Shown here: positions 1 through 64,000 of the stretch, in pieces | How positions within the stretch are numbered: the stretch's first letter is position 1 | Layout of the letters: every line of letters begins with the position of its first letter | Assembly: GCA_016716605.1 (NCBI GenBank) | Contig: JADJWA010000002.1 | Coordinates: forward strand, 88,031-152,030 | Source of the DNA: Flavobacteriales bacterium | GTDB lineage: Bacteria > Bacteroidota > Bacteroidia > Flavobacteriales_F > PHOS-HE28 | Reading direction: 5' to 3' | Length of the DNA stretch: 64,000 bases | Translations under genes and position numbers: made by a program | The notes under the pieces: model-generated | Told to the model about the DNA's origin: nothing | Databases searched by the model: none | The model's input: the letters and a program-made list of their open reading frames with translations, nothing else

Positions 1-1119
1 CCTTCCAATCCGAACCCGCAGCCGATGGATCGCAGCCAAAAGAACCAATGCAGCCAGCCCGATCATGACACCCGCCTCATGGACATTGCGCCAGGTGGGC
101 ATGGCGGACTCGAACACATCCCTGTGCATCTGCCGGGCCTGTGAATACGCGTTGGCATCCATGGGCACGTGGCGCACCAAGCGTTCGTGCAGCAGGGTAC
201 CCGGACCGAAAGCCCCGTTTCCATCGCCCGGCGCGAACCGAGTGAGTTGAATCGCTATAGATCTCAAAGTTGCGCGCCCTTCAGCCATGAGGAGCTCGGG
301 GTCTGTTAGCACAGTGGACCGAATCCGGCCAAACTCCGATTCCATTATTGACCGATCGGTGTAAAGCGATTGCGGCGAGTCCTTCGCCCAGAGGAACGAA
401 TCAGCGCTGGCCGGTATGATTTCTCGCCGTTTGCACAGCGTGACAGGATCAGTGTCGCAATACTTCACCAGGTATTGCTGGAGAACGCCGTGTTCGGCCA
501 TGCGTGCGGCATAGAAAGTATTCTTCGATTTCGCCAGGGAAGGCCCCATAGGCACGGTACCAGCACATGCAATTAGCACCAGGAGCGCGATGCGCTTCCA
601 TGAAGGGTGCGCACTTGATCGCCGGAACAGTTTCAGCATCGAGGCAAGCGCAAGGACCATCGCCGTCAACCCGATATGCGACATGTGCATGGCGTAACTG
701 ACCAGGAGAAGCGCGCCGTAACCGAAGATTTCCCTCCGTGGAAGGCTTTTGGACCATAGCAACAGATACAACGTGCAAAGCAGGATTGGGGTGAACACAT
801 CGGTGATCAGCTGGCCCGAGCTGAAGGGCAGGCCGGTCACGAGCGCTATCCACGTGATGCCTCCAGCGCGCGACCATGCGCCGACCCAACCCACCTCCTT
901 CAGCAGGCGATGAAGAACGACGGCCAACAGCAGTGCTTGCGCCAGAACCACAGTCCACAGCGTGACGCCATTCAGGCTGACGAGCCGTAAGAAAACACCG
1001 TAAGTGATGGGCCGGTCGATCGGAGTATCCAAGACGAATCCCGACGAGAGATACGTGGAGGTATCAGAGTAAACCAGCGGGTAACCGTTCCATATCGCCA
1101 CCCAGAGCAACGCTACCAT
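1..1119 (-). CDS. Hypothetical integral membrane protein, partial (runs off window start)
   Basis: Manual reverse-strand translation from ATG at 1119: MVALLWVAIWNGYPLVYSDTSTYLSSGFVLDTPIDRPITYGVFLRLVSLNGVTLWTVVLAQALLLAVVLHRLL. It is hydrophobic and multi-TM with no in-frame stop before position 1. It is absent from the ORF track, presumably because it is incomplete. Confidence 0.45.
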   Translation of the reverse strand, partial: MVALLWVAIWNGYPLVYSDTSTYLSSGFVLDTPIDRPITYGVFLRLVSLNGVTLWTVVLAQALLLAVVLHRLLKEVGWVGAWSRAGGITWIALVTGLPFSSGQLITDVFTPILLCTLYLLLWSKSLPRREIFGYGALLLVSYAMHMSHIGLTAMVLALASMLKLFRRSSAHPSWKRIALLVLIACAGTVPMGPSLAKSKNTFYAARMAEHGVLQQYLVKYCDTDPVTLCKRREIIPASADSFLWAKDSPQSLYTDRSIMESEFGRIRSTVLTDPELLMAEGRATLRSIAIQLTRFAPGDGNGAFGPGTLLHERLVRHVPMDANAYSQARQMHRDVFESAMPTWRNVHEAGVMIGLAALVLLAAIHRLRVRIGR

Positions 1120-1193
1120 GGAGACTACGGTTGTTAGCGCATTCGCCACCTTACCGTTTCTCCCAAAGGCCATGCGTCAAGTTTACGCTAAGG

Positions 1194-1955
1194 CTATTTC
1201 ATCCCCCGCTCCTTCTGGATCGCCTCATAGGCCTCTTGCACCTTCTTGAACTTCTCGTTCGCCGCTTTCTGCACCTCCTCACCGAGCTGCGCCACCTTGT
1301 CCGGGTGGTACTTCATGGCCATGCGGCGGTAAGCCTTCTTCACCTCCTCGTCGGTGGCGGTGCGGTCGATCTCGAGCACCGCATACGCAGCACCTGGATC
1401 GGCGGTGCGGAACATGGCACTCAACGAGCCCAGGTCCTTCTCGCTGATGCCGAGTTCGTGCGCGACGGTGCGCAGCAGGCCGATCTCGCTACGGTGCACC
1501 TCGCCATCGGCATGGGCCAGTCCGATGAGGTAATGCAGGAGCTGCAAGCGCACGGGGTGCGGCATGTTGTGGCGCACCTGCGCGCATACCTCGTGCACGG
1601 GGATCTCCTGCTTGAGCGCATCGCGCAGCAGCACGAGCAACTCACCGGCCTGCTGCGCGCCGAACTGCTGCATGAAGAAGCGCCGCACATGATCGAGTTC
1701 GCGCTGGGTCACCTTGCCATCGGCCTTCATCAGCGCGGCCGTGAGCACCACAAGGCTCATGGCCAAGTCGCCGGAAGTGGTGGAGCGGGCGCGCGGCGGA
1801 GGCTGCGCGGTGCTTCCATCCGTGCTGCCGCCCATGTGATCCATCATGGCCCCGATGGCGAAGCCGAGTATGCCGCCGATGGGGCCGCCGAAGGCCCAGC
1901 CGAGCCCGCCACCGATCCATTTGCTGAAAGCCATTGCGCGAATTGAGGTCGGCAA
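1194..1955 (-). CDS. djlA: DnaJ-like co-chaperone DjlA (N-terminal TM, TerB-like middle, C-terminal J domain)
   Basis: 253 aa. N-terminal Gly-rich TM segment, a central TerB-like region, and a C-terminal J domain with KAYRRMAMKYHPDK (HPD motif). Confidence 0.85.
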   Translation of the reverse strand: MPTSIRAMAFSKWIGGGLGWAFGGPIGGILGFAIGAMMDHMGGSTDGSTAQPPPRARSTTSGDLAMSLVVLTAALMKADGKVTQRELDHVRRFFMQQFGAQQAGELLVLLRDALKQEIPVHEVCAQVRHNMPHPVRLQLLHYLIGLAHADGEVHRSEIGLLRTVAHELGISEKDLGSLSAMFRTADPGAAYAVLEIDRTATDEEVKKAYRRMAMKYHPDKVAQLGEEVQKAANEKFKKVQEAYEAIQKERGMK

Positions 1956-2002
1956 AGATGAATGTTGGGCCGTGCAGTGCCAGCGCGCCGATGCACGAGC
2001 GG

Positions 2003-2734
2003 CTACTGCTCCTGCTGCTCGGCTTCAGCCGGCACCACACGGTACCGCAGCAGCACATCCGACCACACGGTCTCATTCCCTGCGGTGCGCGCATCGCGCA
2101 GCGGTGATGGATCGCTCCAATCGCCGGGCTCCGGTGATTCGGGCAAGGGCAGGTCGAAGGCGAGCCAGGTATCCTCCTCGATGTGGAAGCTGAGGATGCG
2201 CGTGCTCGAACGGGTGTTCAGATCCGCTCTCACAGGCACGATCAAGAAGCCCCCCTCCTCCCGGAACTCCGATCGATCGACGGTCGCGTAGCCGTTGTCC
2301 TTCGGTCCTGCATACAGGCTCATGCGGATCTGATCAGGCTCACGCGATCGGTCCGTGATCCGCTCCAGCGGCACGCGCACCTCCACCTCCAAGGCGAGCA
2401 AGGCGCCTTGATGCTTCAAGGGGCGTGGGATGGACAGCAGGCTGAGCCCTGCGATGCCGAAGAGCGCCACTTGGGCCAGCAGCAGCGACAAGCCCAATGC
2501 CTTCCAGAACTGCATCCATTCCGCTGCGCTCACGAGCTTGGTTCCCAGCAGTCCCAACAAGAAACCGCCGATGAAGCCCGCTGGGATGAAGAGGAAGACG
2601 ATCGCATAGCCGCGCTTGCCCTCGAAGTCGCTCACGCCGTGCAGGCCCGTGACCTTGTCAGCCACGAAAACCGTGGCGAAGGCCGTGATGATGGCTGTGA
2701 GCAGGGCGACGACGAGGGCGATCTTCCAGGACAT
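2003..2734 (-). CDS. Hypothetical membrane protein
   Basis: ORF trimmed to the internal start MSWKIALVVALLTAIITAFATVFV (TM), with a second hydrophobic segment. The longer upstream extension is Arg-rich and implausible. Confidence 0.5.
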   Translation of the reverse strand: MSWKIALVVALLTAIITAFATVFVADKVTGLHGVSDFEGKRGYAIVFLFIPAGFIGGFLLGLLGTKLVSAAEWMQFWKALGLSLLLAQVALFGIAGLSLLSIPRPLKHQGALLALEVEVRVPLERITDRSREPDQIRMSLYAGPKDNGYATVDRSEFREEGGFLIVPVRADLNTRSSTRILSFHIEEDTWLAFDLPLPESPEPGDWSDPSPLRDARTAGNETVWSDVLLRYRVVPAEAEQQEQ

Positions 2735-2794
2735 GGTGGGCGCGTGCCGGTGAAGATCGCATCTTCGACGCATTCAGGCGTGAACAGCAAGTGC

Positions 2795-3073
2795 ATGGCA
2801 CAGGTCATCATCACCGAAGAGGGGCGCTCCGGCTCCGTGCTTTTTGAATCCGATGGCCGCCGCATCTCCGGCTGGTGGGAATTCGCCGGAGGCGATGCCG
2901 TGGCGATCGTTCACATCGGCAGCGCCAGCGAGTGGCGGCATGGCCACTCCTGGGCGGTGGATCAGCGCGTAGAGATCATGCGCTTCATCGCGGATGAGGT
3001 GATCCGGCAAAAGGCCAGCAGCTGCAAGGCCGTGATCGATGAGGAGGGCGGATGGATCACGCTCAAACGATGA
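2795..3073 (+). CDS. Small hypothetical protein
   Basis: This is the 3' part of the long ORF 2183-3073, which otherwise overlaps the antisense membrane gene. Only the portion after the minus-strand gene end is non-overlapping and protein-like (MAQVIITEEGRSGSVLFESDGRRISGWWEFAGGDAVAIVHIG). Confidence 0.35.
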   Translation: MAQVIITEEGRSGSVLFESDGRRISGWWEFAGGDAVAIVHIGSASEWRHGHSWAVDQRVEIMRFIADEVIRQKASSCKAVIDEEGGWITLKR

Positions 3074-3083
3074 TCTACAGCGG

Positions 3084-4160
3084 ATGAGCGACACAAAGGA
3101 TGAACAGGAGACCGCCGTCGCATGGTACCGGCGGTACCGTTCGCTGGGCCTCAAGCTCTCGCTATTCGTGGGCGTTGCGGCCCTCATCTTCGGCGCTGTG
3201 ATGTGGTTCGGGAAGAAGGTCCTCTCCGTGGCCCCCGCGAGCGGAGTTCCGCTGGGCGAATGCGTGCGCACCGAAAGCCACATCGCCTCGCTCATTCAAG
3301 CCACCGACCCGCACCTGCCCGAGATCAGCGGCCGCGGCGGAAACACCACCACGAGCGTCAGCATCCTGATCATTCCGATGGATGGGAGCGAGCCGAAGAA
3401 GATCCTGATCGCCGAGGGCCTCACGTCGAATCAGTTCGCCTTAGCGAAGATCCTCGGCAGTGATGGACAGGTCCTGTGGTTCGACGTCAACGGCATCGGC
3501 GGCGTGGACCTGAAGCGCTTGGCATTGCTGCAACCCGCAGAAGTGCGAGACCCCTACGTGCCGAAGTCCGCATGGCCCTTCGCGATCAGCGCTGACACCT
3601 ACCTCTCCGCTGGTTTCATCGTAGCGCACGGACAATGGCTCGGGCTCCATTCAGAAGAGGAGCTGATGAGCGAGTTCGCTCCGAAGAAGTTCTTGCGGCG
3701 CGTGGTCCCGCAGCCACTTCGCTCTGCTCGTGGTGACGGCCTACCAGTGCGCCGATTCCATCGCGGTGTGCTTGAAGCGCCCGTGGATGAGAAGTACCAT
3801 CGCATCATTTCCATGGATCCGCTCAGCAACGATGCGTACTTCAATGCGGCCTTCCTGCGCATGGACGACGATGCGGAACCGATTCGCCTCACCGATCCCG
3901 ATGGCGCGCTCATGATCCACACCTCTGAGCCCGGGCTCAAGGGCACCACCGCCATCTCTCGTGTCGACCTTGATGGCAGGGTCATTTGGTCAGTGGATAC
4001 CGCCATCGATCGCTTCAAGCTCTTGCAGATCCTGCCGGGGAAAGAGTCGTTCGCCTTCGTGGGCACGCGGCTGCCCGTGCCGGATAAGCTGAGTGAGCCC
4101 TTGGTGGTGATCGTGGATAATGCCACAGGTGAGGTGCGCTCGGAGACGTTGTGGAGGTAG
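3084..4160 (+). CDS. Hypothetical single-pass membrane protein with large C-terminal domain
   Basis: Start MSDTKDEQ. One TM (LSLFVGVAALIFGAVMWF) followed by about 300 aa of soluble domain. A diverged copy of its last 52 codons recurs at 6630-6797. Confidence 0.6.
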   Translation: MSDTKDEQETAVAWYRRYRSLGLKLSLFVGVAALIFGAVMWFGKKVLSVAPASGVPLGECVRTESHIASLIQATDPHLPEISGRGGNTTTSVSILIIPMDGSEPKKILIAEGLTSNQFALAKILGSDGQVLWFDVNGIGGVDLKRLALLQPAEVRDPYVPKSAWPFAISADTYLSAGFIVAHGQWLGLHSEEELMSEFAPKKFLRRVVPQPLRSARGDGLPVRRFHRGVLEAPVDEKYHRIISMDPLSNDAYFNAAFLRMDDDAEPIRLTDPDGALMIHTSEPGLKGTTAISRVDLDGRVIWSVDTAIDRFKLLQILPGKESFAFVGTRLPVPDKLSEPLVVIVDNATGEVRSETLWR

Positions 4161-4199
4161 ACCAAAGCGCCGGTCGGTCACACGCGCCTGCTCTCCGCC

Positions 4200-4240
4200 G
4201 CATTGACTTGATGCCCCGAGGTCTGGAAGGATCCGTCTAC
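4200..4240 (+). promoter_or_regulatory. Candidate Bacteroidota-type promoter (-33 TTG / -7 TAnnTTTG) upstream of the NTPase-LRR gene
   Basis: TACATTTG at about 4228-4235 matches the Bacteroidota -7 consensus TAnnTTTG. A TTG lies about 25 nt upstream, in ATTGACTTG. Confidence 0.35.
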
Positions 4241-4274
4241 ATTTGATTCACAGGGTTCCAACGCCAGCCCATCG

Positions 4275-6608
4275 ATGTCCAAAGGATCCCAAGGTGAGCC
4301 AACGGTCCTTGACCTGCTCAAGGAGCTGAAGGAGTACATCATCGTGCTCGCCCTGCTCGCCAGCGTGGTGGGCTACCTTGCGTACAACCTGCACAAGCTG
4401 CCGGAGAGCATGTGGCTGTTGCGCATCCTGTTCTGGATGGCCGTGCCGGTGATCCTGCTGCTGATCTACCTCTACAACCTGCGGCCTGCCATGATCAGGC
4501 AGCGCGAGCTGCGCATCCGTCCTACCGGCGACCCCACGGCGGAGTACTTCACGACGTCGCCACGGACGGAAGCGGATAGCGCGCTTTTCAATGGTAAACC
4601 GGAATACGAGAAGATTCTGAGCTGGCTGATGAGCGCGCATGAACCCGTCCTGATGCTCACTGGTCAATCGGGGGTTGGCAAGAGTTCGTTGGTCGATGCG
4701 TACTTGGCGCCTGAGCTGAGCAAACACTCCGAGCCGCGTATAGAGGTCGTCCGTTTGCGTGCAGGGCAGGATCCGCTTGCTGAGTTGAAGGGTGCCTTAT
4801 CTGAACGGCTGAAGGCTTTCGGCAATGATGCCGGCAACCTGGATGCCCTTCAACTGGTGAGCGCCTTGGAAAGCATCGCACCTGCTGGACATCGCACGCT
4901 GATCGTGCTGGACCAATTCGAGGAGTTCTTCCTGTTGCAAGGCGCGGTCGCCAATGCGGATCCCGTGAGCGCGGGAAAACCGATCGTGCATCAGCCGATG
5001 GTTGAGGAACTCCGGGATTTTTTCCGCAGGCTGTTGGTACTGCGGCCAACGCGCCTTTCCATCCTGCTCTCCTATCGTGAAGACCACCAGCCAATGGTGG
5101 ACGCACTTGAACTGCCCGCGCGGACCGAGCGGCTCAACTGGATGCCCGTGTACCCGATGTCACTTGCCAGCACGCGGGCCTTCATCAACGCCTGCCCCGG
5201 CCTCAATGTGCCGAAGGAGCGCATGGACAAGGTGATCGCAGAGGCCGCACGGTACGAGGATAGCCAGGGCATCCGGCCGATCGTGTCTAACATCCTCGGG
5301 CTCGTGCTGCTCCGTATGGTCGACCATCCTACGGCCTGGCGAAGGACCGACGATCTACTGCGCTATTACGTGGAGAGCGGATTGGGTAAGGAATTGCGGC
5401 TCGACCGGGCCAAAGTGCTCCGATCGCTGCTTTCTGATTTCAGGACCGCAACACCGCATGCCGTCAGGAAATTGGCGAGCTCGACGCGCTGGTCCGTACG
5501 CACCCTGGAGAACCAATTGGAACTACTCGGACACCATGGCCTGCTGCGCTGCCTGAATCCCGCCGAACCGGAGCCTGGCGAGCGCAAATGGCAGATCGCG
5601 CATGACTTCCTCGCCTTGCAGGTGGATCGCGTAATGCCCGGCATTCATCAAACGACCTTCCGTGCGATCCGCCCGTGGCTCGCTCCGACAGCCTTGCTCA
5701 TCGTCATCCTGCTTACCTCATTCATCGCCAATAGCCCCGAAGACAGAGCCGCACGCTCGCTCCGTGAAGTCGGGCTGATGTGGGATCCGGAACGGCGGAC
5801 GATCGAGTCATCAAGCTACGCCGAGGAGAACCTCTCATCGGAAATGATCCGTGAACGGAAAGGCGATCTGGTGCTCCTTGATCCGCAAGCGATGAGTGTC
5901 TACTCCGAGGTATTGGTCGATCTCGAATGGCTTCAGGGACTTCAATCGTTGCGATCCCTTGATATCCTTGGCTGCAATGAGCTGAAGGATCTTAGTGGAT
6001 TGCATTGGGCACCCGGAATCGTGGAACTTGAGATATCTCTGAACACCGGTATCGAGGAACTGGGCGGGCTGCAACACCTCCACGGGCTCAGGTTCTTTTC
6101 TATGGCATATTGCCCAAAGCTCAACGGTATCGAAGAGTTGTCGGGCCTGACAAGCCTGCGAACGCTGAGCCTGGCGAGCAACGACTGGCTGAAGGACTTG
6201 AACGCGATACGCGGCTTGGATTCGCTGGAGCAACTTCGCCTGGGTAATTGCCAACAACTCACCGACTTCAGCGGGCTGCAAGGCTTTGCGCGGCTAAGTC
6301 GTCTGGACTTGAAGAGGTGCGTTCGGCTGAAGGACCTCGAAGCGCTGCGCGGGTTGACCTCACTCCGGGCGCTTGACATCTCCTTTTGCGACAGCCTTGT
6401 CGACCTGAGCGCGCTGACGGCACTACCTGCCATGGATACCTTGCGCTTGCATGGGCCGTGGTTGTTCGAGATGGTGGATGAACTACCACCATTACCCCAA
6501 CCGCGACGGATAGAGATCGGTGCATGCGAATTACCCGTCGGTGCCGATACCGCAGGTCTTCGCGCGAAACTCCCCCATATGGTGGTGCTACCGAAACCGG
6601 ATAGGTAG
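4275..6608 (+). CDS. Membrane-anchored P-loop NTPase (STAND/NACHT-like) with C-terminal cysteine-containing leucine-rich repeats; NLR-like candidate sensor/defence protein
   Basis: 777 aa. Two N-terminal TM helices (IIVLALLASVVGYLAY; MWLLRILFWMAVPVILLLIYLY). Walker A LMLTGQSGVGKSSLV and Walker B TLIVLDQFEEFF. A third hydrophobic helix (LAPTALLIVILLTSFIANS). About 10 LRRs of LxxLxxLxLxxCxxLxDLSxL type (LDILGCNELKDLSGL, LRLGNCQQLTDFSGL, LDLKRCVRLKDLEAL, LDISFCDSLVDLSAL). Confidence 0.8.
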   Translation: MSKGSQGEPTVLDLLKELKEYIIVLALLASVVGYLAYNLHKLPESMWLLRILFWMAVPVILLLIYLYNLRPAMIRQRELRIRPTGDPTAEYFTTSPRTEADSALFNGKPEYEKILSWLMSAHEPVLMLTGQSGVGKSSLVDAYLAPELSKHSEPRIEVVRLRAGQDPLAELKGALSERLKAFGNDAGNLDALQLVSALESIAPAGHRTLIVLDQFEEFFLLQGAVANADPVSAGKPIVHQPMVEELRDFFRRLLVLRPTRLSILLSYREDHQPMVDALELPARTERLNWMPVYPMSLASTRAFINACPGLNVPKERMDKVIAEAARYEDSQGIRPIVSNILGLVLLRMVDHPTAWRRTDDLLRYYVESGLGKELRLDRAKVLRSLLSDFRTATPHAVRKLASSTRWSVRTLENQLELLGHHGLLRCLNPAEPEPGERKWQIAHDFLALQVDRVMPGIHQTTFRAIRPWLAPTALLIVILLTSFIANSPEDRAARSLREVGLMWDPERRTIESSSYAEENLSSEMIRERKGDLVLLDPQAMSVYSEVLVDLEWLQGLQSLRSLDILGCNELKDLSGLHWAPGIVELEISLNTGIEELGGLQHLHGLRFFSMAYCPKLNGIEELSGLTSLRTLSLASNDWLKDLNAIRGLDSLEQLRLGNCQQLTDFSGLQGFARLSRLDLKRCVRLKDLEALRGLTSLRALDISFCDSLVDLSALTALPAMDTLRLHGPWLFEMVDELPPLPQPRRIEIGACELPVGADTAGLRAKLPHMVVLPKPDR

Positions 6609-6629
6609 ATGATCCATGCATTGTGCTGT

Positions 6630-6797
6630 AAAGGGGTTGTCCAATCCATCGCTTCAAACTCGCACAAGTCATGACCGGAAAGGGCGCCTACGCATTCGTC
6701 AGCACTAGGCCTCCTTTGCCTGACAAGCTTAGCGAGCCCTTGGTGGTGATCGTGGATAACGAATCGGGCGAAGCGAGCACCCATTCACTGTGGCGCT
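6630..6797 (+). pseudogene. 3'-terminal remnant of a paralog of the 3084-4160 gene
   Basis: Translates to PIHRFKLAQVMTGKGAYAFVSTRPPLPDKLSEPLVVIVDNESGEASTHSLWR*, against AIDRFKLLQILPGKESFAFVGTRLPVPDKLSEPLVVIVDNATGEVRSETLWR* at the end of 3084-4160. An in-frame TAA lies immediately upstream, and no start codon or N-terminal region is present. Confidence 0.55.
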
Positions 6798-6829
6798 AGC
6801 CGCTGGGCATTGATGAGGTAGCTTGCGGC

Positions 6830-7939
6830 ATGCATGTATTGCACCTTCTGCTTGTCGGCGCTTCCTTCAACGCCATCATCGTGCAGGCCCAGCCTTGGGA
6901 ACGCCCGCTGATGCAGGCGTGGTCGGCTGATGGCGTCACCTTTTCCGTGCCCTCGATCTTCCAGGATTCCTCTGGCGTGCCGTCAGTGATCCGCTGGAAG
7001 CCAGACACGCTCATATGCGCCTTCCAATGGTTCCGCCAGCCCATGGGCTCACCATCCTGGGACCGCGTCGCCGTGAAATTCTCCTACGATGACGGCCAGA
7101 GCTGGACTACGCCCGAAGCGATCCTTGTGAACGGCCTGCCATCGGGCTATCAACGGCCCTTCGACCCTACGCTCGTGAAGCTTGGCGGCGACAGCCTGCG
7201 CATCTACTTCTCATCCAGCGCCACGCCGCCCATGGGACTCGATGCCTCAGTGAACACCTATTCGGCCCACACCACCGATGGCGTCAACTACACCTTCGAG
7301 CCAGGTGCGCGCGTGGACGTGGCCACCATGCCCGTGATCGATCCCGCCGTGATCCGCTTCGGGCCGGGCTGGCACTACGCCGCGCCGGCCGGTGCGCCGC
7401 AGGATGGCGCTTACCACTACCTCTCGCCCAATGGGATCGACTTCAACGCCGTGCCCATGATTCCGTCCGACGCCATGCACAACTGGACCGGCAACTACAT
7501 GGTGGAAAGTCCGAACGAGCTCCGCTTCTATGGCGCTGGGCAGAACGGGGTCTGGTACAACTCCTCGCCGAACGGCGGCACCTGGAACGGCTACGTGAGC
7601 ACCAACATCATGGGCGGCGACCCGAGCGTGGTGAAGGTGGCTGACAACAGCTACCTGATCGTTTACGTGGGCCAGCCATACGCCATGGGTCTTGATGGAC
7701 CAGCTGCCTCAAGCGCGAAAGTATCGGTGGTGCCGGTGCCCGCGCGCGACAGGCTCCGCCTCGTGAACGGATCATCTGTTGTGAGCTACCTGATCCTGAG
7801 CATGGCCGGTGCGATCCTGCAAGAAGGCCGGCCGATGAACGGGATGATCGATGTGCAGCGCATTCCGGCAGGCGCGCACCTCCTGCAACTGCATGATGCG
7901 GAGGGTGAGCGCACGACCTTGCGGATCATGAAGGATTAG
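6830..7939 (+). CDS. Secreted BNR/Asp-box (sialidase-fold-like) protein with T9SS C-terminal sorting domain
   Basis: Signal peptide. One Asp-box SYDDGQSWTTP. The C-terminal roughly 80 aa is a Por secretion tail (VSVVPVPARDRLRLV...LQLHDAEGERTTLRIMKD). Confidence 0.7.
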   Translation: MHVLHLLLVGASFNAIIVQAQPWERPLMQAWSADGVTFSVPSIFQDSSGVPSVIRWKPDTLICAFQWFRQPMGSPSWDRVAVKFSYDDGQSWTTPEAILVNGLPSGYQRPFDPTLVKLGGDSLRIYFSSSATPPMGLDASVNTYSAHTTDGVNYTFEPGARVDVATMPVIDPAVIRFGPGWHYAAPAGAPQDGAYHYLSPNGIDFNAVPMIPSDAMHNWTGNYMVESPNELRFYGAGQNGVWYNSSPNGGTWNGYVSTNIMGGDPSVVKVADNSYLIVYVGQPYAMGLDGPAASSAKVSVVPVPARDRLRLVNGSSVVSYLILSMAGAILQEGRPMNGMIDVQRIPAGAHLLQLHDAEGERTTLRIMKD

Positions 7940-7973
7940 GGCAACGCCGGATCGGATCATTGTCCTTTGCTCC

Positions 7974-9161
7974 ATGGAACGCAAACGCATCGCGATCATC
8001 GGGGGAGGACCTGCTGGCCTGATCGCAGCCGATGCGCTCGCCCAACATGGCGAGGTGCACCTCTATGAGCAAGGCAAGAGCGTAGGCCGCAAATTCCTCG
8101 TGGCCGGACAAGGCGGTTTCAACCTCACGAACAGTGCGGAGGGCGAAACGTTGAAGGCGATGTATGCGCCACCCGGTTTCCTGGATGAAGCCCTCGCATC
8201 CTTCGGGCCCGCGGAATTGCGCGCGTGGCTGCAGGAGATGGGCATCGAAACCTACGTGGGCACCAGTGGCCGTGTCTTCCCGGTGAAAGGGACCAAGCCC
8301 ATCGATGTGCTGCAGGCCATCCGCGACCGGCTGATCGCGCGCGGGGTGCGATTCCACTTGGAACATGCCTTCATCGGCTTCGATGCCGAGGTGCGCCCGA
8401 TCATCGAGCATGCGGGCAGTCGTTCAGCCGTGCAAGCGGATCGCGTGCTCTTCGCGTTGGGCGGCGCGTCATGGTCCGTCACCGGATCCACGGGCCATTG
8501 GGTCGCGCATTTCGCATCGCTCGGCCTGGACATCGCGCCGTTCCGCTCATCGAATTGCGGGATCAACGTGCAGTGGCCCGCGCACTTCATCGCCGCGCAC
8601 GCCGGCAAGCCCTTGAAGAACATCCGCATCACGGCTGGCGACCGAAGCGTGCTTGGCGAGGCCACGATCACGGAGCACGGCCTCGAGGGCAACGCGATCT
8701 ACCCGATCGTGCCGGTGGTGCGCGAAGCCTTGGAGCGCGGTGAGGAGGCCTTCATCCGCATCGACCTGAAACCGAACAGCACCGCCGAGCACCTGTTGCA
8801 CAAGCTTTCCGGCAGCACACCAGCCGACTACCCGAAGGCCCTGCGCCTGGATCGCGTGCAGTTGGCCATGGTGAAGGCCGTTACGCCGAAGGAGCGCTTC
8901 TTCTCCCCCACCGATCTGGTGCAGGACAGCAAGCACTTGCGCATAGCGGTCACCGGTCTGCGACCGATTGAAGAAGCGATCTCGACCGTGGGGGGGATAC
9001 GTCCGGCAGACCTCACGCCCGCGTTCGCAATAGCGCGCTACCCGCAGCTGCACGCCATCGGCGAAATGGTGGATTGGGACGCCCCCACCGGCGGCTACCT
9101 GCTGCAAGGCTGCTTCGCGATGGGGCACCATGCGGCGCAGTGCATCCTCGCCGCACGCTGA
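7974..9161 (+). CDS. NAD(P)/FAD-dependent oxidoreductase, HI0933/BaiN family flavoprotein
   Basis: N-terminal Rossmann motif IAIIGGGPAGLIAA. Characteristic FLVAGQGGFNLTN, and a length of 395 aa. Confidence 0.85.
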   Translation: MERKRIAIIGGGPAGLIAADALAQHGEVHLYEQGKSVGRKFLVAGQGGFNLTNSAEGETLKAMYAPPGFLDEALASFGPAELRAWLQEMGIETYVGTSGRVFPVKGTKPIDVLQAIRDRLIARGVRFHLEHAFIGFDAEVRPIIEHAGSRSAVQADRVLFALGGASWSVTGSTGHWVAHFASLGLDIAPFRSSNCGINVQWPAHFIAAHAGKPLKNIRITAGDRSVLGEATITEHGLEGNAIYPIVPVVREALERGEEAFIRIDLKPNSTAEHLLHKLSGSTPADYPKALRLDRVQLAMVKAVTPKERFFSPTDLVQDSKHLRIAVTGLRPIEEAISTVGGIRPADLTPAFAIARYPQLHAIGEMVDWDAPTGGYLLQGCFAMGHHAAQCILAAR

Positions 9162-9401
9162 CCCCGAACGTGATCCGGCGGGATCGCGCTCGATGGGATC
9201 CCCGGAGGTGCCTGCCTGCTGGAGCTGACCGATGCCAACGGAGCGAGGATGGCCTTGAGGTTCGCTATCGAGTGAGCCCCGATGCCGACCACCACCAGCA
9301 CGATCTCGCCAGCGGCATTGGTGAAGCAGCGCGTGATGCCGCCTTGTGCCAGCAGGCTTTGGGGGATGGTTCGGAAGAAGCGGATCATGGTCGGTGTTGC
9401 T

Positions 9402-10130
9402 CTACTTAAGATCCCGAATGTGATCATCGAGTTGTGCCAGAATGGAAGCGATGTCATGCTCCATCGCTTCATACCGCCCTTGCATGTACTTGCGGATGAA
9501 GAGGTTCATCTTCACGACCTCCTGGAATTTCCTGTCATCCATGAGCCGCTCATGGTCCACTGGCGTGGCCGATACCCACATGGCTTCCACGTTCAGGTGC
9601 TCCAGGACTTGCGGATAGACATGGTTCCATTGGTAGCCATCATCAAGGCCCTTCTCAACATTCTCCAGGTACACGTACTTCATGGAGTACAGGGCTGATA
9701 TGGCATTGCGCAGGCTGTCGTCAGAGATCAGGTCGATGCCCACGGACTTCAGGTTCTCCCAGGCCGCGGTATTCTCGCTGAGCTGGAAGTTGCCGAGGAT
9801 GTTTCCATAATGCTTCTCCAGCGTATCGCTCAGAGGCGTTCGCTCCTGGAACGCATTCAGGACCGCTTCATTCGCACGGATGCGCTTCAGGTTGCCGGTG
9901 ACGTTGTATCGCACGTCCAGCAGGTCCGCCACTAGGTTCTGCCGCATTTCCTGCAGCAGTACCAGTTCCTTGCTGCGCGTTTTGGCCTCAGCGCTGGCAT
10001 TGTTGATGCTCAGCGCGATCAAGATGCCGATCACCACCAGCACGATCTCACCCACGGCATAGACTAGGTAGCGCGTGAGGCGGTTCTCCTTCAGGAGCCG
10101 CTGGCGGATGATGTTGAAGATGCGGGGCAT
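9402..10130 (-). CDS. Hypothetical membrane-anchored protein (lower-GC gene)
   Basis: Trimmed to MPRIFNIIRQRLL... One N-terminal TM (YLVYAVGEIVLVVIGILIALSI) then a soluble alpha-rich domain. The local GC is visibly lower than the surroundings. Confidence 0.55.
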   Translation of the reverse strand: MPRIFNIIRQRLLKENRLTRYLVYAVGEIVLVVIGILIALSINNASAEAKTRSKELVLLQEMRQNLVADLLDVRYNVTGNLKRIRANEAVLNAFQERTPLSDTLEKHYGNILGNFQLSENTAAWENLKSVGIDLISDDSLRNAISALYSMKYVYLENVEKGLDDGYQWNHVYPQVLEHLNVEAMWVSATPVDHERLMDDRKFQEVVKMNLFIRKYMQGRYEAMEHDIASILAQLDDHIRDLK

Positions 10131-10304
10131 GGGCAGGGTTGGTCGGTGAAGATGCAGAATCGGCCCTTTCCGCAGCTCATTCCACGGATGCGGCGACAAG
10201 CAGCAGAAGCAAGGTTGAACGACGCATGGCCGCAGAAGCAACCCACCATACCCCAATCGCGGTATTCCGACGCAACCATTCCGTTCGGACCTTCGCCGCC
10301 TTCC

Positions 10305-10574
10305 ATGATACCGGAAAGCGAGCGCACCATCAGCCTGGACCAATTGCCCGAAGAGGGCTCGGCCACGGTTGCCGGCGTCACCGTGCCCACGGATGCGGCT
10401 GAGCGCACCCTCGTGCTGCGCCTGCTCGAACTCGGCTTCGTGCCAGGCGAGCGCGTGCAGGTGATCCATGAAGGCCGTCATCGCCGGGATCCCATTGCCG
10501 TGCGATTGGGCCACACCACTTTCGCATTGCGCCGCCATGAAGCTGCCTTCATCCAAGTGACCCCTTCAGCGTAG
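10305..10574 (+). CDS. feoA: Ferrous iron transport protein A (FeoA)
   Basis: About 89 aa SH3-like FeoA (GSATVAGVTVPTDAAERTLVLRLLELGFVPGERVQVIHEGRHRRDPIAVRLGHTTFALRRHEAAFIQV). Lies directly upstream of and abuts feoB. Confidence 0.75.
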   Translation: MIPESERTISLDQLPEEGSATVAGVTVPTDAAERTLVLRLLELGFVPGERVQVIHEGRHRRDPIAVRLGHTTFALRRHEAAFIQVTPSA

Positions 10575-12410
10575 ATGAGCGCCGCCACTCCTGCCCTGCC
10601 GCTGCGCATCGCCCTGCTGGGCAATCCGAACTGCGGCAAGACGGCGCTCTTCAACCTGCTCACCGGCAGCCGCCAGAAGGTGGCCAACTATGCAGGCGTC
10701 ACCGTGGAGCGCAAGGAAGGCGTGATGCGCACCGCGAGCGGACGACGCATCAAGGTGCTCGACCTGCCCGGTGCGTACAGCCTCAACGCGCTCTCGAATG
10801 ATGAAGCCGTGACGCGCGATGTGATCACCGGACATAGCAAAGAGGCCTTGCCCGACCTGCTGGTGTGCGTTGCCGATGCCACCAACCTGAGGCTGCACCT
10901 GCGCCTGGTGCTCGAGGCGCGACAGCTCGGCCTGCCCTTGCTGGTGGTGCTGAACAAGATGGATCGCGCCAAGCAGCTCGGCATCTCCATCGACAAGGCC
11001 CTGCTCGCCCGCGAGCTCAACCTCCCCGTGGTGGAGACCGTGAGCTTGCACGCGCACGGCGCCGATGCGCTTCGCGCAGCCTTGGATCAACCGCTTCGTG
11101 CAGCACCGCCGCCGCATTGGAAACAGCCCGACGTGGAGCAGGTGCTGGCCACGCAGCGCGATGTGCTCGGCATCTTCAACCGCACCGTCACCTCCCCAAC
11201 CACCGATAAGGACCCGAGCATCCGCATCGACCGTTTCCTGATGCATCCGGTCTGGGGCTTCGCGGTGCTCGCGCTCGTGCTCTTCGTCACCTTCCTCGCG
11301 GTGTTCTCCGGCGGTGATGTGCTCTCCGGCTGGATCGAGGATGGCTTCGGCGCAATCGCCAGCGCTGTTGAAGCGAATATGGCGGACGGCCCCTTGCGCG
11401 GCTTGATCGTGGAAGGCGTCATCGGCGGCGTGGGCGGCGTGATCGTGTTCCTGCCGCAGATCTTGATTCTCTTCCTGTTCATCCTCGCGCTCGAAGGATC
11501 GGGCTACCTGCCGCGCGCGGCCTTCCTGCTCGATAAGCCCATGAGCGCCGCAGGGCTCTCGGGCCGCTCCTTCATCCCCCTGCTCAGCAGCTTCGCCTGC
11601 GCCATCCCGGGCATCATGGCCACGCGCACCATCAGTCATTGGCGCGACCGCCTCACCACCATCCTCATCGCCCCGCTCATGGCCTGCTCGGCGCGCATCC
11701 CGGTGTACACGCTGCTCGTGGCGGCCCTCTTCCCCGACGATGCCCTGTCTGCCGCCCTGGTGATGGTGGGCCTGTACGCGCTCGGCATCGTGGCGGCCAT
11801 GACGGTGGCTTGGTTCATCAAGCGCTCCGACAAGCACGCTGCCCGCTCACCCCTGCTCATGGAGCTGCCCGCCTATCAATGGCCCGATGTGCGCAGCCTC
11901 GTGATCGGGCTGTGGGAGCGCGCCGTGATCTTCCTGCGCCGCGTGGGCACCATCATCCTCGCCATCACCATCGTGATGTGGGCGCTCTACACCGTGCCCT
12001 CTCCGCGCGACAATGGACGAAGCCTCGCCGGCGAGCTCGGTCATGCTCTGCACCAGGTGTTCAAGCCCATCGGCTTCAACGAGCAGATCTCCTTCGCGCT
12101 GGTGCCCGGCATGGCCGCGCGCGAAGTGGTGGTGAGCGCGCTGGGCACTGCCTACGCAATGGATGGCGACGAGGACGAATTGGATGAGCAGCTCCGCGAG
12201 CGCATCACGCGCGAATGGCCCTTGGCCACCAAGCTCTCGCTCCTGCTGTGGATGGTCTTCGCCCCGCAATGCCTCAGCACCTTCGTGGTGGTGAAGCGCG
12301 AGACCGGTTCGTGGAAGCAGATGTGGATCATGGGCGGCTACCTCTTCGCACTGGCCTACCTTGCCAGCCTCATCACCTACCAGCTCACCGCTTTCCTCTG
12401 CGCACCTTGA
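10575..12410 (+). CDS. feoB: Ferrous iron transporter FeoB
   Basis: 611 aa. N-terminal G-domain (GNPNCGKTALFN, DLPG, NKMD) then a multi-TM gate domain. Confidence 0.95.
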   Translation: MSAATPALPLRIALLGNPNCGKTALFNLLTGSRQKVANYAGVTVERKEGVMRTASGRRIKVLDLPGAYSLNALSNDEAVTRDVITGHSKEALPDLLVCVADATNLRLHLRLVLEARQLGLPLLVVLNKMDRAKQLGISIDKALLARELNLPVVETVSLHAHGADALRAALDQPLRAAPPPHWKQPDVEQVLATQRDVLGIFNRTVTSPTTDKDPSIRIDRFLMHPVWGFAVLALVLFVTFLAVFSGGDVLSGWIEDGFGAIASAVEANMADGPLRGLIVEGVIGGVGGVIVFLPQILILFLFILALEGSGYLPRAAFLLDKPMSAAGLSGRSFIPLLSSFACAIPGIMATRTISHWRDRLTTILIAPLMACSARIPVYTLLVAALFPDDALSAALVMVGLYALGIVAAMTVAWFIKRSDKHAARSPLLMELPAYQWPDVRSLVIGLWERAVIFLRRVGTIILAITIVMWALYTVPSPRDNGRSLAGELGHALHQVFKPIGFNEQISFALVPGMAAREVVVSALGTAYAMDGDEDELDEQLRERITREWPLATKLSLLLWMVFAPQCLSTFVVVKRETGSWKQMWIMGGYLFALAYLASLITYQLTAFLCAP

Positions 12411-12559
12411 TGCAGACCGTGATCACCATCGGGATCGTACTCGCCGCAGCGGGCTATCTGGCGTGGTTGTGGGCGCCGAAGCGGCAGGGGGCCGCGACGA
12501 ACGCCTCAGAGGATGCTAGCGGCACCTGCACCGGTTGCAGCGGCTGCTCGGGCCGCTGA
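12410..12559 (+). CDS. FeoB-associated Cys-rich small membrane protein
   Basis: 49 aa: MQTVITIGIVLAAAGYLAWLW...GTCTGCSGCSGR. One TM plus a Cys-rich tail. Its ATG overlaps the feoB TGA (ATGA). Confidence 0.6.
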   Translation: MQTVITIGIVLAAAGYLAWLWAPKRQGAATNASEDASGTCTGCSGCSGR

Positions 12560-12560
12560 C

Positions 12561-12812
12561 TCAGTCCCCCTGCTCGGTGCGTGCGGGCTTCACCAGCAGC
12601 CGCGTGTCCACCAGCTTCACGCCATCGAGCTTGTCAATGGCCTTCCTGGCCTCGCTTGAATCGCTCATCTCCACGAAACCGAAGCCACGGCTCACGCCCG
12701 TGATGCTGTCGGTGACCACCTCGGCCCGCTTCACCTCGCCGAAGTGGCCGAAGAGCAGCTGCAGGTGGAGGTCAGTGATGGAATGCGAAAGTCGGCCCAC
12801 GAATATGTTCAT
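12561..12812 (-). CDS. RRM-domain RNA-binding protein
   Basis: 83 aa. RNP-2 NIFVGRL and RNP-1 RGFGFVEM. Confidence 0.9.
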   Translation of the reverse strand: MNIFVGRLSHSITDLHLQLLFGHFGEVKRAEVVTDSITGVSRGFGFVEMSDSSEARKAIDKLDGVKLVDTRLLVKPARTEQGD

Positions 12813-13192
12813 GCGTCAGCGGTTCAGGTTGATAAAGAAGAGCGGCGCTGACCCCTCAAGGCCGGACCCGATGGGCCCTCGAGCGCCTGTATGCCGGATT
12901 GCAATGTACGGCTCACGCAGGGCCTTCCCGACGAAGCATCATCGATCGCATCATTCATGGCGCTTGCTGAGCGCGCTCAATGCCCCGCCTGGCGCGACTT
13001 TCCTGCGATTGAGGAATTGAACAGGCTAGAAGCCATCTTGAAATCATCCTTCGGGCTGCGCCAGGGCCTTCCCTGGCCATCCTTCGTTTCTCAATCCTTA
13101 CCGAGCGTCCAGCTATGCCTGGGTTTCATGCCTCGGCTGGCCGCGGAATTCCTCCGGCTCGCAACCAACTACCATGCTGAGATGGCTTCTGA

Positions 13193-13480
13193 TCAGCGCA
13201 ACGCGACAACCGACTCTTCAATCGCATCCTTCAGCTTCTCGCATGCACGCACGGTATCGTTGAGGAGCTCATCGCGCGGCGTGAGGATGCTCTCGCGCAA
13301 GGCATCCACAGCGCCCACCAGTGGCGTGCACCGCGCATCCAGTGCTATGCCCTGCTCCATCTGCGCCTCGATGTCGGCGATGAGGCCCTCGTCCACGCGG
13401 CCATGGCGCAATTCGGTCTGGAGCATGAGCACGGTGCGGCTGAGGGTGCGCAGGGAGCGAACGAGAGGAAGGGTCGCCAT
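13193..13480 (-). CDS. Small hypothetical alpha-helical protein (weak)
   Basis: ORF trimmed to MATLPLVRSL... It has no recognisable motif and is overlapped by an alternative plus-strand ORF. Confidence 0.3.
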   Translation of the reverse strand: MATLPLVRSLRTLSRTVLMLQTELRHGRVDEGLIADIEAQMEQGIALDARCTPLVGAVDALRESILTPRDELLNDTVRACEKLKDAIEESVVALR

Positions 13481-13589
13481 CGGCCGCGAAGATGCGCGCT
13501 TGCGACTGAGCACGATCACCTCCGCAGGTGAGGTTGATCAGGCCCTTCGCCGATCCGTCGGGCTAAGTTTCGCCCATCACCCTTAGCCC

Positions 13590-13862
13590 ATGCCCATCCT
13601 CGACCTGAATGTGGACAACCTGAAATGCGGCGGCTGCGCCAGCACCGTGCGCAAGCGCTTGAATGAGCTGCCCGGAGTGGTCTCCACCTCGGTGGATGTG
13701 GACAACGGCACAGTGACCGTTGCGCACGACGGCACCACGGAGCGCAGCACCATCACCTTGCTGCTGCATAAGCTGGGCTATCCGCTCAGCGGCACCGGCG
13801 GCATCACCGAGAAAGCAAAATCATACGTGAGCTGCGCCATCGGCCGCATCCACGGCGAATAG
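13590..13862 (+). CDS. Heavy-metal-associated (HMA) domain protein, CopZ-like
   Basis: 90 aa. Metal-binding loop NLKCGGCAST, a variant of the GMxCxxC motif. Confidence 0.85.
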   Translation: MPILDLNVDNLKCGGCASTVRKRLNELPGVVSTSVDVDNGTVTVAHDGTTERSTITLLLHKLGYPLSGTGGITEKAKSYVSCAIGRIHGE

Positions 13863-13886
13863 TGAAACGCTAACCCCTGCACCGCC

Positions 13887-14261
13887 ATGATCCGCTTCCT
13901 CTCCCGCCTCAGCCTGCCCGCCCTCCTGCTGGCCTCGCTCTTCACGCTACAGGCCTCGACGGCCAGCGCGCAAGACAGTCCTTCCGGTGTCATGGAAGCC
14001 ATCGTCACCCTGCACGATCCCGGCGTTGATGCGCAGGCGTGGCAGCGCTTCGCCCTACGCGTGGGCAAGGAAACCGGTGCCAACATCGAATACAGCTGCC
14101 AGCGCGCGGGCATCATCGTGGTGCGCTTTGAACGCCCGACCATCCAGGAGAAGGCCGATGCCATCACGCTCGTGCGGCGGCTGCTCAACGAGGCCGGCAT
14201 CACCACTTCCGTCGAATTCCTCCACGTGCACGTGGAGCGCGTATCGCAGAACAAGTGCTGA
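13887..14261 (+). CDS. Small secreted hypothetical protein
   Basis: Signal peptide MIRFLSRLSLPALLLASLFTLQASTASAQD. 124 aa. Confidence 0.6.
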   Translation: MIRFLSRLSLPALLLASLFTLQASTASAQDSPSGVMEAIVTLHDPGVDAQAWQRFALRVGKETGANIEYSCQRAGIIVVRFERPTIQEKADAITLVRRLLNEAGITTSVEFLHVHVERVSQNKC

Positions 14262-14320
14262 TGGACTGAGGCCCTGCTCCGCTGGTCGGAGCGGATGTCG
14301 ATGGCGCCAATGGATCGTGC

Positions 14321-15490
14321 TCATCGCACCTGGAGCACCTGCCCTTCCTCCACCCAATTCCGCGGCCGAGCACCGAGCTCACCACCGGGCAGCGAGTACA
14401 TGATCTCCATCGCCCCGATGTGAACCCGCCCGTATGTGGTGGTGCGGTACACGAGGTAGCCGGCGGAAGCAGCGGGTGTGGCGGTCCATTCCTTCGCGGT
14501 GCCGTCGATGCCATGCGGGTGGCGCAGCATTTCGATGAACACGCGCTCGCCCTCTGATGAAGCCCAACGCATGGTTCCGCTCTTCAGGCCGGTGGCCAGG
14601 TGCTCCGGCGTCAGTTCATCAACCTCGGTCAGCGTGAACGGACCCCAAATGCCCCAGCGCGTGTTCGTCATGAGGATGGCTGTGCCCGGCAGGGGCGATA
14701 TGCCACGCACGTAGTACCCGGATCCGTCGGTGCCGTGCCAGTGCTCATCCACGGTTGTAATCACCAGATCGTTCACCTCATCATCGTGGAGGTCCACGAA
14801 CTCATCCGGGGCCAGGCCCGGCGGCACCATCACCTGTGGTTCGCTCTCTTCGTGCCCGAAATCGTAGCCATCCTTCACGATCGGCTTCGTCGGCCTCGGA
14901 TCGCCTTCCTCACCGTAGCCGTTCGGAACACGGATGGCCTCCTTCGACTTGACCACGACGCGGCCATAGGGATAAGGGAGCTCAAATTCGAAAGCTGCGA
15001 TGCTCGTGCCGCGCTCATTGGCGCTGCGCAGCACCAGCGTGTGCCCGTCGTGATGATCACCGGTGCCGTACCAGCCATCCTCCGCTTGCGTGATCGCAGG
15101 CCCGAAGGGGCGCTCCAACAACCAGAACTCCGTGGCTTGATCCTGATCGGTCCAGCGCAGTTGCTTGAACCGGATGCGCGCTGCGAGCACCGCCGTATCC
15201 AATCGCGCAGCGCTGTCCAAGGTGTACCAGCGCTGATTGCTCCGCGTGCTCCACATCAGGACGGAGGTGCCGCTCAACGTACGCACACCCACCTTGTACG
15301 ATCCCAGGTATCCGGGTTGCTGGGGATCCGAAACATGAATGGTGCGGCTGGTGATCAGCAGATCGGCGCGTCCATCGCCGGTCACGTCCACGTACTCATC
15401 GGGCGCAGGGCCGGGGATGATGCGGTTGGTCTGCGCCTGCAGCTGCACGGCGAGCGCACCGAGGCCGATGAGCAGGGCCTGCGTCCTCAT
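14321..15490 (-). CDS. Secreted hypothetical protein (FG-GAP/VCBS-like Asp-Gly motifs)
   Basis: Start MRTQALLIGLGALAVQLQAQ (signal peptide). Motifs DVTGDGRADLLI and VNDLVITTVDEHWHG. It is the last gene of a three-gene overlapping operon. Confidence 0.65.
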   Translation of the reverse strand: MRTQALLIGLGALAVQLQAQTNRIIPGPAPDEYVDVTGDGRADLLITSRTIHVSDPQQPGYLGSYKVGVRTLSGTSVLMWSTRSNQRWYTLDSAARLDTAVLAARIRFKQLRWTDQDQATEFWLLERPFGPAITQAEDGWYGTGDHHDGHTLVLRSANERGTSIAAFEFELPYPYGRVVVKSKEAIRVPNGYGEEGDPRPTKPIVKDGYDFGHEESEPQVMVPPGLAPDEFVDLHDDEVNDLVITTVDEHWHGTDGSGYYVRGISPLPGTAILMTNTRWGIWGPFTLTEVDELTPEHLATGLKSGTMRWASSEGERVFIEMLRHPHGIDGTAKEWTATPAASAGYLVYRTTTYGRVHIGAMEIMYSLPGGELGARPRNWVEEGQVLQVR

Positions 15491-16053
15491 CGCACCACGA
15501 AGGCTTGATCGGCCGGCACCAGCGCACCCACGCGGATGATCACGTGGCCCGTGCTGGTGGATCGGTCGATCGCGAACGAACCGTGCCACAGCTTGCCTTG
15601 GTGCATCGTTCGGAACACGTAGCGTTGGGCAGCCAGCCCGGGCATCACCGTTACCAACGCCGACTGGTGCCCGTAGCCCCAGTGGGCCACTTGCATGGAG
15701 CCATCCGTGTAGCTCACCAGCGGGATCTGCAGGTCGTCCTGGGGCCGGGTGGGCATCGCAGGGATCCGTTCCCCTTCGGCGCAGACCCTGGTGCGCCAGA
15801 AGCCTTGCTCATCGCGCATGTTGAGGATGGTGGTACCGGGCAGGTTCATGACATGGAGGTAGCAATTGCCGGAACTGCTCGGCTCATCGTCGGTGCCGCT
15901 GCTGAAACCCTGCACTACAAGATCCGGGATACCGTCGTGGGTGATGTCGATGCTGTCGCTCGGTGCGAAGCCGCAGTAGTTGCGGTCGAAGCCGGGCTGT
16001 GCGAAGGCTGGAGCACCCAGGAGCAGCACGGGAATGAAGAACAATGACCTCAT
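15487..16053 (-). CDS. Secreted hypothetical protein, paralog-like of 14321-15490
   Basis: Signal peptide MRSLFFIPVLLLGAPAFAQP. Motif ITHDGIPDLVVQG. Its stop overlaps the downstream start. Confidence 0.65.
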   Translation of the reverse strand: MRSLFFIPVLLLGAPAFAQPGFDRNYCGFAPSDSIDITHDGIPDLVVQGFSSGTDDEPSSSGNCYLHVMNLPGTTILNMRDEQGFWRTRVCAEGERIPAMPTRPQDDLQIPLVSYTDGSMQVAHWGYGHQSALVTVMPGLAAQRYVFRTMHQGKLWHGSFAIDRSTSTGHVIIRVGALVPADQAFVVR

Positions 16054-16559
16054 CGTTCGAAGAGTGAGATGTTCACGGGGGTGAAAGCGGCTTCTCCGGG
16101 CCCCACAGCGTACACTTCATCATCGAATCGTCCACAAAGTCGATGGGATTGGCTGGCGTGAAGATGCAGCAACTGCTGCCGGTAGCGTGGCCCATGGTTG
16201 CCTGGCCGTTCATCGAGCACGAGCACGCGGTGATCCTCCATGCGGAAATGGTTCGGGACCACCAGGATGTAGTTGTCCTGTGCGAAAGGGAACTGGCGCT
16301 TGCCATGGCGCTTCCACGTGGTCGGATGCATCCATCGCGTCGGCCGGTCCGTGTTGCGCTGGAAAAGGTAGAATGGCGTTCCTGTTGCCGTGGCTGGGAG
16401 ATTGTCCTTGTCGAGGAGCATGATCCGCAGCCCCTCGATCAGTGCTGTATCGCCTTCGGCATGGGGCCGCACCACGATGATGGAGTAGGAATCGAAGCCG
16501 CAGTGCTGTGCGGATAGCCAAACTGGGAGCAGGCCGAGCAGCATGCAGGCGATCCTCAT
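16050..16559 (-). CDS. Secreted hypothetical protein
   Basis: Signal peptide MRIACMLLGLLPVWLSAQ. It overlaps the next gene by 4 nt. Confidence 0.65.
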   Translation of the reverse strand: MRIACMLLGLLPVWLSAQHCGFDSYSIIVVRPHAEGDTALIEGLRIMLLDKDNLPATATGTPFYLFQRNTDRPTRWMHPTTWKRHGKRQFPFAQDNYILVVPNHFRMEDHRVLVLDERPGNHGPRYRQQLLHLHASQSHRLCGRFDDEVYAVGPGEAAFTPVNISLFER

Positions 16560-16625
16560 GCGGGCCTGTACACCTCAGGAGCCGGATGGTTCGAACTTCG
16601 CACTGAGAAAAGTGTACCGACCGGC

Positions 16626-17309
16626 ATGCGCAAGCTTCTTCCGCTCTTCCTGTCATTGACCTTGCCGAACGCGGGGCTTGTTGCGCAGCAGAACGACTGC
16701 ACCGTCGTCCCCCCCTCCTTCTCCGCGCACATCTCGCGGACGCTCACCGACAGCACCGGGATGTTCGCGCGCGATTTCCCGCCCGTGGCGCCGCTCTCGT
16801 GCGAACTGCTCGGCATGCTGCAGGAGGAACTGAAGGACGACAGCGCGAGCTACTGCTTCGATCGCCTATCCCGGAAATACTGGAGCGAGGACCCGCATGC
16901 CAGACGGACGCATGCCTACATCCGCCGGCACCTGAGCTTCCCGCTGGCCATGGCCGCCACCGCGCACTGGTTCGCCGACACGCGCATAGACGGACTGCGC
17001 GAACTGCAGGAGTACCGGCGGATGCGTCCATTGATGTGCACCACCAAGGAAGGCGCGGCGAAACTGGGGATGCAGGACCGTGCTGCGGTGCGTTACCTGG
17101 TGCAGGTGATGGAGACCACGCCGATGCACATCAACGGAAGCGAGAACGCTGCCATCCATTCCGTCTATCTGCGCGAGGCGATGCTCACGCTCGACCTCTT
17201 CACCGGGAAGTACCACATGACCGAGCCTGAAGGTGATATGCGCCTGCATCGCAGCGAAGCCGGCGTGCAGCAAGCCATCGCCGACTGGCGGAACTGGCTG
17301 AACGAATGA
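16626..17309 (+). CDS. Secreted hypothetical protein
   Basis: Signal peptide MRKLLPLFLSLTLPNAGLVAQQ. Divergently transcribed from the 14321-16559 operon. Confidence 0.6.
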   Translation: MRKLLPLFLSLTLPNAGLVAQQNDCTVVPPSFSAHISRTLTDSTGMFARDFPPVAPLSCELLGMLQEELKDDSASYCFDRLSRKYWSEDPHARRTHAYIRRHLSFPLAMAATAHWFADTRIDGLRELQEYRRMRPLMCTTKEGAAKLGMQDRAAVRYLVQVMETTPMHINGSENAAIHSVYLREAMLTLDLFTGKYHMTEPEGDMRLHRSEAGVQQAIADWRNWLNE

Positions 17310-17791
17310 GACCGCTCCTGACCATCCTCCTGCTCCTGCCGTGCGTTGCCCTGGCCCAGGACACGGGTCGCTTCGCACGGGCCTTGCGCAGCGAACGCGC
17401 GCTCGACCGCTGGATGAAGGGGGAATTGCACCGCCATCGCAAGGGGCACCCCGTCACCACGCCTTCCACCACCTACATCGCACACCACCAGACCTTCGAC
17501 AGCCTTGCGGCCTTCCTTCGCCGCCAACCGGGCGTGGTCGATGCCGAGTGGGACCGTTGCATCGCCAAGCTCGACCTCTGGCCCGGGCATAGCACCATCG
17601 GCCTGCGCGTGATCATCGATGGCTCCGAGCACGAGCGCTGTTACGGCGCGCAGGAAGGGATCCCCGGTGCGATCAACCTGTTCGGCGGGCGCATGCAAGC
17701 ACGCAGGAACCGGGAGCACCTGAAGCTGGAGATGATCCGGGACTGCCCGGGCTTCGTGGAGGAGCAGCGGAAGCACTGCGCCGGCCGCTGA
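17306..17791 (+). CDS. Secreted hypothetical protein
   Basis: Signal peptide MRPLLTILLLLPCVALAQD. Its start overlaps the upstream stop (ATGA). Confidence 0.6.
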   Translation: MRPLLTILLLLPCVALAQDTGRFARALRSERALDRWMKGELHRHRKGHPVTTPSTTYIAHHQTFDSLAAFLRRQPGVVDAEWDRCIAKLDLWPGHSTIGLRVIIDGSEHERCYGAQEGIPGAINLFGGRMQARRNREHLKLEMIRDCPGFVEEQRKHCAGR

Positions 17792-17910
17792 GCACCGCGC
17801 AACGCCGCAACCAGCCATGGCGTCCTTGGCCATCGGCCTAGCACCGTGGGTCGATTTGCCGGTTCCAGCGTGAATTCTAGCTTGCGGCTCCAAACCCAAA
17901 CCTCCCACCC

Positions 17911-18480
17911 ATGCGCAACCAGTTGATCCTTGCATCCGCCCCCTTGGCCATCGGCCTACTGCTCGCCTCCTGCGACGGAGGCGGCCACGACCACGCCGCC
18001 GCCGAGCACGCGGCCATGATGAAGGCCGATAGCACCGCCAAGGCCGAAACGGCCGCCAGGGAGGCGGGCGTGCGCGCCATTTTCGAATCCATGAACACCG
18101 GCAACCTCGACAACATCGGCGACCTGGTCGCCGAGAACTTCGTGGATCATCAGCAGGACCCTTCCATCACCACCACCGGCATCCAAGGCCTCAAGGACAT
18201 GGTGGGCCTGTTGCGCGGCGCCTATCCGGACTATCACCAGGACATCGTTTCCATGAGCACCACCGGCGATATGTCCTTCGTTCACTTCCGCATGAAAGGC
18301 ACGAACACCGGACCCTGGGGCGAAATGCCCGCCACTGGGAAGACCATGGATGTGATGGGCGTGGACGTGATCCGCTTCGAGAACGGCAAGGCCGTTGAGC
18401 ATTGGGGCTACATGGAAGAGATGAAGATGATGACCCAGCTGGGCCTGATGCCGGAGCCGGGCGCGGAGGAGAAGAAGTGA
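17911..18480 (+). CDS. SnoaL-like / ester-cyclase-like lipoprotein (NTF2 fold)
   Basis: Lipobox LLLASC. The central region (NFVDHQQDP...GIQGLKDMVGLLRGAYPDYHQDI...MDVMGVDVIRFENGKAVEHWGY) is typical of the predicted ester cyclase family. Confidence 0.75.
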   Translation: MRNQLILASAPLAIGLLLASCDGGGHDHAAAEHAAMMKADSTAKAETAAREAGVRAIFESMNTGNLDNIGDLVAENFVDHQQDPSITTTGIQGLKDMVGLLRGAYPDYHQDIVSMSTTGDMSFVHFRMKGTNTGPWGEMPATGKTMDVMGVDVIRFENGKAVEHWGYMEEMKMMTQLGLMPEPGAEEKK

Positions 18481-18501
18481 ACCGAACAACGACCTGAAGG
18501 A

Positions 18502-18530
18502 ACGGCGGGGCAGTGCTCCGCCGTCCCTCT
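18502..18530 (+). terminator. Candidate intrinsic terminator hairpin after the SnoaL-like lipoprotein gene
   Basis: ACGGCGG-ggcagtgct-CCGCCGT stem-loop 22 nt after the stop, followed by CCCTCTTTC. Confidence 0.4.
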
Positions 18531-19073
18531 TTCGAGCGCGTGCGTCGCTTTGCCCGCCCGTGATGGCGCGTCCCTCGCATTGCATGAGCAAGGCGGTCCG
18601 TGGGCACAGGGCAGCCCATGCCGTGCGCGATCGCGATCTTGGCGGGTATGAAGTCCACGAGGCACGAGGCATGAGCAGGCCGACCGCGACGCACGGCGAC
18701 ATGCGCTGAAGAATGACATCTTCAGAAAAAGGCCATGAGCACCGGAGCCACCCCATCTGCCGCGGACAAGCCTGGCGTCCGCGACAGCGGTGAATGGCTT
18801 TAACTCAAGGGCCCCAAGAGGCATCCAGCGGCATCCCTCTCCGCTTCACCCGCAACAGACTGTCCCGTGCGGCATGCAAGGCCTCTTCTTCGGTGGCGCC
18901 TCGTCCCGGTCGGTTCTGGAAGGGTTCATGCCGGTTGGTTGAAGGTCGGGATCATCAGGCAGCTGGCACAGCCATCCCGAGCGTTTCACAAGGCACCTGA
19001 CCAGGGGGAGTTTACAAGCCCGCAGCCCGAACACGCAAAGACCCTAACCTTGAATGCGCTCAACACCGCCACG

Positions 19074-19685
19074 ATGAACAGGATAGGGCTCTACCAGAAC
19101 ATCTCCGTAAGCATCACCCTCGCCACCGTGCTCAGCGTGCTGGCCAAGCTGGCCATGCAGCATCACGAGAGTGGCCATACCTGGTTCGAAACCGGAGTGA
19201 GTGCATCGTCCCTCTATGTGATCCTGATGGGCGTGTTCATGATCTTCTTCCGGGGCAAGATGATGCACGACGATGATGAATTCTTTGCTTCCGTCGACCG
19301 TGGGGATTTCAAGGCTTCGGCGAAAGCAAAGCGCACCCTGAAGGCGGGCTTGATCCTGGGCTATATCTCCTGGCTCTGCTGGGCCCCCGCTATCTACTTC
19401 CTGGAGGACCCGTATGTCATGAGCTGGTGCATGCTCGCCGCCTTGGTGGCCAGCACAGCGTGGCTAATAACCGATATCCTGTCTCGGAAACCCGCCAAGG
19501 ACGACACACCTGAAGCCATGAAACGTTGGTGGTGGGTGGCGGTGAACCTGGGCTATGCCGCACCCTTGGTCTGCATGCTGCTCCACCTCGAATCAGCGCC
19601 TTACATGGCGGCAGTGCTCCTCGCACTGCTCATCCTCGATTGGCTCTTCCTCGATTCATTGCTGCCCGGCCCTGCGGCCGACTAG
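19074..19685 (+). CDS. Hypothetical integral membrane protein
   Basis: Trimmed to MNRIGLYQNISVSITLATVLSVLA... Four predicted TM helices. Confidence 0.55.
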   Translation: MNRIGLYQNISVSITLATVLSVLAKLAMQHHESGHTWFETGVSASSLYVILMGVFMIFFRGKMMHDDDEFFASVDRGDFKASAKAKRTLKAGLILGYISWLCWAPAIYFLEDPYVMSWCMLAALVASTAWLITDILSRKPAKDDTPEAMKRWWWVAVNLGYAAPLVCMLLHLESAPYMAAVLLALLILDWLFLDSLLPGPAAD

Positions 19686-19715
19686 CCTGGTGGGCAGGGC
19701 ACACTAGTGGCCTAG

Positions 19716-19755
19716 CCTCCCGCAGGCTCTCCCGACCTCGGGGACCCTGCGCTGC
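19716..19755. repeat. REP-like palindromic element (CCGCAGG...GGGACCCTGCG family)
   Basis: CCTCCCGCAGGCTCTCCCGACCTCGGGGACCCTGCGCTGC. Confidence 0.6.
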
Positions 19756-20058
19756 ATCCTTCTCGCGGCAAGCATGCGCAGCTGGGCCAGTTCGGCTTCC
19801 AGCTTGCTGATCCGTTCGCCGCGCTCGAGTTTCTCGCGTTGGTGCGCTTCACATGAACACGAGCAGCGCACGAGCGTGGACGCTCGCTCGCAATGGGGCG
19901 GGTTCGGGGGCATCCGCATGGATGCACGGTCCGCACGCTACCCTTGATCGCCCACTGTCGACCGTTCCTCAACGCGCGAAGGTGAACGGTTGGATGTGTG
20001 ACGGCAGCGCGCACAAGAGCACCGGTCGTGCGCATAGGTTCGCAACAAAAACAGCAAC

Positions 20059-20919
20059 ATGCGCAAGCTGCCCATCGCACTCCTCCTTTTGTCGCTGACC
20101 ACGAACGCGCAGAATGTGATCCACCCGTTGTGGGGATCGATCTTCGCAGATGGTCAATTCAGTGCCGGTGAATGGGACCAGGCCCCAACGGTGGACGTGC
20201 CAGCAGGCGGCGGCGACCTGAGCCAGGTCGCCTTCGCAGTGGATGGATGGGGCTTGTTCCTTGGTTTCATGGGCCATCTGGAGAGCAACCAGCTGTTCCC
20301 GGAAGTGCTGTTGGACATCGATCACGATCGCACACCGGCTTGGAGCGGCGATGATCGCTGGTACCATGTCTCAGCGACCAGTTGCCACCACCAAGGAGCC
20401 TATGGGGTGTACGACGATTGTTCGCCCCTGCCGAACAACTGGTCGGCCCATCCGAACATCAGCCCAGGTCCGCCCATGACCGATATGGTGGAGATCGCCA
20501 TTCCCTGGTGGTACCTCCTGGGGATAACCCCGCAGCCCGGCGATACCATCGGCATCGCGGTGGTGCTCACCAACACGGCCACCAGTTGGAACATGTGGCC
20601 GGCCGGTGCGTCGCGGCTGGCTCCCTCTTCCTGGGGTCACCTTGTCTTCCCCGGTGCGTCCGCTATCGCGGAAGGTCCTTCCCTCCGCGATGTGACCGTC
20701 TGGCCCAACCCGGTGGTTGATCGGCTCGCCATCGAAACGCGAGCGCAAGGACCGATGGACATCACCCTGTTCGATGCGCAAGGCCGCACGGTGCATCACC
20801 AGAGGTCGGTCGGCACGGGCTCGCCGCGGATCCGCATGGACCATGTGCAAGCGGGCACCTACCTCCTGCGCCTGCAGAACGGTGCCGACACCTGCGTGAA
20901 ACTGGTGCAGAAGCTCTAA
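20059..20919 (+). CDS. Secreted protein with T9SS C-terminal sorting domain
   Basis: Signal peptide MRKLPIALLLLSLTTNAQ. C-terminus VTVWPNPVVDRLAIE...GTYLLRLQNGADTCVKLVQKL. Confidence 0.75.
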   Translation: MRKLPIALLLLSLTTNAQNVIHPLWGSIFADGQFSAGEWDQAPTVDVPAGGGDLSQVAFAVDGWGLFLGFMGHLESNQLFPEVLLDIDHDRTPAWSGDDRWYHVSATSCHHQGAYGVYDDCSPLPNNWSAHPNISPGPPMTDMVEIAIPWWYLLGITPQPGDTIGIAVVLTNTATSWNMWPAGASRLAPSSWGHLVFPGASAIAEGPSLRDVTVWPNPVVDRLAIETRAQGPMDITLFDAQGRTVHHQRSVGTGSPRIRMDHVQAGTYLLRLQNGADTCVKLVQKL

Positions 20920-21091
20920 CACCGGGCCTCCGCATCACAGCCGAACCATCCCCCGCACTGGCGCGGGAGTCTCGGCCCGCGCAGATTCTCCCGTCTTCTG
21001 GGCCTTGCGTGCCATGGCCCCGGATTGCCAGCGCGCTCCGGGCAGGGTACGCAAGGCCCGGTGCCTTGCTTAGGTTTGAACACAGCGAGGC

Positions 21092-22105
21092 ATGGCATAC
21101 GGTAGGATCACGGCAACGGTCTTGTTCGCGGGCTTGCTTGCGCCCAACGCGCAAGCGCAAGACCACGGCAGCACCATTTACGCGCGCGTGAGCGGCGCGG
21201 TGGCCTGGGTGGAGAGCATAAGCACGGATAGCCTGCACCGGTACCGGGGCAGCGGTGTGGTGCTGAAGGACCAGGGCCTGCTGGTGACCAATTTCCATGT
21301 GTACAAGAGCGGTGGCACGCTTACCGCGCGGCTTGGCAACACGCCGCTGCACTTGGGCAACATCCTTTGTGCGGACAAGGCGCGCGATGTGCTGGTGGTG
21401 AATGTGCTGGGCACCACGCCGAAGGCGGCATGGGATGCGGTGCCCGCACTGCCCATCGTATACAGCCATGCGCTGCGCCCGGGCATGGACGCCTATGCGT
21501 TGGGCAATCCGCGCGGTGTGGAACTCACCATCAGCTACGGTCTGGTGAGCGGCCTGCGACCGAACAGGCAGGACACCGCGCAGAAGCTCATCCAGTTCAG
21601 CGCACCGGTGAGCGAAGGCAACAGTGGTGGCGCGCTGGTGGATGCGCGCGGCGCGCTCATCGGCATACCCACGGTGTGGTTCAGCGATGGTGGCGGGCAG
21701 GCCCTCAATTTCGCCATACCCATGGAGCGCGTGGAGGATGCAACCGTGGAAGCACGCAACGACCTGCCCGCGCCCGATGCCCGCTGGCTGCGCACCTGGC
21801 GGCGCTGGCGCATGGGCGAGTGCGCCACCGTGCTGGATACGCTGGGCCTGATCGCGGCGGAGAACGGCCCCAACAGCATCACCGCCTTTTACCTGATGGC
21901 GCGTTGCATCCAGCGCAGCGGCGACCTGAAGACCGCGCGCACCGCTTACGAGAGCCTACTGGCCAGCGACCCCACGCATGCTTACGCCACCTGGCGCTTG
22001 GGCGAAGTGCTCCACGCAGCAGGTGACAAGCTGGCCGGCATGGAACAGCACGTGCGCGCCGTGCGGCTGGATGACAACCTGCGCGAGGGACCACCGCCCT
22101 ATTAG
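21092..22105 (+). CDS. Trypsin-like serine protease (S1C/HtrA-like) with C-terminal TPR-like region
   Basis: Signal peptide. Catalytic Ser motif GNSGGALVD. His/Asp region TNFHV / DVLVV. TPR-like helical tail. Confidence 0.85.
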   Translation: MAYGRITATVLFAGLLAPNAQAQDHGSTIYARVSGAVAWVESISTDSLHRYRGSGVVLKDQGLLVTNFHVYKSGGTLTARLGNTPLHLGNILCADKARDVLVVNVLGTTPKAAWDAVPALPIVYSHALRPGMDAYALGNPRGVELTISYGLVSGLRPNRQDTAQKLIQFSAPVSEGNSGGALVDARGALIGIPTVWFSDGGGQALNFAIPMERVEDATVEARNDLPAPDARWLRTWRRWRMGECATVLDTLGLIAAENGPNSITAFYLMARCIQRSGDLKTARTAYESLLASDPTHAYATWRLGEVLHAAGDKLAGMEQHVRAVRLDDNLREGPPPY

Positions 22106-22131
22106 AGGGCATCTCAAAATACTAGGCCGCA

Positions 22132-22265
22132 GCAGGGTCTTCGACAACCTGCGCTTGCACCCAGTGACAACTATCCTGGTGCATGGTACCCAGCGCCCCC
22201 CACCGCCTCTACCTTCAACACCTACCGCCTGCCAAAGGCAGAATGCTTCGCGGATACGAAGCAGG
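22132..22265 (+). repeat. About 140-nt intergenic repeat family B, copy 1
   Basis: Begins CAGGGTCTTCG. Contains the core CTACCTTCAACACCTACCGCCTGCCAAAGGCAG(A/G)(A/C)TGCTTCGCGGATA with hairpin CCTGCC-aaag-GGCAGG. Confidence 0.7.
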
Positions 22266-22332
22266 GCCTAATGCTGCACGATACCCAACTCATGGCAAAA
22301 GGCCACGGAGCCACACGCAGCCGCGAGGCGGA

Positions 22333-23139
22333 TCAATGCTGAAGCACCAGCAAGGGCACACTGGCATGCATCGCCAGGTGCTTTGCCACGCTACCGTGGA
22401 AGAGAGACTCCAGGAAACCCACGTGCCGATGGAGCACCGCTACCAGGTCCATATTCTCTCGTTCGGCCACCTCGCTCAAGGCCAGTGCTACATCATTCCC
22501 TTCCACGGAGGTGAACATGTGTGCGACCCCTGCAAAGGTCTCTTCGTAGTCTGCCATTACCCGTGCATCCGGTACATCGGTCTCCTTGCGCACAACATGC
22601 GCAATGGTGATGCTCGCGGTTGAACGGCGTGCCAGTTGCACCAGCGGGCGCAGAGCGAACGGCTCCACGCGCACATGGTCGTCGGCCAGCAGGACATGCC
22701 GCAAGCCCTTGTAGCTGGCCTCTTTGGGTACGATGAGCACCGGAACGAGACTGGTTCTTGCCACGGCGCTAGCACTACTACCGAACACTGCGCTCCCCGC
22801 AGCCCCTTGCGTGCCCATAACGATCATGTCCACGCCGCTCTCCTCACACACAGACCGGAGACTTGAGGTGAGCACCCCATAGATGGCCTGCGTGTTCACG
22901 ACTACATGGGTTCCCCCCTTCGATTTCCGCAAGCGCTCGGTGAAGTGTGCCAGGCCCTCCACAGCAGCGGCATACTGCGCACTGCTCATATCTACCATCG
23001 CCGCATAGCCTGGTAAAGGGTCCAGATAGGTATGCACCAAGGTGTAAGCAGTGCTGTCGCTGCCGAACAGCTCGAATGCATACGCACATGCATTCAATGA
23101 TCCTTCGCTGAAGTCGGTAGGAAGCAGGATATGCATCAT
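22333..23139 (-). CDS. Universal stress protein (tandem UspA domains)
   Basis: Two repeats of the Usp fold (MMHILLPTDFSEGS...; HVLLADDHV...VAKHLAMHASVPLLVL). Confidence 0.9.
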   Translation of the reverse strand: MMHILLPTDFSEGSLNACAYAFELFGSDSTAYTLVHTYLDPLPGYAAMVDMSSAQYAAAVEGLAHFTERLRKSKGGTHVVVNTQAIYGVLTSSLRSVCEESGVDMIVMGTQGAAGSAVFGSSASAVARTSLVPVLIVPKEASYKGLRHVLLADDHVRVEPFALRPLVQLARRSTASITIAHVVRKETDVPDARVMADYEETFAGVAHMFTSVEGNDVALALSEVAERENMDLVAVLHRHVGFLESLFHGSVAKHLAMHASVPLLVLQH

Positions 23140-23163
23140 GGCAGTGTGCTGTTCGTTACGGAG

Positions 23164-23799
23164 CTACTTGGTCGGGTGGCCTTGGTCGATGACCGATGTC
23201 AACGTGCGCCGATCACCCAGGTTAAGTCGTACATCCGCGATGCCCTTGACCAGTGCGGCGATCCACTTCGCGCGCTTGGCAGGATCGGCATACCTCATCC
23301 TATCCAAGCGCGTCACCTTCACGGGGCTTATCCCGCAGAAGTCGAGAACGGCACGCTTCACGGTGTTGAGGTCGCTGTTGCGGTACTGCCACCAGGCCCA
23401 GATCGCAGGGGCATCGCATGTGGTGATGATGTGGGCCGAGCGGCCTTTGAGCAGCTTGTCCCAGAAGGGGTCGTTGGTGTGGTAGTGGTAGGCAAAGCCC
23501 TCGTACAAGGTGCGGTCCAGAAAGCCCTTGAACAGTGCGGGCACGGAACCCCACCACATGGGATAAACGATGACCCAGTGCTGGCACCACAGGATGCTCT
23601 GTTGCGCTTGCACCAGGTCCGGCTCCAATTCCTGGATCACCTTGTGTCCCTTCCAAAGAATGGGGTCGAAGTGCATGTCGCCCAGCCGTTGGATCCGTAC
23701 TTCGTGTCCCTTGGCGCGGGCACCTTCGAAATAGGCATCGGCCAAGTGGCCATTGAAGCTGTCCTTGTCAGGATGGGCGAGCAGGACGTAGATGCGCAT
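23164..23799 (-). CDS. NAD(P)H-dependent quinone oxidoreductase, flavodoxin-like fold
   Basis: MRIYVLLAHPDKDSFNGHLADAYFEGA is typical of NQO/MdaB-like FMN reductases. Confidence 0.85.
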   Translation of the reverse strand: MRIYVLLAHPDKDSFNGHLADAYFEGARAKGHEVRIQRLGDMHFDPILWKGHKVIQELEPDLVQAQQSILWCQHWVIVYPMWWGSVPALFKGFLDRTLYEGFAYHYHTNDPFWDKLLKGRSAHIITTCDAPAIWAWWQYRNSDLNTVKRAVLDFCGISPVKVTRLDRMRYADPAKRAKWIAALVKGIADVRLNLGDRRTLTSVIDQGHPTK

Positions 23800-23870
23800 G
23801 CGCGAAGTTCCTGTCAGGTGGCGCTGTGGCGCATGAGGTGCGTCAGTTGAGCGCGTGTTGCGGTTGTTCC

Positions 23871-24887
23871 TTACACCAGTGCCTCTTCCAGAGCGGTTGG
23901 CTCAGCTGCCACGCGTTCAGGCAACCACGCATCGAACCAACGTGCGATGAGCGTCGTGAACGGAAGGAAGAGCAATACCCCGAGCATGTTGAAGAGCATG
24001 TGCGCATTGGCGATGCTGCGGGCCACATCGGCGTTGCCGCTGATCCACACCACCAGCGCGGTGAAGGGATGCACCAGCAGGATGCCGATCATGATGCTGA
24101 CGAGGTTGAAACCAAGGTGGAAGAGGCCCACCTTGATCGCTTGGCGGCGACAGCGTACGGTGGCCAGGAGCGTATCCGAGCAGGTACCCAGTTCGGCGCC
24201 GAGCATTACGGCGATACCGGCCGGAAGGGAGAGGATACCCTTCGTTGCCAGCGTGATCGCCATGGCCACGGTGGCACTTGAGCTCTGAATGACCAGGGTG
24301 ATGAGCCCACCAACCGCGGCGCCCTTGAGCGGATGTTCCAGACCATGCAGCCATGCGATGAACCGTGGATGTTCCTTCAACGGTTCCACCGCGTAGCCCA
24401 TGAGGAATAGGCCGGTGAAGAGAAGGCCGAAGGCGAAGATGGCCGCACCGATCCGTTTCCAGTTCGCTCCCCTTCCGAAGTGCTCAAGCACCAGGCCCAG
24501 GAGCAATGGTACCGCGCTCCACTCCCCGATATCGAATGCGATGATCTGGCTGCTGAGCGTGGTACCGATGTTCGCACCCATCACCACACCGAGCGCATTG
24601 CGGAAAGTCATCATGCCGCTGTTCACCAGCACGATGGTGAGGATGATCACCGCCGAGGAACTGTCCAGCAACATGGTGACCACGGTTCCAACGAGCAATG
24701 CACTGAGCACGTGCGTGGTGTAGCGCTTCAGCCAGGCATGGAGTACGCCACCGGCCATGCTTTCCAATGTCCCGCTGAGGCGGTCCACGGCGTGCAGGAA
24801 AACCGCCAGGCCAGTGAGCACCAGCAACACGATGCGCAGCAAATGCACCTCACCGCCGACTTCCATGCACCAAAGCACAGCGCCCAA
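23871..24887 (-). CDS. Na+/phosphate cotransporter family (NptA-like) membrane protein
   Basis: Repeated Na/Pi-cotransporter signatures (LLDSSSAVIILTIVL; LVIQSSSATVAMAITL). Multi-TM. Confidence 0.85.
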   Translation of the reverse strand: MGAVLWCMEVGGEVHLLRIVLLVLTGLAVFLHAVDRLSGTLESMAGGVLHAWLKRYTTHVLSALLVGTVVTMLLDSSSAVIILTIVLVNSGMMTFRNALGVVMGANIGTTLSSQIIAFDIGEWSAVPLLLGLVLEHFGRGANWKRIGAAIFAFGLLFTGLFLMGYAVEPLKEHPRFIAWLHGLEHPLKGAAVGGLITLVIQSSSATVAMAITLATKGILSLPAGIAVMLGAELGTCSDTLLATVRCRRQAIKVGLFHLGFNLVSIMIGILLVHPFTALVVWISGNADVARSIANAHMLFNMLGVLLFLPFTTLIARWFDAWLPERVAAEPTALEEALV

Positions 24888-24945
24888 GGTTCGCTGTGCG
24901 TTAAATGCCCCATGATAATTGTCAACGTTGGAAGCGCGGCGATTT

Positions 24946-25093
24946 GAACACGCGCAGGGTCTTCCGCTAGCGCTCCGCAGGGTGCCTTGCCATTTCTAGT
25001 TTTGAGCAGCCCCGCGACCCCACCATCGCCCCGTCCTTCAACACCTACCGCCTGCCAACCGCACGCTGCTTCGCGGATAAGAGCAGGTGATAG
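24946..25093 (+). repeat. Repeat family B, copy 2 (left flank of 2-TM gene)
   Basis: GAACACGCGCAGGGTCTTCCGC...CCTTCAACACCTACCGCCTGCCAA...GCTGCTTCGCGGATAAGAGCAGGTGATAG. Confidence 0.7.
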
Positions 25094-25191
25094 ACCCCAA
25101 CTGCGCGCAGGCCCGCCGGTGGTGGTATCCAACAACGTGCCCTCGACAGGGCCTTCGTGCCGCGCCGGCGTGTTGGTGAAGGCGGCAGCGG

Positions 25192-25719
25192 CTACTGCGG
25201 GATCATCAGGTTCCACACCAACAGGACGAACCAGAGGCCCAAGGCCAGAATGAGGAGTTGGCCGGCTTGCCGCATATAGCGGTGCTTGGCATGGGCGATG
25301 CGGGCGCTGATGTGCACCTGATGCAGCAGCCCGGGCAAGGGGTCCTCGTTCTCGGAGGCCAGGAAACGCTCCTGGAATTCCGCCTGGCCCATGGAAGCGA
25401 TGTCGCCGAAGAACGTAATGCCCGGCTGGCCGGTGCGCTTGGTGCGGGGCAGCAGGGCCACCATGGCCAAGAGGATGGAGCAGACCGTGGCCAGCAGCAT
25501 GAGGATGGTGCCGGTAACGGCCAGCTCGCCCCAAGGTGAGGGCAAGGCGCGCAGGCGCACCTGGCTGGTGAAGGTGAGCGCCGCGGCCAGCAGCGTGTTG
25601 GCACCGAAGAGGGCCCGGATCTTCTCATCGGCCGCACGGATATGCAGGCCGATGCGTTCCAGGGTCCGTTCCGCCTGGCGTACCTCTTCAGACCGGCCAG
25701 TAGGGGCGCTTGTGATCAT
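25192..25719 (-). CDS. Small 2-TM hypothetical protein (SLATT/effector-like), flanked by direct copies of a 140-nt repeat
   Basis: Trimmed to MITSAPTGRSEEV... A soluble N-terminal helix, two TM helices (TLLAAALTFTSQVRL; LAVTGTILMLLATVCSILLAMVALL) and a C-terminal TM. Confidence 0.55.
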   Translation of the reverse strand: MITSAPTGRSEEVRQAERTLERIGLHIRAADEKIRALFGANTLLAAALTFTSQVRLRALPSPWGELAVTGTILMLLATVCSILLAMVALLPRTKRTGQPGITFFGDIASMGQAEFQERFLASENEDPLPGLLHQVHISARIAHAKHRYMRQAGQLLILALGLWFVLLVWNLMIPQ

Positions 25720-25820
25720 CGCGCAAGTGTAGCGGGGCGCTTCGCTGGCCAGGTTTCTGGTATGTGTCCACCGATCTAACAGTACAATACGGCGTGCTGC
25801 GGCACCGGCTGCGTTGCCTT

Positions 25821-25952
25821 CAAACACGCGCAGGGTCTCCCGCATCCCGTGGCCTTGCGAGGGACGGTGGCCCTGGCTCAATCATGGCCTCTACCTTCAA
25901 CACCTACCGCCCGCCAAAGGCAGGCTGCTTCGCGGATAGGAGAAGGTGATGG
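25821..25952 (+). repeat. Repeat family B, copy 3 (right flank of 2-TM gene)
   Basis: CAAACACGCGCAGGGTCTCCCGC...CTACCTTCAACACCTACCGCCCGCCAAAGGCAGGCTGCTTCGCGGATAGGAGAAGGTGATGG. Same orientation as copy 2. Confidence 0.7.
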
Positions 25953-25963
25953 TCCTGGCTGAG

Positions 25964-26000
25964 TCGCAGGGTCTTGAAGCCGAAGCCCCTGCGGAGGTCT
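25964..26000. repeat. REP-like palindromic element adjoining repeat B copy 3
   Basis: GTCGCAGGGTCTTGAAGCCGAAGCCCCTGCGGAGGTC. Confidence 0.5.
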
Positions 26001-26164
26001 AAAGGAGAGCTGGCCCAAGGTGCGCGACTGGAAGACCTTCAACGCGTGGTTCAGCTACCACGTGGGCAGCATGGCGTGGGACTTGATGCCGGAGCTGCCA
26101 CTGGAGCATGACGATGACTGAAGGCCAAGCTGAAGGTGATCGTGAAGCTACCCTGCGCCTTCGG

Positions 26165-26725
26165 CTACGAACGTTGATGCCGGTAATACGCCAGGAAGCC
26201 CAGTCCGATCCCGGCTAGTGCGAGCGCATAGCCCAGTGCGACCGAAACGAAGGAGGCCCGGGCGCTGATGCAGAACAGCACCAGGCCGCCGCACCAGAGC
26301 AGCAGGTGCGGCGTGCGGACCGGATGCGCGGCCGGGAAGGGCCTGCCCAGAAGCGGTGCGAAGCGCGCGCGGTCCAGGTACAGCAGGGCGAGGTTCATCA
26401 GGAAGAAGAAGCCCAGGACATAGGGTGTGCCGCGCCAGTGAAGGCTGATGGTGACGGCAATCATGTTCACGAGCATGGGCACCAGCATTACGGCGCCGAG
26501 GGTGCGCAGCAGGAGCGTGAAGAGCAGGAAACCGATCACCGCCTCGCTGTACGCAATGAACACCGCATAGGTCCCGAGGCCGTACTCGGCAAGTTCCTCC
26601 TCCAGCCATACCGGACCCATCACGCCCGGAAAAGCGTGCTGCGCGAACACTTTGCTCATGCCGCCCCCGATGAAGAGAACGCCGAGCCCAAGGCTCAAGG
26701 CATGGCCAAGGCGACGCTGCCACAT
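26165..26725 (-). CDS. DoxX-like multi-TM membrane protein
   Basis: 186 aa and hydrophobic throughout. The real start is possibly the internal MSKVFAQ. Confidence 0.6.
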   Translation of the reverse strand: MWQRRLGHALSLGLGVLFIGGGMSKVFAQHAFPGVMGPVWLEEELAEYGLGTYAVFIAYSEAVIGFLLFTLLLRTLGAVMLVPMLVNMIAVTISLHWRGTPYVLGFFFLMNLALLYLDRARFAPLLGRPFPAAHPVRTPHLLLWCGGLVLFCISARASFVSVALGYALALAGIGLGFLAYYRHQRS

Positions 26726-26770
26726 GCCACAAGATCGGCTTTTGTGCGGTAATGCCTTCGCAGGCCGTCA

Positions 26771-26866
26771 CGCAGTGGACCCTGAACCTCCGGGGGTCTC
26801 CCGCAGGGGACCCTGCGCGCCCACCGAACCGCAGGGTCCCCTCCTTCGTCGGGAGACCCTGCGGAG
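26771..26866. repeat. REP-like palindromic elements, tandem pair
   Basis: GGGGGTCTCCCGCAGGGGACCCTGCGCGC followed by CCGCAGGGTCCCCTCCTTCGTCGGGAGACCCTGCGGAGG. Inverted repeats form long hairpins. Confidence 0.65.
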
Positions 26867-27135
26867 GTAAGAGGTCACGGCGGGAGGAACCGTGAACAGC
26901 GAACTAGGCCTGGACCACTGCTACAGCCACCCGGACATTGATTGAAAGACCATTGCATTGGCGTTGGTGGTGGCCGAGTGAAGTGGTGGATGAGTCCTTT
27001 GGCGCAAGTCGTTGTCTTCGCAAACAACCTGTCAGATTGAGTCCAGGTGAGATCCAGGTTAACCTTCATCACTTCGACGCGTCGGCAGTTGATGTTCCGG
27101 GCCAACACGCCTAGCTTCGATGCGAACCCCATCCT

Positions 27136-28134
27136 ATGCACATGGAACGGATCACCACACTGGCGCTCTTCGTCGCCGCGATCGCCGCAACGGACCTCAA
27201 CGCGCAAACCAGCGGTAAGATGGATTTCACCCCCGGCGACCGGGTGATCTTCTTCGACAGCCTGAAGAACGAGCAGGTCGGTGAATTCCCCTCCAAGTGG
27301 GACCTGGTGAAGGGCTCGATGGAAGTGACCGAGTTCGAAGGCGCACCGGCCATCGCATGGGCGAGCAACCAGGCGGCGATCAAGCCTTTGATGAAGAGCG
27401 CGAGCTATCTGCCCGAATGGTTCACGCTGGAGTTCGAAGCCTACTTCCACTACAAGGGCAACGAAGGTTATTACCTGAAGCTGCAAGGGACACCGGCCAT
27501 TGAGATCCGGGTGAACATCGATTACATCCAATACAAGGGAGAGAACAGCAGCCGCTCTCAGAAGACCGGACACACGCCCGGCTGGCGTGAAGTGGCGCTC
27601 TCCTTCAACAAGCGCGCGCTCAAGATCTACCTGAACGGCGAGCGGCTGGTGAACGTGCCCAACGTGACCGAGCAGCCCAAGTGGATGGAGATAAACGCGC
27701 TGAACCACAGCGGGCCGCAGGGCTTCCCCGCCATGATCCGCAACGTGCGCCTGGCCGAAGGCGGCATGCCGCTTTACGACCGCTTGATCACCGATGGGCG
27801 CTTCGCCACGTATGGGATCACCTTCGACGTGAACAAGACGGAGATCAAGCCCGCAAGCCAACCGGTGCTCGATGAGATCGCCGCCATGCTGAAGGCACAT
27901 CCCGAGCTGCGCGTTTCCGTTGAAGGGCACACTGATGGCGATGGCGCCGACGATGCCAACATGAAGCTCTCGCAGGGCCGGGCCGCTGCGGTGAAGGCGG
28001 AGCTGGTGAAGGCCGGTGTCGCCGCCGATCGCCTCGAAGCAAGGGGCTGGGGTGAAACGAAACCCGTGGCCGGCAACGACACCCCCGAGGACAAGGCGCG
28101 CAACCGGCGCGTTGAAGTGGTGCAGTTGAAGTGA
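27136..28134 (+). CDS. OmpA-family protein
   Basis: Signal peptide. C-terminal OmpA domain (GITFDVNKTEIKP...VEGHTDGDGADDANMKLSQGRAAAVKAELV...NRRVEV). Confidence 0.85.
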   Translation: MHMERITTLALFVAAIAATDLNAQTSGKMDFTPGDRVIFFDSLKNEQVGEFPSKWDLVKGSMEVTEFEGAPAIAWASNQAAIKPLMKSASYLPEWFTLEFEAYFHYKGNEGYYLKLQGTPAIEIRVNIDYIQYKGENSSRSQKTGHTPGWREVALSFNKRALKIYLNGERLVNVPNVTEQPKWMEINALNHSGPQGFPAMIRNVRLAEGGMPLYDRLITDGRFATYGITFDVNKTEIKPASQPVLDEIAAMLKAHPELRVSVEGHTDGDGADDANMKLSQGRAAAVKAELVKAGVAADRLEARGWGETKPVAGNDTPEDKARNRRVEVVQLK

Positions 28135-28260
28135 GAACTTCGTCGTGGCTGGCGCTCCGCTACCGCTCCTTCACCCACCGCGCCGCCCGAGGGAATACCC
28201 CATCGCCATCAAGGACAACGGTGTAAAGGCCAGGCACCAAGCCAGCGACGTCGATTACTG

Positions 28261-28298
28261 CCTCCGCAGGCCCTCACGCAGTGGACCCTGCGGTCCCA
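28261..28298. repeat. REP-like palindromic element
   Basis: CCTCCGCAGGCCCTCACGCAGTGGACCCTGCGGTCCCAGG. Confidence 0.55.
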
Positions 28299-28546
28299 GG
28301 CCAACCGCCACCCTGCTGCCGCGAGTTTGCAACTCGTGGCTACACGCAATTGGAATATTCGAACCGCAGCAGCGCCTCCCGTCCACGGAATCCTATGCCG
28401 CGCTGTGTGCCAGCCGCAACTGCATGCGGCCGAAGGTGCAAGCACGCGCGTCGACGGACCTGATCCATGAAGCTGGACCGCCCGCCCGGCCTTCCTCGCC
28501 TTCTCGGTACTTTTCCGCACCTTCGGTCATCCCACCCTACCCTGCC

Positions 28547-29533
28547 ATGCGCACCATTCTCATCCTGTTCGCCACTGCCGCTGCGCTCAGCGCGCACGCC
28601 ACCATCCACCGCGTGAACAACACCGGCATCGCGGTGCCCTTCACCACCTTGCAGGCCGCGCACGATGCGGCGGCCAATGGCGATACCCTCCATGTGGAGC
28701 CCAGCGGCAGCAGCTATGGTGCATGCACCTTCATCAAGCCCTTGGTGGTCATCGGGCCGGGCTACTTCCTGAATTTCAACACCGGCCTTCAGGCCACGGC
28801 GGCCACGGCCATCACCGGCGGGTTGGTCTTTCAGGCGGGGAGCGAAGGTGCCGTGGTGAGCGGCCTGGACGTGCAGGGCGCCACAAGCGTGCGGGCGAGC
28901 TTCGTGCGGATCGAGCGTTGCCGATTCTCGGCTGGCGGGGCGGACCTGTCGATCGCCTATCCGGTGGGCTCACTGGACCTCACCGGCATCGTGGTGAACG
29001 GCTGCCACGTGGCGAATGGCTTCGTGGTGGGCTACAGCGGAACCACCATCAATGATCTGACGATCAGCAACACGATCGCGCGCACGTTCAACTTCGCAAC
29101 GGGGGGCAGCACGTCCGGCGAGTTGATCAACTGCATCGGGCTGGGCAGCGGCACCACCGCGCTCTTCGGCGGCAGCGGCATGTCCATCAGCAACTGCGTA
29201 TTCGGGCCCTTCGTCACGCCGGGCACCTCGGCCTATGCGAACAACATCTTCGCCGCGGACCCCGTGCCGGCCACCAATGGCAACCAGATCAACGTGGACC
29301 TGAGCACCGTGTTCGTGGGCGGCACGGGCGATGCGCAATACCAGCTCGCCGCTGCATCGCCCGGCATCGGTGCCGGCACCGGAGGAGCGGATTGCGGCAT
29401 CTTCGGCGGCATCGAGCCCTACCGGCTCAGCGGCATTCCGCCGGTGCCCAGCATCTTCACGCTGAGCGCGCCCACCAGCACGGACCAGGGAACACCGCTG
29501 CAGGTCACCATCAGTTCACGCGCCAACGACTGA
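28547..29533 (+). CDS. Secreted parallel beta-helix repeat protein
   Basis: Trimmed to MRTILILFATAAALSAHA (signal peptide). Gly/Ser/Thr-rich repeats are consistent with a right-handed beta-helix. Confidence 0.6.
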   Translation: MRTILILFATAAALSAHATIHRVNNTGIAVPFTTLQAAHDAAANGDTLHVEPSGSSYGACTFIKPLVVIGPGYFLNFNTGLQATAATAITGGLVFQAGSEGAVVSGLDVQGATSVRASFVRIERCRFSAGGADLSIAYPVGSLDLTGIVVNGCHVANGFVVGYSGTTINDLTISNTIARTFNFATGGSTSGELINCIGLGSGTTALFGGSGMSISNCVFGPFVTPGTSAYANNIFAADPVPATNGNQINVDLSTVFVGGTGDAQYQLAAASPGIGAGTGGADCGIFGGIEPYRLSGIPPVPSIFTLSAPTSTDQGTPLQVTISSRAND

Positions 29534-29537
29534 GGCC

Positions 29538-30296
29538 ATGGCACGCCTGCTATCCTTCCTTGTGGCTGCGGCTACTGCGGTCACGGCTGCGTCCGCGCAA
29601 GAGCTCCAGCGCGGCGAGTACTATTTCGATGTGGATCCCGGCTTCGGCAATGGCACGGCCATCACCTTCACGCAGGCCGCGGAAGTGTCGCTGCCCCTGT
29701 CGCTCGATGTGAGCGCACTGGCACCGGGCGGGCATGTGCTCGGGGTGCGCATGATGGATGATGCCGGCCACTGGGGCCTCACCAGCCGCAGGCTCTTCAT
29801 GGTGCGCAGCATGGCTCCCGGTGGCGACATCGTGCGCGTGGAGTACTTCCTCGATGTGGATCCGGGCTTCGGCAATGCCACTGCGATGGCCACAGCCGCA
29901 GCTCCAGAGATCAATGGCCTGCTGCTGAATGTGCTCACCGACGCGCTCGCGGCCGGTCCGCATACGCTCTCGGTGCGTTCGCTGTCCTCCACCGGCGCAT
30001 GGTCGCTCACGAACTCCATCACATTCGATGTATTCGTGGGCATCGAGGAGCTGGAGCGGCTGGGCATCGCGGCCGGGCCGAATCCGATGGCGGATGAACT
30101 GGTGCTTCGGCGCACATCCAGCGGAGCTCGCGTCGCTGTGGACTTGCTGGATGCCCAAGGCCGGTTGCTGCGCAGTGAACTTTGGTCGAGCGATCGCCTT
30201 GTCCTTTCGACCGGCGATCTGTCCGCAGGAAGCTACCTGCTGCTGCTGCGGATGGAGGGGAGGGATCCCCTTGTGCTGAAGCTGGTGAAGCCCTGA
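29538..30296 (+). CDS. Secreted protein with internal EYYFDVDPGFGN repeats and T9SS C-terminal sorting domain
   Basis: Signal peptide. Two copies of GEYYFDVDPGFGNGTA / VEYFLDVDPGFGNATA. C-terminus LSAGSYLLLLRMEGRDPLVLKLVKP. Confidence 0.75.
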   Translation: MARLLSFLVAAATAVTAASAQELQRGEYYFDVDPGFGNGTAITFTQAAEVSLPLSLDVSALAPGGHVLGVRMMDDAGHWGLTSRRLFMVRSMAPGGDIVRVEYFLDVDPGFGNATAMATAAAPEINGLLLNVLTDALAAGPHTLSVRSLSSTGAWSLTNSITFDVFVGIEELERLGIAAGPNPMADELVLRRTSSGARVAVDLLDAQGRLLRSELWSSDRLVLSTGDLSAGSYLLLLRMEGRDPLVLKLVKP

Positions 30297-30300
30297 GAGC

Positions 30301-30345
30301 GTTAGCCTCCGCAGGGACTCCCGACGCAGGAGGGGACCCTGCGGC
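30301..30345. repeat. REP-like palindromic element
   Basis: GTTAGCCTCCGCAGGGACTCCCGACGCAGGAGGGGACCCTGCGGCAC. Confidence 0.6.
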
Positions 30346-30588
30346 ACTGTAAGCGCCCACTCCAGGGTTCCCTACGAGATACTTTGCGGAGGCGTGAACG
30401 AGCCGGGCTGATGCTGGCGCACACCAGAGTCTATCTCAAGAAATGATTCTAGCAGCGAGCGAGAGCTAATCCGCGACCAGGCAAGGCACGGGAACCGAGC
30501 ATGGCCTATAGCTCATTGAAGCTTTCCGCAACGCCGCATGGGAGCGGAAGACCCTCGCGCAGCCCAAAGGGTATTCGTGCGACAGCCT

Positions 30589-31035
30589 CTAGGTCAGCTG
30601 CAATCTCATGCTGATTGTGTCCCCACACCGGGATTCTTCCTTGAACCCGGCTTTCTGGTAGAGTTTCAGCGCCGGGGCATTCGACGCATCCACCGCGAGC
30701 GCGACGAACGCCCCCGTGTACGCGAAAGTGCGTCGGCCGAAATCGATCCCTTGCTGAAGCAGGTCCATGCCATGGCCCCTGCCGACCAGGGCCGGATGCA
30801 ACGCCATGCCGATCCACATGACCTGTTCCACGAAAGTGAACTCGAACAAGCCGACCAATGCGCGCTCATGGCATACGGCGAACCCGGTGCAGCCACCCGG
30901 ACCTTTCAGCGCACCCATGCCGTCCTGCGCGGTGAAGTAGGGGTCCATGAACAACTGCTTCTCGTGCCCGGTGTACCGCCATGTCGCGATCTCCCTGGCT
31001 TGCGCGACCGTGATCGGATGGAAGTCGAGGATCAT
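30589..31035 (-). CDS. GNAT family N-acetyltransferase
   Basis: 148 aa trimmed from the long ORF. Acetyl-CoA binding motif LVGRGHGMDLLQ and a GNAT beta-strand pattern. Confidence 0.8.
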   Translation of the reverse strand: MILDFHPITVAQAREIATWRYTGHEKQLFMDPYFTAQDGMGALKGPGGCTGFAVCHERALVGLFEFTFVEQVMWIGMALHPALVGRGHGMDLLQQGIDFGRRTFAYTGAFVALAVDASNAPALKLYQKAGFKEESRCGDTISMRLQLT

Positions 31036-31192
31036 GCTGTGATGCGGTGCCGCGTACAGGATCACACAATGTACGCCGCAGTGCAGGAGGCGCTCTCCGT
31101 GGCAGGCGGTGCAGGCGCCCGCATTCGCGAGCGAGCGTCCACGCTCGTGCTCTGCCTGCCCTGCACCACCGCCGGGCCTCCTGAGGCATGTG

Positions 31193-31283
31193 GGGAGCCT
31201 GCGGCCATGGCGTACTGCAGGGTCCACTGAGAGTGACCACGCGTGCCCTTCGGCCTTCGAAGGGTCTTCCGTGCTCGGGGACC
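31193..31283. repeat. REP-like palindromic element(s) adjoining repeat B copy 4
   Basis: GGGGAGCCTGCGGCC...CTGCAGGGTCCAC...GGGGACCCTGGGTG. Confidence 0.5.
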
Positions 31284-31400
31284 CTGGGTGCCGTGCTATT
31301 TGAAGATTTGAGCGGCTTGGCGCCCCCCAATCGCCCCAACCTTCGACACCTACCACTGGCCAAAGGCAGGCTGCTTCGCTGACAAAGGAGAAGCTGATCG
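31259..31400 (+). repeat. Repeat family B, copy 4
   Basis: GGGTCTTCCGTGC...CCTTCGACACCTACCACTGGCCAAAGGCAGGCTGCTTCGCTGACAAAGGAGAAGCTGATCG. Confidence 0.65.
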
Positions 31401-31410
31401 TTGAGGGGAG

Positions 31411-31884
31411 GTGACGATCCTCACGCAATGCCCAGACCATTACGCGGACATTCGTGTCCGATATCTCCTCAACATGAGCGGCAGGCACAACATCGCGTTC
31501 GGTTTCCTCTTCATGGGCCTCTTCATGGTCTATGGTTTCCTGCTCATTTACCTGCGCGATTTTTCGCCGGACAAGGAAGCGTGGATCGCGAGCGATGGGA
31601 ACGGCCCGCACTTCGAAGCACGCCTGGCCCATGTGCACGGCAACCTGTTCGCCTTCCTCAACATCGTGATCGGTTTCCTGCTCCTGCGCAGCGCCATGCC
31701 CGCCAAGCAGCACCGCACCATTGCATGGCTGGCGCTCCTGGGCATGTTGATGCCGGTGGGCATCCTGCTGGAGATCTACCTGCATGCCTCGCCCATCTTC
31801 GTGCTCCTCGGCGCCGTGCTCATCGTGCTCGCCGTGGTGCTCTTGGGCCTTTACTTCCTGCGTAACAAAGACCCCCTTTCATGA
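31411..31884 (+). CDS. Hypothetical integral membrane protein
   Basis: Four TM helices. An alternative start is MSGRHNIAFG at 31474. Confidence 0.6.
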   Translation: MTILTQCPDHYADIRVRYLLNMSGRHNIAFGFLFMGLFMVYGFLLIYLRDFSPDKEAWIASDGNGPHFEARLAHVHGNLFAFLNIVIGFLLLRSAMPAKQHRTIAWLALLGMLMPVGILLEIYLHASPIFVLLGAVLIVLAVVLLGLYFLRNKDPLS

Positions 31885-32234
31885 GAACCGTCCTCATTGC
31901 TATTGCCATCACCGCCGCCATGCACACCAACGCCCAAGACCCTGCTGCGCGCCTTGCGGACGCCGCCGCCTACGATGCGGCCAAGTTCCAGAACACCTTG
32001 GTGCTGAACAACGGGAACGCCAAGGCGATGGTGTTCGCGCTGAAAGCAGGTCAGGATGTTCCGCCGCATTCCTCACCTGCGGATGCGCTCTTCACGGTGC
32101 TTGATGGGGAGGCCACCGTGACCATCAAGGACGTGGTGCACCAGGTGGCAGCCGGTGAGTACATCCTGCTACCCATGGGCGTCGATCACCACATCAAAGC
32201 GGCGAGCGATATGAAGTTCATGCTGGTGAAGTAG
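31881..32234 (+). CDS. Cupin-domain protein (secreted)
   Basis: Signal peptide. Conserved cupin His residues (VPPHSS...GEYILLPMGVDHHI). ATGA overlap with the upstream gene. Confidence 0.8.
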   Translation: MRTVLIAIAITAAMHTNAQDPAARLADAAAYDAAKFQNTLVLNNGNAKAMVFALKAGQDVPPHSSPADALFTVLDGEATVTIKDVVHQVAAGEYILLPMGVDHHIKAASDMKFMLVK

Positions 32235-32463
32235 GTCGACCGTGAGGGCTTCTGCGCCCACCACGCGTGTGATCGCGGTCGTGAAGGACCCGCCCCACCG
32301 CGCATGTGCGCCTTAAGCCCGCGCAGGCTCTCCTTTCTTATTGGTCCCGGCGTTCCTTTGGAATAACCCGGAGGCGGATGCCGAAAGAGAAGACCACGGA
32401 TCGCAATTCCGCAGGAGAGGGGGAAGCGGCGGCCCATTGCGCGGTGCGCCTATGCAGCCCCCC

Positions 32464-32835
32464 TCACCCCTTCATCCTTTCCTTCAGCTCCTCTTCGCTC
32501 ACGCTCCATTCCCTGCCGGGCCTGCTGCCCTCGATGCGGTAGAAGAAGCAGCCGCGCTCGAAGCTCCACTTGCGCTGCACGATGCGTCGGCGCACCATGG
32601 GGCCGAGCTGCACATAGGCGCCGGTGCTGAACGCGGCGTGGGCCAGCATGGCGCGCACGATATCGGCCTGGCTCACATTCCAGTGGATCTGCAGCGGCTC
32701 GTTGGGCGGCTTGGCGTGTATGGTGTACACCCAATGAAGCACCGGGTGCGGTGCGCGCCATACGATGGGCCACACGCCCTGTGACCAGGGCACCAGGCCA
32801 TTCACCGGGCAGGGGGTGCTGGGCAGCGACGGCAT
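32464..32835 (-). CDS. Hypothetical protein (weak)
   Basis: Only the C-terminal roughly 120 aa of the 211-aa ORF looks protein-like. No motif recognised. Confidence 0.3.
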   Translation of the reverse strand: MPSLPSTPCPVNGLVPWSQGVWPIVWRAPHPVLHWVYTIHAKPPNEPLQIHWNVSQADIVRAMLAHAAFSTGAYVQLGPMVRRRIVQRKWSFERGCFFYRIEGSRPGREWSVSEEELKERMKG

Positions 32836-33150
32836 TCGCGTCAAAGTCGAGGCCCAGAAAGAACAACGCGGGAGCGGCTGCGCGGCGGCGAGTTTTGAAC
32901 AGCGGGGCGCTGCGCGCAGGTGCGAACGCACATGTGCCAACCGGCTCAAGGACATCTTGACCCGGGACATCGTTGACACGAACATCGTGTTCAGTTGCGT
33001 GGTGGGTTGCAGGCTCTTCTGAGGGCGTTGGTGCGGATCGTGGAAGCGGTGATCCGTGGCAACCAGCCAGGCCTCTGTGCAACGGATCGGTGATCCCAAG
33101 GCGCTCTAACGGCTCTCGTTCTGAGCATGCCCGCCCGATACCTTTGTTGC

Positions 33151-33480
33151 ATGCTTGCCGATCTGATCAATGGCCACCGCCAGCAGTTCATAAGCCTGTG
33201 CCGCGCACACAAGGTGAAAGAACTCTATGCCTTCGGCTCGGCGGTGGATGGACCTTTCCGCGACGACAGCGACGTGGACCTGCTGGTGGAGGTGCAAGGC
33301 GGCGATCCAGTGGAGACCGGCGAACGGCTCTGGTCCTTCTGGGACAGCATGGAAGTGTTCTTCCACCGCAAGGTGGACCTGCTCACACCCTCCTCCTTGC
33401 AGAACCCGGTGAAGAAGCGCGCCATCGACCGTTCCAAGCAACTCATCTACGATGGAGCGACTGGAAGGCTGCTATGCTGA
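33151..33480 (+). CDS. Nucleotidyltransferase-domain antitoxin (MntA-like, type VII TA)
   Basis: Minimal nucleotidyltransferase motif GSAVDGPFRDDSDVDLLVEV. Confidence 0.8.
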   Translation: MLADLINGHRQQFISLCRAHKVKELYAFGSAVDGPFRDDSDVDLLVEVQGGDPVETGERLWSFWDSMEVFFHRKVDLLTPSSLQNPVKKRAIDRSKQLIYDGATGRLLC

Positions 33481-33790
33481 CATCCTGCGGGCGGTCAAGC
33501 TGATCGAGGCCTTCCTGGCACAAGGCCGGATCGATGGGTTCGAGGCATACACCAAGCACGCGATGGTGAAGAGCGCGGTGGAACGGCAGCTGGGCATCAT
33601 CGGCGAAGCAGTGAACCAGATCCGTAAGCTGGATCCTGTGCATCCGATACCGGAGGCCGATCGCATTGTCCAGTTCCGGAACCGGCTCATCCATTCCTAC
33701 GACAGCATCGACGACCAATTCGTCTGGCCGATCCTCCAGAAGCATATCCCCGAGCTGAAGAGGATCGTGCTGCGCCGCACAAGCAGTTGA
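33452..33790 (+). CDS. HepT-like (HEPN/DUF86) toxin
   Basis: Overlaps the MNT gene by 29 nt. HEPN Rx4-6H motif RNRLIHSYD. Confidence 0.8.
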   Translation: MERLEGCYADILRAVKLIEAFLAQGRIDGFEAYTKHAMVKSAVERQLGIIGEAVNQIRKLDPVHPIPEADRIVQFRNRLIHSYDSIDDQFVWPILQKHIPELKRIVLRRTSS

Positions 33791-34074
33791 TCGCGGAAAT
33801 GGCCTTGTCTGATACAGCAGTAGGTCACCATCCACCGCTCGCGCATTCGTCGATTCGGCTCGGCATTCTAAGCCTCAGCAGGCATTCCGGCGAGCGCCAT
33901 CTCTAGGAGGAACCTCCGCAGTGTGACTCGTCCTGAAATGGGTCTGCGCAAAACAGCGACCCGTGGAAGGCAAGTTCAAGCACAACAAGAACGGCAACTT
34001 CGGATCGCGGTTCCACAGGAGCAGGACAAGTAGCTGCGGGCAGAAGGAAGCGTTTCGGGAGCCCTAAGCAGGCA

Positions 34075-34521
34075 TCACTTCAGCCACGCCCTATTCCTGC
34101 GGAAATACACCAGGAAGCCCGCCGGGATGAAGCAGTAGAAGAACAGCAGCACCGCCATGAAGGACAGATACACGGTCATGAGCCAAAGCAGCATGACGCA
34201 CACCGTGGCGAGGAGGTGCACGATGTTCGATGCCACGTAGATGCGGAGGCCGAGCCGCCTGCCCAGCAGCATGAAGGCGGCGCCGATCGCGGCCCCTGCG
34301 CAGGAGAGGATCACGGCCAGCATCAGGATCTGGAGGGGCACCACGGCGCCGGTGCCCACGCCCCCGTTCTCGATGCCCGTGTACAGCATGCCGGCCTTGA
34401 ACAGGTTGGTGACGATGAGGAAGATGTTGCCCAGGATGGTGAGCAAGCAGAGCACCGTGAACAGGCGGGGGGCTTGAGGGGGCACGGGATCGAACGTACG
34501 GCGATGCGGTTCCATGGCCAC
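34075..34521 (-). CDS. Hypothetical integral membrane protein
   Basis: 148 aa with four TM helices. Confidence 0.55.
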   Translation of the reverse strand: MAMEPHRRTFDPVPPQAPRLFTVLCLLTILGNIFLIVTNLFKAGMLYTGIENGGVGTGAVVPLQILMLAVILSCAGAAIGAAFMLLGRRLGLRIYVASNIVHLLATVCVMLLWLMTVYLSFMAVLLFFYCFIPAGFLVYFRRNRAWLK

Positions 34522-34607
34522 GTAGGTGGTTCAACCGAAGCAGGCGATCCGACTCAAGCCTTTGCAGCAGTGACTGCAGACGATGGGATACCGCGATGCT
34601 GGCCGGA

Positions 34608-36242
34608 TCACTCCACCACCACGGCGATCCGCTTCGCCGCAGCACCGCTGCCCAGCTCCAGCACATAGCCGCCCGGCGCCAGGGCACGCACATCGAGGGT
34701 GAGCGATCCGTTGGAACCGGAGCGCTTGGCCAAGGCCACGCGGCCCATGGCATCGAGCAGCCGCACGTCCGTGCTGGCCGACACCCCGGTAACCGTAATG
34801 GTCTCATCGGCTGGTTGCGGATAGACACGCAGGCCCATGGCCACGGCATCGGCTACGCCCACCGTGCCGAAGTACACGGGCGCGCTCGTGCTCTGGCATC
34901 CGTTCGCATCGGTGATGGTCACGCTGTAGTTGCCGTTGGCCAACGGAGCCCACTCCTGTTCGATGGCACCGGCGATGAGCTCGCCGTCGAGGTACCACTG
35001 GTACGTTGAAGCAGGCGTGGAGCTCATGGTCATGCCCAGGTTCGTCACCACGGGCATGGCAGGCGCATCGAGCACATCGATGGCCACGGTGGTGTCGTGC
35101 GCGCAACCGAAGGCGTCGGTGCCGTAAACGGTCCAAGTGAAATCGCTCGGCGGCCAGGCGCTGATGGCATCGCCGGTATTGCCGCTGATGAAGAGGTTCG
35201 GGCTCCACTGGTAGTTGAGCGCGCCCACCGCGCTGAGCGCTGCGGTATCGCCGGGGCACAGGGTACTGTCCACAGCCGAGGCGATCACCGTGGGCAGCTC
35301 ATGCACGGTCACCGTCACCGCATCGTCGTCCTGGCAGCCGTTGGCATCGGTGACCACCACGGTATAGGTGGTGGTCTCGGTGACGGTGACCACCGGGTTC
35401 GTGATGGCGGGGTTGCTCAACCCGGTGCTGGGCGACCATTGGTAGCTGCTCCCTCCGGAGGCTTGCAGCTGCCCGGTCTGCCCGATGCACACATCCTCGT
35501 CCGGCCCGGCCGAGGCATTGGGCGGGGCGTGCACGAGGATGTAATCGCTCAGCTGCAGCTCATCGGGGCCGTTGGCGGTCACCACGCTCAGCACCACATC
35601 GAAGCTCCCGGGGTTGGGGTACAGCACCAGCGGATCCGGCTCGGTGCTCGTGGTGGGCACGCCGCCCTCGAAGTACCACACGTAGCTGCTCGGCGATCCT
35701 AGGCTGGCGTCGGTGAATTGCACCGAACCACCGGGGCAGAAGCTCACATCGCTGGCGGTGAAGCTGGCGGCGTGCGCATCGTACTCCAGGGTGAGCCCGC
35801 TCACCACCGGGTCGTTGAAGGAGGAGCAGCCCACGCCCGGATAGCACGAATCCTGCACGCGCACGCGACCGGTGACCGAGCCTGCGCCGGTGGCGATCGC
35901 GTTGGTGAGGTTGGCGTTCGAGATGTTAGCCGTGCGGCTGAAGGTGACGCACTCCGTTACGTTGCCGGTCTCGTAATAGACCTGCGTCCACGCATCCGCG
36001 CCGGTCTCCAGTTCGATCCAGATCTTGCTGCTTCCGCCGAAGACCTGCTGCCAGCAAGCCAGCCAGCCGAAATCGAGCGAGGCGCCGCCGCCCGTGGGCG
36101 CGGTCGTGTTCGGGAAGGTGAACTCCACCCAGCTGTTGAGCTGCGAGCCTTGGATGTTCGGCAGCGTCTGCGAATACGGGATCTGCGCGCTGGCATGCAC
36201 GCAGGTGAAGAGGAAGAGGATGGCGGTGATGAGGTGGCGCAT
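34608..36242 (-). CDS. Secreted multi-domain (PKD/Ig-like) protein with T9SS C-terminal sorting domain
   Basis: Signal peptide. Repeated PKD-like stretches (TYTVVVTDANGCQDDDAVTVTV). C-terminus RLLDAMGRVALAK...GGYVLELGSGAAAKRIAVVVE. Confidence 0.8.
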   Translation of the reverse strand: MRHLITAILFLFTCVHASAQIPYSQTLPNIQGSQLNSWVEFTFPNTTAPTGGGASLDFGWLACWQQVFGGSSKIWIELETGADAWTQVYYETGNVTECVTFSRTANISNANLTNAIATGAGSVTGRVRVQDSCYPGVGCSSFNDPVVSGLTLEYDAHAASFTASDVSFCPGGSVQFTDASLGSPSSYVWYFEGGVPTTSTEPDPLVLYPNPGSFDVVLSVVTANGPDELQLSDYILVHAPPNASAGPDEDVCIGQTGQLQASGGSSYQWSPSTGLSNPAITNPVVTVTETTTYTVVVTDANGCQDDDAVTVTVHELPTVIASAVDSTLCPGDTAALSAVGALNYQWSPNLFISGNTGDAISAWPPSDFTWTVYGTDAFGCAHDTTVAIDVLDAPAMPVVTNLGMTMSSTPASTYQWYLDGELIAGAIEQEWAPLANGNYSVTITDANGCQSTSAPVYFGTVGVADAVAMGLRVYPQPADETITVTGVSASTDVRLLDAMGRVALAKRSGSNGSLTLDVRALAPGGYVLELGSGAAAKRIAVVVE

Positions 36243-36524
36243 GGGGGCTGTGGCTTGGTGCGGCGAAATAACGCAATCGCTTCCGGCGACCTCTCAGAAC
36301 TGCCACTCAACACCGCCAATCGGAGCCGTCACTCCGGATCGCCACTCGGAGCGGTTTGTTCATTGGCGTCCATTCCTATTCATGGTGATTGCTCGTGAAG
36401 CGAAACCGAGAACTGAATCTTTCCTCTTCCGCAATAGTGCCTTCACGGCCACCGTTGCTCCGTTCGGAACGCGCGTGCGCCTTGGAACCCGCACCGCTAC
36501 TTTCACCGCATCCTTCACGCCACC

Positions 36525-39500
36525 ATGCCCACTCTGCCTCGCCTTTCGCGTGCGCTCGGCCTCACCGTGCTGTGCGCTTTCGTGCTAGCTGCCTGCCGCA
36601 ACAACGAGAAGGGCGCCAAGCCCGATGCCGCCTTCACGCCCTACATCCCCGCCTTCACCGGCGGGCACATCAGCGCGCGCTCGCCCATCATCGTGCGCAT
36701 CGCTGCGGGGCAGCGCTGGCGCGATAGCTCGGCCACGGCCCTGCAGGAACTCTTCGACCTCTCGCCCAGCGTGAAGGGCCGCGTGGAGATGCGCGATGAG
36801 CTCACCCTGGCCTTCGTTCCCGATGAACGATTGGCGCAGGACAAGACCTACGCGGTGCGCTTCAGGCTCGGCGACCTGATCGAGGTGCCCAAGGGATTGG
36901 AGGACTTCCGCTTCGAGGTGAGCACCTTCAAGCAAGGCATCGATGCACGCGTGAACGAGATGCAGTCGCTGAGCGCCACCGACCTGAAGTGGCAGCGGCT
37001 CATCGCCAGCGTGTACACCAGCGACGATGCCACCGGCCAGGACCTCGAAGGCTGCTTCACCGCGAAGCAAGAAGGCCGCGATCTGCCGCTCACCTGGGAG
37101 CATGAGCCCAACGGCCGCTATCACCGCTTCACGGTGGACAGCGTGAAGCGCGGCGATGCAGCCTCGCGCGTGGACATCAACTGGAACGGCAAGGGCATCG
37201 GCAGCACCGACGCCGCCACCCTGCCCTTCGATGTGCCTGCCATCGGCGATCTCGCGCTGATCAGCGCCACCACCTTCAGCGATGGCGAGCAGTTCGCCAC
37301 GCTGCTCTTCAGCGATCCGCTGGACCCCGCTCAGGACCTGCGCGGCCTCGTGGGCATTGCCGGCGCCGACGACCTGCGCATCGCGCACGATGGCAACAAG
37401 CTCGTGCTCTATCCCGCCCAGCGGCTCACAGGCAAACAGGACGGTTACGTGAGCGCCGGCCTGCGCAACGTGAACGGCCGCACGCTTGGCAAAGAGGTGA
37501 GCGTGGAACTGGTGTTCGAGGAACTCAAGCCCGCCGTGCGCTTCAACGGCAAGGGCACCATCCTGCCCAGCACCGATGGCCTGCTCCTCCCCTTCCAGGC
37601 CGTGAACCTGAAGGCCGTTGATGTGCGCGTGATCAAGGTGCACGAGAGCAACGTGAGCCAGTTCCTGCAGGTGAATGCGCTCGATGGCAACCGTGAACTG
37701 GCGCGTGTAGGTCGCCTGGTCTCGCGCAAGACCATCAGCCTAAAGACCGCCGACAGCCCCGACCTGGGCCGCTGGAACACCTACTACCTCGATCTCGCCG
37801 ACCACCTCAAGACCGAGCCCGGCGCCGTGTACCGCGTGGAGCTCTCCTTCGGCCGCCATCAGAGCGTGTATCCCTGCGAGGGCGGCGATCCCGTGGAGGT
37901 CCCGCGTGAGAAGAGCTGGGAAGAAGAGCAAGCCGCCTACGACGACCAACAGGATTACTGGTACTACGACGACTACGAGTATTACGACTACGACGAAGGG
38001 TACAACTATCAGGAGCGCGAGGATCCCTGCAAGGCCAGCTACTACTTCCGCAACACCACGGCGGCGCGCAACATCCTCGCGAGCGACATCGGCCTGATCG
38101 CCAAGGTGGGCAACGACGGCAGCATGCTGCTGGCAGTGAGCGACCTGAAGACCGCCAAGCCCTTGAGCGGCGTGAAGCTCGACCTGCTCGACTTCCAGCG
38201 CAAGAGCATGGGTCAGACCGTGACCGATGGCGAGGGCCTGGCCACCCTGCCCGCATCGAAGCACAAGCCCTTCCTGCTCGTGGCCAGCAAAGGCTCGCAG
38301 CGCGGCTACCTCAAGCTCGACGACGGCGGCTCGCTCAGCGTGAGCAGCTACGACGTGGAGGGTGAAGCCATCGAGAAAGGATTGAAGGGCTTCCTCTATG
38401 GCGAGCGCGGCTTGTGGCGTCCCGGCGATTCGCTCTACCTGAGCTTCATGCTGCAGGATCCGAAGCACACCTTGCCGAAGGACCATCCGGTGGTGCTGGA
38501 GATCAGCGATCCGCGCGGACGGTTGGATCAGAAGCATGTGCGCACCACCAGCGTGAACGGCGTGTACGCCTTCCGCTGCGCCACCGTGCCCGATGCGCCC
38601 ACCGGGTATTGGAACGCCGTGGTGCGCGTGGGCGGCACCGCCTTCCACAAGAGCCTGCGCATCGAAACGGTGAAGCCCAACCGCCTGAAGGTGCTGCTCG
38701 ATTTCCCCGACGGGCCCAGCGGCACCGAAGGCCAGCGACTCAGCGCCGATGGCGGCACCACCATCAAATTGCGCTCGCACTGGCTGCATGGCGCCCCCGC
38801 CAAGAACCTGAAGAGCCGCGTGACGGTGACCATGACGCACGGCTGGCCCGAATTCAAGGGCTACGACAAATACGAGTTCAACGATCTGCGCACCTGGGTG
38901 CCCGATGAGGAGCAAGTGGCCTTCGATGGCAACCTGAATGAGAAGGGCGAAGCCGCCTTCGACCTCGACCTGCACATGGGCCGCAGCGCGCCTGCCGTGG
39001 TGCAGAAAAACATCGTGACCCGCGTCTTCGAGGCCGGCGGCGATGCCAGCATGGACCGCGTGAGCGTGCCCTACTACCCCTACACCAGCTACGTGGGGAT
39101 CAAGTCGCCCGAAACGCGCAACAACTGGGGCACTTACATCACCGACACCAGCTACCAGTTCAGCATCGCCAGCATCGATGCCAAGGGCAAGCCCATCGCG
39201 CAGCACCAATTGAAGGCGCAGGTGTACAAGCTCAACTACAACTGGTGGTGGGATGGCGGCATCACCGGAGCGGCCAGCTACATCTCATCGCCGAGCGTGG
39301 AACTGCAGCAAGAGAAGGAACTCACCACCGATGCGAAGGGCAGAACGACCTTCAAGTTCCGGATCGATCGTCCGCAATGGGGCCGCTTCGCCATCCGCAT
39401 CACCGATCCCGCCAGCGGCCATGCCAGCGCCGTGCAGGTGTACATGGATTGGCCCGGCTGGGAAGGCCGCAGCCGGCGGCAGGACCCCGACCAGGCCGCC

Positions 39501-42161
39501 GTGCTCAGCTTCAATGCCGACAAGGAGAAGTACCACGTGGGCGACAACTGCACGCTCATCATCCCCAGCGGCGGCACCGGCCGTGCCTTGGTGAGCCTGG
39601 AGACCGGCAGCCGCGTGCTCGATGCCGTGTGGGTGGACCTGAAGGCCAAGGAGACCCGCCACTCCTTCCCCATCACCGCCGACATGGCGCCCAACGTGTA
39701 CGCGCACGTCATGCTCATTCAGCCGCAAGAGCTCACGCGTCCGGAGCAGGAAGGCGGCAAGGGCAACGACCTGCCCATGCGGCTCTACGGCGTGATCCCG
39801 ATCCTGGTGGAGGACCCGCTCACGCACCTGGCACCTGTGCTCGCGGCGCCGAAGGAGATCAGGACCGATGCGCCCTTCAGCGTGGAAGTGGCCGAGAAGA
39901 GCGGAAGGCCCATGACCTACACCCTCGCCATCGTCGATGAAGGGCTGCTCGACCTCACGCGCTTCAAGACACCCGATCCCTGGAACCACTTCTATGCGCG
40001 CGAGGCGCTCGGCGTGCGCACCTGGGACCTCTACGACCAGGTGATCGGCGCATACGGCAGGCAATTGCAGCGCGTGCTCGCCCTCGGCGGAAGCGACGAT
40101 GCCGGCAAGGGCGACGCCGCGCGCGCCAACCGATTCAAGCCCGTGGTGCGCTTCGTGGGCCCCTTCAAGCTCGAGCGCGGAAAGAGGGCCAGGCACGACT
40201 TCACCATCAGCAACTACGTGGGCAGCGTGCGCATGATGGTGGTGGCCACCGACGGCGACAAATCCTACGGCAACGCCGAACAAGCCGTGCCCGTGCGCAA
40301 GCCCTTGATGGTGCTGGCCACCCTGCCGCGCGTGCTCGCTCCTGGCGAAACAGCGGACCTGCCGGTCACCGTCTTCGCGATGGACCCGAAGGTGAAAGAG
40401 GTGATCGTGAAGATCGAGCCGAATGAACTGCTGATCCCCGAAGGCCCATCGCAGAAGACCATCCGCTTCAGCAGCGCCGGCGATCAGGTGGTGAGCTTCC
40501 GCGTGAAGGTGAAGGAGGCCGTGGGCGTGGCGAAATTGAAAGTGAGCGTGAGCGGCGCGGGCGAGAGCGCGAGCGAGAAGATCGAATTGCAGGTGCGGCA
40601 GCCGAACCTGCCCGCCACGGAAGTCACCGAAGCCTTGTTGGATGCCGGCAAGAGCTTCAGCGCGACCCCGGCTGCCCTCGGCGTGCGAGGCACCAACAGC
40701 GCCTACCTCGAGATCAGCAGCATACCGGCGGTTGACATGGGCCGCCGACTGCAATACCTGCTCGACTATCCGCACGGCTGCCTGGAGCAGACCACCAGCA
40801 AGGCCTTCCCGCAGCTCTTCATCGCCAAGGTGATGGAGCTGCCCGTGCGCGGTGAGCAGATGGCGCGCGCCAACGTGGAGGCCGCGCTGCGGAAGATGGT
40901 GCAGTTCCAGCGCGCCGATGGCGGCTTCAACTACTGGCCCGGCGGCGACCACTATGACACCTGGACCTCGATCTATGCCGGCCACTTCATGGTAGAGGCC
41001 GACCGATCAGGCTACGCCATGCCCGGCAACGTGAAGAGCAATTGGCTCGCCTTCCAGCGCAAGCAGGCACGCGAATGGAACGGCGTGGTGCCCGAGAGCT
41101 GGAGCCGCAACGCCACGCAATTGGTGCAGGCCTATCGCCTCTATGTGCTGGCGCTCGGCAAGGCACATGAGCTGCCGGCGATGAACCGCCTGCGCGAGCA
41201 GAGCGACCTGGGCCTGCAGGCGAAGTGGATGCTCGCGGCGGCCTACGCGCACGCTGGACGGAAGGACGTGGCGCAGCAGCTGGTCAACGGCGCGAGCACG
41301 CAGGTGTCGCCCTACACCGAGCAGTACTGGACCTACGGCAGCGACCTGCGCGACGAGGCCATGATCGTGGACGCCCTCATCGCCATGGGCGACATGGAGA
41401 AGGCCGCGCCCGTGGTCGCGCGGATCGCGAAGAGGTTGAGCAGCAACGATTGGTGGAGCACGCAGAGCACCGCCTTCGGCCTGCTCGCCGTGAGCCGCCT
41501 GGCCGAGAAGAGCCAACTGGGCAAGGGCATGAACTACGCGCTCACCCTCAATGGCAAGCGAACGGAGAAGTTCAGCGAGCGCGCCATCAGCCGGATCGAT
41601 CTGCCGGTGCCGGATGGCAAGTCCAGCGTGAAGATCGAGAACACGGGCAAGGCATTGCTCTACGCACGGCTCGTGCGCACGGGAACGCCCCTGGCTGGGC
41701 AGGAGAACGCCACCAGCAGCGGATTGGGCATGACCGTGGCTTACACCCTCATGGATGGCACCAGCATCGATCCCGCGCGCATCGAGCAAGGCACCGACTT
41801 CATGGCGGTGGTCAACGTGACGCACCCGGGCGTGAGCAACGGCTACCAGCAGCTGGCCCTTTCGCAGCTATTCCCCAGCGGCTGGGAGATCCGCAACACG
41901 CGCCTCGAAGGCACGCTGACAGGAGCGGCACAAGGCCCCTTCACCTATCAGGACATCCGCGACGACCGCGTGCTCACCTACTTCAACCTGTGGCGCGGGC
42001 AAACGCACACCTACCGCGTGCTGCTCAACGCCAGCTACACCGGTCGGTACTACCTGCCGGGCGCGGTGTGCGAGGCCATGTACGACCATACGATCCATGC
42101 GCGGAGCTTGGGCCGCTGGGTGGAAGTGGTGGAGGCGGGCGGTACGGTGGCGGAGGAGTAG
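36525..42161 (+). CDS. Alpha-2-macroglobulin family lipoprotein with intact thioester
   Basis: 1878 aa. Lipobox VLAAC. The MG-domain repeats give the large size. Thioester CLEQ (YPHGCLEQTTSKAFPQL) at nt 40778-40789. Confidence 0.95.
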   Translation: MPTLPRLSRALGLTVLCAFVLAACRNNEKGAKPDAAFTPYIPAFTGGHISARSPIIVRIAAGQRWRDSSATALQELFDLSPSVKGRVEMRDELTLAFVPDERLAQDKTYAVRFRLGDLIEVPKGLEDFRFEVSTFKQGIDARVNEMQSLSATDLKWQRLIASVYTSDDATGQDLEGCFTAKQEGRDLPLTWEHEPNGRYHRFTVDSVKRGDAASRVDINWNGKGIGSTDAATLPFDVPAIGDLALISATTFSDGEQFATLLFSDPLDPAQDLRGLVGIAGADDLRIAHDGNKLVLYPAQRLTGKQDGYVSAGLRNVNGRTLGKEVSVELVFEELKPAVRFNGKGTILPSTDGLLLPFQAVNLKAVDVRVIKVHESNVSQFLQVNALDGNRELARVGRLVSRKTISLKTADSPDLGRWNTYYLDLADHLKTEPGAVYRVELSFGRHQSVYPCEGGDPVEVPREKSWEEEQAAYDDQQDYWYYDDYEYYDYDEGYNYQEREDPCKASYYFRNTTAARNILASDIGLIAKVGNDGSMLLAVSDLKTAKPLSGVKLDLLDFQRKSMGQTVTDGEGLATLPASKHKPFLLVASKGSQRGYLKLDDGGSLSVSSYDVEGEAIEKGLKGFLYGERGLWRPGDSLYLSFMLQDPKHTLPKDHPVVLEISDPRGRLDQKHVRTTSVNGVYAFRCATVPDAPTGYWNAVVRVGGTAFHKSLRIETVKPNRLKVLLDFPDGPSGTEGQRLSADGGTTIKLRSHWLHGAPAKNLKSRVTVTMTHGWPEFKGYDKYEFNDLRTWVPDEEQVAFDGNLNEKGEAAFDLDLHMGRSAPAVVQKNIVTRVFEAGGDASMDRVSVPYYPYTSYVGIKSPETRNNWGTYITDTSYQFSIASIDAKGKPIAQHQLKAQVYKLNYNWWWDGGITGAASYISSPSVELQQEKELTTDAKGRTTFKFRIDRPQWGRFAIRITDPASGHASAVQVYMDWPGWEGRSRRQDPDQAAVLSFNADKEKYHVGDNCTLIIPSGGTGRALVSLETGSRVLDAVWVDLKAKETRHSFPITADMAPNVYAHVMLIQPQELTRPEQEGGKGNDLPMRLYGVIPILVEDPLTHLAPVLAAPKEIRTDAPFSVEVAEKSGRPMTYTLAIVDEGLLDLTRFKTPDPWNHFYAREALGVRTWDLYDQVIGAYGRQLQRVLALGGSDDAGKGDAARANRFKPVVRFVGPFKLERGKRARHDFTISNYVGSVRMMVVATDGDKSYGNAEQAVPVRKPLMVLATLPRVLAPGETADLPVTVFAMDPKVKEVIVKIEPNELLIPEGPSQKTIRFSSAGDQVVSFRVKVKEAVGVAKLKVSVSGAGESASEKIELQVRQPNLPATEVTEALLDAGKSFSATPAALGVRGTNSAYLEISSIPAVDMGRRLQYLLDYPHGCLEQTTSKAFPQLFIAKVMELPVRGEQMARANVEAALRKMVQFQRADGGFNYWPGGDHYDTWTSIYAGHFMVEADRSGYAMPGNVKSNWLAFQRKQAREWNGVVPESWSRNATQLVQAYRLYVLALGKAHELPAMNRLREQSDLGLQAKWMLAAAYAHAGRKDVAQQLVNGASTQVSPYTEQYWTYGSDLRDEAMIVDALIAMGDMEKAAPVVARIAKRLSSNDWWSTQSTAFGLLAVSRLAEKSQLGKGMNYALTLNGKRTEKFSERAISRIDLPVPDGKSSVKIENTGKALLYARLVRTGTPLAGQENATSSGLGMTVAYTLMDGTSIDPARIEQGTDFMAVVNVTHPGVSNGYQQLALSQLFPSGWEIRNTRLEGTLTGAAQGPFTYQDIRDDRVLTYFNLWRGQTHTYRVLLNASYTGRYYLPGAVCEAMYDHTIHARSLGRWVEVVEAGGTVAEE

Positions 42162-42254
42162 GGGTCGGCCAGGTTTGGAGGATGCTGGATGGGGCGGATC
42201 GGTACCTTCCCGCCGACAGGTAATATCCACTGTCACCCACCTATGCCCTCTCCC

Positions 42255-45200
42255 ATGCGCTATTGGCTGATTGCTTGCGCATGCATGGCCTCGGCATGGG
42301 GTGCAACCGCGCAACCGGATCCTTCACGGTGGACGGTACGCCACTATGGAGTGGAACATGGCCTATCGCAGACCTCCGCAGCGAGCATCGTGCAGGACCC
42401 GGACGGCTTCATCTGGATCGGCACGGAGGACGGCATCAATCGATTCGATGGACGTGTGTTCAAGGTGTATAGGCACATCCAGTTGGATGGCGAATCGGTC
42501 AAGTCCGCCAGGGTTCATAGTCTGTTCATCACCCGATCAGGATCACTGGTAGCTGGTTCGGATGAGCACGGCGTGCTGCTCTACGACCAGCGTGCGGACC
42601 GCTTCACTTCGGTCCCTTTCCCAGCCAACAGCACGGCTCCTGGCAGCTCATACATCTTGCGGAGCATCGCAGACCTCAGCAATGGGAGGCTCTTGCTCGG
42701 GACATTCTGGGGCCTGTTCATCTACGACCCAGCAGCGGGCACTGTTATCAATGCGCATGACCGCATCCCAGCGGTACATCCGAATGCGCCGATTTCCGGT
42801 CTTGCGCGCACGACCAAGGGCGTCATGGTCTCCACGATGGATCACGAGTCCGAAAGGCCCCTGCTCTTACAGATCAGCGACGACCTCACGCGGGTCGAAC
42901 CGATAGACGTGGCCGGCTTCCCGATGGGAAATGAACTGGGCATCGCGCTTTGGCAGCACGGCGATTCCGTGCTCCGCTTCAAGATCGGCGAGCGGATCTG
43001 GGTATCGCGCATAGACCCGATTGAACCCATGGAGGTGGCGGTGCCCGGATCCGTGATGGTGGAAGCACTGCCCCTGGATGGATTCATCCTCGCGGCCACC
43101 CTCGACGGCGTGCATCACATCGATGCCGATGGATCGCCCACGCGCATCCCGCTCCCCGACATGCGCAGCCCCAACGCCCAGATGCAGATCACCAGCCTGG
43201 TGCAGGTCTCCGACGGCAGCGTCTGGGTCGGTTCTTACCAGGGCGTGTTTGTCCTGGATCGCGTCTCCGCCAAATTCAAGCACTACGGTTTCGGTGGCGA
43301 TGCTGACCTGCCCTTGAGCGCTCCCAAGGTGCGCGGCCTATTGAAGGACAGCCGGGGCCGATTGTGGGTGGGCACGCAGAACGGATTGGACCTGGTGGAA
43401 GCCGACCGCAAGACCGTCCGCAATCTCCTGCTCGACGCGCCAAGCACGATCGGCTATACCTGCCGGAGCATCGTAGAGGATGCGATCGGAGGCATCTGGG
43501 CCGCCACGGATCATTCCGGAATCTATCGTTTCGGCGCTACTGGCGAACCGCCTGTGCGCTTCGACGCTGACAGTGCGTGCAACGGGACCTTCTCATTACT
43601 GCTCGAACATGATGGCATGCTCCACACGGGCTGCAATCTCAACTTGATCGATACTCGCACATTCCAAGCGGTGCCTCACACCAAAGAACCCAGCACTTCG
43701 GTCATTCACGGCTACGAGAAGGCCTTCTGCCAGTACCGCACGCAGGACGGCACGCATGTGCACGGCACCATGAACCGAGGGCTATTCACATTCAGGCGGG
43801 ACCCATCATCCAAGCGCGTCACGGACCTGCGCCACTTCCCCATGAATCCCTCGGATTCCACAGCGCTCGCCAACGGCTTCATCACGTGCATCCGTGAGGA
43901 CAGCAACGGCATGATCTGGCTGGGCACTTATGGCGGTGGCTTGCACGCGTTCGATCATACGAGCGGACGCTTTACCAGGCTCACCATGGAAGATGGCCTG
44001 CCGAACGATGTGGTGTACGCCTTGGAGATCGACCGCCATGACCGGATATGGCTCAGCTCCAACGCCGGACTCAGCTGCTACGAGCCGAAGAGCGGCAAAA
44101 TCACGAACTACGGCTTGAGCGATCGCATCCAGAGCCTGGAATTCAATTCCGGCTCATCGCATCAGGCCCAGGACGGCGAGCTCTTCTTCGGCGGCATCAA
44201 CGGCTTCAATGCATTCTACCCCGATTCCATCAAGTTCAATCCATACCTGCCGAAGCTGGCATTCACCGGGCTCGTGATCGGGCACACGGAGATGGAGATC
44301 GGGAAACCGGGTTCGCCGCTTCATCGGAACATCACATACCAGGACACGATAGAGCTCAACCACGAGCAGAACGACCTCACCATCCGTTTCGCCGCGCTGA
44401 GCTTCATCTCGCCGGAGAAGAACCGCTTCGCCTACATGCTGAAGGGCTACAAGGATGAATGGGTGCACCTGGGCACGCAGAACCGGGTGAGCTTCACCAA
44501 CCTGGATCCTGGTGGTTACGAGCTGCTGGTGAAGGCCGCCAACAACGACGGCATCTGGAACGATGCGCCGTCCTCGCTATGGATCACGATCGCGCCGCCG
44601 TGGCACCGCACCAATCTGGCCACGGCGCTCTTCATCGTGGCCGGCGCCTTCTTCGCTTTCGGCGTGGGTTGGATCCTATTGAGCAGGGTGCGACTGCGCT
44701 ACCAAGTGGCGCGCGAGCACGAAGAAGCCGAGCGCGCCAAGGCCGAGGATGAGCGCAAGACCCGCTTCTTCATCAATGTGGCGCACGACCTGCGCACGCC
44801 GCTCACGCTGATCAAGCAACGCGTGGAGCGGCTCGCCGCTAACCCAGCCGAGCGCATGGACGAGCCCACTACCCAAGTGCTGCGCCGCAGCGTAGATAAG
44901 CTCACCGGCCGCATCACCGCACTGCTGGAGACCGCCCGACAGGAACACGACCACATCGCCCTCGATGCCTCGCCGATGAGCGTGAATGAACTGCTGCACG
45001 TGGTGGTGGCCGACTTCCGCCCGATGGCCGCCGACCGCCGCATCGAGCTGCGCTTCATCCCAGCCGATGGCGACCCAGTGATCGCGCTTGACCGCCCGAA
45101 GGTGACCATGGCCCTGGAGAACCTCCTGGGCAACGCATTCAAGTTCACTCCCGATGACGGCGCCATCACCGTGAAGGCCGAACGGTGCACGATGGATGGC

Positions 45201-46301
45201 TCTGAGGCGCTGCGGATCAGCGTGGCCGACACCGGCAGCGGCATCGCCCCCGAGGACCATCAGCGCATCTTCAACCTGTACGAGCGCAGTGATGGCCCGC
45301 AAGCCGCCGGGCAGGTGGGCGCAGGCGTTGGGCTCTTCCATGTGCGGCGCATCATGGAGATGCATGGCGGGCGTTGGAGGCTGGAGAGCGCGCTGGGTCA
45401 GGGAACCACCGTGCATCTCGAATTCCCCTTCACCACGGAGCCAGGCGCTTCGAATGGTCCGGTCCTGGTGGACCCAATGCTGCACGAAGAGCAGGAGGAA
45501 GCTGTGGAGCCAGAGCCGGTGGCTGACGAATACGGCACTGCCAAACCGATCGCGCTGGTGATCGAGGACGACCGCGACCTGAATGCCGCCATCGCCGACC
45601 TGTTGCGTTCTGAGTTCCGTGTGCATCGTGCGCACAACGGCGAGGAAGGCCTCGCGCGCGCATTCGAGCTGGTGCCCGACCTGGTGATCACCGACGTGAT
45701 GATGCCGATGAAGGACGGCTTCGAGGTGTGCCGCGAACTGAAGTCCGACATCCGCACCAGCCATGTGCCCGTGATCGTGCTCACGGCCATCACCGATATG
45801 GAGGAGCGCATACGCGGCCTGCACGAGGGCGCCGACGATTTCCTGCCCAAGCCCTACGAGCCACGGGAATTGCTGGCCCGCGCGCGCAACGCGATCGCGC
45901 GCACGGAGAAGGTGCGCGCGCACAACCAAGCGAGCCTGGGCCTGAAACCCGACCGCCCGCTGGATCCGCTGCGCGACATGGACCGGATCTGGGTGGAGAA
46001 GGTGCAGGCCTTGATCGAAGCGCGGTACGGAAGCCCCGAGCTCAACGCGAATCAACTCGGCGTGCTGCTGAACATGGACCGCAGCAATGTGACCCGCAAG
46101 CTCAACGCCTTGATCGGCCGCGCCCCCGGCGAGCTGATCCGCGAGAAGCGCATGACCGTGGCCCGCGAGCTCCTCGAGAAGGGCGAATGCACCGTGACCG
46201 AGGCCATGCGCAGGGTGGGCTACGAGGATCCCTCCACCTTCTCGAATGCCTTCAAGGCCTACTGGGAGAAACCGCCCAGCCATTTCCTCCTCCGCAAGTG
46301 A
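42255..46301 (+). CDS. Hybrid two-component system sensor histidine kinase / response regulator / AraC-type regulator
   Basis: Signal peptide. Periplasmic two-component-regulator beta-propeller and Y_Y_Y region. A TM helix. HisKA (HDLRTPL). HATPase_c (GSGIAPEDHQRIF...GVGLFHV). REC (LVITDVMMP...DGFE). C-terminal AraC HTH. Confidence 0.9.
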   Translation: MRYWLIACACMASAWGATAQPDPSRWTVRHYGVEHGLSQTSAASIVQDPDGFIWIGTEDGINRFDGRVFKVYRHIQLDGESVKSARVHSLFITRSGSLVAGSDEHGVLLYDQRADRFTSVPFPANSTAPGSSYILRSIADLSNGRLLLGTFWGLFIYDPAAGTVINAHDRIPAVHPNAPISGLARTTKGVMVSTMDHESERPLLLQISDDLTRVEPIDVAGFPMGNELGIALWQHGDSVLRFKIGERIWVSRIDPIEPMEVAVPGSVMVEALPLDGFILAATLDGVHHIDADGSPTRIPLPDMRSPNAQMQITSLVQVSDGSVWVGSYQGVFVLDRVSAKFKHYGFGGDADLPLSAPKVRGLLKDSRGRLWVGTQNGLDLVEADRKTVRNLLLDAPSTIGYTCRSIVEDAIGGIWAATDHSGIYRFGATGEPPVRFDADSACNGTFSLLLEHDGMLHTGCNLNLIDTRTFQAVPHTKEPSTSVIHGYEKAFCQYRTQDGTHVHGTMNRGLFTFRRDPSSKRVTDLRHFPMNPSDSTALANGFITCIREDSNGMIWLGTYGGGLHAFDHTSGRFTRLTMEDGLPNDVVYALEIDRHDRIWLSSNAGLSCYEPKSGKITNYGLSDRIQSLEFNSGSSHQAQDGELFFGGINGFNAFYPDSIKFNPYLPKLAFTGLVIGHTEMEIGKPGSPLHRNITYQDTIELNHEQNDLTIRFAALSFISPEKNRFAYMLKGYKDEWVHLGTQNRVSFTNLDPGGYELLVKAANNDGIWNDAPSSLWITIAPPWHRTNLATALFIVAGAFFAFGVGWILLSRVRLRYQVAREHEEAERAKAEDERKTRFFINVAHDLRTPLTLIKQRVERLAANPAERMDEPTTQVLRRSVDKLTGRITALLETARQEHDHIALDASPMSVNELLHVVVADFRPMAADRRIELRFIPADGDPVIALDRPKVTMALENLLGNAFKFTPDDGAITVKAERCTMDGSEALRISVADTGSGIAPEDHQRIFNLYERSDGPQAAGQVGAGVGLFHVRRIMEMHGGRWRLESALGQGTTVHLEFPFTTEPGASNGPVLVDPMLHEEQEEAVEPEPVADEYGTAKPIALVIEDDRDLNAAIADLLRSEFRVHRAHNGEEGLARAFELVPDLVITDVMMPMKDGFEVCRELKSDIRTSHVPVIVLTAITDMEERIRGLHEGADDFLPKPYEPRELLARARNAIARTEKVRAHNQASLGLKPDRPLDPLRDMDRIWVEKVQALIEARYGSPELNANQLGVLLNMDRSNVTRKLNALIGRAPGELIREKRMTVARELLEKGECTVTEAMRRVGYEDPSTFSNAFKAYWEKPPSHFLLRK

Positions 46302-46490
46302 GGACCACCTGACCATCAGGCGGAAACGGCACCGCCACAGATCCGCAAGCGCGCGCCAAACCCGCAAGCGGGGCGCCTTGCAACAAAGTCCCAAGTCTTC
46401 GTCGCATAGTCACTAACGGCGCCCATCAGGGCTGGCAGATCCTTGCATCGCCAACGGCACGAAGCCTTGGTGAATGGCAATCAGGCAACC

Positions 46491-46943
46491 ATGTCATCCG
46501 CCCCAGCAACCACTCAATCAACCGTGCATTTCGCAGGTCTGGGCCGTCGCGCAGCATCGGCAATGATCGACGCCGCGCTGCTGATGTCCTTGGCATCGCT
46601 GCCGAAGCTCGTCGGACTGGACCTGCGGGCCGCGATCGCCGATCCGCGGATCAGCATGCCCGGGGCCGTGGGCCTGCTCGCCGCGCTGCTGCTGGTGGCC
46701 TGGGCGTACAGCGCATGCTTCGAGTGCTCGCGCCTGCAAGCCACACCGGGCAAGCTCGCCTTGGACCTGCGCGTCACCGATCCCTTGGGCCGTCGGCTCG
46801 ACTTCCTCGGAGCCACAGCGCGCTTCCATGCCAAGCTGCTCACGCTGCTCACGCTCGGCTCCGGCCTCCTCCTCATCGCATTCACCCGCCGCAAGCAAGC
46901 CCTGCACGACCTGCTCTCCGCCTCGTTCGTGCTGCACCACTGA
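46491..46943 (+). CDS. RDD family membrane protein
   Basis: GLGRRAASAMIDAALL, two TM segments and a typical RDD layout. Confidence 0.7.
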   Translation: MSSAPATTQSTVHFAGLGRRAASAMIDAALLMSLASLPKLVGLDLRAAIADPRISMPGAVGLLAALLLVAWAYSACFECSRLQATPGKLALDLRVTDPLGRRLDFLGATARFHAKLLTLLTLGSGLLLIAFTRRKQALHDLLSASFVLHH

Positions 46944-47012
46944 GAATCGCCTCGCACCGGTATTGCACCAACCAGAAAAACAGCACCTTCACTACACCAA
47001 ACCCCCTGCCTC

Positions 47013-47831
47013 ATGAACCTCAGCAAACCTTCCTTGAAGCGAACCCTCCGCCGGCTCCTGCTTCCCTTCATTCTGCTCATCGGCACCCAATGCCTGGCCC
47101 AGAGCACCATCGATGTGGTGGAGCTGAAGAACGGCTCCGTGATCCGCGGCACCATCGTGGAGCAAGTGATGGGCGAGAGCATCAAGATCAAGACCTACGA
47201 CGGTAGCCTCTTCGTTTACCGCATGGATGAAGTGGTGCGCATCAGTAAAGAGGCCACAGCGGTTCAGAACACGGCTCCGGCCGATATGGATGACTACGGC
47301 GGCATCCTGGGACTAGGCGTGAGCATTGGAGGTGGCGGCCTGCTGGGCATCCACGCCCGCTCAGCGCCGCACCCGAACATCGCGCTGGAGGCGGGGGTGT
47401 CCTTCTACCCCACCTTCACCTACAAGCGCGTCACGATCTATGACCAGTTTGGCAATGTCATTCGAGAGCAAGAAGAATCCAAGTTCGTGGTGGCTCCCAT
47501 CCTCAACGGCGGAGTCGATATCTTCTTCGGGCAGAGCTACAAGAGCTTCGACAGGAAGATCGTGCGCAACGGCCTCATGATCCGAGGCGGCACCAGCCTC
47601 AGCCTCGATGTGGAGCAGAGCATGTTCGCCACCGGTTGGGCCCGCGAGCGCTATAAGGAAGGGCGCAAGACCCCCAGCTACTGCTTCGGCCTGGGCCTGG
47701 GTGCCTGGTTCTACGCAGACCCCGATGACAACCCCCTGAGCGAAGTGATCGGCGAGGACCTGAAGGTGCTGCCCATGATCTACTGGAAGTTCCACTGGAA
47801 TTGGTATGTGGTGAAGAAGGGGAGCAAGTGA
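47013..47831 (+). CDS. Hypothetical secreted / outer-membrane beta-barrel-like protein
   Basis: Signal peptide. Alternating beta-pattern and a C-terminal aromatic residue pattern. Confidence 0.55.
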   Translation: MNLSKPSLKRTLRRLLLPFILLIGTQCLAQSTIDVVELKNGSVIRGTIVEQVMGESIKIKTYDGSLFVYRMDEVVRISKEATAVQNTAPADMDDYGGILGLGVSIGGGGLLGIHARSAPHPNIALEAGVSFYPTFTYKRVTIYDQFGNVIREQEESKFVVAPILNGGVDIFFGQSYKSFDRKIVRNGLMIRGGTSLSLDVEQSMFATGWARERYKEGRKTPSYCFGLGLGAWFYADPDDNPLSEVIGEDLKVLPMIYWKFHWNWYVVKKGSK

Positions 47832-47866
47832 ATCAAGGCCGATGGAACAACGCTCAATCCGAGATC

Positions 47867-48673
47867 ATGATGCACAAGACGCCGATTGCCCGCTGGAGCC
47901 AGATGTGGTTGCTGCTCGCAAGCCTGATGGCCCCCGCAACCTTTCTCGCGCAAGAAGGCGCTGGCCAGAGCCATTTGTTCCTCGGTGCCACGGCCGGGAT
48001 CGACCACGCTTGGCTGGGCGATGACGATTACTTGAAACCATACTTCAGGCAATCGCCAATCGCCCAAACGGTCAACGCATCGCTGATGTACCAGATCGGC
48101 GTGTTCGGTGTTGAGTACCGATACGATCTGGTGGACGGCAAGCTTGCCAATCCTCGCCCAACCGGCAATGTGTTCCCTCCTATCGTGTTCAAGGTCGAGT
48201 ACTATGCCGTACGCAATACGAACACCGATTTCGACACAAGCTTGTACGCCAATAAGAAGGCGCTCGACCTCTACGGCGGGGTGCCCTCGGAATTCAGCCG
48301 ACGGCATTGGGGGTTTCACTTGGGTATGACTCGCCACATGGGCAAGCAGAACCGCAGCATTTTCTACGGAACAGTAGGCTACCAAATCGGCACAGCCACG
48401 CTAAAGAACCAGCATGACGGCCAGCACTCCACAACCGCTCGCTTCAACACAAGAGGGCTCGACATCGGCATGGGCTTCGTGTTCGCGTTGAGCGATGCAA
48501 TCGGCCTCTATTGGGACCTCTTCGGCACCACGCGAACGAACATGGGCGAATCCTATGAGCTGGAACATCACACCTCTGCCCTGCCTACCACAGAAGTGGC
48601 TATGGAAGAAACCCTCCTGCACTACACCATGTACATGCGCTTGGGACTTGGTGTGCGGTTCATCAAGTACTGA
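47867..48673 (+). CDS. Hypothetical outer-membrane beta-barrel-like protein
   Basis: Trimmed to MMHKTPIARWSQMWLLLASLMAPATFLAQ. The C-terminus ends in an aromatic (F-x-KY). Confidence 0.55.
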   Translation: MMHKTPIARWSQMWLLLASLMAPATFLAQEGAGQSHLFLGATAGIDHAWLGDDDYLKPYFRQSPIAQTVNASLMYQIGVFGVEYRYDLVDGKLANPRPTGNVFPPIVFKVEYYAVRNTNTDFDTSLYANKKALDLYGGVPSEFSRRHWGFHLGMTRHMGKQNRSIFYGTVGYQIGTATLKNQHDGQHSTTARFNTRGLDIGMGFVFALSDAIGLYWDLFGTTRTNMGESYELEHHTSALPTTEVAMEETLLHYTMYMRLGLGVRFIKY

Positions 48674-48970
48674 CCGCATGCAATGGTGCCTCGCACATAA
48701 GGCGCGAAAGAGGCTGCCTCGCCCTTCCAATCAGCGAAGACGACATCAGCCGCAAGAAGATCGCAGCGCCACTCGTTGGGAACTGGAGCAGTCATCGCGA
48801 TTCTTGTGCTTTTTGCTCTTGGTCTGTTCCTGCTGGTGGTCTGAAGTGAGAAGAATCCCCTCTGCATCACTTCGGCTGATGAACTGATGATACCGAACCA
48901 ATCAGCCAAAGCCCTATCGCTTTAACCAATAAAAGCCGACCTTCGCGGCCGTTTCCGAAATCAGCACACC

Positions 48971-49414
48971 ATGAAGGAGATCCTCGAGAGCCGCAAACTG
49001 CTGGGCGCCACGGCCGGCATCAGCCTGAAAGAGCTGAACCTCCTGTACAAGGGGCTGATGAAGCAGCACCACCCCGACCGCTTCCAAGAGGAGGCTGAGC
49101 GCGCCGAGGCGGAGGCCATGAGCCAGCGGATCATCGCGGCCTACAAGTTCCTCGAAGGCATGCATCCGGAGACGCTCTCGGCCCGCGCCGGCGAATTCGA
49201 GCAGACCATGACCAGCGGCATCTCCAATTGGGAGTACAAGGGCCAGGTGCTGCGCCTGCACTTCGGTGATGGCAGCACGCATGCTTTCTATGGCGTGCCG
49301 CCCAAGACCTACAACAAGTTCGTGGGCACCGATGCCACGCCGCGCTTCGTGCGCAGGCACCTGTTGGGCAACTATGCCCAGCGCAAGGTGACGAGCGCCG
49401 TAGCCGCGGAGTAG
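48971..49414 (+). CDS. KTSC-domain protein with N-terminal J-like helical region
   Basis: C-terminal KTSC signature (GQVLRLHFGDGSTHAFYGVPPKTYNKFVGTDA). N-terminal LYKGLMKQHHPDRF. Confidence 0.8.
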   Translation: MKEILESRKLLGATAGISLKELNLLYKGLMKQHHPDRFQEEAERAEAEAMSQRIIAAYKFLEGMHPETLSARAGEFEQTMTSGISNWEYKGQVLRLHFGDGSTHAFYGVPPKTYNKFVGTDATPRFVRRHLLGNYAQRKVTSAVAAE

Positions 49415-49577
49415 CGCGCGTCCGTTCGTGCGGATCGTTGCAGGGTGCAGCCCGTTCGGCATAACGGCACATACCTTGTCAGGCCGTACGCCCTAACCCG
49501 TACCCCTATGAACGCTTCACTACGCCCGCTCCTCCTCCCCCTTCTTCGCCCTCCAACTCATCTCCGCCGTTGCCCAG

Positions 49578-51464
49578 TTGAGCCCAGCCTGGACCGCTAG
49601 CACCGGTGCCGTGCAATGGATGCGCACCACCGCAGCAGGAGCCGTGGTCGTCTGCACCGCCGAGGGCCTCAAAGGCGTGGATCCCGCCACAGGCGATGTG
49701 TCCTGGACCTTGAAGGAATTGGCCGGAGCACCCGAGACCGGATACACCGAGGTGGACCGCTCGCCCTTCGTGACCCTCGTGCCCAATGGCCGGCCGGAAG
49801 CGCTCTTCATCGTAGAGCCCTTCAGCGGCACGGTGGCCTTCAGCAGCGATGAAGCCGGCATCAGCAACATCACCAGCAAGTATTTCCTCTACGCCAATAA
49901 CGCCATCGTCCTTGTTGGGCAGAAGGCCGATAAGAAAGCGGCGATGGCCTGCGTGGATATGGGCACCGGACAGGTGCGCTGGACCAAGGACGACAGCTTC
50001 AGCCGGCTCACCGCCTGCAACAGCGCTGGTCCCGACGCGATCCTGCTGAGCACGCTCTTCTTCGCTTACAAACTGGATGCGAAGACCGGCGCCGAGCTCT
50101 GGAAGAAATGCCCTGATCCTTCTTTCGAGAAGATGGCGGGCTTCGCAGCATTGCTCGACAAGGGCGGCGCCAACATCAACATACCCGGCATCGGTGGCGT
50201 CTTCATCACCACGCCGCACGCGCCCGAGCTCTGCTTCATGGGCATGCAGACCGAGCAGCGCAAGGAATCGACCGATTCGCAGGGCAAGAAGACCGTGACG
50301 GTCACCTACAAGACCTTCGTGAACGCCTTCCGCATCGCCGATGGCGGCTATGCCTGGAGCGCGCCGTTGGAGTTCCAGCAGAAGCTGGGCACCTTGGTTC
50401 CCTTGAAGAGCGGACTGCTCGTGGGCGCCGGCGACAAGCGCAGCATTGACCTGCTCGATTATTCGAGCGGCGCTGGCAAGTGGGGCAAGAATGGCAAGGG
50501 GATCAACGTGAAGGGGATCCTGGCCGGCGCCGTGGAATTGGGCGACCGCACGCTGCTCACCAGCGGCAAGGACGATGGCGTGGTGACCCTGGTGGACGCC
50601 AGCGGCAACGAGGTCTGGAAGAAACCAGTGAAGCTCGATGGCGTGGTGCAGCAAGTGACCATGCTGGGCGGTGACCTGCTCGTGGCCAGTGCTGAGGAAG
50701 TGGAGGTGATCGATCTGTCAACGGGCCTCTCCCGGCTGGAGAAGCCCATGAAGGGCGGAGCGGGCCTCGTGGCTACCAGCGAAGGGAAGACCTGGGTGCT
50801 GAACACGAAGGATGGCCTCCTGTACAGCGTGCCCGCGAGCGGCGGTACGGCCACCGCAGTAAGCACCGCGCCGCTCTCCTTCGAGGGCAAGGAGAAGCCC
50901 ACGCGCCTGGAGCACACCGAGGCGGGGCTCGTGGTGAGCAGCGATCAGAACCTGGCCCTGCTGGGAGCCGATGGCAAGGAGATCTACCGCAAGTATTTCC
51001 CGGCACCGCGCGAGAGCGGCCTGGTGCGTGCGCTGAAATACGCAAGCGCCGTGCGGGCCGCCTATTACGCCGCGGCGTTCGGCTACACGAGCGCGGCATT
51101 CGGCGCTGCGAGCCAGAGCATCCAGGTCACCGATGCCGGGAGTGCCGCCGCCCGCGACATCACCGGGGCCGTGAGCGATGTCTATGGTGAAGGGGCGCAG
51201 ATGGCCGCTGGCGCCGCGAAGCGCTTCTTCCAGGAAGCCAACGCGCGCTTCAAGGCCAGCACCAGCACCGCGGGCATCCATTACCTGATGAGCGATGCCG
51301 GCAAGGGCAGCTATGTGCTGCAGGCCCTGAACAAGGCCGACGGCAGCGTGGTCGGCTCCATCCCCTTGGGCAACGACAAGAACCCCAAGTACGAGGTGGA
51401 TGCCTTCAGCAACGCCGTTTATCTCGTTGATGGCGGAAGCGTGAAGCTGTTCAAAGTGCAGTGA
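49578..51464 (+). CDS. PQQ-like beta-propeller repeat protein (probable frameshifted signal peptide starting at 49508)
   Basis: 628 aa with repeated WxK...G beta-propeller blades. The annotated start is a TTG. Upstream, ATG 49508 in the +2 frame plus a 1-nt shift in the C5 run at 49537-49541 would give a canonical signal peptide MNASLRPLLLPFFALQLISAVAQ. Confidence 0.7.
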   Translation: MSPAWTASTGAVQWMRTTAAGAVVVCTAEGLKGVDPATGDVSWTLKELAGAPETGYTEVDRSPFVTLVPNGRPEALFIVEPFSGTVAFSSDEAGISNITSKYFLYANNAIVLVGQKADKKAAMACVDMGTGQVRWTKDDSFSRLTACNSAGPDAILLSTLFFAYKLDAKTGAELWKKCPDPSFEKMAGFAALLDKGGANINIPGIGGVFITTPHAPELCFMGMQTEQRKESTDSQGKKTVTVTYKTFVNAFRIADGGYAWSAPLEFQQKLGTLVPLKSGLLVGAGDKRSIDLLDYSSGAGKWGKNGKGINVKGILAGAVELGDRTLLTSGKDDGVVTLVDASGNEVWKKPVKLDGVVQQVTMLGGDLLVASAEEVEVIDLSTGLSRLEKPMKGGAGLVATSEGKTWVLNTKDGLLYSVPASGGTATAVSTAPLSFEGKEKPTRLEHTEAGLVVSSDQNLALLGADGKEIYRKYFPAPRESGLVRALKYASAVRAAYYAAAFGYTSAAFGAASQSIQVTDAGSAAARDITGAVSDVYGEGAQMAAGAAKRFFQEANARFKASTSTAGIHYLMSDAGKGSYVLQALNKADGSVVGSIPLGNDKNPKYEVDAFSNAVYLVDGGSVKLFKVQ

Positions 51465-51549
51465 AGGGCACCCGTTCCTGTCTGCGCATCGGGAACGCTT
51501 TCGATCCAGGCCTCGGCTATGGCCAGTGGCTCGTAAAGGCAAACCATCA

Positions 51550-52404
51550 TCACTTGCGCTCGAACCGCAGCACGTTGGGTGATGTCCCCTTGCCTTCGTT
51601 GCTGATGAGCATAGCGCCGCTGGGGAGGAAGGTGATGCCCTCCGGTTTCGGGAAGAGCTCCTCGCTGAGTTCCTGTAAAGAAACCAGCTTGCCGGTCCGA
51701 TCCAAGACCAGCAGCGTGCGGTCAACGGCGCTGAGCAGGTAATAGTGGTCTGAGAGCGGATCAACAGCCACCGAGCTGAAACGCAATTTAAGGGCTGGCA
51801 CCGAACGGCCCTTGGGTGTGGTACGCTCCGGCACAGTGAAGCCAGCGGCCCGTGCTTGTGCGACGATGCCCGACACGGTGAAGCGCAGGACGGGCTCCGG
51901 CAGCAGCTCTCGCCTGGCAACGTCATAGGCATGGATGGCCCTTGAATCACGGGTGGTCGGATCACCTTTCACGACGCCCTTCGGCGCTATGAGGACCCGG
52001 CCCATGCGCTCATCATAGCCCAAGCCCTCAAGGTTGTCCTGAGGCAGTTGCAGGCGGAAGGTGTCAAGCACATCCATCTTCATGTCACCCATGGACATCC
52101 GATAGACAAGGCCGTCGCTGCGGAGCGCATAGTACTCGTTGCCCACGCGCGTGAGTCCCTCCAGATCGCCGGGCCCGCCGAAGGCAAGGGTTCCCTTGAT
52201 CCGTCCTGAATTGACATCGATGAGGTACATGACAGCGAGCTCGTCCTGCACACAGGCCACTGTGAACTCGTCAACGTCCGTGAGCGCGCTCACCTCGGTG
52301 AGCATTCCCGGGAGCCGAAGGATGGCATCAGGCTGACTGAGTTTGAAAGGGAATGGCTGCGACTGCGCACAGAGAAGCAGGAATGCCAGGCCATTGAACC
52401 TCAT
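51550..52404 (-). CDS. SdiA-regulated / YjiK-like beta-propeller domain protein
   Basis: Signal peptide. Motifs typical of the SdiA-regulated family (SALTDVDEFTVACVQDE, EGLTRVGNEYYALRSDGLVY, EGITFLPSGAMLISNE). Confidence 0.7.
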   Translation of the reverse strand: MRFNGLAFLLLCAQSQPFPFKLSQPDAILRLPGMLTEVSALTDVDEFTVACVQDELAVMYLIDVNSGRIKGTLAFGGPGDLEGLTRVGNEYYALRSDGLVYRMSMGDMKMDVLDTFRLQLPQDNLEGLGYDERMGRVLIAPKGVVKGDPTTRDSRAIHAYDVARRELLPEPVLRFTVSGIVAQARAAGFTVPERTTPKGRSVPALKLRFSSVAVDPLSDHYYLLSAVDRTLLVLDRTGKLVSLQELSEELFPKPEGITFLPSGAMLISNEGKGTSPNVLRFERK

Positions 52405-52521
52405 GCACGCAAGATAGCCACGCCGATCACCGATCGTGGCGCTTCATCGGCTTGCTAGTCCGACCCATGTCCAAGCGAATACTCGGTGCGCTTAGCTTTG
52501 GTGGAACCAAACCCAGAACCC

Positions 52522-53367
52522 ATGCGCATCGAACCCACGAGACTTTGCACGGTCCTCCTGATCCTGCTCGCACCGATCCTCGTTCGCGCTCAACAGGTGT
52601 ACAAGGGCTTCGGCACCAGCAACAGCACCTTCCTGCTGGGGAATCTCACGGCGCTCCGCACGCAATGCCTCTACCTGCCCGGCGACCTGGTGAATCCGGT
52701 GAGCGGCCCGATCACCCGGCTCTACTACCGGTACGGCACCACGGGGCAGGCCACGGGCGTCACGCTCGGCAACCTCACGATCAAGCTGGGGCTCACGAAC
52801 GAGGTGGCCTTCGCCGGCGGCAACACCTACTTCACCGGGCTGAGCACCGTGCTGGCATCCGCCTCCTACACGATCCCGGCCGGAACCACGGGCGATTGGT
52901 TCCCGATCGACCTGCAGACGCCTTTCCTGTACAACTCCAACCGCACCCTCATCATCGAGATCGAATTCCAGACCACCACTGCTGCGGCATTCGGCACATA
53001 CGGCACTACGCCCAATAACGGACGGAAGCTCTATTCCAACACCAGCGGCACGGTCACGGGCACTACCACGAGCAGCACCTGGCAGGACATGGGCTTCGAC
53101 CTCGATATGGGCGCGGGAATCGCGCACGTTGAAACGATAGGCGCCGCCTTGTGGCCGAATCCAGCGTCCCAAATCCTGAACATCGCCCTTCCCGCCGACC
53201 TCTCCGGGAATCTCGAGTTCATCGATGCGCAAGGGCGTACGGTGCTCACAGCATATGCACAGGGCGCTGCTGCGATCAGCATCGCGCCGCTCGCATCGGG
53301 TCCATACACCGTTCGGCTCACGGACACGGGCCGCAGCATCATGCTCGGCCGGGTGCTGAAGGAATAG
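52522..53367 (+). CDS. Secreted protein with T9SS C-terminal sorting domain
   Basis: Signal peptide MRIEPTRLCTVLLILLAPILVRAQQ. C-terminus ALWPNPASQILNIALPADL...GPYTVRLTDTGRSIMLGRVLKE. Confidence 0.7.
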   Translation: MRIEPTRLCTVLLILLAPILVRAQQVYKGFGTSNSTFLLGNLTALRTQCLYLPGDLVNPVSGPITRLYYRYGTTGQATGVTLGNLTIKLGLTNEVAFAGGNTYFTGLSTVLASASYTIPAGTTGDWFPIDLQTPFLYNSNRTLIIEIEFQTTTAAAFGTYGTTPNNGRKLYSNTSGTVTGTTTSSTWQDMGFDLDMGAGIAHVETIGAALWPNPASQILNIALPADLSGNLEFIDAQGRTVLTAYAQGAAAISIAPLASGPYTVRLTDTGRSIMLGRVLKE

Positions 53368-53443
53368 CGTGCGCGGATCCAGGTGAACGCGAGCAGGGCC
53401 TTCGATGAGAAGGCCCTGCGCTGTTGTTGCGGCAATGTCCTGA

Positions 53444-53956
53444 TCAGAATTCCATCGGCTTGTTGCGGCCGGGGGGGATCTTCTCCCGGCGGTGCGTAAC
53501 GGCCAGGCAGCCGCCATCGGGATCGAAGCCGATGTTGCCCACAGGACTGTGGTAGCTGAAACCGGCCATGTGGCGCTCCAGCTCCAGGATCACGGCGAAT
53601 CGCACATGGCGCTTGTTGCGTCCGGCTTGTCCCATCGCCGAGTGCGCGGTATTCACCACCACTTCCTTCGTCAGGTGCTCGGGCTTCTCGAAGCGCAGCA
53701 GCACCTCGGTGTTGGCGGGCACGCGCAGATCGAAGCGTCCGGTCTCTGAGACCTGCGCGGTGTTCACCACGCCATCCACCTCCACGCTCACCTTGGCATC
53801 GCGCCAGGTGTGGTCCTCCACGTGCAGCCAGCCGGTGAGGATCACTTCGTCCTTATCGGAACGGCTGCCGGGAGGCACTGCGGCAGAAGCAGCGCCCGCA
53901 AGCAGGAATGCGAGGCAGGCAGAGGCTTGTCGGAAGGAAGGGAAGCGGTGGGACAT
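53444..53956 (-). CDS. Secreted hypothetical protein
   Basis: Trimmed to MSHRFPSFRQASACLAFLLAGAASAAVP (signal peptide). Confidence 0.5.
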   Translation of the reverse strand: MSHRFPSFRQASACLAFLLAGAASAAVPPGSRSDKDEVILTGWLHVEDHTWRDAKVSVEVDGVVNTAQVSETGRFDLRVPANTEVLLRFEKPEHLTKEVVVNTAHSAMGQAGRNKRHVRFAVILELERHMAGFSYHSPVGNIGFDPDGGCLAVTHRREKIPPGRNKPMEF

Positions 53957-54156
53957 GTGGCGGTGTTTGGGCCATGCAACGGGAGGTCCGGCAGAAGGGT
54001 GCCAACGTTTCGACCAGCAGGTGCGGCCAGCCGGTTGAATGGGCCGACGCGCTGCCCAGGCGCCGCGCGGGAGCCCTTCTGCCGCTAGATTCGCGCGTTG
54101 TTGCCACGCCTGCCGCACGCAAGGCCACAGCCACCCAACCGCCCAACCCGCTTCCA

Positions 54157-54741
54157 TTGAGAATCTACCGCTTCCGTGTCCTGATCGACCACCCGAGCGA
54201 GGCCTTCCGCGACATCGAGATCGGGAGCGACCAGAGCTTCTTCGACTTCCACAACGCCATCAAGGAGGCCTTCGCCTTCATCGGGCAAGAGATGGCGTGC
54301 TTCTATGTGAGCGACGAGAACTGGGACAAGGGCGCGGAGATCCCGCTGGCTGATCTGGGCTTCGCCGAAGAGGGCCATGTGCCCGCCCTGATGAAGGATG
54401 TGCTCATCAGCGATCACATGCGCAGCACCAGCCAGCGCTTCGTTTACGCTTATGACTTCCTGCATCTGTGGCTCTTCATGGTGGAGCTGATCGGCGCGGG
54501 CGAGCCGGAGGAAGGCCTGACGTATCCGCGCGTGGTGCTCAGCATGCACGAAGCACCCGACGAGCATAGCAAGGAGGACGACCTCACCGCAGGCATCCTC
54601 GAGGAGGACCCCTACGACCTGGGCGAGGAGGAGCATGGCATGGAGGACGATGACGATGACCTCTTCGGAGGTGAGGGCGAGGAAGGCGATGGCCACGATG
54701 AGTTCGGCCAGGGCGGCGGCGAGGATGATGAGTTCCGCTGA
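54157..54741 (+). CDS. Hypothetical protein with strongly acidic C-terminal tail
   Basis: Putative TTG start gives LRIYRFRVLIDHPSEAFRDIEIGSDQSFFDFHNAIKEAF... and ends in a Glu/Asp/Gly-rich tail. The upstream ATG-initiated extension is low-complexity and overlaps the antisense gene. Confidence 0.4.
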   Translation: MRIYRFRVLIDHPSEAFRDIEIGSDQSFFDFHNAIKEAFAFIGQEMACFYVSDENWDKGAEIPLADLGFAEEGHVPALMKDVLISDHMRSTSQRFVYAYDFLHLWLFMVELIGAGEPEEGLTYPRVVLSMHEAPDEHSKEDDLTAGILEEDPYDLGEEEHGMEDDDDDLFGGEGEEGDGHDEFGQGGGEDDEFR

Positions 54742-55643
54742 TGCAGCTGCCCGCGCTCGTGATCATCGGCGGGCCCACCGCTTCGGGCAAGACGGATGCG
54801 GGCATCGCGCTCGCGAAGCACTTCGGAACGGAGGTCATCAGCGCCGATTCGCGGCAGTTCTATCGGGCGATGCGGATCGGCACGGCGCGGCCCTTGGAGC
54901 ACGACCTGCACGGCGTGAGGCATCACTTCCTCGGGCATTTGGAACTGGAAGAGACCTGGAGCGCGGGCCGCTTCGCCCGTGAAGCGGAGCCCCTGCTGCA
55001 AGAGCTGCTCGCCAAGCATGGCATCGCCGTGCTCGTGGGCGGCAGCGGCCTGTACATCGACGCGCTGGTCAAGGGCCTCGACCCGTTGCCGGCCAGCGAC
55101 CCCCGATTGCGCGAGCGCTTGCAGAAGCAACTCGAGGCGCGAGGCCTCGATTCGCTGGTGCAGGACCTCGAGAAGATTGATGCCACCACCCACGCGCGCA
55201 TCGACCGGGCGAACCCGCACCGCGTGATCCGCGCGCTCGAGGTATGCCTGCTCACCGGCAAGCCGTACAGCGAGCAGCGCTCGGGCGCACAGGACCGCGC
55301 GGACATGCGCATCATCCGCATCGCCATGGAGCTGCCGCGCGAACAGCTCTATGCCCGCATCGACGAACGCGTGGACCGCATGATCGCCGAGGGACTTGTG
55401 GGGGAAGCGCGCGCCCTCCTTCCCCATCGCTCACTCAATGCGCTGCAGACCGTCGGCTACAAGGAGCTCTTCGCGCACTTCGATGGCGCGTTGGACCTGG
55501 CTGCGGCCATCGCCCTCATCAAGCAGCACAGCCGTAATTACGCTAAACGGCAGGTCACCTGGCTCCGGCGCGATGCATCGTGGCACTGGCTCCCGCCCGC
55601 CGATCATCTCGCGCACATCGCCCATGCGGAGGCCCAGCGATGA
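54741..55643 (+). CDS. miaA: tRNA dimethylallyltransferase
   Basis: P-loop GPTASGKT. Characteristic ISADSRQFYR and the MiaA layout. Confidence 0.95.
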   Translation: MQLPALVIIGGPTASGKTDAGIALAKHFGTEVISADSRQFYRAMRIGTARPLEHDLHGVRHHFLGHLELEETWSAGRFAREAEPLLQELLAKHGIAVLVGGSGLYIDALVKGLDPLPASDPRLRERLQKQLEARGLDSLVQDLEKIDATTHARIDRANPHRVIRALEVCLLTGKPYSEQRSGAQDRADMRIIRIAMELPREQLYARIDERVDRMIAEGLVGEARALLPHRSLNALQTVGYKELFAHFDGALDLAAAIALIKQHSRNYAKRQVTWLRRDASWHWLPPADHLAHIAHAEAQR

Positions 55644-57198
55644 CCGGCTCCTCCGCACGGCGGTTTGGCTGATCCTCGGCCTGGGCCTCGTCGATCGCAC
55701 CATCGTCCTCTTCGGTTTCGCATTCACGCACATCGGCATCGATGATGCGCTGATCATGCAGGTGGCCGCCGATTACGGCAACGGGATCTTCCGCGAGCCC
55801 TTCCTCTACGGCCAGAACTACAACCCCATGCTGGAGGCCCTGCTCGCAGCGCCCTTCAACCGCGTGGGGGCTGCGCCGTGGATCGCGCTGCCCATCGTCA
55901 CTTCAATGCTCGCGCTCCTCCCGTTCTGGTCGTGGAGCCTCTTGGCGCTCCGGAAAGGCGCATTGGCCCCCGCCTTGGTGATCGCCCTCGTGCCGCTCGT
56001 GCTGCCCGCGGAGTGGGCCATGATCACGAGCATGCCGCGCGGCTGGGTGCATGGGCTCGCGCTGTTGGCCTTTGTGCCCTGGGTGCTGAATGTGCGCCAT
56101 GCGTTGACCCGGCACCTGCTCTCGGCCTTCGCGCTGGTGGCCGCGCTGCTCTGCAATGCGAATGCGCTGCCTGCTGTTGCTGCCGTCGCGCTCTGGCTGC
56201 TACTGCGCGATGGAAGGCATGCTTCGCTGTGGATCAGTGCGGCCCTTGCCTCCGCGACCGGTTATGGCGTGCATGGTGCTGCTCAAGCATGGTATGCCTC
56301 CCGACCCGGTTCCGTGGTGCATGGGATCGGCGCGAATGACCTGGCCTTCAACCCGTCGTTGATCATCGACGGGCTCGCGAACATCGGCTTGCACTTCGAG
56401 CACCTGCATCCCTTCGGCGGCTTGGGCTGGTTGCCCCTCGCCTTGCTGCTCGTTGCCGCATTCGTGCTCTTGCGCCAAGGCGAATGGCGCGTGGCGCTGT
56501 CCATGATCGCCGCGATGACCGTCTTGGTCCTAGCGCTCGGCATCCCCAAGGTGCATGAAGGATGCGCGAGCGTCTTTTTCCCGCGCTCGCGGATGATGCT
56601 CAGCGTGCCTTTGCTCTTGGCGGGCGTGCTCGCCTGGCTGCTGCGGAGCTCACGGGTTCCGCGCTGGTTCGCGATCGCGAGCCCGATCCTGGCGCTGATC
56701 ACGGTCCTCGTGCAAGCACAGGCGCTGCACGGCACCGTGGATCGCGAGCTGGCCCAGCAGGAATGCGCCTGGGTTCGCCAAGAGCCGTCGGGATCGGTGC
56801 GTGACCGTTGCGAGACGATCCGTGAGACGGCCATCAACAACGACTGCCGCTTGATCGTTCCCATCCGCTGGCCGCACATCAAGGTGGACCATCGCACGCA
56901 TTTCACCGCGCACCTCACCTGCTACGCATGCCCGGTGCTCGTCGAGGGCTTCCCGTCGGCCTATGGTGCCGGTTACGACCGTCGATCATGGGTGCGCGAG
57001 GCGCATCAGCAAGCGCCGCAAGGACGCGTGCTCTTCATCGGCGGCGATGGTGCCGCTTGGCAGCGCGCGGTCGCCGATGGCTTGGCCATCAAGGATGTCA
57101 GTGAGCAGAGCGTCCCGATGCACATCGCGCAATGCGACTCGATCGCCATCAGCGATCTCATCCTGCTCCTTGGTGTTGACGATGACCTCGGCCGTTGA
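55624..57198 (+). CDS. Hypothetical multi-TM membrane protein (glycosyltransferase-like topology)
   Basis: Starts MRRPSDDRLLRTAVWLILGL, overlapping the miaA end by 20 nt. About ten TM helices followed by a soluble Cys-containing C-terminal domain. Confidence 0.6.
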   Translation: MRRPSDDRLLRTAVWLILGLGLVDRTIVLFGFAFTHIGIDDALIMQVAADYGNGIFREPFLYGQNYNPMLEALLAAPFNRVGAAPWIALPIVTSMLALLPFWSWSLLALRKGALAPALVIALVPLVLPAEWAMITSMPRGWVHGLALLAFVPWVLNVRHALTRHLLSAFALVAALLCNANALPAVAAVALWLLLRDGRHASLWISAALASATGYGVHGAAQAWYASRPGSVVHGIGANDLAFNPSLIIDGLANIGLHFEHLHPFGGLGWLPLALLLVAAFVLLRQGEWRVALSMIAAMTVLVLALGIPKVHEGCASVFFPRSRMMLSVPLLLAGVLAWLLRSSRVPRWFAIASPILALITVLVQAQALHGTVDRELAQQECAWVRQEPSGSVRDRCETIRETAINNDCRLIVPIRWPHIKVDHRTHFTAHLTCYACPVLVEGFPSAYGAGYDRRSWVREAHQQAPQGRVLFIGGDGAAWQRAVADGLAIKDVSEQSVPMHIAQCDSIAISDLILLLGVDDDLGR

Positions 57199-58473
57199 TC
57201 AAAGCTGCACGCCGATCAGCAGCACATCATCCACTTGCTCCTCGTTCCCCTTCCAATTGCGGAAGCGGTCGCTGATGGCCTGGTGCTGATCGTCCATGCC
57301 CAGGCCCGCGGTCTCCACGAGCCATTGCCTGAAGCCCGCGCTGCGCAGCTTCCTGCCCTGCGGCCCGCCGAACTGGTCGGCGATGCCATCGGAGAAGAGG
57401 TAGATGCGATCGCCGGGAAGGCATCGCGCTTCGTGCTGGGCGAAGGGCTTGTCGATGCCCTCGTGGTAGCCGATGGGCATGCGGTCGGCCTTCAACTCGG
57501 TGAGCGCACCGTTGCGCACCAGGTAGAGCGGATGGTAGGCCCCGGCGAACCGCAAGGTGGCGCTGCGCTCATCCACGACGGCCACGCTCACGTTCATGCC
57601 ATCGCGGTGGCTCACCTCGAGCTCGCCCTTGTTGAGCACCTGCTCGAATCCTGCGCGCATGGCGTCGAGCATGGCCGCTGGCTCCGTGATGCGGCGCTGC
57701 AGCACCACCTCCTCGAAGAGCGAGGCGCCGATGAGGCTGAGCAAGGCGCCCGGCACGCCATGACCGGTGCAATCCGCCGCTGCCACGACCTTCTTCCCAT
57801 CGACCTCGGTGAACCAGAACAGATCACCGCTCACGATATCGCGCGGACGGAAGAGGATGAAGCTCTCGGGGAACAACGCGGCGAGATCGGCCGCTTCGGG
57901 CAGCACCGCGCGCTGGATGCGCTGCGCGTAGCGGATGCTGCTGAGCAGGTCCGCGTTCTGGCGCTTCACCAGCGCTTGCTGCTCGCTCACCTTCTCCTGC
58001 AGGGCGATCCGCTCGCGGATGTCGCGGATGAAGAGGATGATGGCGGGCCGGCCATCGTAGCTGGTCACGCGTGCGCTGCTCTCCACGGGGAGCACGGCGC
58101 CGCTGGCAGTGAGCATCGGTACATCGTCATACACCGCGCCCTTCTTCTCCCACGCATCGGCGATGCGCTCGGCGCTGCGGTGCAGCATGCTGTCCGGGTG
58201 CAGTTGGAAGATGGTGAGGCCCTGCAACTCCTCCCGCGCATAGCCCAGCATCGATGCGGCCTTCTCGTTCGCCTGATAGATGCGGCCGTTGACGAAGTTG
58301 ATCACGAAGAGTCCGTCGTTGCTGCCCTCGAGCACTTCCAGGTAACTGGCCCGGTCGCGCTCGATGCGCTCATGGCGCGCACGCAGCCGGTTGTACGCGA
58401 AGGCCAATCCGGTAGCGGCGCCGAGCAGCGCCACGGGCACGGCCACCACGGCGAGGCCAATGCTCAGCTCCAT
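57199..58473 (-). CDS. PAS-domain PP2C-family serine phosphatase (SpoIIE/RsbU-like)
   Basis: N-terminal TM. PAS region. PP2C motifs (SGDLFWF; AAADCTGHGVPGALL; LFSDGIADQ). Confidence 0.85.
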   Translation of the reverse strand: MELSIGLAVVAVPVALLGAATGLAFAYNRLRARHERIERDRASYLEVLEGSNDGLFVINFVNGRIYQANEKAASMLGYAREELQGLTIFQLHPDSMLHRSAERIADAWEKKGAVYDDVPMLTASGAVLPVESSARVTSYDGRPAIILFIRDIRERIALQEKVSEQQALVKRQNADLLSSIRYAQRIQRAVLPEAADLAALFPESFILFRPRDIVSGDLFWFTEVDGKKVVAAADCTGHGVPGALLSLIGASLFEEVVLQRRITEPAAMLDAMRAGFEQVLNKGELEVSHRDGMNVSVAVVDERSATLRFAGAYHPLYLVRNGALTELKADRMPIGYHEGIDKPFAQHEARCLPGDRIYLFSDGIADQFGGPQGRKLRSAGFRQWLVETAGLGMDDQHQAISDRFRNWKGNEEQVDDVLLIGVQL

Positions 58474-59489
58474 GATGCTGCTGGTGTCGCATTGAGGCCT
58501 TGGAGCGCACCGAAGATCAGCTCCGGGTCCAGGAACTCGCCGACCCGATCGGGGCGCGAGACGTAACGCACCATGCCATCGACGTCGATGAGGAATGAAG
58601 CGGGCAACGGGATGCCTTGCTCGTAATCAACGCCCACCTCGAGCAAGGGGTTGTTGTACACCACGCCGTATTGCCCACTCACCTGCTGGTCGCTGTCACT
58701 GAGCATGCGGTAGCCCACGCCGATGCGCGCCACCATGTCGCGGTTCACGTCGATGTTGTCGGGGCCGATGGCCACCACGTGGACGCCCTTCTCGGCGAAG
58801 CGCTGCCGATTGCGCTCGTAGGTGCGCAGCATCATGTGGCAGCCGGGGCACCAATCGCCGCGCACGAAGATCAAGAGCACCGGATGCTGGCCACGGTAGG
58901 AAGAGAGCCGCACCGGGCGCCCGTCCTGATCGGGCAGCGTGAAGTCCACCGCCTCCTGCCCCACCTGCACCTTGTAGCCGAAGCGCGTGCTGCGCCGGAT
59001 GCGGAAGCCGTCCTGCACATAGCTGAAGGTGAGCCCGAGCGCGCCCACGATGGGCAGCAGCGGCGCGAGCCAGAGGTCCCAGGCGAAAGGCTGGCCACTG
59101 ACCGCAAACGCATACAGCCCTGCGGCGGCGACCGACATGCCCGAATCGAGCCAGAGCAGGTTCACATAGGTGAACTGCTGCATGAAGGCCTGCCGGGCGA
59201 TGATGGCCGTGCCCGACAGCAGCATGGCCAAGGTGAGCATGGGCCAGGTGCTGTAACGCAGGTCGAGCGCGATGCCGATGGCCAGCGCCGTGAGCAGGAT
59301 CAGCGTGAATTGGTAGTTGCTCGTGTACTTCTTAAACTCGAGCTGAACGAAGCCGTGCGCCAGCACAAGCATGCCGGCCATGAGCAGTGGTTCACCGAGC
59401 AGGAGGGGCACGGCCGAGGCCAGCAAGAGGAGCAGGGCCAGGCTCGTGAAGGGGTGTATCCGCGTGAGCACGCGCGTCATACGGCACAC
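58464..59489 (-). CDS. Membrane-anchored thioredoxin-fold redoxin (AhpC/TSA family)
   Basis: Five N-terminal TM helices fused to a redoxin domain carrying a WCPGC active site. Confidence 0.8.
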   Translation of the reverse strand: MCRMTRVLTRIHPFTSLALLLLLASAVPLLLGEPLLMAGMLVLAHGFVQLEFKKYTSNYQFTLILLTALAIGIALDLRYSTWPMLTLAMLLSGTAIIARQAFMQQFTYVNLLWLDSGMSVAAAGLYAFAVSGQPFAWDLWLAPLLPIVGALGLTFSYVQDGFRIRRSTRFGYKVQVGQEAVDFTLPDQDGRPVRLSSYRGQHPVLLIFVRGDWCPGCHMMLRTYERNRQRFAEKGVHVVAIGPDNIDVNRDMVARIGVGYRMLSDSDQQVSGQYGVVYNNPLLEVGVDYEQGIPLPASFLIDVDGMVRYVSRPDRVGEFLDPELIFGALQGLNATPAASWS

Positions 59490-59516
59490 GTGTGGGCGAT
59501 GTTGCCCGCACGCCGT

Positions 59517-60440
59517 TCAGCGGGCGCGGTACTTCGCCCAGTTTATGAGCAGCACGCCGAGCAGGATTATCACCAGCCCGCCGATCTCCATTACGCCGAT
59601 CTGCTCCTTGCCCAGCCATACGCCCAGCAGCACGGCCACCACAGGGTTCACGTAGGCATAGGTGCTCACCTGCGTGGCCGGTCGCACGCTCAACAGCCAG
59701 ACGTAGGCGCTGAAAGCGATCACGCTGCCGAAGACCACCAGGTAGGCCTCGGCGATCCAGGCATTCCGCGGCACATCGGCGAAGGAGAAACCCTCCCATT
59801 CGCCGCGCGCCACGCTCACCGCAAGGAAGCACACGGCGCCCGTGAGCATCTGCCACGCGCTGTTCGCCGTGTTCGAGAGCTTCACGGGGTTGTACTTGCT
59901 CCACACCGAGCCGCTTGGCCAGGCCAGGATGCCCAAGGCCAGCACCGCGATCGCCGTGGCCTCGGCCTCGAAACCTTGATCCGTCAGTTGCACGCTCAAC
60001 CGCTCGCGGAAGAGCAGCCACACGCCTGTGATCCCCGCTGCGATCCCGATCATGGTGGTAGGGCTTCGGAAGTTCACGCCCCACTGCGGCTTGTCGACCA
60101 GCGTGAAGGTGAGCGGCGCCACGGCGATGGCGATGGCCGCCACGCCGCTGGGCACCGTTTGCTGCGCCCATACCACGGCGCCGTTGCCCACGAAGAGCAG
60201 GAGGAAGCCCACGAGAAGCACTTTCCAAAGTCCGCTCTCCGGCACTACGCTGAAACCCTGTGCCCGGGTCATCACGAACATGATCACGCTCGCCGCCGCG
60301 AAGCGCAGGCCGCCGAGCATGAAGGGCGGGAAGCCCGTGAGCGCCTCCTTGATGCCGTAATACGTGCTGCCCCAAATGATGTAGAGGGCCGCAAAAGCAA
60401 GGATGACCTTGAGGCGGGAGGGTGCGGCAGGCACGGGCAT
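59517..60440 (-). CDS. EamA/DMT family transporter
   Basis: Ten TM helices in two EamA repeats. Start taken at the internal MPVPAAPSRLKVILAF; the ORF could extend to 60488. Confidence 0.85.
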   Translation of the reverse strand: MPVPAAPSRLKVILAFAALYIIWGSTYYGIKEALTGFPPFMLGGLRFAAASVIMFVMTRAQGFSVVPESGLWKVLLVGFLLLFVGNGAVVWAQQTVPSGVAAIAIAVAPLTFTLVDKPQWGVNFRSPTTMIGIAAGITGVWLLFRERLSVQLTDQGFEAEATAIAVLALGILAWPSGSVWSKYNPVKLSNTANSAWQMLTGAVCFLAVSVARGEWEGFSFADVPRNAWIAEAYLVVFGSVIAFSAYVWLLSVRPATQVSTYAYVNPVVAVLLGVWLGKEQIGVMEIGGLVIILLGVLLINWAKYRAR

Positions 60441-60556
60441 CCGCCTCGGCAACCAACGCTCCAGCGAACGGGCGCGAAGATGCTGCATGAAGCTGCACCG
60501 CGCATCACTTCACCTTCACCCCATGCCACTACCTTCGCCACGACCCGTTATCAGCC

Positions 60557-63019
60557 ATGGCCCGCACCAAGACCGCACCCGAAGCCGAGATCAGCTTGAG
60601 CGAATTGAAAGAGGAAGTCCTGCGCGATTACGAGCTCTGCGTGCTCAGCCGCGAGGCCTCGCTCATCGGCCGCAAGGAAGTCCTTGGAGGCAAGGCCAAG
60701 TTCGGGATCTTCGGCGATGGCAAGGAACTGGCGCAGGTGTGCATGGCCAAGCAGTTCCGCGATGGCGATTGGCGCAGCGGCTACTACCGCGACATGACCT
60801 TCATGTTCGCCATCGGGCAGCTCACCGTGCAGCAATGGTTCGCGCAGCTCTATGCGCACGCCGATGTGCAGGCCGACCCCAGCAGCGCAGGCCGCAGCAT
60901 GAACGGCCACTTCGCCACGCGCAGCCTCGACGACAACGGCGAGTGGAAGGACCTGATGGCCCAGCCGAACTCATCGCCCGATATCTCCCCCACCGGCGGA
61001 CAGATGCCGCGACTGCTCGGCCTTGCGCAGGCGAGCAAGGTGTTCCGCAACAACGAGGCGCTGCACGGCCACACGCACCTCACTGATAGAGGCAATGAGG
61101 TCGCCTTCGGCACCATCGGCGATGCCAGCACCAGCGAAGGTCACTTCTGGGAGACCATGAATGCCGCCGGCGTGCTCAGCGTGCCCTTGGCCATGAGCGT
61201 GTGGGACGATGGCTGGGGCATCAGCGTGAGCAAGGCCTACCAGACCACCAAGGGCAGCATCAGCACGCTGCTCTCCGGCTTCCAGCGCGAGCCGGGCACC
61301 AATGGCATCGAGCTCTTCAAGACCAAGGGCTGGGACTACGTGTCGCTGAACCGCACCTACGAGACGGCCATCGCCCTGTGCCGCGCCGAGCATGTGCCCG
61401 TGCTCATCCACGTGGAGGAGGTGACGCAGCCGCAGGGCCACAGCACCAGCGGCAGCCACGAGCGCTACAAGAGCAGCGTGAGCGATTGGATCCGCGACAA
61501 GGACGGCAACCGCGTGGAGGAAGTGCCCCTGCTCGATTGGTACAAGGTGTACGACTGCAACGTGAAGTTCCGCGAGTGGATCCTGAATGCGCGTCCCGGC
61601 GGCGAGCTGATCGCCAGCGTGCAGGAGCTCGAGGAACTGGAAGCCAAGGCCAAGGCCGATGCGCGCGCCGCGCAGAAAGCCGCGTGGAAAGCGTTCCAGG
61701 ACGAGATCAAGTCCGAGTTGAACGATGTGGCGTTCATGATCGAAGCGCTGGCCGGTGCGCGTTTCCCTGAGGGCTCGAACACGGCGGAGACCATCACCAA
61801 CCTGGTCAAGGAGCTTCGTTCTGAGATGAGCCCCGGTCGCAAGGAAGTGGTGAGCGCTGCCCGGCGTGCGTTGCTGCTGGCCGCCACGGCTGATCCCATC
61901 GCACGCCAGCCTCTGAAAGATTGGATCGAGAACGCGATGTCGTTGAACGGTGACCGCTACGGCTCGCACCTCTACTCCGAGAGCGCGAAGAGCTGCCTCA
62001 AGGTCCGCGAAGTGCCGGTGGAATACGCCACCGACGAACAGGTCGACGGCCGCATCATCATCCGCGACAACTTCAAGGCCCTCTTCGAGCAGGAGCCGCT
62101 GCTGCTCACCTTCGGCGAGGACACCGGCAAGATCGGCGATGTGAACCAGGGCATGGAAGGCATGCAGGGCTGGTTCGGTGAATTGCGCGTGAGCGATACC
62201 GGCATCCGCGAGGCCACCATCCTCGGCCAGGGCATCGGCATGGCGCTGCGCGGACTGCGCCCCGTGGCCGAGATCCAATACCTCGATTACCTGCTCTATT
62301 GCCTGCAAGGCATGAGCGACGACCTGGCCACCGTGCTCTGGCGCACCAAAGGCGGACAGAAGTGCCCGCTCATCGTGCGCACGCGCGGCCACCGCTTAGA
62401 AGGCGTTTGGCACAGCGGCAGCCCCATGGGCATGATCATCAACAGCCTGCGCGGCGTGGTGGTGTGCGTGCCGCGCAACATGCAGCAGGCCGCTGGCATG
62501 TACAACACCTTGCTGCAGAGCGACGACCCCGCGCTGGTGATCGAATGCCTCAACGGCTACCGCAGCAAGGAGCGCCTGCCCAGCAACCTCGGCGAGTTCA
62601 CCGTGCCCATCGGCGTGCCCGAAGTCTGGTGCGAAGGCACCGACATCACCATCGTGAGCTACGGCAGCACCTTCCATGTGGCACAGAAAGCAGCGGAGCG
62701 CCTCCACGCCCTCGGCATCGATGTGGAGATGATCGATGTGCGCACCCTCCTCCCCTTCGACCTCAACCACACGATCGTGGAGAGCCTGAAGAAGACCAAC
62801 CGCCTGCTGGTGGTGGATGAGGATGTGCCCGGCGGCGCCAGCGCGTACATCCTGCAGCAGATCCTGGAAGTGCAGGGCGGCTACCGCTACCTCGATGGCA
62901 CGCCTTCAACCCTCACCGCGAAGGCGCACCGCCCCGCCTACGGCAGCGATGGCGACTACTTCAGCAAGCCGAGCGTGGAGGATGTGGTGGAGAAGGTGGT
63001 GGGGATGCTCAGTGAGTAG
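60557..63019 (+). CDS. 2-oxoacid dehydrogenase E1 component, fused alpha/beta subunits (TPP-dependent)
   Basis: 820 aa. An N-terminal E1-alpha-like TPP-binding region and a C-terminal E1-beta transketolase-like region (LTFGEDTGKIGDV...; IVSYGSTFHVAQKAAERL). Confidence 0.9.
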   Translation: MARTKTAPEAEISLSELKEEVLRDYELCVLSREASLIGRKEVLGGKAKFGIFGDGKELAQVCMAKQFRDGDWRSGYYRDMTFMFAIGQLTVQQWFAQLYAHADVQADPSSAGRSMNGHFATRSLDDNGEWKDLMAQPNSSPDISPTGGQMPRLLGLAQASKVFRNNEALHGHTHLTDRGNEVAFGTIGDASTSEGHFWETMNAAGVLSVPLAMSVWDDGWGISVSKAYQTTKGSISTLLSGFQREPGTNGIELFKTKGWDYVSLNRTYETAIALCRAEHVPVLIHVEEVTQPQGHSTSGSHERYKSSVSDWIRDKDGNRVEEVPLLDWYKVYDCNVKFREWILNARPGGELIASVQELEELEAKAKADARAAQKAAWKAFQDEIKSELNDVAFMIEALAGARFPEGSNTAETITNLVKELRSEMSPGRKEVVSAARRALLLAATADPIARQPLKDWIENAMSLNGDRYGSHLYSESAKSCLKVREVPVEYATDEQVDGRIIIRDNFKALFEQEPLLLTFGEDTGKIGDVNQGMEGMQGWFGELRVSDTGIREATILGQGIGMALRGLRPVAEIQYLDYLLYCLQGMSDDLATVLWRTKGGQKCPLIVRTRGHRLEGVWHSGSPMGMIINSLRGVVVCVPRNMQQAAGMYNTLLQSDDPALVIECLNGYRSKERLPSNLGEFTVPIGVPEVWCEGTDITIVSYGSTFHVAQKAAERLHALGIDVEMIDVRTLLPFDLNHTIVESLKKTNRLLVVDEDVPGGASAYILQQILEVQGGYRYLDGTPSTLTAKAHRPAYGSDGDYFSKPSVEDVVEKVVGMLSE

Positions 63020-63040
63020 GGTGGCGCTTCGCGCGTAACG

Positions 63041-63149
63041 AGATCGCTTCAGCCCCGCCCCAGGCGGGGCTTCGCGATGACCGGCTTCGGGTATCAATAC
63101 CCGAAGCCGGTCATCGCGAGGCTGGCCGCCAGGCCAGCCGAAGCGATCT
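63041..63149. promoter_or_regulatory. Compound palindromic element between the E1 gene and the GIY-YIG gene (terminator / structured RNA candidate)
   Basis: Outer 10-bp arms AGATCGCTTC / GAAGCGATCT enclose three hairpins: GCCCCGCC-ccag-GCGGGGC; a perfect 22-bp stem CGCGATGACCGGCTTCGGGTAT / ATACCCGAAGCCGGTCATCGCG; and GCTGGCC-gcc-AGGCCAGC. Confidence 0.5.
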
Positions 63150-63183
63150 TGCAACCTGACGACCGTGATCAGCACCAACGAAC

Positions 63184-63462
63184 ATGACCGCCTGGGTGTA
63201 CATCATGACCAACCGCCGCGGCGGCGTGCTCTACGTGGGCGTTACCTCCGACCTCAAGGGCCGCGTGGCCAAGCACAAGAACAAGACCTACCCCAACAGC
63301 TTCTCCGCGCAGTACAATCTGGACAAGCTCGTGTACTACGAGAAGATCGATGGCATGAGCAAGGCCATTGAGCGCGAAAAGCAACTGAAGGCCGGCAACC
63401 GCGCGCGCAAGGTGAAGCTCATCGAGGGCATGAACCCGGAGTGGACTGACCTCTGCTCATAG
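63184..63462 (+). CDS. GIY-YIG nuclease superfamily small protein
   Basis: WVYIMTNRRGGVLYVGVTSDLKGRVAKHK is a GIY-YIG motif. Confidence 0.85.
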   Translation: MTAWVYIMTNRRGGVLYVGVTSDLKGRVAKHKNKTYPNSFSAQYNLDKLVYYEKIDGMSKAIEREKQLKAGNRARKVKLIEGMNPEWTDLCS

Positions 63463-63519
63463 TGACTCGCCCGCTGTGGACTCTTTTTGAGAGACCTGTT
63501 AAGGTTCCACATCGGAGGT

Positions 63520-64000
63520 TCAGTGGACAGCCGCAACACGGTAAGTCGCGAGCAGTCTTCCATACTTGTCAAGTACGGTGACGAGGAATAGCCCTGAGCT
63601 CTTGCCTGCAAGCGTTATGCTCAACGATGCGCTCTGCACGCGCCAGGACTCCAGTTCCTGGCCAAGTCCATTGTAAAGGGATACTGTTCCCTGCGATGGG
63701 AGGCTTTGCATGGCCACTGTGCCGGAACCCGCATCGATGACCAGATCGGTCGTAATCGGAGCGCGTTCCGCGAGACCAACATTGCCACATATGTTCTCGA
63801 GCAATGTGGCCGCAGGATTGGCCGTCGGCATTAGCGGGGATACCCCCCCAGCCCCTAGCGCTTCGCCCTGGACACCAAGGTACCAAGTCGGCGAAAGCGT
63901 GTTCATCACCTCGGTCGCAAGTTCGCAGTCCGCACCCATGCCCTGACCGTCCAACACGGCCATGCAGATGTCCCGCGAACCTGGGCCGGTGTCTGCAACA
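63520..64000 (-). CDS. T9SS C-terminal sorting domain protein, partial (N-terminus beyond window end)
   Basis: C-terminal Por tail GTVSLYNGLGQELESWRVQSASLSITLAGKSSGLFLVTVLDKYGRLLATYRVAAVH. The ORF is open to the window end. Confidence 0.6.
   Translation of the reverse strand, partial: VADTGPGSRDICMAVLDGQGMGADCELATEVMNTLSPTWYLGVQGEALGAGGVSPLMPTANPAATLLENICGNVGLAERAPITTDLVIDAGSGTVAMQSLPSQGTVSLYNGLGQELESWRVQSASLSITLAGKSSGLFLVTVLDKYGRLLATYRVAAVH

Follow-up and report, generated by a model that had tools for sequence, protein, structure and literature searches.

The locus analysed here raises the question of whether an NLR-like protein of a Flavobacteriales bacterium senses its ligand in the cytoplasm or on the far side of the inner membrane. 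The gene lies in a 64,000-nt stretch of contig JADJWA010000002.1 (the window). A first-pass annotation had described its product as a membrane-spanning STAND-like NTPase fused to leucine-rich repeats (LRRs) and as a candidate novel defence sensor. The nSTAND1 clade of NTPases was named by Kaur, Iyer, Burroughs and Aravind (2021, eLife; PMC8195603). In conflict systems, nSTAND1 proteins are accompanied by EADs, by effectors of the TIR, caspase or trypsin type, and by FGE-sulfatase or repeat sensors, some of them DGR-diversified (PMC8195603). Bacterial STANDs with transmembrane (TM) segments and possible periplasmic sensing have been mentioned briefly (10.1101/2022.07.19.500537; Dore et al., 10.1101/2023.09.22.558884), and the bNACHT preprint includes a class labelled 'TM regions', for which sensing within the membrane or in the periplasm is considered possible (10.1101/2022.07.19.500537). 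A literature search returned no paper on a membrane-spanning nSTAND1 clade.

The gene occupies positions 4275 to 6608 of the plus strand, stop codon included, and the coordinates of its features below refer to the same strand. It starts with ATG and encodes 777 aa, as originally called, in the order TM-TM-nSTAND1-TM-LRR, with Pfam matches to nSTAND1 and LRR. An identical 777-aa protein is present in a second assembly (L088), and a 94% allele was found in another sample (P0001/L091). A candidate Bacteroidota -7 promoter box, TAcaTTTG, matches the motif TAnnTTTG exactly at 4238 to 4245 and has the ATG 30 nt downstream. TAnnTTTG occurs five times in the window against 4.87 occurrences expected. 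Because this is the chance level, the promoter proposed earlier is plausible only: the exact box is in place, but the motif is not enriched. An Rfam scan of the whole window gave no matches.

The central part of the protein (residues 98-332) matched nSTAND1 (PF20703) with E = 7e-20 and 72.4 bits, the gathering cut-off being 27.1. Since the alignment covers just positions 9-224 of the 379 in the profile, the HD/WHD part has diverged. PF20703 was also precomputed on all 30 matches, including 26 full-architecture homologs. Judged by these profile matches, the NTPase clade is the already named nSTAND1 and is not new. The P-loop nucleotide-binding domain (NBD; residues 101-295, 4575 to 5159) contains the Walker A motif GQSGVGKSS (residues 130-138, 4662-4688) and the Walker B motif LIVLDQFEEF (residues 209-218, 4899-4928), both present as quoted in the first-pass annotation. 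Across 26 sequences of 25-36% identity, Walker A, DQFEE, R268, P335, and H443-D444 were invariant; the invariant NBD columns were G130, S132, G133, G135, K136, S138, D213-E217, R268, and D270. The helical and winged-helix domains (HD and WHD; residues 296-445, 5160 to 5609) are supported by invariant columns, AF2 helices, and a β-hairpin at residues 424-441. An invariant RPI..N..G lies at residues 334-342, and an MHD-like W439..H443-D444-F445, with H443-D444 (5601-5606) invariant, follows the WHD hairpin. From their positions, these would be the GxP and MHD motifs. By position only, Arg268 (5076-5078), at the end of the predicted strand 261-268, is a candidate sensor-1 arginine, and H443 is a candidate nucleotide-contacting MHD-type histidine.

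The AF2 model had a mean pLDDT of 85.2 and comprised the TM hairpin, NBD, HD, WHD, a helix at residues 444-485, and the LRR solenoid. In a Foldseek search against the PDB, the top full-length matches were the plant CNL resistosomes ZAR1 (6j5t, E = 2e-13), NRC2/3/4, and Sr35 (E = 2e-13 to 1e-8). A Foldseek probability of 1.00 was given to ZAR1, NRC, Sr35, RPP1, Apaf-1 (3shf), CED-4 (8jns), and Orc/Cdc6, of which Apaf-1, CED-4, and Orc/Cdc6 match the fold of the NTPase region. Together with the Pfam matches, the model and these structures bear out the proposed STAND-like NTPase with LRRs in an NLR-type fold. Neither NACHT (PF05729) nor NB-ARC (PF00931) was among the 18 Pfam matches at E ≤ 0.1; kinship with the NACHT and NB-ARC NLRs is therefore at the level of fold and architecture only. 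When the TM-STAND-TM profile was run against PDB sequences, only P-loop matches were obtained (UvrA, Rab, and RsgA), which indicates that no nSTAND1 structure has been solved.

Three 19-residue windows of the protein exceeded a Kyte-Doolittle (KD) value of 1.9, and none of the remaining windows was above 1.31. TM1 (residues 21-39, 4335 to 4391; KD 1.97) falls in the AF2 helix 11-40, TM2 (residues 48-66, 4416 to 4472; KD 2.46) falls in the AF2 helix 44-81, and TM3 occupies residues 467-485 (5673 to 5729; KD 2.03). Hydrophobic counterparts were found in 117, 141, and 134 of 157 family representatives, respectively, and 125 of the 157 have at least 100 aa after TM3. The TM pattern is also kept in the 26 homologs. 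Since the TM-TM-NTPase-TM layout recurs in relatives of only 25-39% identity, the hydrophobic segments are not a chance pattern, and the two N-terminal TM helices and the third hydrophobic helix annotated at first are real. Between TM2 and the NBD lies a conserved cytoplasmic juxtamembrane segment (residues 67-100, 4473 to 4574; NLxPAxxRxRELxxRPxG...YFTTSPR), in which Y91, F92, and P96 are invariant. Its mean top-residue frequency was 0.62, versus 0.58 for the NBD and 0.46 for the TM helices.

The orientation was deduced from the charge distribution over 40 family members by the positive-inside rule. The flank after TM2 is basic (net +3.65 per 15 aa), the TM1-TM2 loop has a net charge of -0.09, and the flanks of TM3 carry +2.88 before versus +0.38 after the helix (34 proteins for TM3). 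This distribution puts the NTPase on the cytoplasmic side and the LRRs across the membrane, in agreement with the topology first suggested. The host is a diderm with T9SS-type sorting domains, one of which scored above its cut-off elsewhere in the window; the compartment of the LRRs would therefore be the periplasm. On the basis of hydropathy, charge bias, and AF2 helices, the predicted arrangement is very probably N-in, with the TM1/TM2 hairpin followed by a cytoplasmic NBD-HD-WHD switch, TM3, a linker, and external LRRs.

Alternatively, the hydrophobic segments could tether a cytosolic NLR-like protein, with TM3 re-entrant or buried and the LRRs in the cytoplasm as in Avs and bNACHT proteins. 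The characterised bacterial STAND sensors are all cytoplasmic, and ankyrin and WD40 domains, which are usually cytoplasmic, follow TM3 in a few relatives. However, residues 467-485 are 19 uncharged residues with charged residues on both sides, and hydrophobicity is kept across the family while the sequence is not. The charge asymmetry around TM3 also speaks against it, and the AF2 model has TM3 within a single, straight, unbroken helix of 42 residues (444-485) that starts at the MHD-like motif. FGE-sulfatase and YbbR, which are common outside the cytoplasm, are also among the post-TM3 domains. A non-crossing TM3 is thus very unlikely, and the periplasmic placement of the LRRs is retained below.

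The predicted external part begins with a small α/β linker domain (residues 486-545, 5730 to 5909). It was modelled, mostly with pLDDT above 90, as helix 488-498, strands 501-504 and 509-512, helices 522-535, and strand 539-543, and it carries an AIxxLxxxGxxW motif conserved in the family consensus. The LRR solenoid (residues 546-777, 5910 to 6605) has about ten repeats and a C-terminal cap. LRR_4 matched with 71.2 bits against a cut-off of 27 (6e-20), and LRR_8 and LRR_EndoS were above their cut-offs as well. In the AF2 model, the β-strands are spaced at strictly 23 residues from residue 561 to 745, with a terminal strand at 769, and cysteine takes the Asn-ladder position in five to six of the approximately ten repeats. 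The count of about ten LRRs was therefore correct, but their assignment to the RNI-like class (RI-type, 28-29 residues) was not: LRR_6 gave no Pfam match, the period is 23, and the best fold matches are internalins. InlB, InlF, and InlH superposed with an rmsd of 2.2-5.0 Å over 161-253 columns at 21-28% identity, and NCBIfam internalin_A showed domain-level similarity (5.7e-11), far under its full-length cut-off. As modelled, they form internalin/SDS22-like LRRs of 23 residues in which Cys stands in place of Asn.

The module is not confined to this host. A total of 523 cluster representatives (50% identity) were found at E ≤ 1e-30, and at least 150 clusters span the full TM-STAND-TM profile, as established for the top 150 of these representatives. 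The taxa are all diderm and belong to at least six phyla (Planctomycetota, Bacteroidota, Acidobacteriota, Alpha-, Beta- and Deltaproteobacteria, and Verrucomicrobiota), over which the distribution is patchy. LRRs, whose presence in the 157 representatives was scored by eye from the sequences and Pfam annotations, are the commonest external domain on the TM-NTPase-TM core, with about 3 to about 20 repeats per protein; tandem paralogs occur. Other relatives carry FGE-sulfatase (7e-61), WD40, TPR plus YbbR, or ankyrin in place of the LRRs. Ankyrin or WD40 after TM3, seen in a few relatives, is odd for periplasmic proteins.

At the other end, about 10% of members have a TIR, trypsin-like, DUF4062 or SMEK domain ahead of the TM hairpin. 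TIR_2 was found in at least five (1e-16 to 1e-33), Trypsin_2 matched at 7e-15, and SMEK_N matched at 1e-22; the TIR-bearing relatives are P0085, P0120, P0130, P0135, P0100, and P0069. The TM-TM...TM-LRR layout is kept in P0085, P0120, P0130, and P0138 despite the N-terminal effector-type domain. This is a real, conserved, membrane-spanning variant of bacterial NLR-like proteins and is uncharacterised. The novelty claimed at first holds in that no PADLOC model matches the protein; it does not extend to the NTPase clade, which had its name already, and membrane STANDs had been briefly mentioned before.

The 94% allele allowed the rate of change to be compared along the protein. Of its 45 amino-acid differences, 36 lie in residues 486-777, so that the differences are concentrated externally (36/292 versus 9/485, p = 3e-9). 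Omega was about 0.2 in the NTPase and LRRs alike, and dS was 0.35 in the LRRs versus 0.05 in the NTPase. Positive selection on the LRRs was therefore not supported: their greater divergence goes along with a higher dS, as a mosaic or recombinant past would produce, and diversifying selection is not demonstrable. A DGR was also considered, given a bAvd gene downstream of P0013, and was rejected; no template/variable repeat pair was found, only the 69-nt periodicity of the LRRs.

Whether the receptor serves in defence was addressed from its genomic surroundings. PADLOC, which the first-pass annotation had put forward as a check, gave no defence-system match for the protein or its neighbours; against PADLOC-DB 2.0 the 777-aa protein had only P-loop-length matches (E ≥ 0.0026, JetC and mad models). 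NCBIfam, scanned with the same set of proteins, likewise assigned none to a named family and showed similarity only to LRRs and P-loops. The neighbours in the window are housekeeping-like (TerB-DnaJ, an HI0933-like flavoprotein, and FeoAB), and no defence genes were found among them with Pfam, PADLOC or NCBIfam. A survey of homolog loci, by all-against-all BLAST within 5 kb of 21 loci (two of them, L001 and L002, being the same region), revealed no conserved co-occurring partner. Most of about 20 homolog loci have generic neighbours, e.g., MFS transporters, glycosidases, MOSC, and the RNA polymerase omega subunit, and Pfam scans of candidate operonic neighbours gave generic or unannotated proteins. 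One locus (L005) is surrounded by transposases and a telomere resolvase.

As raw occurrence, defence-type neighbours were present at three places and absent in the window and most of the loci. Tandem paralogs in the L001/L002 region adjoin a Type I R-M system with an embedded Septu (PtuA, 1e-173). A stand-alone 100-aa TIR_2 gene lies 22 nt upstream of the homolog in L003, with TIR-WD40 and TIR genes downstream. In L006, SEFIR-AAA_16 is nearby, and a 122-aa ORF with no Pfam match ends 16 nt upstream of the homolog. Carriage by prophages was also considered and is unsupported: 2.9 M viral contigs of IMG/VR held two weak loci, with only one strong match, and the best of them (L089) had a transposase and an O-acetyltransferase only, without convincing phage genes.

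With the same topology, the protein could instead be a non-immune switch of housekeeping or adaptive nature. Its LRRs would read a periplasmic or envelope cue, such as envelope stress, a self-made protein, or a nutrient-related or cell-cell signal, and its STAND would provide a controlled scaffold for assembly, in the manner of the non-immune STANDs MalT and AfsR. The housekeeping-like neighbours in the window, the generic and partnerless surroundings of most homologs, the PADLOC result, and an omega of about 0.2, which gives no hint of an arms race, speak for such a switch. Several traits of the clade argue the other way. TIR, trypsin-like, SMEK, and DUF4062 domains are fused at the effector position, and a number of loci belong to islands with R-M/Septu or many TIR genes; these two facts tie the clade to conflict systems. 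The external sensor is swapped (LRR, FGE-sulfatase, WD40, TPR) as is typical for immune STANDs; spread is patchy over six phyla, LRR number is variable, and paralogs stand in tandem. Moreover, there is no signalling-type output domain (HTH effector, kinase or cyclase). We consider the non-immune switch improbable, but worth keeping in view; if it were true, the proteins would still be an uncharacterised transmembrane NTPase receptor family in environmentally important phyla. The defence role first suggested stands on the effector-type domains and defence-island loci of relatives, but PADLOC, the lack of a conserved neighbour, and the housekeeping-like window do not back it. Overall, a conflict or immune role is slightly favoured, and the protein is probably a periplasm-facing conflict sensor.

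We somewhat favour, as a whole, an NLR-like receptor that belongs to the nSTAND1 clade, resides in the inner membrane, and would work as follows. At rest, the invariant His443-Asp444, with which the winged helix ends, would hold ADP. The periplasmic LRRs would bind a ligand, for which a phage protein, a toxin from a competitor or a signal of envelope damage are candidates. TM3, which is one helix with the segment starting at His443, would relay the signal, and nucleotide exchange would follow; the straight run of TM3 into the MHD-like motif is the reason for proposing that a ligand signal crosses the membrane into the STAND switch within a single protein. Activated protomers would then assemble laterally within the membrane into oligomers, like NLR resistosomes and apoptosomes, and bring the N-terminal modules together, which in relatives may switch on the TIR or protease effectors.

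The output of the 777-aa protein itself is the least secure step. No effector domain is fused to it, as had been noted at first, and only 20 residues precede TM1. Because the two-TM hairpin is all that it has, a membrane lesion or ion leak leading to cell arrest, akin to abortive infection, would be its likeliest output, a proposal modelled on ZAR1-type resistosomes, whose N-terminal helices enter the membrane after oligomerisation. With an entropy of about 2.0-2.1 each, TM1, TM2, and TM3 are equally variable across the family, and the NTPase is better conserved than any of them; hence, the hairpin bears no mark of a pore-forming effector. Special family-wide conservation of the hairpin, as a pore function might leave, was looked for and not found. 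In the close allele pair, the hairpin had 14 synonymous changes but none that was non-synonymous (p about 6e-5 in a Poisson test, given the omega of the whole gene). The hairpin as effector is a doubtful proposal.

The alternative output is that the hairpin merely anchors the protein and a separate effector is recruited in trans, either an unlinked TIR-type protein or the product of the upstream gene at 3039-4160, a TM-anchored protein of 373 aa. This would suit the TIR_2 gene and the 122-aa ORF that closely precede the homologs in L003 and L006, the TM helices without special sequence conservation, and the kept synteny of the 373-aa protein gene in L088. Against it, no neighbour family recurs across loci, the ORF in L006 has no Pfam match, and the 373-aa protein has no Pfam or PADLOC match and only a sub-threshold one to the NCBIfam PA2928 family (21.8 bits versus a cut-off of 70). 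The 20-residue tail is too short for an adaptor (EAD/Death-like) domain, and in the allele pair very strong purifying selection acts on the hairpin. Recruitment in trans appears unlikely.

More broadly, the clade might consist of immune receptors that join a Toll-like topology to an NLR switch, recognise phage, bacteriocin or T6SS proteins on the periplasmic side, ahead of or during the invader's passage through the inner membrane, and form a resistosome-like membrane ring that opens a hairpin pore or activates TIR or protease domains. We offer this only tentatively, as a possibility that falls short of being likely. With a conserved, widespread STAND receptor whose sensor lies outside, NLR-type sensing would reach into the cell envelope. 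Because relatives carry cytoplasmic TIR domains, the architecture would also bridge the TLR and NLR layouts in prokaryotes. The modular clade, with LRR, FGE-sulfatase, WD40 or TPR outside and TIR, a protease or a bare hairpin inside, provides natural variants for testing.

Compared with known systems, the protein shares Walker A/B and the NBD-HD-WHD order with nSTAND1 proteins, and its Arg268 is a candidate for their sensor-1 Arg. The described members, however, have an effector-STAND-sensor order and are discussed as cytoplasmic, whereas here the two-TM hairpin and TM3 bracket the STAND and the sensor is placed outside. With the plant CC-NLRs (ZAR1, Sr35, NRC2/3/4) it has in common the NBD-HD-WHD-LRR order and, by position, an MHD-like His-Asp at the WHD end, but sequence identity is 11-14%, and the NB-ARC match is lacking here. 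Plant NLRs detect their ligands in the cytosol as soluble proteins and enter the membrane only once activated, whereas the 777-aa protein is predicted to be constitutively membrane-integral, with its LRRs across the membrane. Avs and bNACHT proteins follow the same single-gene tripartite logic of N-terminal effector, central STAND, and C-terminal sensor, and the same effectors (TIR, protease, TM) and sensors (LRR, TPR, WD40, FGE-sulfatase) occur within the clade. The NTPase differs, being nSTAND1 and not NACHT or Avs1-5, with no PADLOC Avs/NLR match; to our knowledge, the characterised Avs and bNACHT proteins all sense phage proteins in the cytoplasm.

Like Toll-like receptors, the protein would have an outer LRR solenoid and a single-pass link to a cytoplasmic signalling part, and P0085, P0120, and P0130 combine cytoplasmic TIR with external LRRs. 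Unlike in those receptors, a STAND NTPase and a TM hairpin lie between TIR and LRR; the 777-aa protein lacks a TIR, and homology is limited to generic LRR and TIR folds. PknB-type receptor kinases likewise have a cytoplasmic enzymatic domain, one TM, and an external ligand-binding repeat domain, but there is no kinase in the 777-aa protein. KAP NTPases, to which the protein had no Pfam match (KAP_NTPase), also unite a P-loop NTPase with TM helices and are linked to conflict systems. Their TM helices lie inside the P-loop domain, whereas here no TM segment falls between residues 67 and 466, and the STAND is intact.

The receptor, a TM-TM-nSTAND1-TM-LRR protein, is encoded on the plus strand by an open reading frame (ORF) of 777 codons with an ATG start (4275..6608). 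The Walker A (GQSGVGKSS) and Walker B (LIVLDQFEEF) motifs quoted in the first-pass annotation were located at residues 130-138 and 209-218, respectively. A 19-residue Kyte-Doolittle scan revealed exactly three strong hydrophobic stretches, at residues 21-39 (1.97), 48-66 (2.46), and 467-485 (2.03); the fourth-ranking window scored only 1.31. In the Pfam search, nSTAND1 (PF20703) covered residues 98-332 with 72.4 bits (cut-off, 27.1), and the C-terminal third was matched by LRR_4 (6e-20), LRR_8, LRR_EndoS, LRR_RPS2, and other LRR families. The Walker motifs, the three hydrophobic segments, and the Pfam domains all agree with the structural reading of the annotation, which was right. Its assignment of the repeats to the RI/RNI type was not upheld: LRR_6 was not among the Pfam matches, the strands are spaced by 23 residues, and internalins are the top fold matches of the LRR part. 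The repeats belong to the internalin/SDS22-like LRRs, are 23 residues long, and often have Cys in place of the ladder Asn. A Bacteroidota promoter had also been proposed upstream of the gene. TAcaTTTG at 4238-4245 fits the Bacteroidota -7 consensus exactly, but TAnnTTTG is no commoner in the window than expected by chance (5 observed, 4.87 expected), and the site is therefore weak evidence for a promoter. The five TAnnTTTG sites (4238, 21071, 24997, 33139, and 52493) all lie on the plus strand of the 64-kb window.

An AlphaFold2 model of the receptor was generated from 26 aligned family members (A1) and had a mean pLDDT of 85.2. Two long N-terminal helices (residues 11-40 and 44-81) are followed by an alpha/beta P-loop domain (residues ~109-292), a helical domain (residues 297-350), and a winged-helix domain with a beta-hairpin (residues 361-441). 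A single continuous helix that includes TM3 (residues 444-485) then leads to a compact alpha/beta linker domain (residues 488-543) and an LRR solenoid, whose strands are set 23 residues apart between 561 and 745, with one last strand at 769 and then a cap. In a Foldseek search against the PDB, the top matches of the model were plant CC-NLR resistosomes (ZAR1 6j5t, E=2e-13; a wheat resistosome; NRC2/3/4; Sr35; and RPP1). The NTPase fold resembles Orc1/Cdc6, CED-4, and Apaf-1, and the LRR fold resembles Listeria internalins (rmsd 2.2-5.0 A, 21-28% identity). By sequence, solved structures matched the receptor no further than the P-loop. In alignments of sequences of 25-36% identity, the Walker A residues, D213-Q-F-E-E217, R268/D270, R334-P335-I336..N339..G342, and W439..H443-D444-F445 were invariant. 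Judged by their positions in the model, R268 is a candidate STAND sensor-1 arginine, P335 may be part of the helical domain's GxP-type motif, and H443-D444 is a candidate counterpart of the plant-NLR MHD motif. The helix that runs on into TM3 begins right after H443-D444.

A word-indexed search of 5.8 billion proteins returned only 30 matches to the receptor, one of which was a 94% allele. Twenty-five other homologs shared 27-39% identity with the receptor, and all were annotated with nSTAND1 and LRRs except P0026, a 540-aa protein with nSTAND1 as the sole annotation on record. The TM-STAND-TM module (alignment A2) then served as the profile in a search of 1.84 billion representatives. At E<=1e-3, 31,763 matches were obtained, which correspond to the wider nSTAND1 family; 523 remained at E<=1e-30, and the best 150 (E<1e-88) all spanned essentially the whole profile. 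In a genome scan, full-module relatives were found in Fimbriiglobus and other Planctomycetota, in Acidobacteriaceae, Terriglobales, and Blastocatellia, in Alphaproteobacteria, in Pararobbsia alpina and Paraburkholderia fungorum, and in deltaproteobacterial and Verrucomicrobiaceae MAGs. Nearly all homologs from the word-indexed search carry two hydrophobic segments 60-110 residues ahead of Walker A and one ~250-290 residues past Walker B. Among 157 representatives with recognisable Walker motifs, TM1 was present in 117, TM2 in 141, and TM3 in 134, and at least 100 residues lay beyond TM3 in 125. Column entropy was ~2.0-2.1 in all three TM segments versus 1.4-1.7 in the NTPase domains; the segments keep hydrophobicity rather than sequence, as is normal for membrane helices. 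Many distant nSTAND1 proteins (loci L030-L087, e.g., L044, L047, L050, L051, and L059) have no N-terminal TM pair, as in a cyanobacterial group of 1000-2000 aa with long N-terminal regions. These proteins have a strongly hydrophobic 19-mer ~200-320 residues past Walker B, the place of TM3. A TM helix downstream of the winged-helix domain may be a trait of nSTAND1 at large.

The regions on either side of the module differ among clade members. Genome-scan ORFs that reach well past TM3 all end in LRRs of highly variable repeat number, and the metagenomic homologs range from ~3 repeats (P0025) to ~20 (P0002). In a minority of representatives, other domains take the place of the LRRs: FGE-sulfatase (6.8e-61), WD40-like repeats, YbbR plus TPR, ankyrin repeats, a GH19-like domain below threshold, or beta-rich domains that lack an annotation. 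Cytosolic bacterial STANDs have been described with this same set of sensors. An N-terminal extension of >100 residues precedes TM1 in 15 of the 157 representatives (~10%). Pfam identified TIR_2 in five extensions (P0069, P0100, P0085, P0120, and P0135; E 1e-16 to 1e-33), Trypsin_2 in P0138, SMEK_N in P0113, DUF4062 in P0099, and a weak transglutaminase-like match in P0114; the extensions of P0130 and P0118 also read as TIR by eye. The entire TM-TM-STAND-TM-LRR layout is kept in P0085, P0120, P0130, and P0138. Given the N-terminal effector-type domains and the sensors beyond TM3, the clade is built on the effector-STAND-sensor plan known from NLR-like conflict proteins, with a membrane running between the modules. 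In an alphaproteobacterial MAG (L018:9755-11973), the STAND module (9755-11092) and the LRR part (11089-11973; LRR_4, 5.7e-22) are separate ORFs with a 4-nt overlap, either a natural split gene or a frameshift or assembly error.

The positive-inside rule, applied to 40 members, gave an unambiguous result. The net charge, expressed per 15 residues, was +3.65 past TM2 and +2.88 ahead of TM3, versus -0.09 in the TM1-TM2 loop and +0.38 past TM3. Because of these positive-inside charges, the need of the NTPase for cytoplasmic NTP, and the TIR domains ahead of the hairpin in relatives, an N-in, NTPase-in, LRR-out topology is a well-supported prediction for the receptor, in agreement with the earlier proposal of a cytoplasmic NTPase with the LRRs across the membrane. 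A T9SS type-A sorting domain scored above the cut-off elsewhere in the window (34608-36242, minus strand; 34.9 bits), and the taxa of the receptor family in the genome scan are all diderm; hence, 'out' is taken as the periplasm. A protein at 6830-7939 (plus strand) also ends in a T9SS type-A match, which is sub-threshold (E=0.028). Two such tails in the window point to a Bacteroidota host.

The name nSTAND1 for the NTPase clade dates from 2021 (PMC8195603). nSTAND1 has been noted among DGR-diversified STANDs, in a study that predicted periplasmic sensor domains for a NACHT target (10.1101/2023.09.22.558884), and among the classes listed in the bNACHT study is one of 'TM regions', with periplasmic signals as a possible input. 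The main text of a 2026 survey of 589 STAND clades does not mention LRR, membrane, or periplasm, and 'transmembrane' occurs there once only, in the abbreviation list of a figure legend. No description of a TM-TM-nSTAND1-TM-LRR family was found in the full-text papers searched; an earlier mention in supplementary data is possible. By its sequence, the receptor is a member of nSTAND1 and lies outside NACHT, NB-ARC, Avs, and KAP. It is like NLRs in architecture and fold, and its TIR-bearing relatives resemble TLRs with a built-in STAND switch added. The membrane-spanning, NLR-like receptor is real and conserved, and it is uncharacterised.

Neighbours within 5 kb of 21 loci were compared by all-against-all BLAST. 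No conserved partner gene emerged, and the sole link joined L001 to L002, but these are one and the same region. There, in a Bacteroidia MAG, the paralogs P0006 and P0017 lie in tandem (L001:1267-9842 and 10001-15136) right behind a Type I R-M system (HsdR, HsdS, and HsdM), with the Septu pair PtuA (1e-173)/PtuB (3e-62) between hsdS and hsdM and with CHASE2 and a 1030-aa TPR protein downstream. At L003 (9676-15675), a stand-alone 100-aa TIR_2 gene ends 22 nt upstream of the homolog P0010, and a TIR-WD40 protein, a TIR protein, and a DUF4365 protein follow downstream; together these genes may form a multi-gene conflict locus. A SEFIR-AAA_16 gene lies in the vicinity of the L006 homolog, and the L005 homolog is flanked by transposases and a telomere resolvase. 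These loci are clearly conflict-related; most of the remaining loci are generic (MFS transporters, glycosidases, MOSC, and rpoZ). Among the receptor's own neighbours in the window there were no defence matches: they encode a TerB-DnaJ protein, two unannotated membrane proteins, the protein with the sub-threshold T9SS tail, an HI0933-like flavoprotein, and FeoAB. The 373-aa protein encoded upstream (3039-4160, plus strand) bears a single TM anchor at its N-terminus and was matched in neither Pfam nor PADLOC. Its sole match is a sub-threshold one to the PA2928 family; its gene is syntenic in a second assembly (L088). A scan of viral contigs for the family gave nothing convincing. Since the loci are mixed, no partner is conserved, and viral support was not obtained, the context is suggestive, not decisive, in favour of a conflict role. 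An immune role for the receptor is putative, with the balance leaning slightly towards it. At L007, neither a reverse transcriptase match nor a template/variable repeat pair was found; a bAvd ORF (DGR accessory variability determinant; 12702-12905) lies directly downstream of the homolog P0013. An 1878-aa ORF without NCBIfam matches at E<=1e-5 (window 36525-42161, plus strand) adjoins a 1370-aa hybrid histidine kinase/response regulator (42189-46301).

The receptor allele (window 4275-6605) was compared with its 94% identical counterpart from another sample (L091:196-2526), a single sequence pair. The two differ at 45 residues, 36 of them among the 292 external positions and 9 among positions 1-485 (Fisher p=3e-9). 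Diversifying selection on the LRRs was not demonstrated; dS is also higher there, and omega is ~0.2 in the NTPase and LRRs alike. dS is very uneven (0.35 in the LRRs, 0.25 in the TM hairpin, and 0.055 in the NTPase), which suggests recombination or segment exchange inside the gene, and the differences speak for a sensor part of mosaic or recombinant origin. The flanks of the two alleles are 82% identical downstream and 96% upstream. The TM hairpin carries 14 synonymous and 0 non-synonymous differences, where ~10 non-synonymous changes would be expected under the gene-wide omega (Poisson p ~6e-5). This single pair gives a hint of a role for the hairpin beyond anchoring.

Architecture, topology, and clade properties are either demonstrated or strongly backed by the data; the mechanism proposed next draws on what is known of Apaf-1, plant NLRs, Avs, and bNACHT. 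The periplasmic LRRs would bind a ligand, TM3 would carry the signal into the adjoining MHD-like motif, ADP would be exchanged for ATP, the protomers would oligomerise within the membrane plane, and the N-terminal modules would cluster. Only 20 residues precede TM1 in the receptor. The main alternative to an output through the hairpin is an effector that acts in trans. The output favoured for the receptor is that the hairpins, once clustered, would open a lesion in the membrane, a tentative step and in itself rather improbable. Precedents for membrane lesions are the ZAR1 funnel and the TM effectors of CBASS and Pycsar, to which the hairpin lesion is likened.

Follow-up and report, generated by a model that had tools for sequence, protein, structure and literature searches.

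In Rhs, CdiA, and other polymorphic-toxin loci, incoming DNA recombines at a conserved segment close to where a gene ends, with a new tail brought in and the old one orphaned downstream; the orphan modules are native on either side of the conserved motif, and an immunity gene accompanies them. Restriction-modification gene units have been reported to undergo insertion with long target duplication (Nobusato et al. 2000; Furuta et al. 2010, PMC2853133). These inserts often lie at the 3' end of a gene between direct repeats of >30 bp, and the two repeats, both being copies of the target in the recipient, are nearly identical, e.g., 45/46 and 417/423 (Furuta et al. 2010, PMC2853133). For such units, a cycle of invasion, amplification, and release has been hypothesized, of which the amplification step only is shown by experiment. 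Systems predicted to counter invaders include STAND NTPases of the nSTAND1 clade (Kaur et al. 2021, PMC8195603).

Here, we present an analysis of a locus in which features of these systems meet. It lies in the window, i.e., the 64,000-nt stretch of Flavobacteriales DNA that was analyzed, and comprises a 358-aa gene (the resident gene), a short spacer, an nSTAND1 NTPase-LRR gene (the cargo), a fragment resembling the end of the resident gene, and a 371-aa gene (Table 1). Our data support with high probability that a 2,639-bp foreign unit recombined into the 3' end of the resident gene at a shared core and left the fragment as a scar.

Table 1. Features of the locus in window coordinates. L001, L007, and L004 are close relatives with an empty site; L006 is an independent contig with the occupied arrangement. 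Fractions are identical nucleotides; "foreign" is used as explained in the text.
Feature	Position	Strand	Remarks
Resident 358-aa gene, hybrid	3084..4160	+	Native to 4120; last 12 codons and stop likely foreign
Left copy, pre-core part	4005..4094	+	Native; 84/85 identical to L001, L007, and L004
Left copy of 26-nt core	4095..4120	+	Exact repeat of 6734-6759; putative crossover interval
Replacement tail of resident gene	4121..4160	+	Likely foreign; ends ..ATGEVRSETLWR, stop; 22/40 to L001; kept in L006
Spacer upstream of cargo, 114 nt	4161..4274	.	Likely foreign; absent from L001, L004, and L002
Cargo, 777-aa nSTAND1 NTPase with C-terminal LRRs and three hydrophobic segments	4275..6608	+	Domains from Pfam
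Linker between cargo stop and remnant	6609..6643	.	Holds TAA at 6629-6631; may be more-decayed homology
Right copy, pre-core part	6644..6733	+	Likely foreign; apparently decaying 3'-end fragment of a distant homologue; 56/85 to L001
42-codon ORF within remnant	6671..6799	+	Judged non-functional
Right copy of 26-nt core	6734..6759	+	Exact repeat of 4095-4120
Putative displaced original tail and stop of resident gene	6760..6799	+	Native; 38/40 to L001, 39/40 to L007, 36/40 to L004
Native downstream 371-aa gene	6830..7939	+	About 30 nt past resident gene in relatives; defines empty site

The region from 6644 to 6799 encodes 51 residues and a stop codon matching the C-terminus of the 358-aa resident protein. 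In a BLASTP comparison of this protein with the translation of 6632-6799, 33/51 residues (65%) were identical in an ungapped alignment (E=3e-22) that runs to the aligned stop codons, confirming that the similarity is real and far above chance. The initial annotation, which was made from the sequence alone, had described an in-frame match ending at an aligned stop, and this description holds; it had assigned 52 residues at 6630-6797 to the match, and of this span the homology is correct, but it is solid only from 6644 and extends to the stop at 6799. A weak and uncertain extension possibly reaches upstream to about 6572-6605. The in-frame TAA noted earlier is present at 6629-6631. At the DNA level, the two copies are offset by exactly 2,639 nt with zero indels and are identical at 108/156 nt. 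They have in common a perfect 26-nt core, GAGCCCTTGGTGGTGATCGTGGATAA; the second-longest identical run within these 156 nt measures just 10 nt. A near-identical core block had been claimed earlier as 29/30; the block is there, but over the 29-mer in question the count is 28/29.

Four close relatives (L001, L007, L004, and L002) have a single copy of the resident gene, no insert, and conserved flanks, which are 87-96% identical to those of the window on the left side and 82-94% on the right side. The 371-aa gene lies within about 30 nt of the single resident gene in L001 and L004 and adjoins it in L007, while in L002 a thioesterase gene separates the two. BLAST homology between the window and these empty-site relatives stops at 4119-4120. 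The alignment to L001 consists of two blocks (1194-4120 and 6644-10134) that overlap on the same 116 nt of L001, with window 4005-4120 and 6644-6759 both aligning to L001 10910-11025, and in the alignment to the relatives 6760-6799 runs on without a break into native sequence, first the intergenic region and then the 371-aa gene. The genes neighboring the insert are syntenic housekeeping genes. The previous assignment of 4275-6608 to accessory DNA is thus supported by its absence from four close relatives with conserved flanks. Flank identities give the relationship ((window,(L001,L007)),L004),L002; because every relative is empty, one gain suffices.

We also surveyed the family more broadly, using 10 family members as tblastn queries against 54 genome and 62 metagenome loci with flanks of up to 10 kb. 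Neither a second copy of the resident gene within 10 kb nor an NTPase-LRR gene was present at any of these 116 related loci, and a second tail fragment was seen only in the window and in L006. Apparent tail fragments at L060 and L036 were rejected, as they are just overlapping neighboring contigs. The more distant family members are single copies with HSLWR-type tails.

The two copies in the window are reciprocal hybrids that switch origin in opposite directions at the 26-nt core. The left copy is identical to L001 at 84/85 positions before the core and at 22/40 after it, while the right copy is identical at 56/85 positions before the core and at 38/40 after it (Fisher p=7e-10 for the left copy and 3e-4 for the right copy). 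The comparisons with L007 and L004 repeat this pattern. We refer to the parts that resemble the relatives as native and to the others as foreign. Between the foreign and the native pre-core part, dS is 1.37 and omega 0.12, arguing that the foreign pre-core part diverged over a long history within a functional gene elsewhere. The foreign part also carries states found in other family members (TRPP, QV, and GKG), and the cargo gene has a GC content of 0.59 and a GC3 of 0.71 compared with 0.63 and 0.78-0.87 in its neighbors. Based on the lower GC and GC3, the pre-core divergence, and the family-type states, the insert is likely foreign in origin. Two consequences follow from the reciprocal switch: no 5' part of a second gene need have existed at the locus, and the intact upstream gene itself probably terminates in 12 foreign codons. 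The earlier proposal of a footprint of recombination or horizontal insertion agrees well with the empty sites and with the switch from native to foreign at the core.

In the event that we propose, the unit would span 4121-6759 or, equivalently, 4095-6733, and would consist of roughly the final 50 codons of a gene distantly homologous to the resident one, the 114-nt spacer, and one nSTAND1 NTPase-LRR gene. It would have entered by reciprocal recombination inside a stretch of 26-31 nt common to unit and chromosome. The resident gene would have kept its frame with its end swapped for 12 foreign codons, and its own last 12 codons and stop would have moved 2.6 kb downstream, behind the foreign pre-core piece; the hybrid piece at 6644-6799, i.e., the fragment of the initial annotation, would be the by-product of the crossover. 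In the circle or donor form, the junction of foreign pre-core part, core, and foreign tail would read ...CCTCCTTTGCCTGACAAGCTTAGCGAGCCCTTGGTGGTGATCGTGGATAATGCCACAGGTGAGGTGCG.... The topology may have been that of a single Campbell-type crossover with a circular form or, equally, that of a double crossover, both in the core, with a donor chromosome in which two copies of the gene tail already bracketed the cargo. Neither a donor genome nor a circular junction was found: the reconstructed foreign C-terminus had no clear best match among 120 homologues, a database search with it returned only the 42-aa ORF of the window itself, and exact look-ups of the cargo protein of the window, P0158, and P0159 gave no further contigs. 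The family has several conserved nucleotide islands, of which the core is only one, and the core was the longest match in 8/107 comparisons; the idea that no other nucleotide island of the resident gene is as conserved was, therefore, rejected. Rather, we suggest that the core was used because it is the only long identity within the 156 nt common to unit and chromosome.

To compare the locus with long target duplication, we applied the criteria of Furuta et al. (2010, PMC2853133), which are absence from a related genome with similar flanks, a size of <20 kb, no integrase, transposase, or other mobility gene, and direct repeats of >30 bp. A small defense-type accessory block is present in one genome and absent from a close relative, the 2,639-bp insert has no mobility gene, and the repeats, which are in register over 156 nt, both align to the single empty-site target; the proposed cycle of invasion, amplification, and release via the repeats would fit too. 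In contrast to the published cases, the repeats are identical at only 108/156 nt and each is half foreign with a switch at the 26-nt core, arguing that the repeat arrived with the cargo and was not copied from the target. Moreover, the cargo is a STAND NTPase instead of a restriction-modification system. With Campbell-type integration and the integrase islands at the 3' ends of genes, the locus shares hybrid repeats resembling attL and attR, an apparent crossover in a short identical core, and a target kept intact by an incoming tail (12 codons here) with the old tail displaced downstream. However, the incoming arm is a recognizable in-frame fragment of a real homologous gene, and no circular form was observed here. 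In addition, and unlike in integrase islands, the 2.6-kb unit contains no gene for an integrase or recombinase of the tyrosine or serine type, and the site is not reused, with no second fragment or cargo in the 116 loci and nothing relevant in viral contigs searched with the resident-gene family and the cargo gene. As in the orphan modules of Rhs and CdiA, a new tail is supplied and the old one ends up orphaned downstream; here, however, the pre-core part is foreign, no more than 12 residues of tail are exchanged, and the cargo is unrelated to the target.

We favor host homologous recombination as the activity behind the insertion because about 90 nt of in-frame gene homology precede the core, which would be superfluous for an attachment site. 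The insert has a single ORF with nSTAND1 and LRR as its only domains and no gene for a recombinase or other mobility function. A scan for attachment and transposon motifs detected no terminal inverted repeats or dyad symmetry at the core and the insert ends, no promoter or convincing terminator matches, and no tRNA or Rfam element. It is conceivable, although we consider it improbable, that the unit is a recombinase-free mobile cassette made up of one immune-sensor gene and a conserved 3' end, copied from a widespread host gene, that serves as a portable homology arm. Such a cassette would enter diverged Flavobacteriales by host recombination at the 26-nt core; with every entry, the target would be repaired and a hybrid scar would remain, and excision via the two cores would restore the circle. 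So far, the occupied arrangement has been seen in a single lineage, comprising the window strain and L006; with a single-lineage event, recurrence and, hence, dedicated mobility are unsupported. There were no cargo homologues near any member of the resident-gene family, no second cargo at the 3' site of the resident gene among the 116 family loci, and no flanking-duplication signature at four loci of distant NTPase-LRR homologues, for which the window served as a positive control and worked.

The chances appear slim for mobilization in trans, by which the mimic of the gene tail would be an attachment site for a recombinase encoded elsewhere, comparable to integron cassettes and Xer-dependent elements. 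The compact unit of one ORF and a site, the short identical core with heterologous arms, and the restored target gene would all suit such a mechanism; however, a recombinase gene lies neither within nor beside the insert, the core and the ends are devoid of dyad symmetry and inverted repeats, the cargo family has no second such site, just as none of the 116 loci has a second cargo, and an attachment site does not need the in-frame gene homology ahead of the core. About equally doubtful is a reversed polarity, in which the occupied state is ancestral and recombination between the cores precisely deleted the insert in the single-copy relatives. Such recombination would recreate exactly a gene of the L001 type, precise deletion in the relatives would give the same pairwise pattern, and two diverged backgrounds, the window and L006, share the occupied state. 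On the other hand, the window branches within the empty genomes in the tree of the flanks, so that separate losses would be needed in L001/L007, L004, and L002; moreover, the distant family members are single copies with HSLWR-type tails, and the composition of the insert is shifted. It is only on grounds of parsimony, and for want of two-copy genomes, that we reject precise deletion at the core.

The same observations bear on the origin of the fragment put forward in the initial annotation, namely, that the locus had two tandem paralogs and that about 320 codons at the 5' end of the second gave way to the NTPase-LRR gene, leaving the fragment as a pure remnant. The homology of the fragment to the end of the upstream gene is indeed genuine, in frame, and aligned at the stop, and its divergence from that gene under purifying selection (omega 0.12) is as for an old paralog. 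Nevertheless, we regard this scenario as very unlikely: the close relatives are all single copy and 0/116 loci are double; the fragment after the core matches the single gene of the relatives at 38-39/40 positions, while it is the tail of the upstream gene itself that diverges (22/40), and this jump in identity at the core contradicts a pure paralog remnant. Furthermore, precise deletion at the same core would have to have occurred independently three times or more.

Returning to insertion by recombination at the core, the occupied arrangement is not an assembly artefact; this possibility was rejected because the same junctions occur in independent assemblies. L006, an independent Logan contig (run ERR14964778), spans both junctions, and a second Logan contig encodes an identical NTPase-LRR protein and an identical 42-aa ORF, an ORF for which Logan is the only source on record in the protein collection. 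The window and L006 form a mosaic that is 100% identical at 4920-5760 and 70-77% identical in the remnant, arguing that later recombination blurred the history. In the remnant, omega is 0.77 compared with 0.14-0.20 in neighboring genes, the reading frame is indel-free in both assemblies, and near-invariant family residues have been substituted independently in the window and L006. While no start codon had been reported immediately upstream, the fragment contains an internal ATG at 6671 that opens a 42-codon ORF; in L006, this codon is CTG. Based on these comparisons, we judge 6644-6799 to be a non-functional by-product that is probably decaying in almost neutral evolution, in line with its earlier description as a non-functional 3' end. 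That the fragment is instead a functional small gene or a regulatory leader of the 371-aa gene is highly implausible, although the ORF starts with ATG, was called as a gene in a Logan assembly, and is free of indels in both assemblies: the ORF lacks the ATG in L006, has lost conserved family residues independently in the two assemblies, and evolves at an omega of 0.77, the fragment has no Rfam match, and the relatives express the 371-aa gene in its absence.

The insertion is an ordinary, though cleanly readable, route of accessory gene gain in bacteria. The locus provides a base-resolved example of an accessory gene, probably for an immune sensor, entering the chromosome without a mobility gene of its own, for which about 26 nt of identity to a conserved host gene would be the sole requirement. 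It also carries two warnings for annotation: an intact-looking gene may have a foreign terminal exchange, and a small ORF beside an island may be merely a displaced old tail. At present, the scope is one event in one uncultured lineage; if more such units are found, the idea of long target duplication would extend from restriction-modification systems to STAND-type sensors, and a testable model for recombinase-free transfer of defense genes between diverged lineages would be at hand.

The cargo protein matches the Pfam family nSTAND1 (PF20703) above the curated threshold (72.4 bits; cutoff 27.1; E=7e-20), and a Walker A motif, GQSGVGKS, is readable in its translation. LRR_4 (E=6e-20) and several other LRR models match across aa 553-730, and hydrophobic segments are located at aa 21-39, 48-66, and 467-485. 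The combination of an NTPase with sensor-type LRR repeats is the usual layout of nSTAND1-type STAND immune sensors; in contrast to these systems, the protein has the three hydrophobic segments in place of a recognizable effector domain. A PADLOC search gave no significant match. Among the known relatives, one is a 94% twin and the others are homologues of ≤39% identity, of which one (about 33% identity) adjoins a type I restriction-modification locus. Based on the domain content and the neighborhood of this one homologue, the cargo is probably an immune or conflict-type sensor. Between the window and L006, omega of the cargo gene is 0.19, and the 114-nt spacer, which contains no sigma-70-like promoter match and no convincing terminator match, is about 96% identical.

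The 358-aa resident protein has an N-terminal membrane helix and an all-beta body. It had no match in Pfam, apart from a weak, sub-threshold one to PA2928_fam. In the AlphaFold model (pLDDT 84.6), the all-beta body is possibly beta-propeller-like, with weak matches to beta-propeller folds (TM-score around 0.2) on which we assign no function. The protein is identical to MBK9149178.1 and has 273 homologues, mostly from uncultured Flavobacteriales.

Downstream of the NTPase-LRR gene, a translated stretch is similar to the C-terminal end of the 358-aa protein encoded by the resident gene, with aligned stops (BLASTP, 33/51 identities, ungapped, E=3e-22), as the initial annotation had observed. The two copies are in perfect register at a spacing of 2,639 nt and identical at 108/156 nt; their longest uninterrupted identity spans 26 nt (GAGCCCTTGGTGGTGATCGTGGATAA, the core), and the second-longest spans 10 nt. 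The homology is solid from 6644 and may extend weakly toward 6572-6605.

The window aligns to L001, the contig of a relative with a single gene copy, as two blocks (1194-4120 and 6644-10134) that both cover the same 116 nt of L001. The closest homologues of the 358-aa protein (94% aa identity in L001, 92% in L007, 85% in L004, 79% in L002) lie in a common gene order (DjlA-like, 243-aa, 109-aa, family gene, then 371-aa gene), followed by an HI0933-like gene in L001, L007, and L004 but not in L002. The family gene and the 371-aa gene are ~30 nt apart in L001 and L004, and likewise in the L007 alignment; these three loci lack both an NTPase-LRR gene and a further copy of the family gene. The overlapping blocks, together with the empty site in the relatives, argue that the ancestral locus held a single gene and that the window has acquired an insertion bordered by a repeat of that gene's end. 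L002 has a thioesterase gene (4HBT_2, L002 11098-11556) at the insertion spot, without any repeat. More than one lineage varies at the spot directly after the family gene.

Features of the insertion locus in the window, with identity of the two repeat copies to L001
Feature	Position	Before core	After core	Fisher p
Resident gene ORF, 358 aa	3084-4160
Left copy	4005-4160	84/85	22/40	7e-10
Core, left	4095-4120
NTPase-LRR ORF, 777 aa	4275-6608
Right copy (remnant)	6644-6799	56/85	38/40	3e-4
Core, right	6734-6759

Based on a five-way alignment, the two copies are reciprocal hybrids. The left copy matches the relatives as far as the core and diverges beyond it. The right copy does the opposite: it is divergent ahead of the core and resembles the relatives from there on, across its stop, the intergenic region, and the following gene; the switch at the core is repeated with L007 and L004. 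These opposite switches place the crossover within 4090-4120 and bear out the earlier reading of the fragment as a footprint of recombination. The 12 terminal codons of the resident gene are foreign (ATGEVRSETLWR in place of ESGEASTHSLWR), and the fragment itself consists of foreign pre-core sequence joined to the resident gene's own displaced tail. In the 90% protein cluster, every other member has a native-type tail. Between the foreign and native pre-core pieces, dS is 1.37 and omega 0.12, arguing that the foreign piece mostly evolved as part of a functional homologue of a distant lineage; it carries states common elsewhere in the family. The insert is somewhat lower in GC (0.59 versus 0.63) and GC3 (0.71 versus 0.78-0.87).

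The insert contains one ORF, no recombinase domain, and no terminal inverted repeats. It could have arisen by a single Campbell-type crossover of a circular unit into the chromosome, or by two crossovers, both in the core, with a donor chromosome that already had the cargo flanked by two gene-tail copies. The two routes are topologically equivalent, and either would leave reciprocal hybrid repeats that share one short core; searches for a donor and for a circular junction of the unit found neither. Host homologous recombination seems favored because the arm of the unit is a recognizable in-frame gene fragment with ~90 nt of sequence ahead of the core that a dedicated attachment site could do without, and because the core is the only usable identity in the 156 nt shared. 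In E. coli, ~25 nt is near the minimum length for efficient RecA-dependent exchange. A site-specific enzyme acting in trans could also have made the insertion, but this alternative is without any recurrence support.

The window locus is a fresh example of an already known type of event. Its nearest published counterpart is insertion with long target duplication, known from restriction-modification units; such inserts are small, lack mobility genes, and have repeats of >30 bp that both match one empty-site target, often the 3' end of a gene (PMC2853133). Three of its hallmarks are found at the window locus; the fourth, repeats near-identical to the recipient's target, is absent, since half of each copy is foreign. 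In layout, the locus also resembles the attL/attR of islands that integrate in gene ends and restore them, but without an integrase, and is unlike Rhs/CdiA orphan toxin tails, which are native on both sides of the motif.

Flank identities (left/right) of the window are 95.8%/93.6% to L001, 95.3/93.9 to L007, 92.6/86.7 to L004, and 87/82 to L002; L001 and L007 are 99% identical to each other. The resulting branching is ((window,(L001,L007)),L004),L002, with every relative empty. One gain would suffice to explain the occupied site, whereas the alternative takes at least three precise deletions. The initial annotation was right that this DNA is accessory, the NTPase-LRR gene being absent from the empty-site relatives; its proposal that the gene displaced most of a tandem paralog fails, as all four relatives are single-copy and a survey of 116 family loci, drawn from genomes and metagenomes, turned up no case of two copies within 10 kb.

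The same insertion is present in a second, independent assembly (L006), and the event is known from one lineage. Identity between the window and L006 is mosaic: the stretch 4920-5760 is 100% identical, the LRR part 75-90%, and the remnant 70-77%. Within the NTPase-LRR gene (L006 196-2529), the LRR part has a dS of 0.375 and the NTPase part one of 0.088; omega is ~0.2. A tract at 6910-7353 inside the 371-aa gene has 73-79% identity to L001, with 95-99% on both sides, and looks like a separate imported recombination tract ~150 nt right of the insert. Recombination is frequent around the locus, and some historical details are blurred.

The remnant is judged non-functional. Between the window and L006, its omega is 0.77 and that of the NTPase-LRR gene 0.19; omega of the resident gene is 0.17 (window versus L001). 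The near-invariant family residues lost from the remnant differ between the window and L006. The reported in-frame TAA is present (6629-6631), but the initial annotation overlooked an ATG at 6671, which opens a 42-codon ORF and is CTG in L006. There was no Rfam match, tRNA, promoter, or convincing terminator pattern.

The 777-aa protein is a STAND NTPase of the nSTAND1 clade with C-terminal leucine-rich repeats. Three of its segments (aa 21-39, 48-66, and 467-485) are hydrophobic, so the LRR part may be extracytoplasmic. The protein is rare, with one twin at 94% and all remaining homologues at ≤39% identity; one distant homologue adjoins a type I restriction-modification system, and another is on a plasmid-like contig. 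PADLOC gave no significant match. Because nSTAND1 was defined within predicted counter-invader systems (PMC8195603), we infer a possible role as an immune sensor.

The 358-aa protein has an identical match, MBK9149178.1, in a Flavobacteriales MAG. Its family has a highly conserved C-terminus and counts at least 273 proteins, nearly all from uncultured Flavobacteriales. A Pfam search assigned no family, with only a sub-threshold match to PA2928_fam. The protein has a single N-terminal hydrophobic helix, and its confident model (pLDDT 84.6) has an all-beta body with weak beta-propeller-like fold matches. Just 5' of the resident gene, a separate ~100-aa ORF (2771-3073) matches the N-terminal extension of 440-510-aa homologues (49% identity, E=7e-31); thus, the family has split and fused forms. 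In two 99% identical contigs of one other species (L104 10052-10501 and L056 1808-2305), the family gene is reduced to its 3' half (from ~residue 187), which is preceded by stop codons and opposite-strand genes; this 5'-truncated copy differs in origin from the window remnant.

Elsewhere, L001 has three tandem DUF6090 genes (13674-15944), and the alignment at ~9300-10556 of the window suggests fewer copies, pointing to a copy-number change among tandem paralogs. An element of ~45-60 nt occurs four times in the window (22205, 25035, 25887, and 31345), and its core, CCTTCAACACCTACCGCCTGCCAAAGGCAGGCTGCTTCGCGGATA, contains a short hairpin.

Follow-up and report, generated by a model that had tools for sequence, protein, structure and literature searches.

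The question raised by this locus is what a repeat of about 140 bases, present in four copies on one strand, is doing among the accessory genes of an uncultured, high-GC Flavobacteriales lineage from wastewater or activated sludge. The window examined here is a 64-kb stretch of a 413-kb contig, and the census of copies covers this window together with two further loci, L152 (from the sister MAG GCA_016705545.1) and L153 (1.9 kb only), the three strains forming the comparison set. The repeats are genuine non-coding boundary elements between accessory gene blocks, and the chances are about even that they serve as junction sites in a cassette-like, "additive" genomic island whose content varies by strain.

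The elements and their anatomy

A four-copy profile run with nhmmer over the 64 kb returns exactly four copies, all on the same strand, and no fifth full copy (E 3e-31 to 5e-40), which bears out the number and strand given in the preliminary description. Copy 1 (22128..22270, plus strand) starts 23 nt past the stop of a trypsin/TPR gene; copy 2 (24950..25095, plus) lies between the stop of a PycTM gene and the promoter region of a Na/Pi cotransporter gene; copy 3 (25826..25955, plus) is upstream of the PycTM promoter region; and copy 4 (31256..31400, plus) separates divergent GNAT and DUF423-like genes. A plus-strand reading frame beside copy 4 (30538-31230) is spurious, the real gene there being the minus-strand GNAT gene at 30589-31035. 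The 21-nt core, with at most 3 mismatches allowed, is matched 3 times against 0.00 expected. Copies in the sister loci are oriented as in the window, and are found in L152 at 5216-5304, 8477-8619, 9313-9378 and 9799-9930, only within its variable stretch, with a further copy at 1923-1964 that consists of the 5' hairpin only, and in L153 at 75-156 and 578-709. All 10 known copies lie inside this single island; the remaining 55 kb of the window and 8.6 kb of L152 contain none. No true match was returned from 185,579 species-representative genomes, two metagenome scans and viral contigs.

In the direction in which the two flanking genes run, the element is an intergenic unit of 105-155 nt in three parts. 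A GC-rich hairpin opening with GCAGGGTCT comes first, usually placed after the stop of the preceding gene, of which it may be the terminator; a C-rich, G-poor linker follows, and then a conserved, unstructured module of 60-100 nt with the core CTGCTTCGCGGATAGGAGAAGGTGAT and, ahead of the core, TTCAACACCTRCCGCC. Conservation at both ends, as first described, is upheld by the identities between copies (62-81% for the 16-nt 5' motif, 75-87% for the 3' module). The variable middle holds with one qualification, in that similarity is at chance level in all comparisons except that of copy 2 with copy 4, which still reaches 69%. Copy 3 has 63 nt from 5' motif to module, where the other three have 79-80 nt. 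A CCTGCC/GGCAGG hairpin attributed to the module is perfect in the consensus but imperfect or absent in single copies (a 5-bp stem in copy 1, broken pairing in copies 3 and 4, no hairpin in copy 2), the changes being non-compensatory. Nor is the core a fragment of a coding gene, as frames break between modules, no starts are shared and substitutions show no third-position bias.

This anatomy bears on whether the copies are functionless leftovers of local segmental duplications, as their divergence and their clustering within 9.3 kb might suggest. Neutral decay would be uniform, however, and a module that is kept while the middle is non-homologous and the spacing is held fits sites required for recombination better than uniformly decaying duplicates; further, the same family stands between different genes in the sister strains. 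The relic reading is already disfavoured, and we regard it as highly improbable.

The 5' motif is itself the start of a GC-rich hairpin from a wider local motif family. The sequence GCAGGGTCY occurs 12 times against 1.8 expected, on both strands and always between 19.7 and 32 kb. Solo hairpins of the 5'-module family lie on the plus strand at 19719..19752, 34 nt past the stop of the gene at 18867-19685, and at 25962..25995, immediately 3' of copy 3. Two adjacent family hairpins occupy 26795..26866, the second of which (26826-26866) is almost the exact reverse complement of 30306-30346, a minus-strand family hairpin 10 nt past the stop of a T9SS-tail gene and at the right junction (30303/30304) of a gene block shared with L152, here called block B. 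A copy of the 5' motif, GCGAGGGTCTTCCGC, is found on the minus strand at 30538..30565, 30 nt past the GNAT stop. Finally, a solo 22-nt plus-strand match at 33924..33945, TGACTCGTCCTGAAATGGGTCT, corresponds to the 5' flank and start of the L152 element e3 and falls in a second strain-variable segment, to the right of a cupin gene.

Gene content and breakpoints in the sister strains

The island is seated between the conserved trypsin/TPR gene and the conserved DUF423-like gene. These flanks, the former on the left and the latter with the cupin gene on the right, are common to L152 at 94-97.5% identity. Taken by segment of the window, identity to L152 is 97.5% over 20206-22143, 92.5% over 28311-30303, 94% over 31342-32953 and 92.5% over 34070-36288; between these segments the DNA is unrelated and the gene content different. 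Copies 1 and 2 enclose a minus-strand block (22271..24949) of universal stress protein, flavodoxin-like oxidoreductase and Na/Pi cotransporter genes, and copies 2 and 3 enclose one minus-strand PycTM-domain gene with its own conserved promoter region (25096..25825); both blocks are missing from L152. The latter gene (25192-25719, minus strand) had been described as a small two-TM protein gene bracketed by the two copies, correctly so, and its product carries a PycTM / 2TM effector domain (Pfam 3.4e-18; PADLOC 9e-27). Then come a strain-specific block at 25956..28310, with a possible 34-aa ORF, a MauE/DoxX-like membrane protein and an OmpA-family protein, and block B (28311..30303, plus strand), whose two genes are common to L152 at the 92.5% given above and are embedded amid variable segments. 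A strain-specific minus-strand block at 30304..31255 holds the GNAT acetyltransferase. The GC content of the island is 0.60-0.66 against 0.63 window-wide. L153 lacks 2.9 kb relative to L152, and the missing DNA lies between two module copies.

Where conserved DNA gives way to variable DNA, the breakpoint is in or beside an element. The left breakpoint (22143/22144) is inside the 5' motif of copy 1, and given that the first ~16 nt of this copy (GCAGCAGGGTCTTCG) are part of the left flank conserved between strains, the remainder being strain-specific, copy 1 is the left border of the variable island. Copy 4 is the right border: conserved DNA resumes at the 3' end of its module (CGTTGAG directly after ...GGAGAAGCTGAT), and identity between strains is ~80% in the module and 96% in the next 150 nt. 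At the left junction of block B lies a degenerate plus-strand element (28255..28312), made up of a family hairpin (CCGCAGGCCC...GACCCTGCGG), a C-rich stretch and ACCCTGCTGCC, which resembles the module start; L152 has a truncated module (TTCAACCCCCTGCTGCC) at the same junction, and in both strains the breakpoint (28310/28311) comes after the degenerate element. On the right side of block B the breakpoint (30303/30304) comes before the family hairpin, again in both strains.

The copies are also related to one another as mosaics. The 5' half of copy 2 is of subtype A, as in copy 4, and the middles of these two copies are alike, while the 5' flank of copy 2 resembles that of copy 3. The 5' half of copy 3 is of subtype B, common to L152 elements e3 and e5 and L153 element f2, with a resemblance to the 5' half of e5; L152 9804-9928 is 83% identical to window positions 25829-25953, within copy 3. 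Such relationships imply exchange between copies. In relatives whose PycTM or Na/Pi proteins are 86-87% identical, by contrast, the element is missing: both genes retain there a conserved promoter region, but the homology ends ~20 nt short of the element (Na/Pi upstream region, relative L014).

Three interpretations had been offered at the outset, a MITE or other miniature mobile element, a cassette-like unit and a family of structured small RNAs, and it is the second that gains support, in that sister strains carry different gene blocks between copies, with breakpoints located at the elements. The elements, their common orientation, their confinement to the island, the differing gene content and the position of the breakpoints are all observed directly. 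By the mechanism that we infer, a segment bearing one element would recombine with a resident element in Campbell style, which would leave the new genes between two direct copies; successive events would generate an array of same-orientation copies, and recombination between two of these would delete or swap a block. The exchange could be site-specific, with the recombinase encoded elsewhere, or RecA-dependent between homologies of 60-140 nt. Against the junction-site reading, no integrase, transposase or other recombinase domain is found among the ~50 proteins of the 64-kb window or the Pfam matches of L152, and strain differences in flexible islands can arise with no role for local repeats. 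Crossovers, moreover, vary among the 5' motif, the module interior and the module 3' end, a scatter more in keeping with homologous or illegitimate recombination than with a precise site-specific reaction.

A bolder proposal is that the elements are the recombination sites of a previously undescribed, integron-like gene-capture platform of Flavobacteriales, its recombinase being encoded elsewhere or belonging to an unrecognised family. We consider this unlikely: such a platform would use ~140-nt sites unrelated to attC and would take up multi-gene blocks with their own promoters, and the related MAGs L012 and L013 would carry sister systems with site sequences of their own.

Mobility, transcription and RNA

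A selfish non-autonomous repeat, whether a MITE, a REP/BIME or a PATE-like derivative of IS200/IS605, might instead be mobilised in trans and pile up in a permissive, fast-evolving island, its placement at junctions being a by-product. The restriction of the family to one lineage is as expected of such a repeat, as are its intergenic position, GC-rich hairpin, conserved ends and variable middle, and single-strand (HUH) transposition is known to yield copies of uniform orientation. The element is likewise not present at orthologous sites in relatives at 79-87% identity. Related MAGs have their own, different palindromic repeats, intergenic and of one orientation, near PycTM and toxin-antitoxin genes. 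Set against this, a strict MITE finds no support: the 5' end aligned locally with the reverse-complemented 3' end scores at shuffle level in 4/4 copies, so terminal inverted repeats are absent, the flanks of the window copies share no duplicated bases that would mark a target-site duplication, there is no conserved target tetranucleotide, and neither a transposase nor a RAYT is found in the window or L152. All 10 copies, moreover, sit in one island. A PATE derived from IS200/IS605 would have a subterminal hairpin at each end and, 5' of its left end, a conserved target of 4-5 nt; here the 5' hairpin is present, but the 3' hairpin is not conserved and the left flanks differ (GCCGCAG, ACACGCG, CCTTCGA). 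A REP, as defined in PMC3733652, is an imperfect palindrome of 20-40 nt that has a GTAG or CGTC tag at one end and travels with a RAYT gene. The 5' hairpins here are GC-rich palindromes of 25-50 nt in which GTAG is not seen and CGTC is confined to the loops of two hairpins, never standing at a stem end. A selfish mobile origin is doubtful in our judgement.

The elements might also be transcription-unit boundaries carried with each block, like the terminator-plus-promoter borders of phage morons, in which case the hairpin would terminate the upstream gene, the module would be promoter or leader for the downstream plus-strand gene and recombination would be secondary. Family hairpins do stand 10-35 nt past the stop codons of several genes, and 5 of 9 modules have a plus-strand gene 70-225 nt downstream. 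The C-rich, G-poor linker and module rank in the top 0.1-2% of 50-nt windows and resemble in composition the stretches just before start codons in the same genome; TGCTTCGC, which lies 24 nt ahead of an ATG or GTG, resembles a local -7-like box, TAnnTTCG. However, the module lacks the T-A of that box and a correctly spaced -33 TTG, copies 1 and 2 and element e3 point at the 3' ends of convergent genes, and the DUF423-like gene has its own -7-like box closer to its start, within the conserved flank. No other terminator or promoter in the window has the motif, short ORFs past the module are not conserved, and the frame after the ATG of L152 element e2 has a GC3 of 0.60 against ~0.8 in genes. Transcriptional punctuation as the primary role thus appears quite unlikely.

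Sibling small RNAs or cis-acting RNA leaders, with the conserved module acting through sequence or structure, would account for multi-copy intergenic elements of single orientation in which a conserved stretch of 47-60 nt adjoins stable hairpins; read on the minus strand, three window copies occupy 3' UTR positions of minus-strand genes. The evidence on structure nonetheless weighs against this reading, including the earlier suggestion of structured small RNAs with a terminator-like hairpin. The whole window gives 0 Rfam matches at the gathering threshold, the only overlap at E<=10 being CC0196 (16.7 bits against a threshold of 35, E 7.6). Folding z-scores range from -2.2 to +0.8, none significant, and the folds differ by copy; the RNAalifold covariation term is ~0, a weak covariation signal in a 6-bp hairpin traces to one poorly aligned sequence, and nested-palindrome pairs among ten sequences do no better than shuffles. 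Neither a promoter nor a U-tract terminator is common to the copies, their gene contexts are inconsistent, and the element is missing upstream of orthologous genes in relatives. An RNA family is therefore very unlikely.

Relation to known systems

Integron cassette arrays and CALINs resemble the island in having same-orientation sites of ~60-145 nt, their ends conserved and their centre variable, that separate accessory blocks, in an array content that varies between close strains, in a lineage-specific site type and in cargo that includes toxin-antitoxin, acetyltransferase, cupin and small membrane proteins. As in CALINs, which are attC clusters lacking an integrase, there is no integrase near the array. 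The attC trait of same-orientation sites separating strain-variable cassettes is thus present, but RYYYAAC / GTTRRRY core sites are not: CTTCAAC occurs mid-element without a GTTRRRY partner, and GTTGAGG occurs in copy 4 only, downstream in the conserved flank. No consistent 5'-3' pairing of attC type emerges from minimum free energy folds and pair probabilities of 8 copies on both strands, and the module as DNA folds no better than shuffles. A complete integron would have attI and the tyrosine recombinase intI beside the array, but there is no Phage_integrase or recombinase match in the ~50 window proteins or the L152 Pfam matches. Further, integron cassettes are mostly single, promoterless, co-oriented ORFs, whereas the blocks here run to 1-5 genes, use both strands and have promoters of their own, and the crossover points are not at one fixed base.

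The rAID-1 clusters of Bacteroidales are arrays of accessory genes whose intergenic repeats their authors call reminiscent of integrons, and are defined by a 5' XerD-like recombinase, at least 2 co-directional genes and a GC content below that of the host (Ross et al., bioRxiv 10.1101/471110). The island shares with them an accessory-gene array in Bacteroidota with repetitive intergenic sequences, but no recombinase was found in it, its gene orientation is mixed and its GC content spans the window-wide value. REP/REPIN and BIME elements of proteobacteria and BOX elements of pneumococci are likewise modular, lineage-specific and intergenic, with GC-rich palindromes joined to further conserved motifs, and the distinct palindromic repeats of the related MAGs extend the likeness. 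Those families, however, number tens to hundreds of scattered copies in both orientations, as against one island and one orientation for the known copies here, and REPs differ also in their stem-end tag and RAYT, neither of which is seen in the window or L152.

Additive flexible islands, such as tRNA-linked islands and the tycheposon arrays of marine cyanobacteria, are built by tandem integration at one att site. The island differs from these in that ARAGORN detects neither a tRNA nor a tmRNA gene across the 64 kb and no integrase remnant was found, and in that the repeat is a whole intergenic unit and not the 3' end of a gene. Common to both are direct repeats of one orientation between successive cargo modules, which in those islands are copies of the att region left by integration, with the outermost repeats abutting conserved genes and the content between them varying from strain to strain.

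Copies of the element and the genes around them

The four same-strand repeats proposed in the preliminary description are real, as a profile built from them and searched against the 64 kb window returns exactly these four (E 3e-31 to 5e-40), all on the plus strand, at approximately 22128-22270 (copy 1), 24950-25095 (copy 2), 25826-25955 (copy 3) and 31256-31400 (copy 4). No further copy of the 3' module, even a partial one, was found in the 64 kb window, and a 21-nt core allowing up to three mismatches gives 3 matches against 0.00 expected. Segment by segment, identity among the four copies is 75-87% in the 58-nt 3' module and 62-81% in the 16-nt 5' motif. The middle segment, which takes in a C-rich linker and measures 42 nt in copy 3 and 58-59 nt in the other three, is as variable as had been described, its identity being no higher than that of shuffled sequence except between copies 2 and 4 (69%). 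The CCTGCC/GGCAGG hairpin reported for the module is perfect in the consensus, but not in individual copies. A GC-rich hairpin begins with the 5' motif, and hairpins of the same type also stand alone in neighbouring spacers on both strands (19719-19752, 25962-25995, two within 26795-26866, 28262-28292, 30306-30346 and 30538-30565). The sequence GCAGGGTCY was counted 12 times where 1.8 occurrences are expected, always between window positions 19.7 and 32 kb.

Codon-position GC and Pfam were used to locate genes in the window, whose GC content is 62-63%. A trypsin/TPR gene (21092-22105, plus strand) precedes copy 1, and between copies 1 and 2 lie genes for Usp (22333-23139), a flavodoxin-like protein (23164-23799) and an Na/Pi cotransporter (23871-24866), all on the minus strand. 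Copies 3 and 4 enclose genes for a membrane protein (26165-26725, minus), an OmpA family protein (27136-28134, plus), two proteins of which the second has a T9SS sorting tail (28547-30296, plus) and a GNAT protein (30589-31035, minus); a plus-strand ORF at 30538-31230 is spurious. Beyond copy 4 follow a DUF423-like membrane protein (31477-31884) and a cupin (31881-32234), both on the plus strand. Copies 2 and 3 do bracket a gene of their own (25192-25719, minus strand), and its product carries a PycTM / 2TM effector domain (Pfam 3.4e-18, PADLOC 9e-27). This gene is an orphan that lacks an adjacent cyclase gene; its homologues in related MAGs (67-86% identity) likewise stand alone, and on one related contig, L013, the homologue comes after DoxX-like genes. 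Starting 70 nt past copy 3, a plus-strand ORF of 34 codons (26020-26124, VRDWKTFNAWFSYHVGSMAWDLMPELPLEHDDD) has gene-like codon-position GC (0.54, 0.40, 0.89) and may be a real small gene. Elsewhere in the window, 4275-6608 (plus strand) encodes a 777-aa protein with an nSTAND1 NTPase domain and leucine-rich repeats, an architecture typical of candidate defence or signalling proteins, and a repeat finder returned 122-nt direct repeats at 9281-9402 and 10023-10144 (71% identity).

Sister strains, island borders and wider distribution

A homologue of the DUF423-like protein (99% identity by BLASTP, 98.5% by tblastn) is carried by the sister MAG GCA_016705545.1 (contig JADIYA010000011.1, locus L152) and by two ENA wastewater contigs, L153 and L154. 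The first 44 nt of the public contig L154 contain Nextera adapter sequence (AGATGTGTATAAGAGACAG), and that contig end is therefore an assembly artefact. Locus L152 matches the window in four blocks of conserved order, at window positions 20206-22143 (97.5% identity), 28311-30303 (block B, 92.5%), 31342-32953 (94%) and 34070-36288 (92.5%), and the DNA between these blocks is unrelated and encodes different proteins. The repeat family of L152 is confined to the variable stretch, with full or partial copies at 5216-5304, 8477-8619, 9313-9378 and 9799-9930 and a hairpin-only copy at 1923-1964, directly past the trypsin/TPR stop; all are oriented as in the window, as are the L153 copies at 75-156 and 578-709.

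The breakpoints coincide with parts of the element. The left border (22143/22144) falls within the 5' motif, immediately after GCAGCAGGGTCTTCG, and the right border is the 3' end of the module, between ...GGAGAAGSTGAT and CGTTGAG, where from strain to strain the module is about 80% identical and the following 150 nt 96%. In both strains a degenerate element sits just before the left end of block B and a family hairpin just after its right end, and 2.9 kb between two module copies is present in L152 and absent from L153. The 5'-half subtypes cross strain lines, copy 3 grouping with elements e3 and e5 of L152 and f2 of L153, which implies exchange between copies; within the window, copy 2 groups with copy 4. 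Among the options offered by the preliminary description, a cassette-like unit is the one that gains support, since sister strains hold different blocks with breakpoints at the elements. To the right of the cupin gene lies a second strain-variable segment (window 32954-34069, L152 11479-12350), which holds an MNT/HEPN pair (33127-33790) in the window and an antitoxin and PIN toxin in L152. Positions 32970-33003 hold a 34-nt remnant that matches the beginning of the PIN gene of L152 without a difference, and 33924-33945 repeats the 5' flank of e3.

In one genome per species (185,579 species) the degenerate core pattern gave 2 chance matches, both in coding DNA, and the strict pattern gave 0 in 241 million metagenome records; a loose pattern gave at least 120 matches in metagenomes, and all 120 among the matches listed cover the pattern only. 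The core patterns had no match in viral contigs, where 13 loose-pattern matches cover the pattern only and 3 further matches exist besides. No copy lies at the corresponding loci of relatives whose Na/Pi proteins are 66-87% and whose PycTM proteins are 67-86% identical. These relatives keep the promoter-proximal 45-65 nt of both genes, and homology to a relative upstream of Na/Pi ends about 20 nt short of the element. On two related MAG contigs, other same-orientation intergenic repeats of 43-65 nt bracket a PycTM and nucleotidyltransferase gene (L012, 733-785 and 1983-2035) or a PIN toxin-antitoxin pair (L013, 1873-1915, 4749-4791 and 5559-5601). These repeats contain nested palindromes, are unrelated to the window element and private to each contig, and suggest cassette borders of a similar kind whose sequences are specific to each lineage. 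A generic MITE- or REP-like repeat accumulating in a permissive region is a less likely but possible account of the four copies counted in the 64-kb window, and related MAGs do have these other palindromic repeats around PycTM and toxin-antitoxin genes. Copies 1-4 lack terminal inverted repeats and show no target duplications at their ends, and both absences speak against the MITE option of the preliminary description.

Recombination-site, transcriptional, coding and RNA readings

Identity with attC was ruled out, as the core sites are missing from the element and its ends are unpaired in the predicted folds of eight copies on both strands. An Xer/dif-like or tyrosine-recombinase core with arms CCGCCTG and CAGGCTG around CCAAAGG was rejected because the would-be overlap differs between copies, and replication-terminus sites were rejected on a cumulative GC skew that never switches within the window. 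Neither the window nor L152 yielded a recombinase or transposase domain. Proteins left without annotation, one of which (422 aa) carries a signal peptide, gave no recombinase match when searched with Pfam, NCBIfam, PADLOC and PDB sequences.

Promoter motifs (sigma-70, Bacteroidota -33/-7, sigma-54, ECF) were sought by eye and with two scans. The generic scan gave 1 match against 2.4 expected, a single instance of the local -7-like box TAnn[TC]T[TC]G falls within the elements, in copy 2, and promoter readings, being inconsistent across copies, were rejected. A role as a transcription boundary, with predicted 3' ends at the hairpins and predicted starts past TGCTTCGC, is compatible with the many hairpins positioned past stop codons and with a linker and module that are C-rich and G-poor like the DNA just 5' of this genome's start codons; however, three modules face convergent genes, and the module does not match the local promoter box. 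In the window at large, this box lies 12-37 nt before six start codons (for example at 4238, 20035, 21071, 25731 on the minus strand, 27112 and 60530), and a strong C-rich, G-poor bias marks the 50 nt in front of several other starts. Together these resemble Bacteroidota promoters in a high-GC form, with leaders that are short and unstructured.

A coding element was rejected on six-frame translation of the four copies. The open frames (TFNTYRLPKAGCFAD on the plus strand, IREAACLWxAVGVEGRG on the minus strand) are broken by indels between modules and share no starts, substitutions are spread equally over codon positions 1, 2 and 3, and the DNA around an apparent L152 peptide past the module (MDLLAGDD.ERGG) has a GC3 of 0.60 where genes reach about 0.8. 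The result that would have undone the original proposal, a core that is a fragment of a coding gene, was thus not obtained.

The structured small RNA proposed as a further option is not supported either. Rfam assigns no family to the element, either at gathering thresholds or at E<=10, and a search of the whole window with ARAGORN returned no tRNA or tmRNA gene. Predicted folds vary from copy to copy, folding z-scores of the element and module (-2.2 to +0.8) do not improve on shuffles, and RNAalifold gives -8 and -15 kcal/mol on the two strands with a covariation term near 0. Pairing within the module's nested palindrome is 75.1% over ten sequences, against 75.9% for shuffled partners, and the small pairing signal of the 6-bp central hairpin is owed to one poorly aligned sequence. 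Pairing of the 5' motif TCTYCCGC with GCGG-ATA-RGAG of the module, where copies 2 and 3 differ by one T-A versus C-G change, was dropped because thermodynamic folding does not predict it. With neither a shared fold nor covariation, the module is therefore conserved as sequence and not as structure, and a small-RNA reading has no positive support.

A proposed junction site in a cassette-like island

The simplest reading of these sequences takes the element to be the site at which the blocks of a cassette-like, additive island are joined. An incoming DNA segment with one element would recombine with a resident element and place its genes between two direct copies; repeated events would build a same-orientation array, and recombination between copies would remove or replace blocks. 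Such a model would explain the uniform orientation and confinement of the family, the fact that copies 1 and 4 sit on the island borders, the conserved ends and free middle, the mosaic relations between copies, and the presence/absence difference between L152 and L153. Its enzyme and recombination intermediate are putative. The crossover points do not coincide at one base. This tips the balance towards recombination by homology or short homology, and a recombinase acting in trans is possible.

Much of the diversity among strains of environmental bacteria resides in flexible genomic islands, and to our knowledge the route by which gene blocks enter and leave is unknown for most of them, especially outside Proteobacteria and in uncultured lineages. 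A short recognisable sequence that marks block borders in three close wastewater-plant strains is a concrete handle. Its profile can be used to find all copies, delimit cassettes and search for a co-occurring recombinase and, on long-read metagenomes, to look for excised circles and alternative arrangements. Should the exchange have an enzyme of its own, the island would represent a new type of integron-like system in Bacteroidota; should it have none, it would be a clear case of short-homology-driven cassette shuffling. The defining features of integron arrays, CALINs, att-site islands and rAID-1 were each checked and are lacking in the window element, which is therefore assigned to none of these families. 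In its logic the island is nevertheless like integron arrays, CALINs and tandem att-site islands, and it resembles the rAID-1 arrays of Bacteroidales, which combine repetitive intergenic sequences with an XerD-like recombinase (bioRxiv 10.1101/471110).
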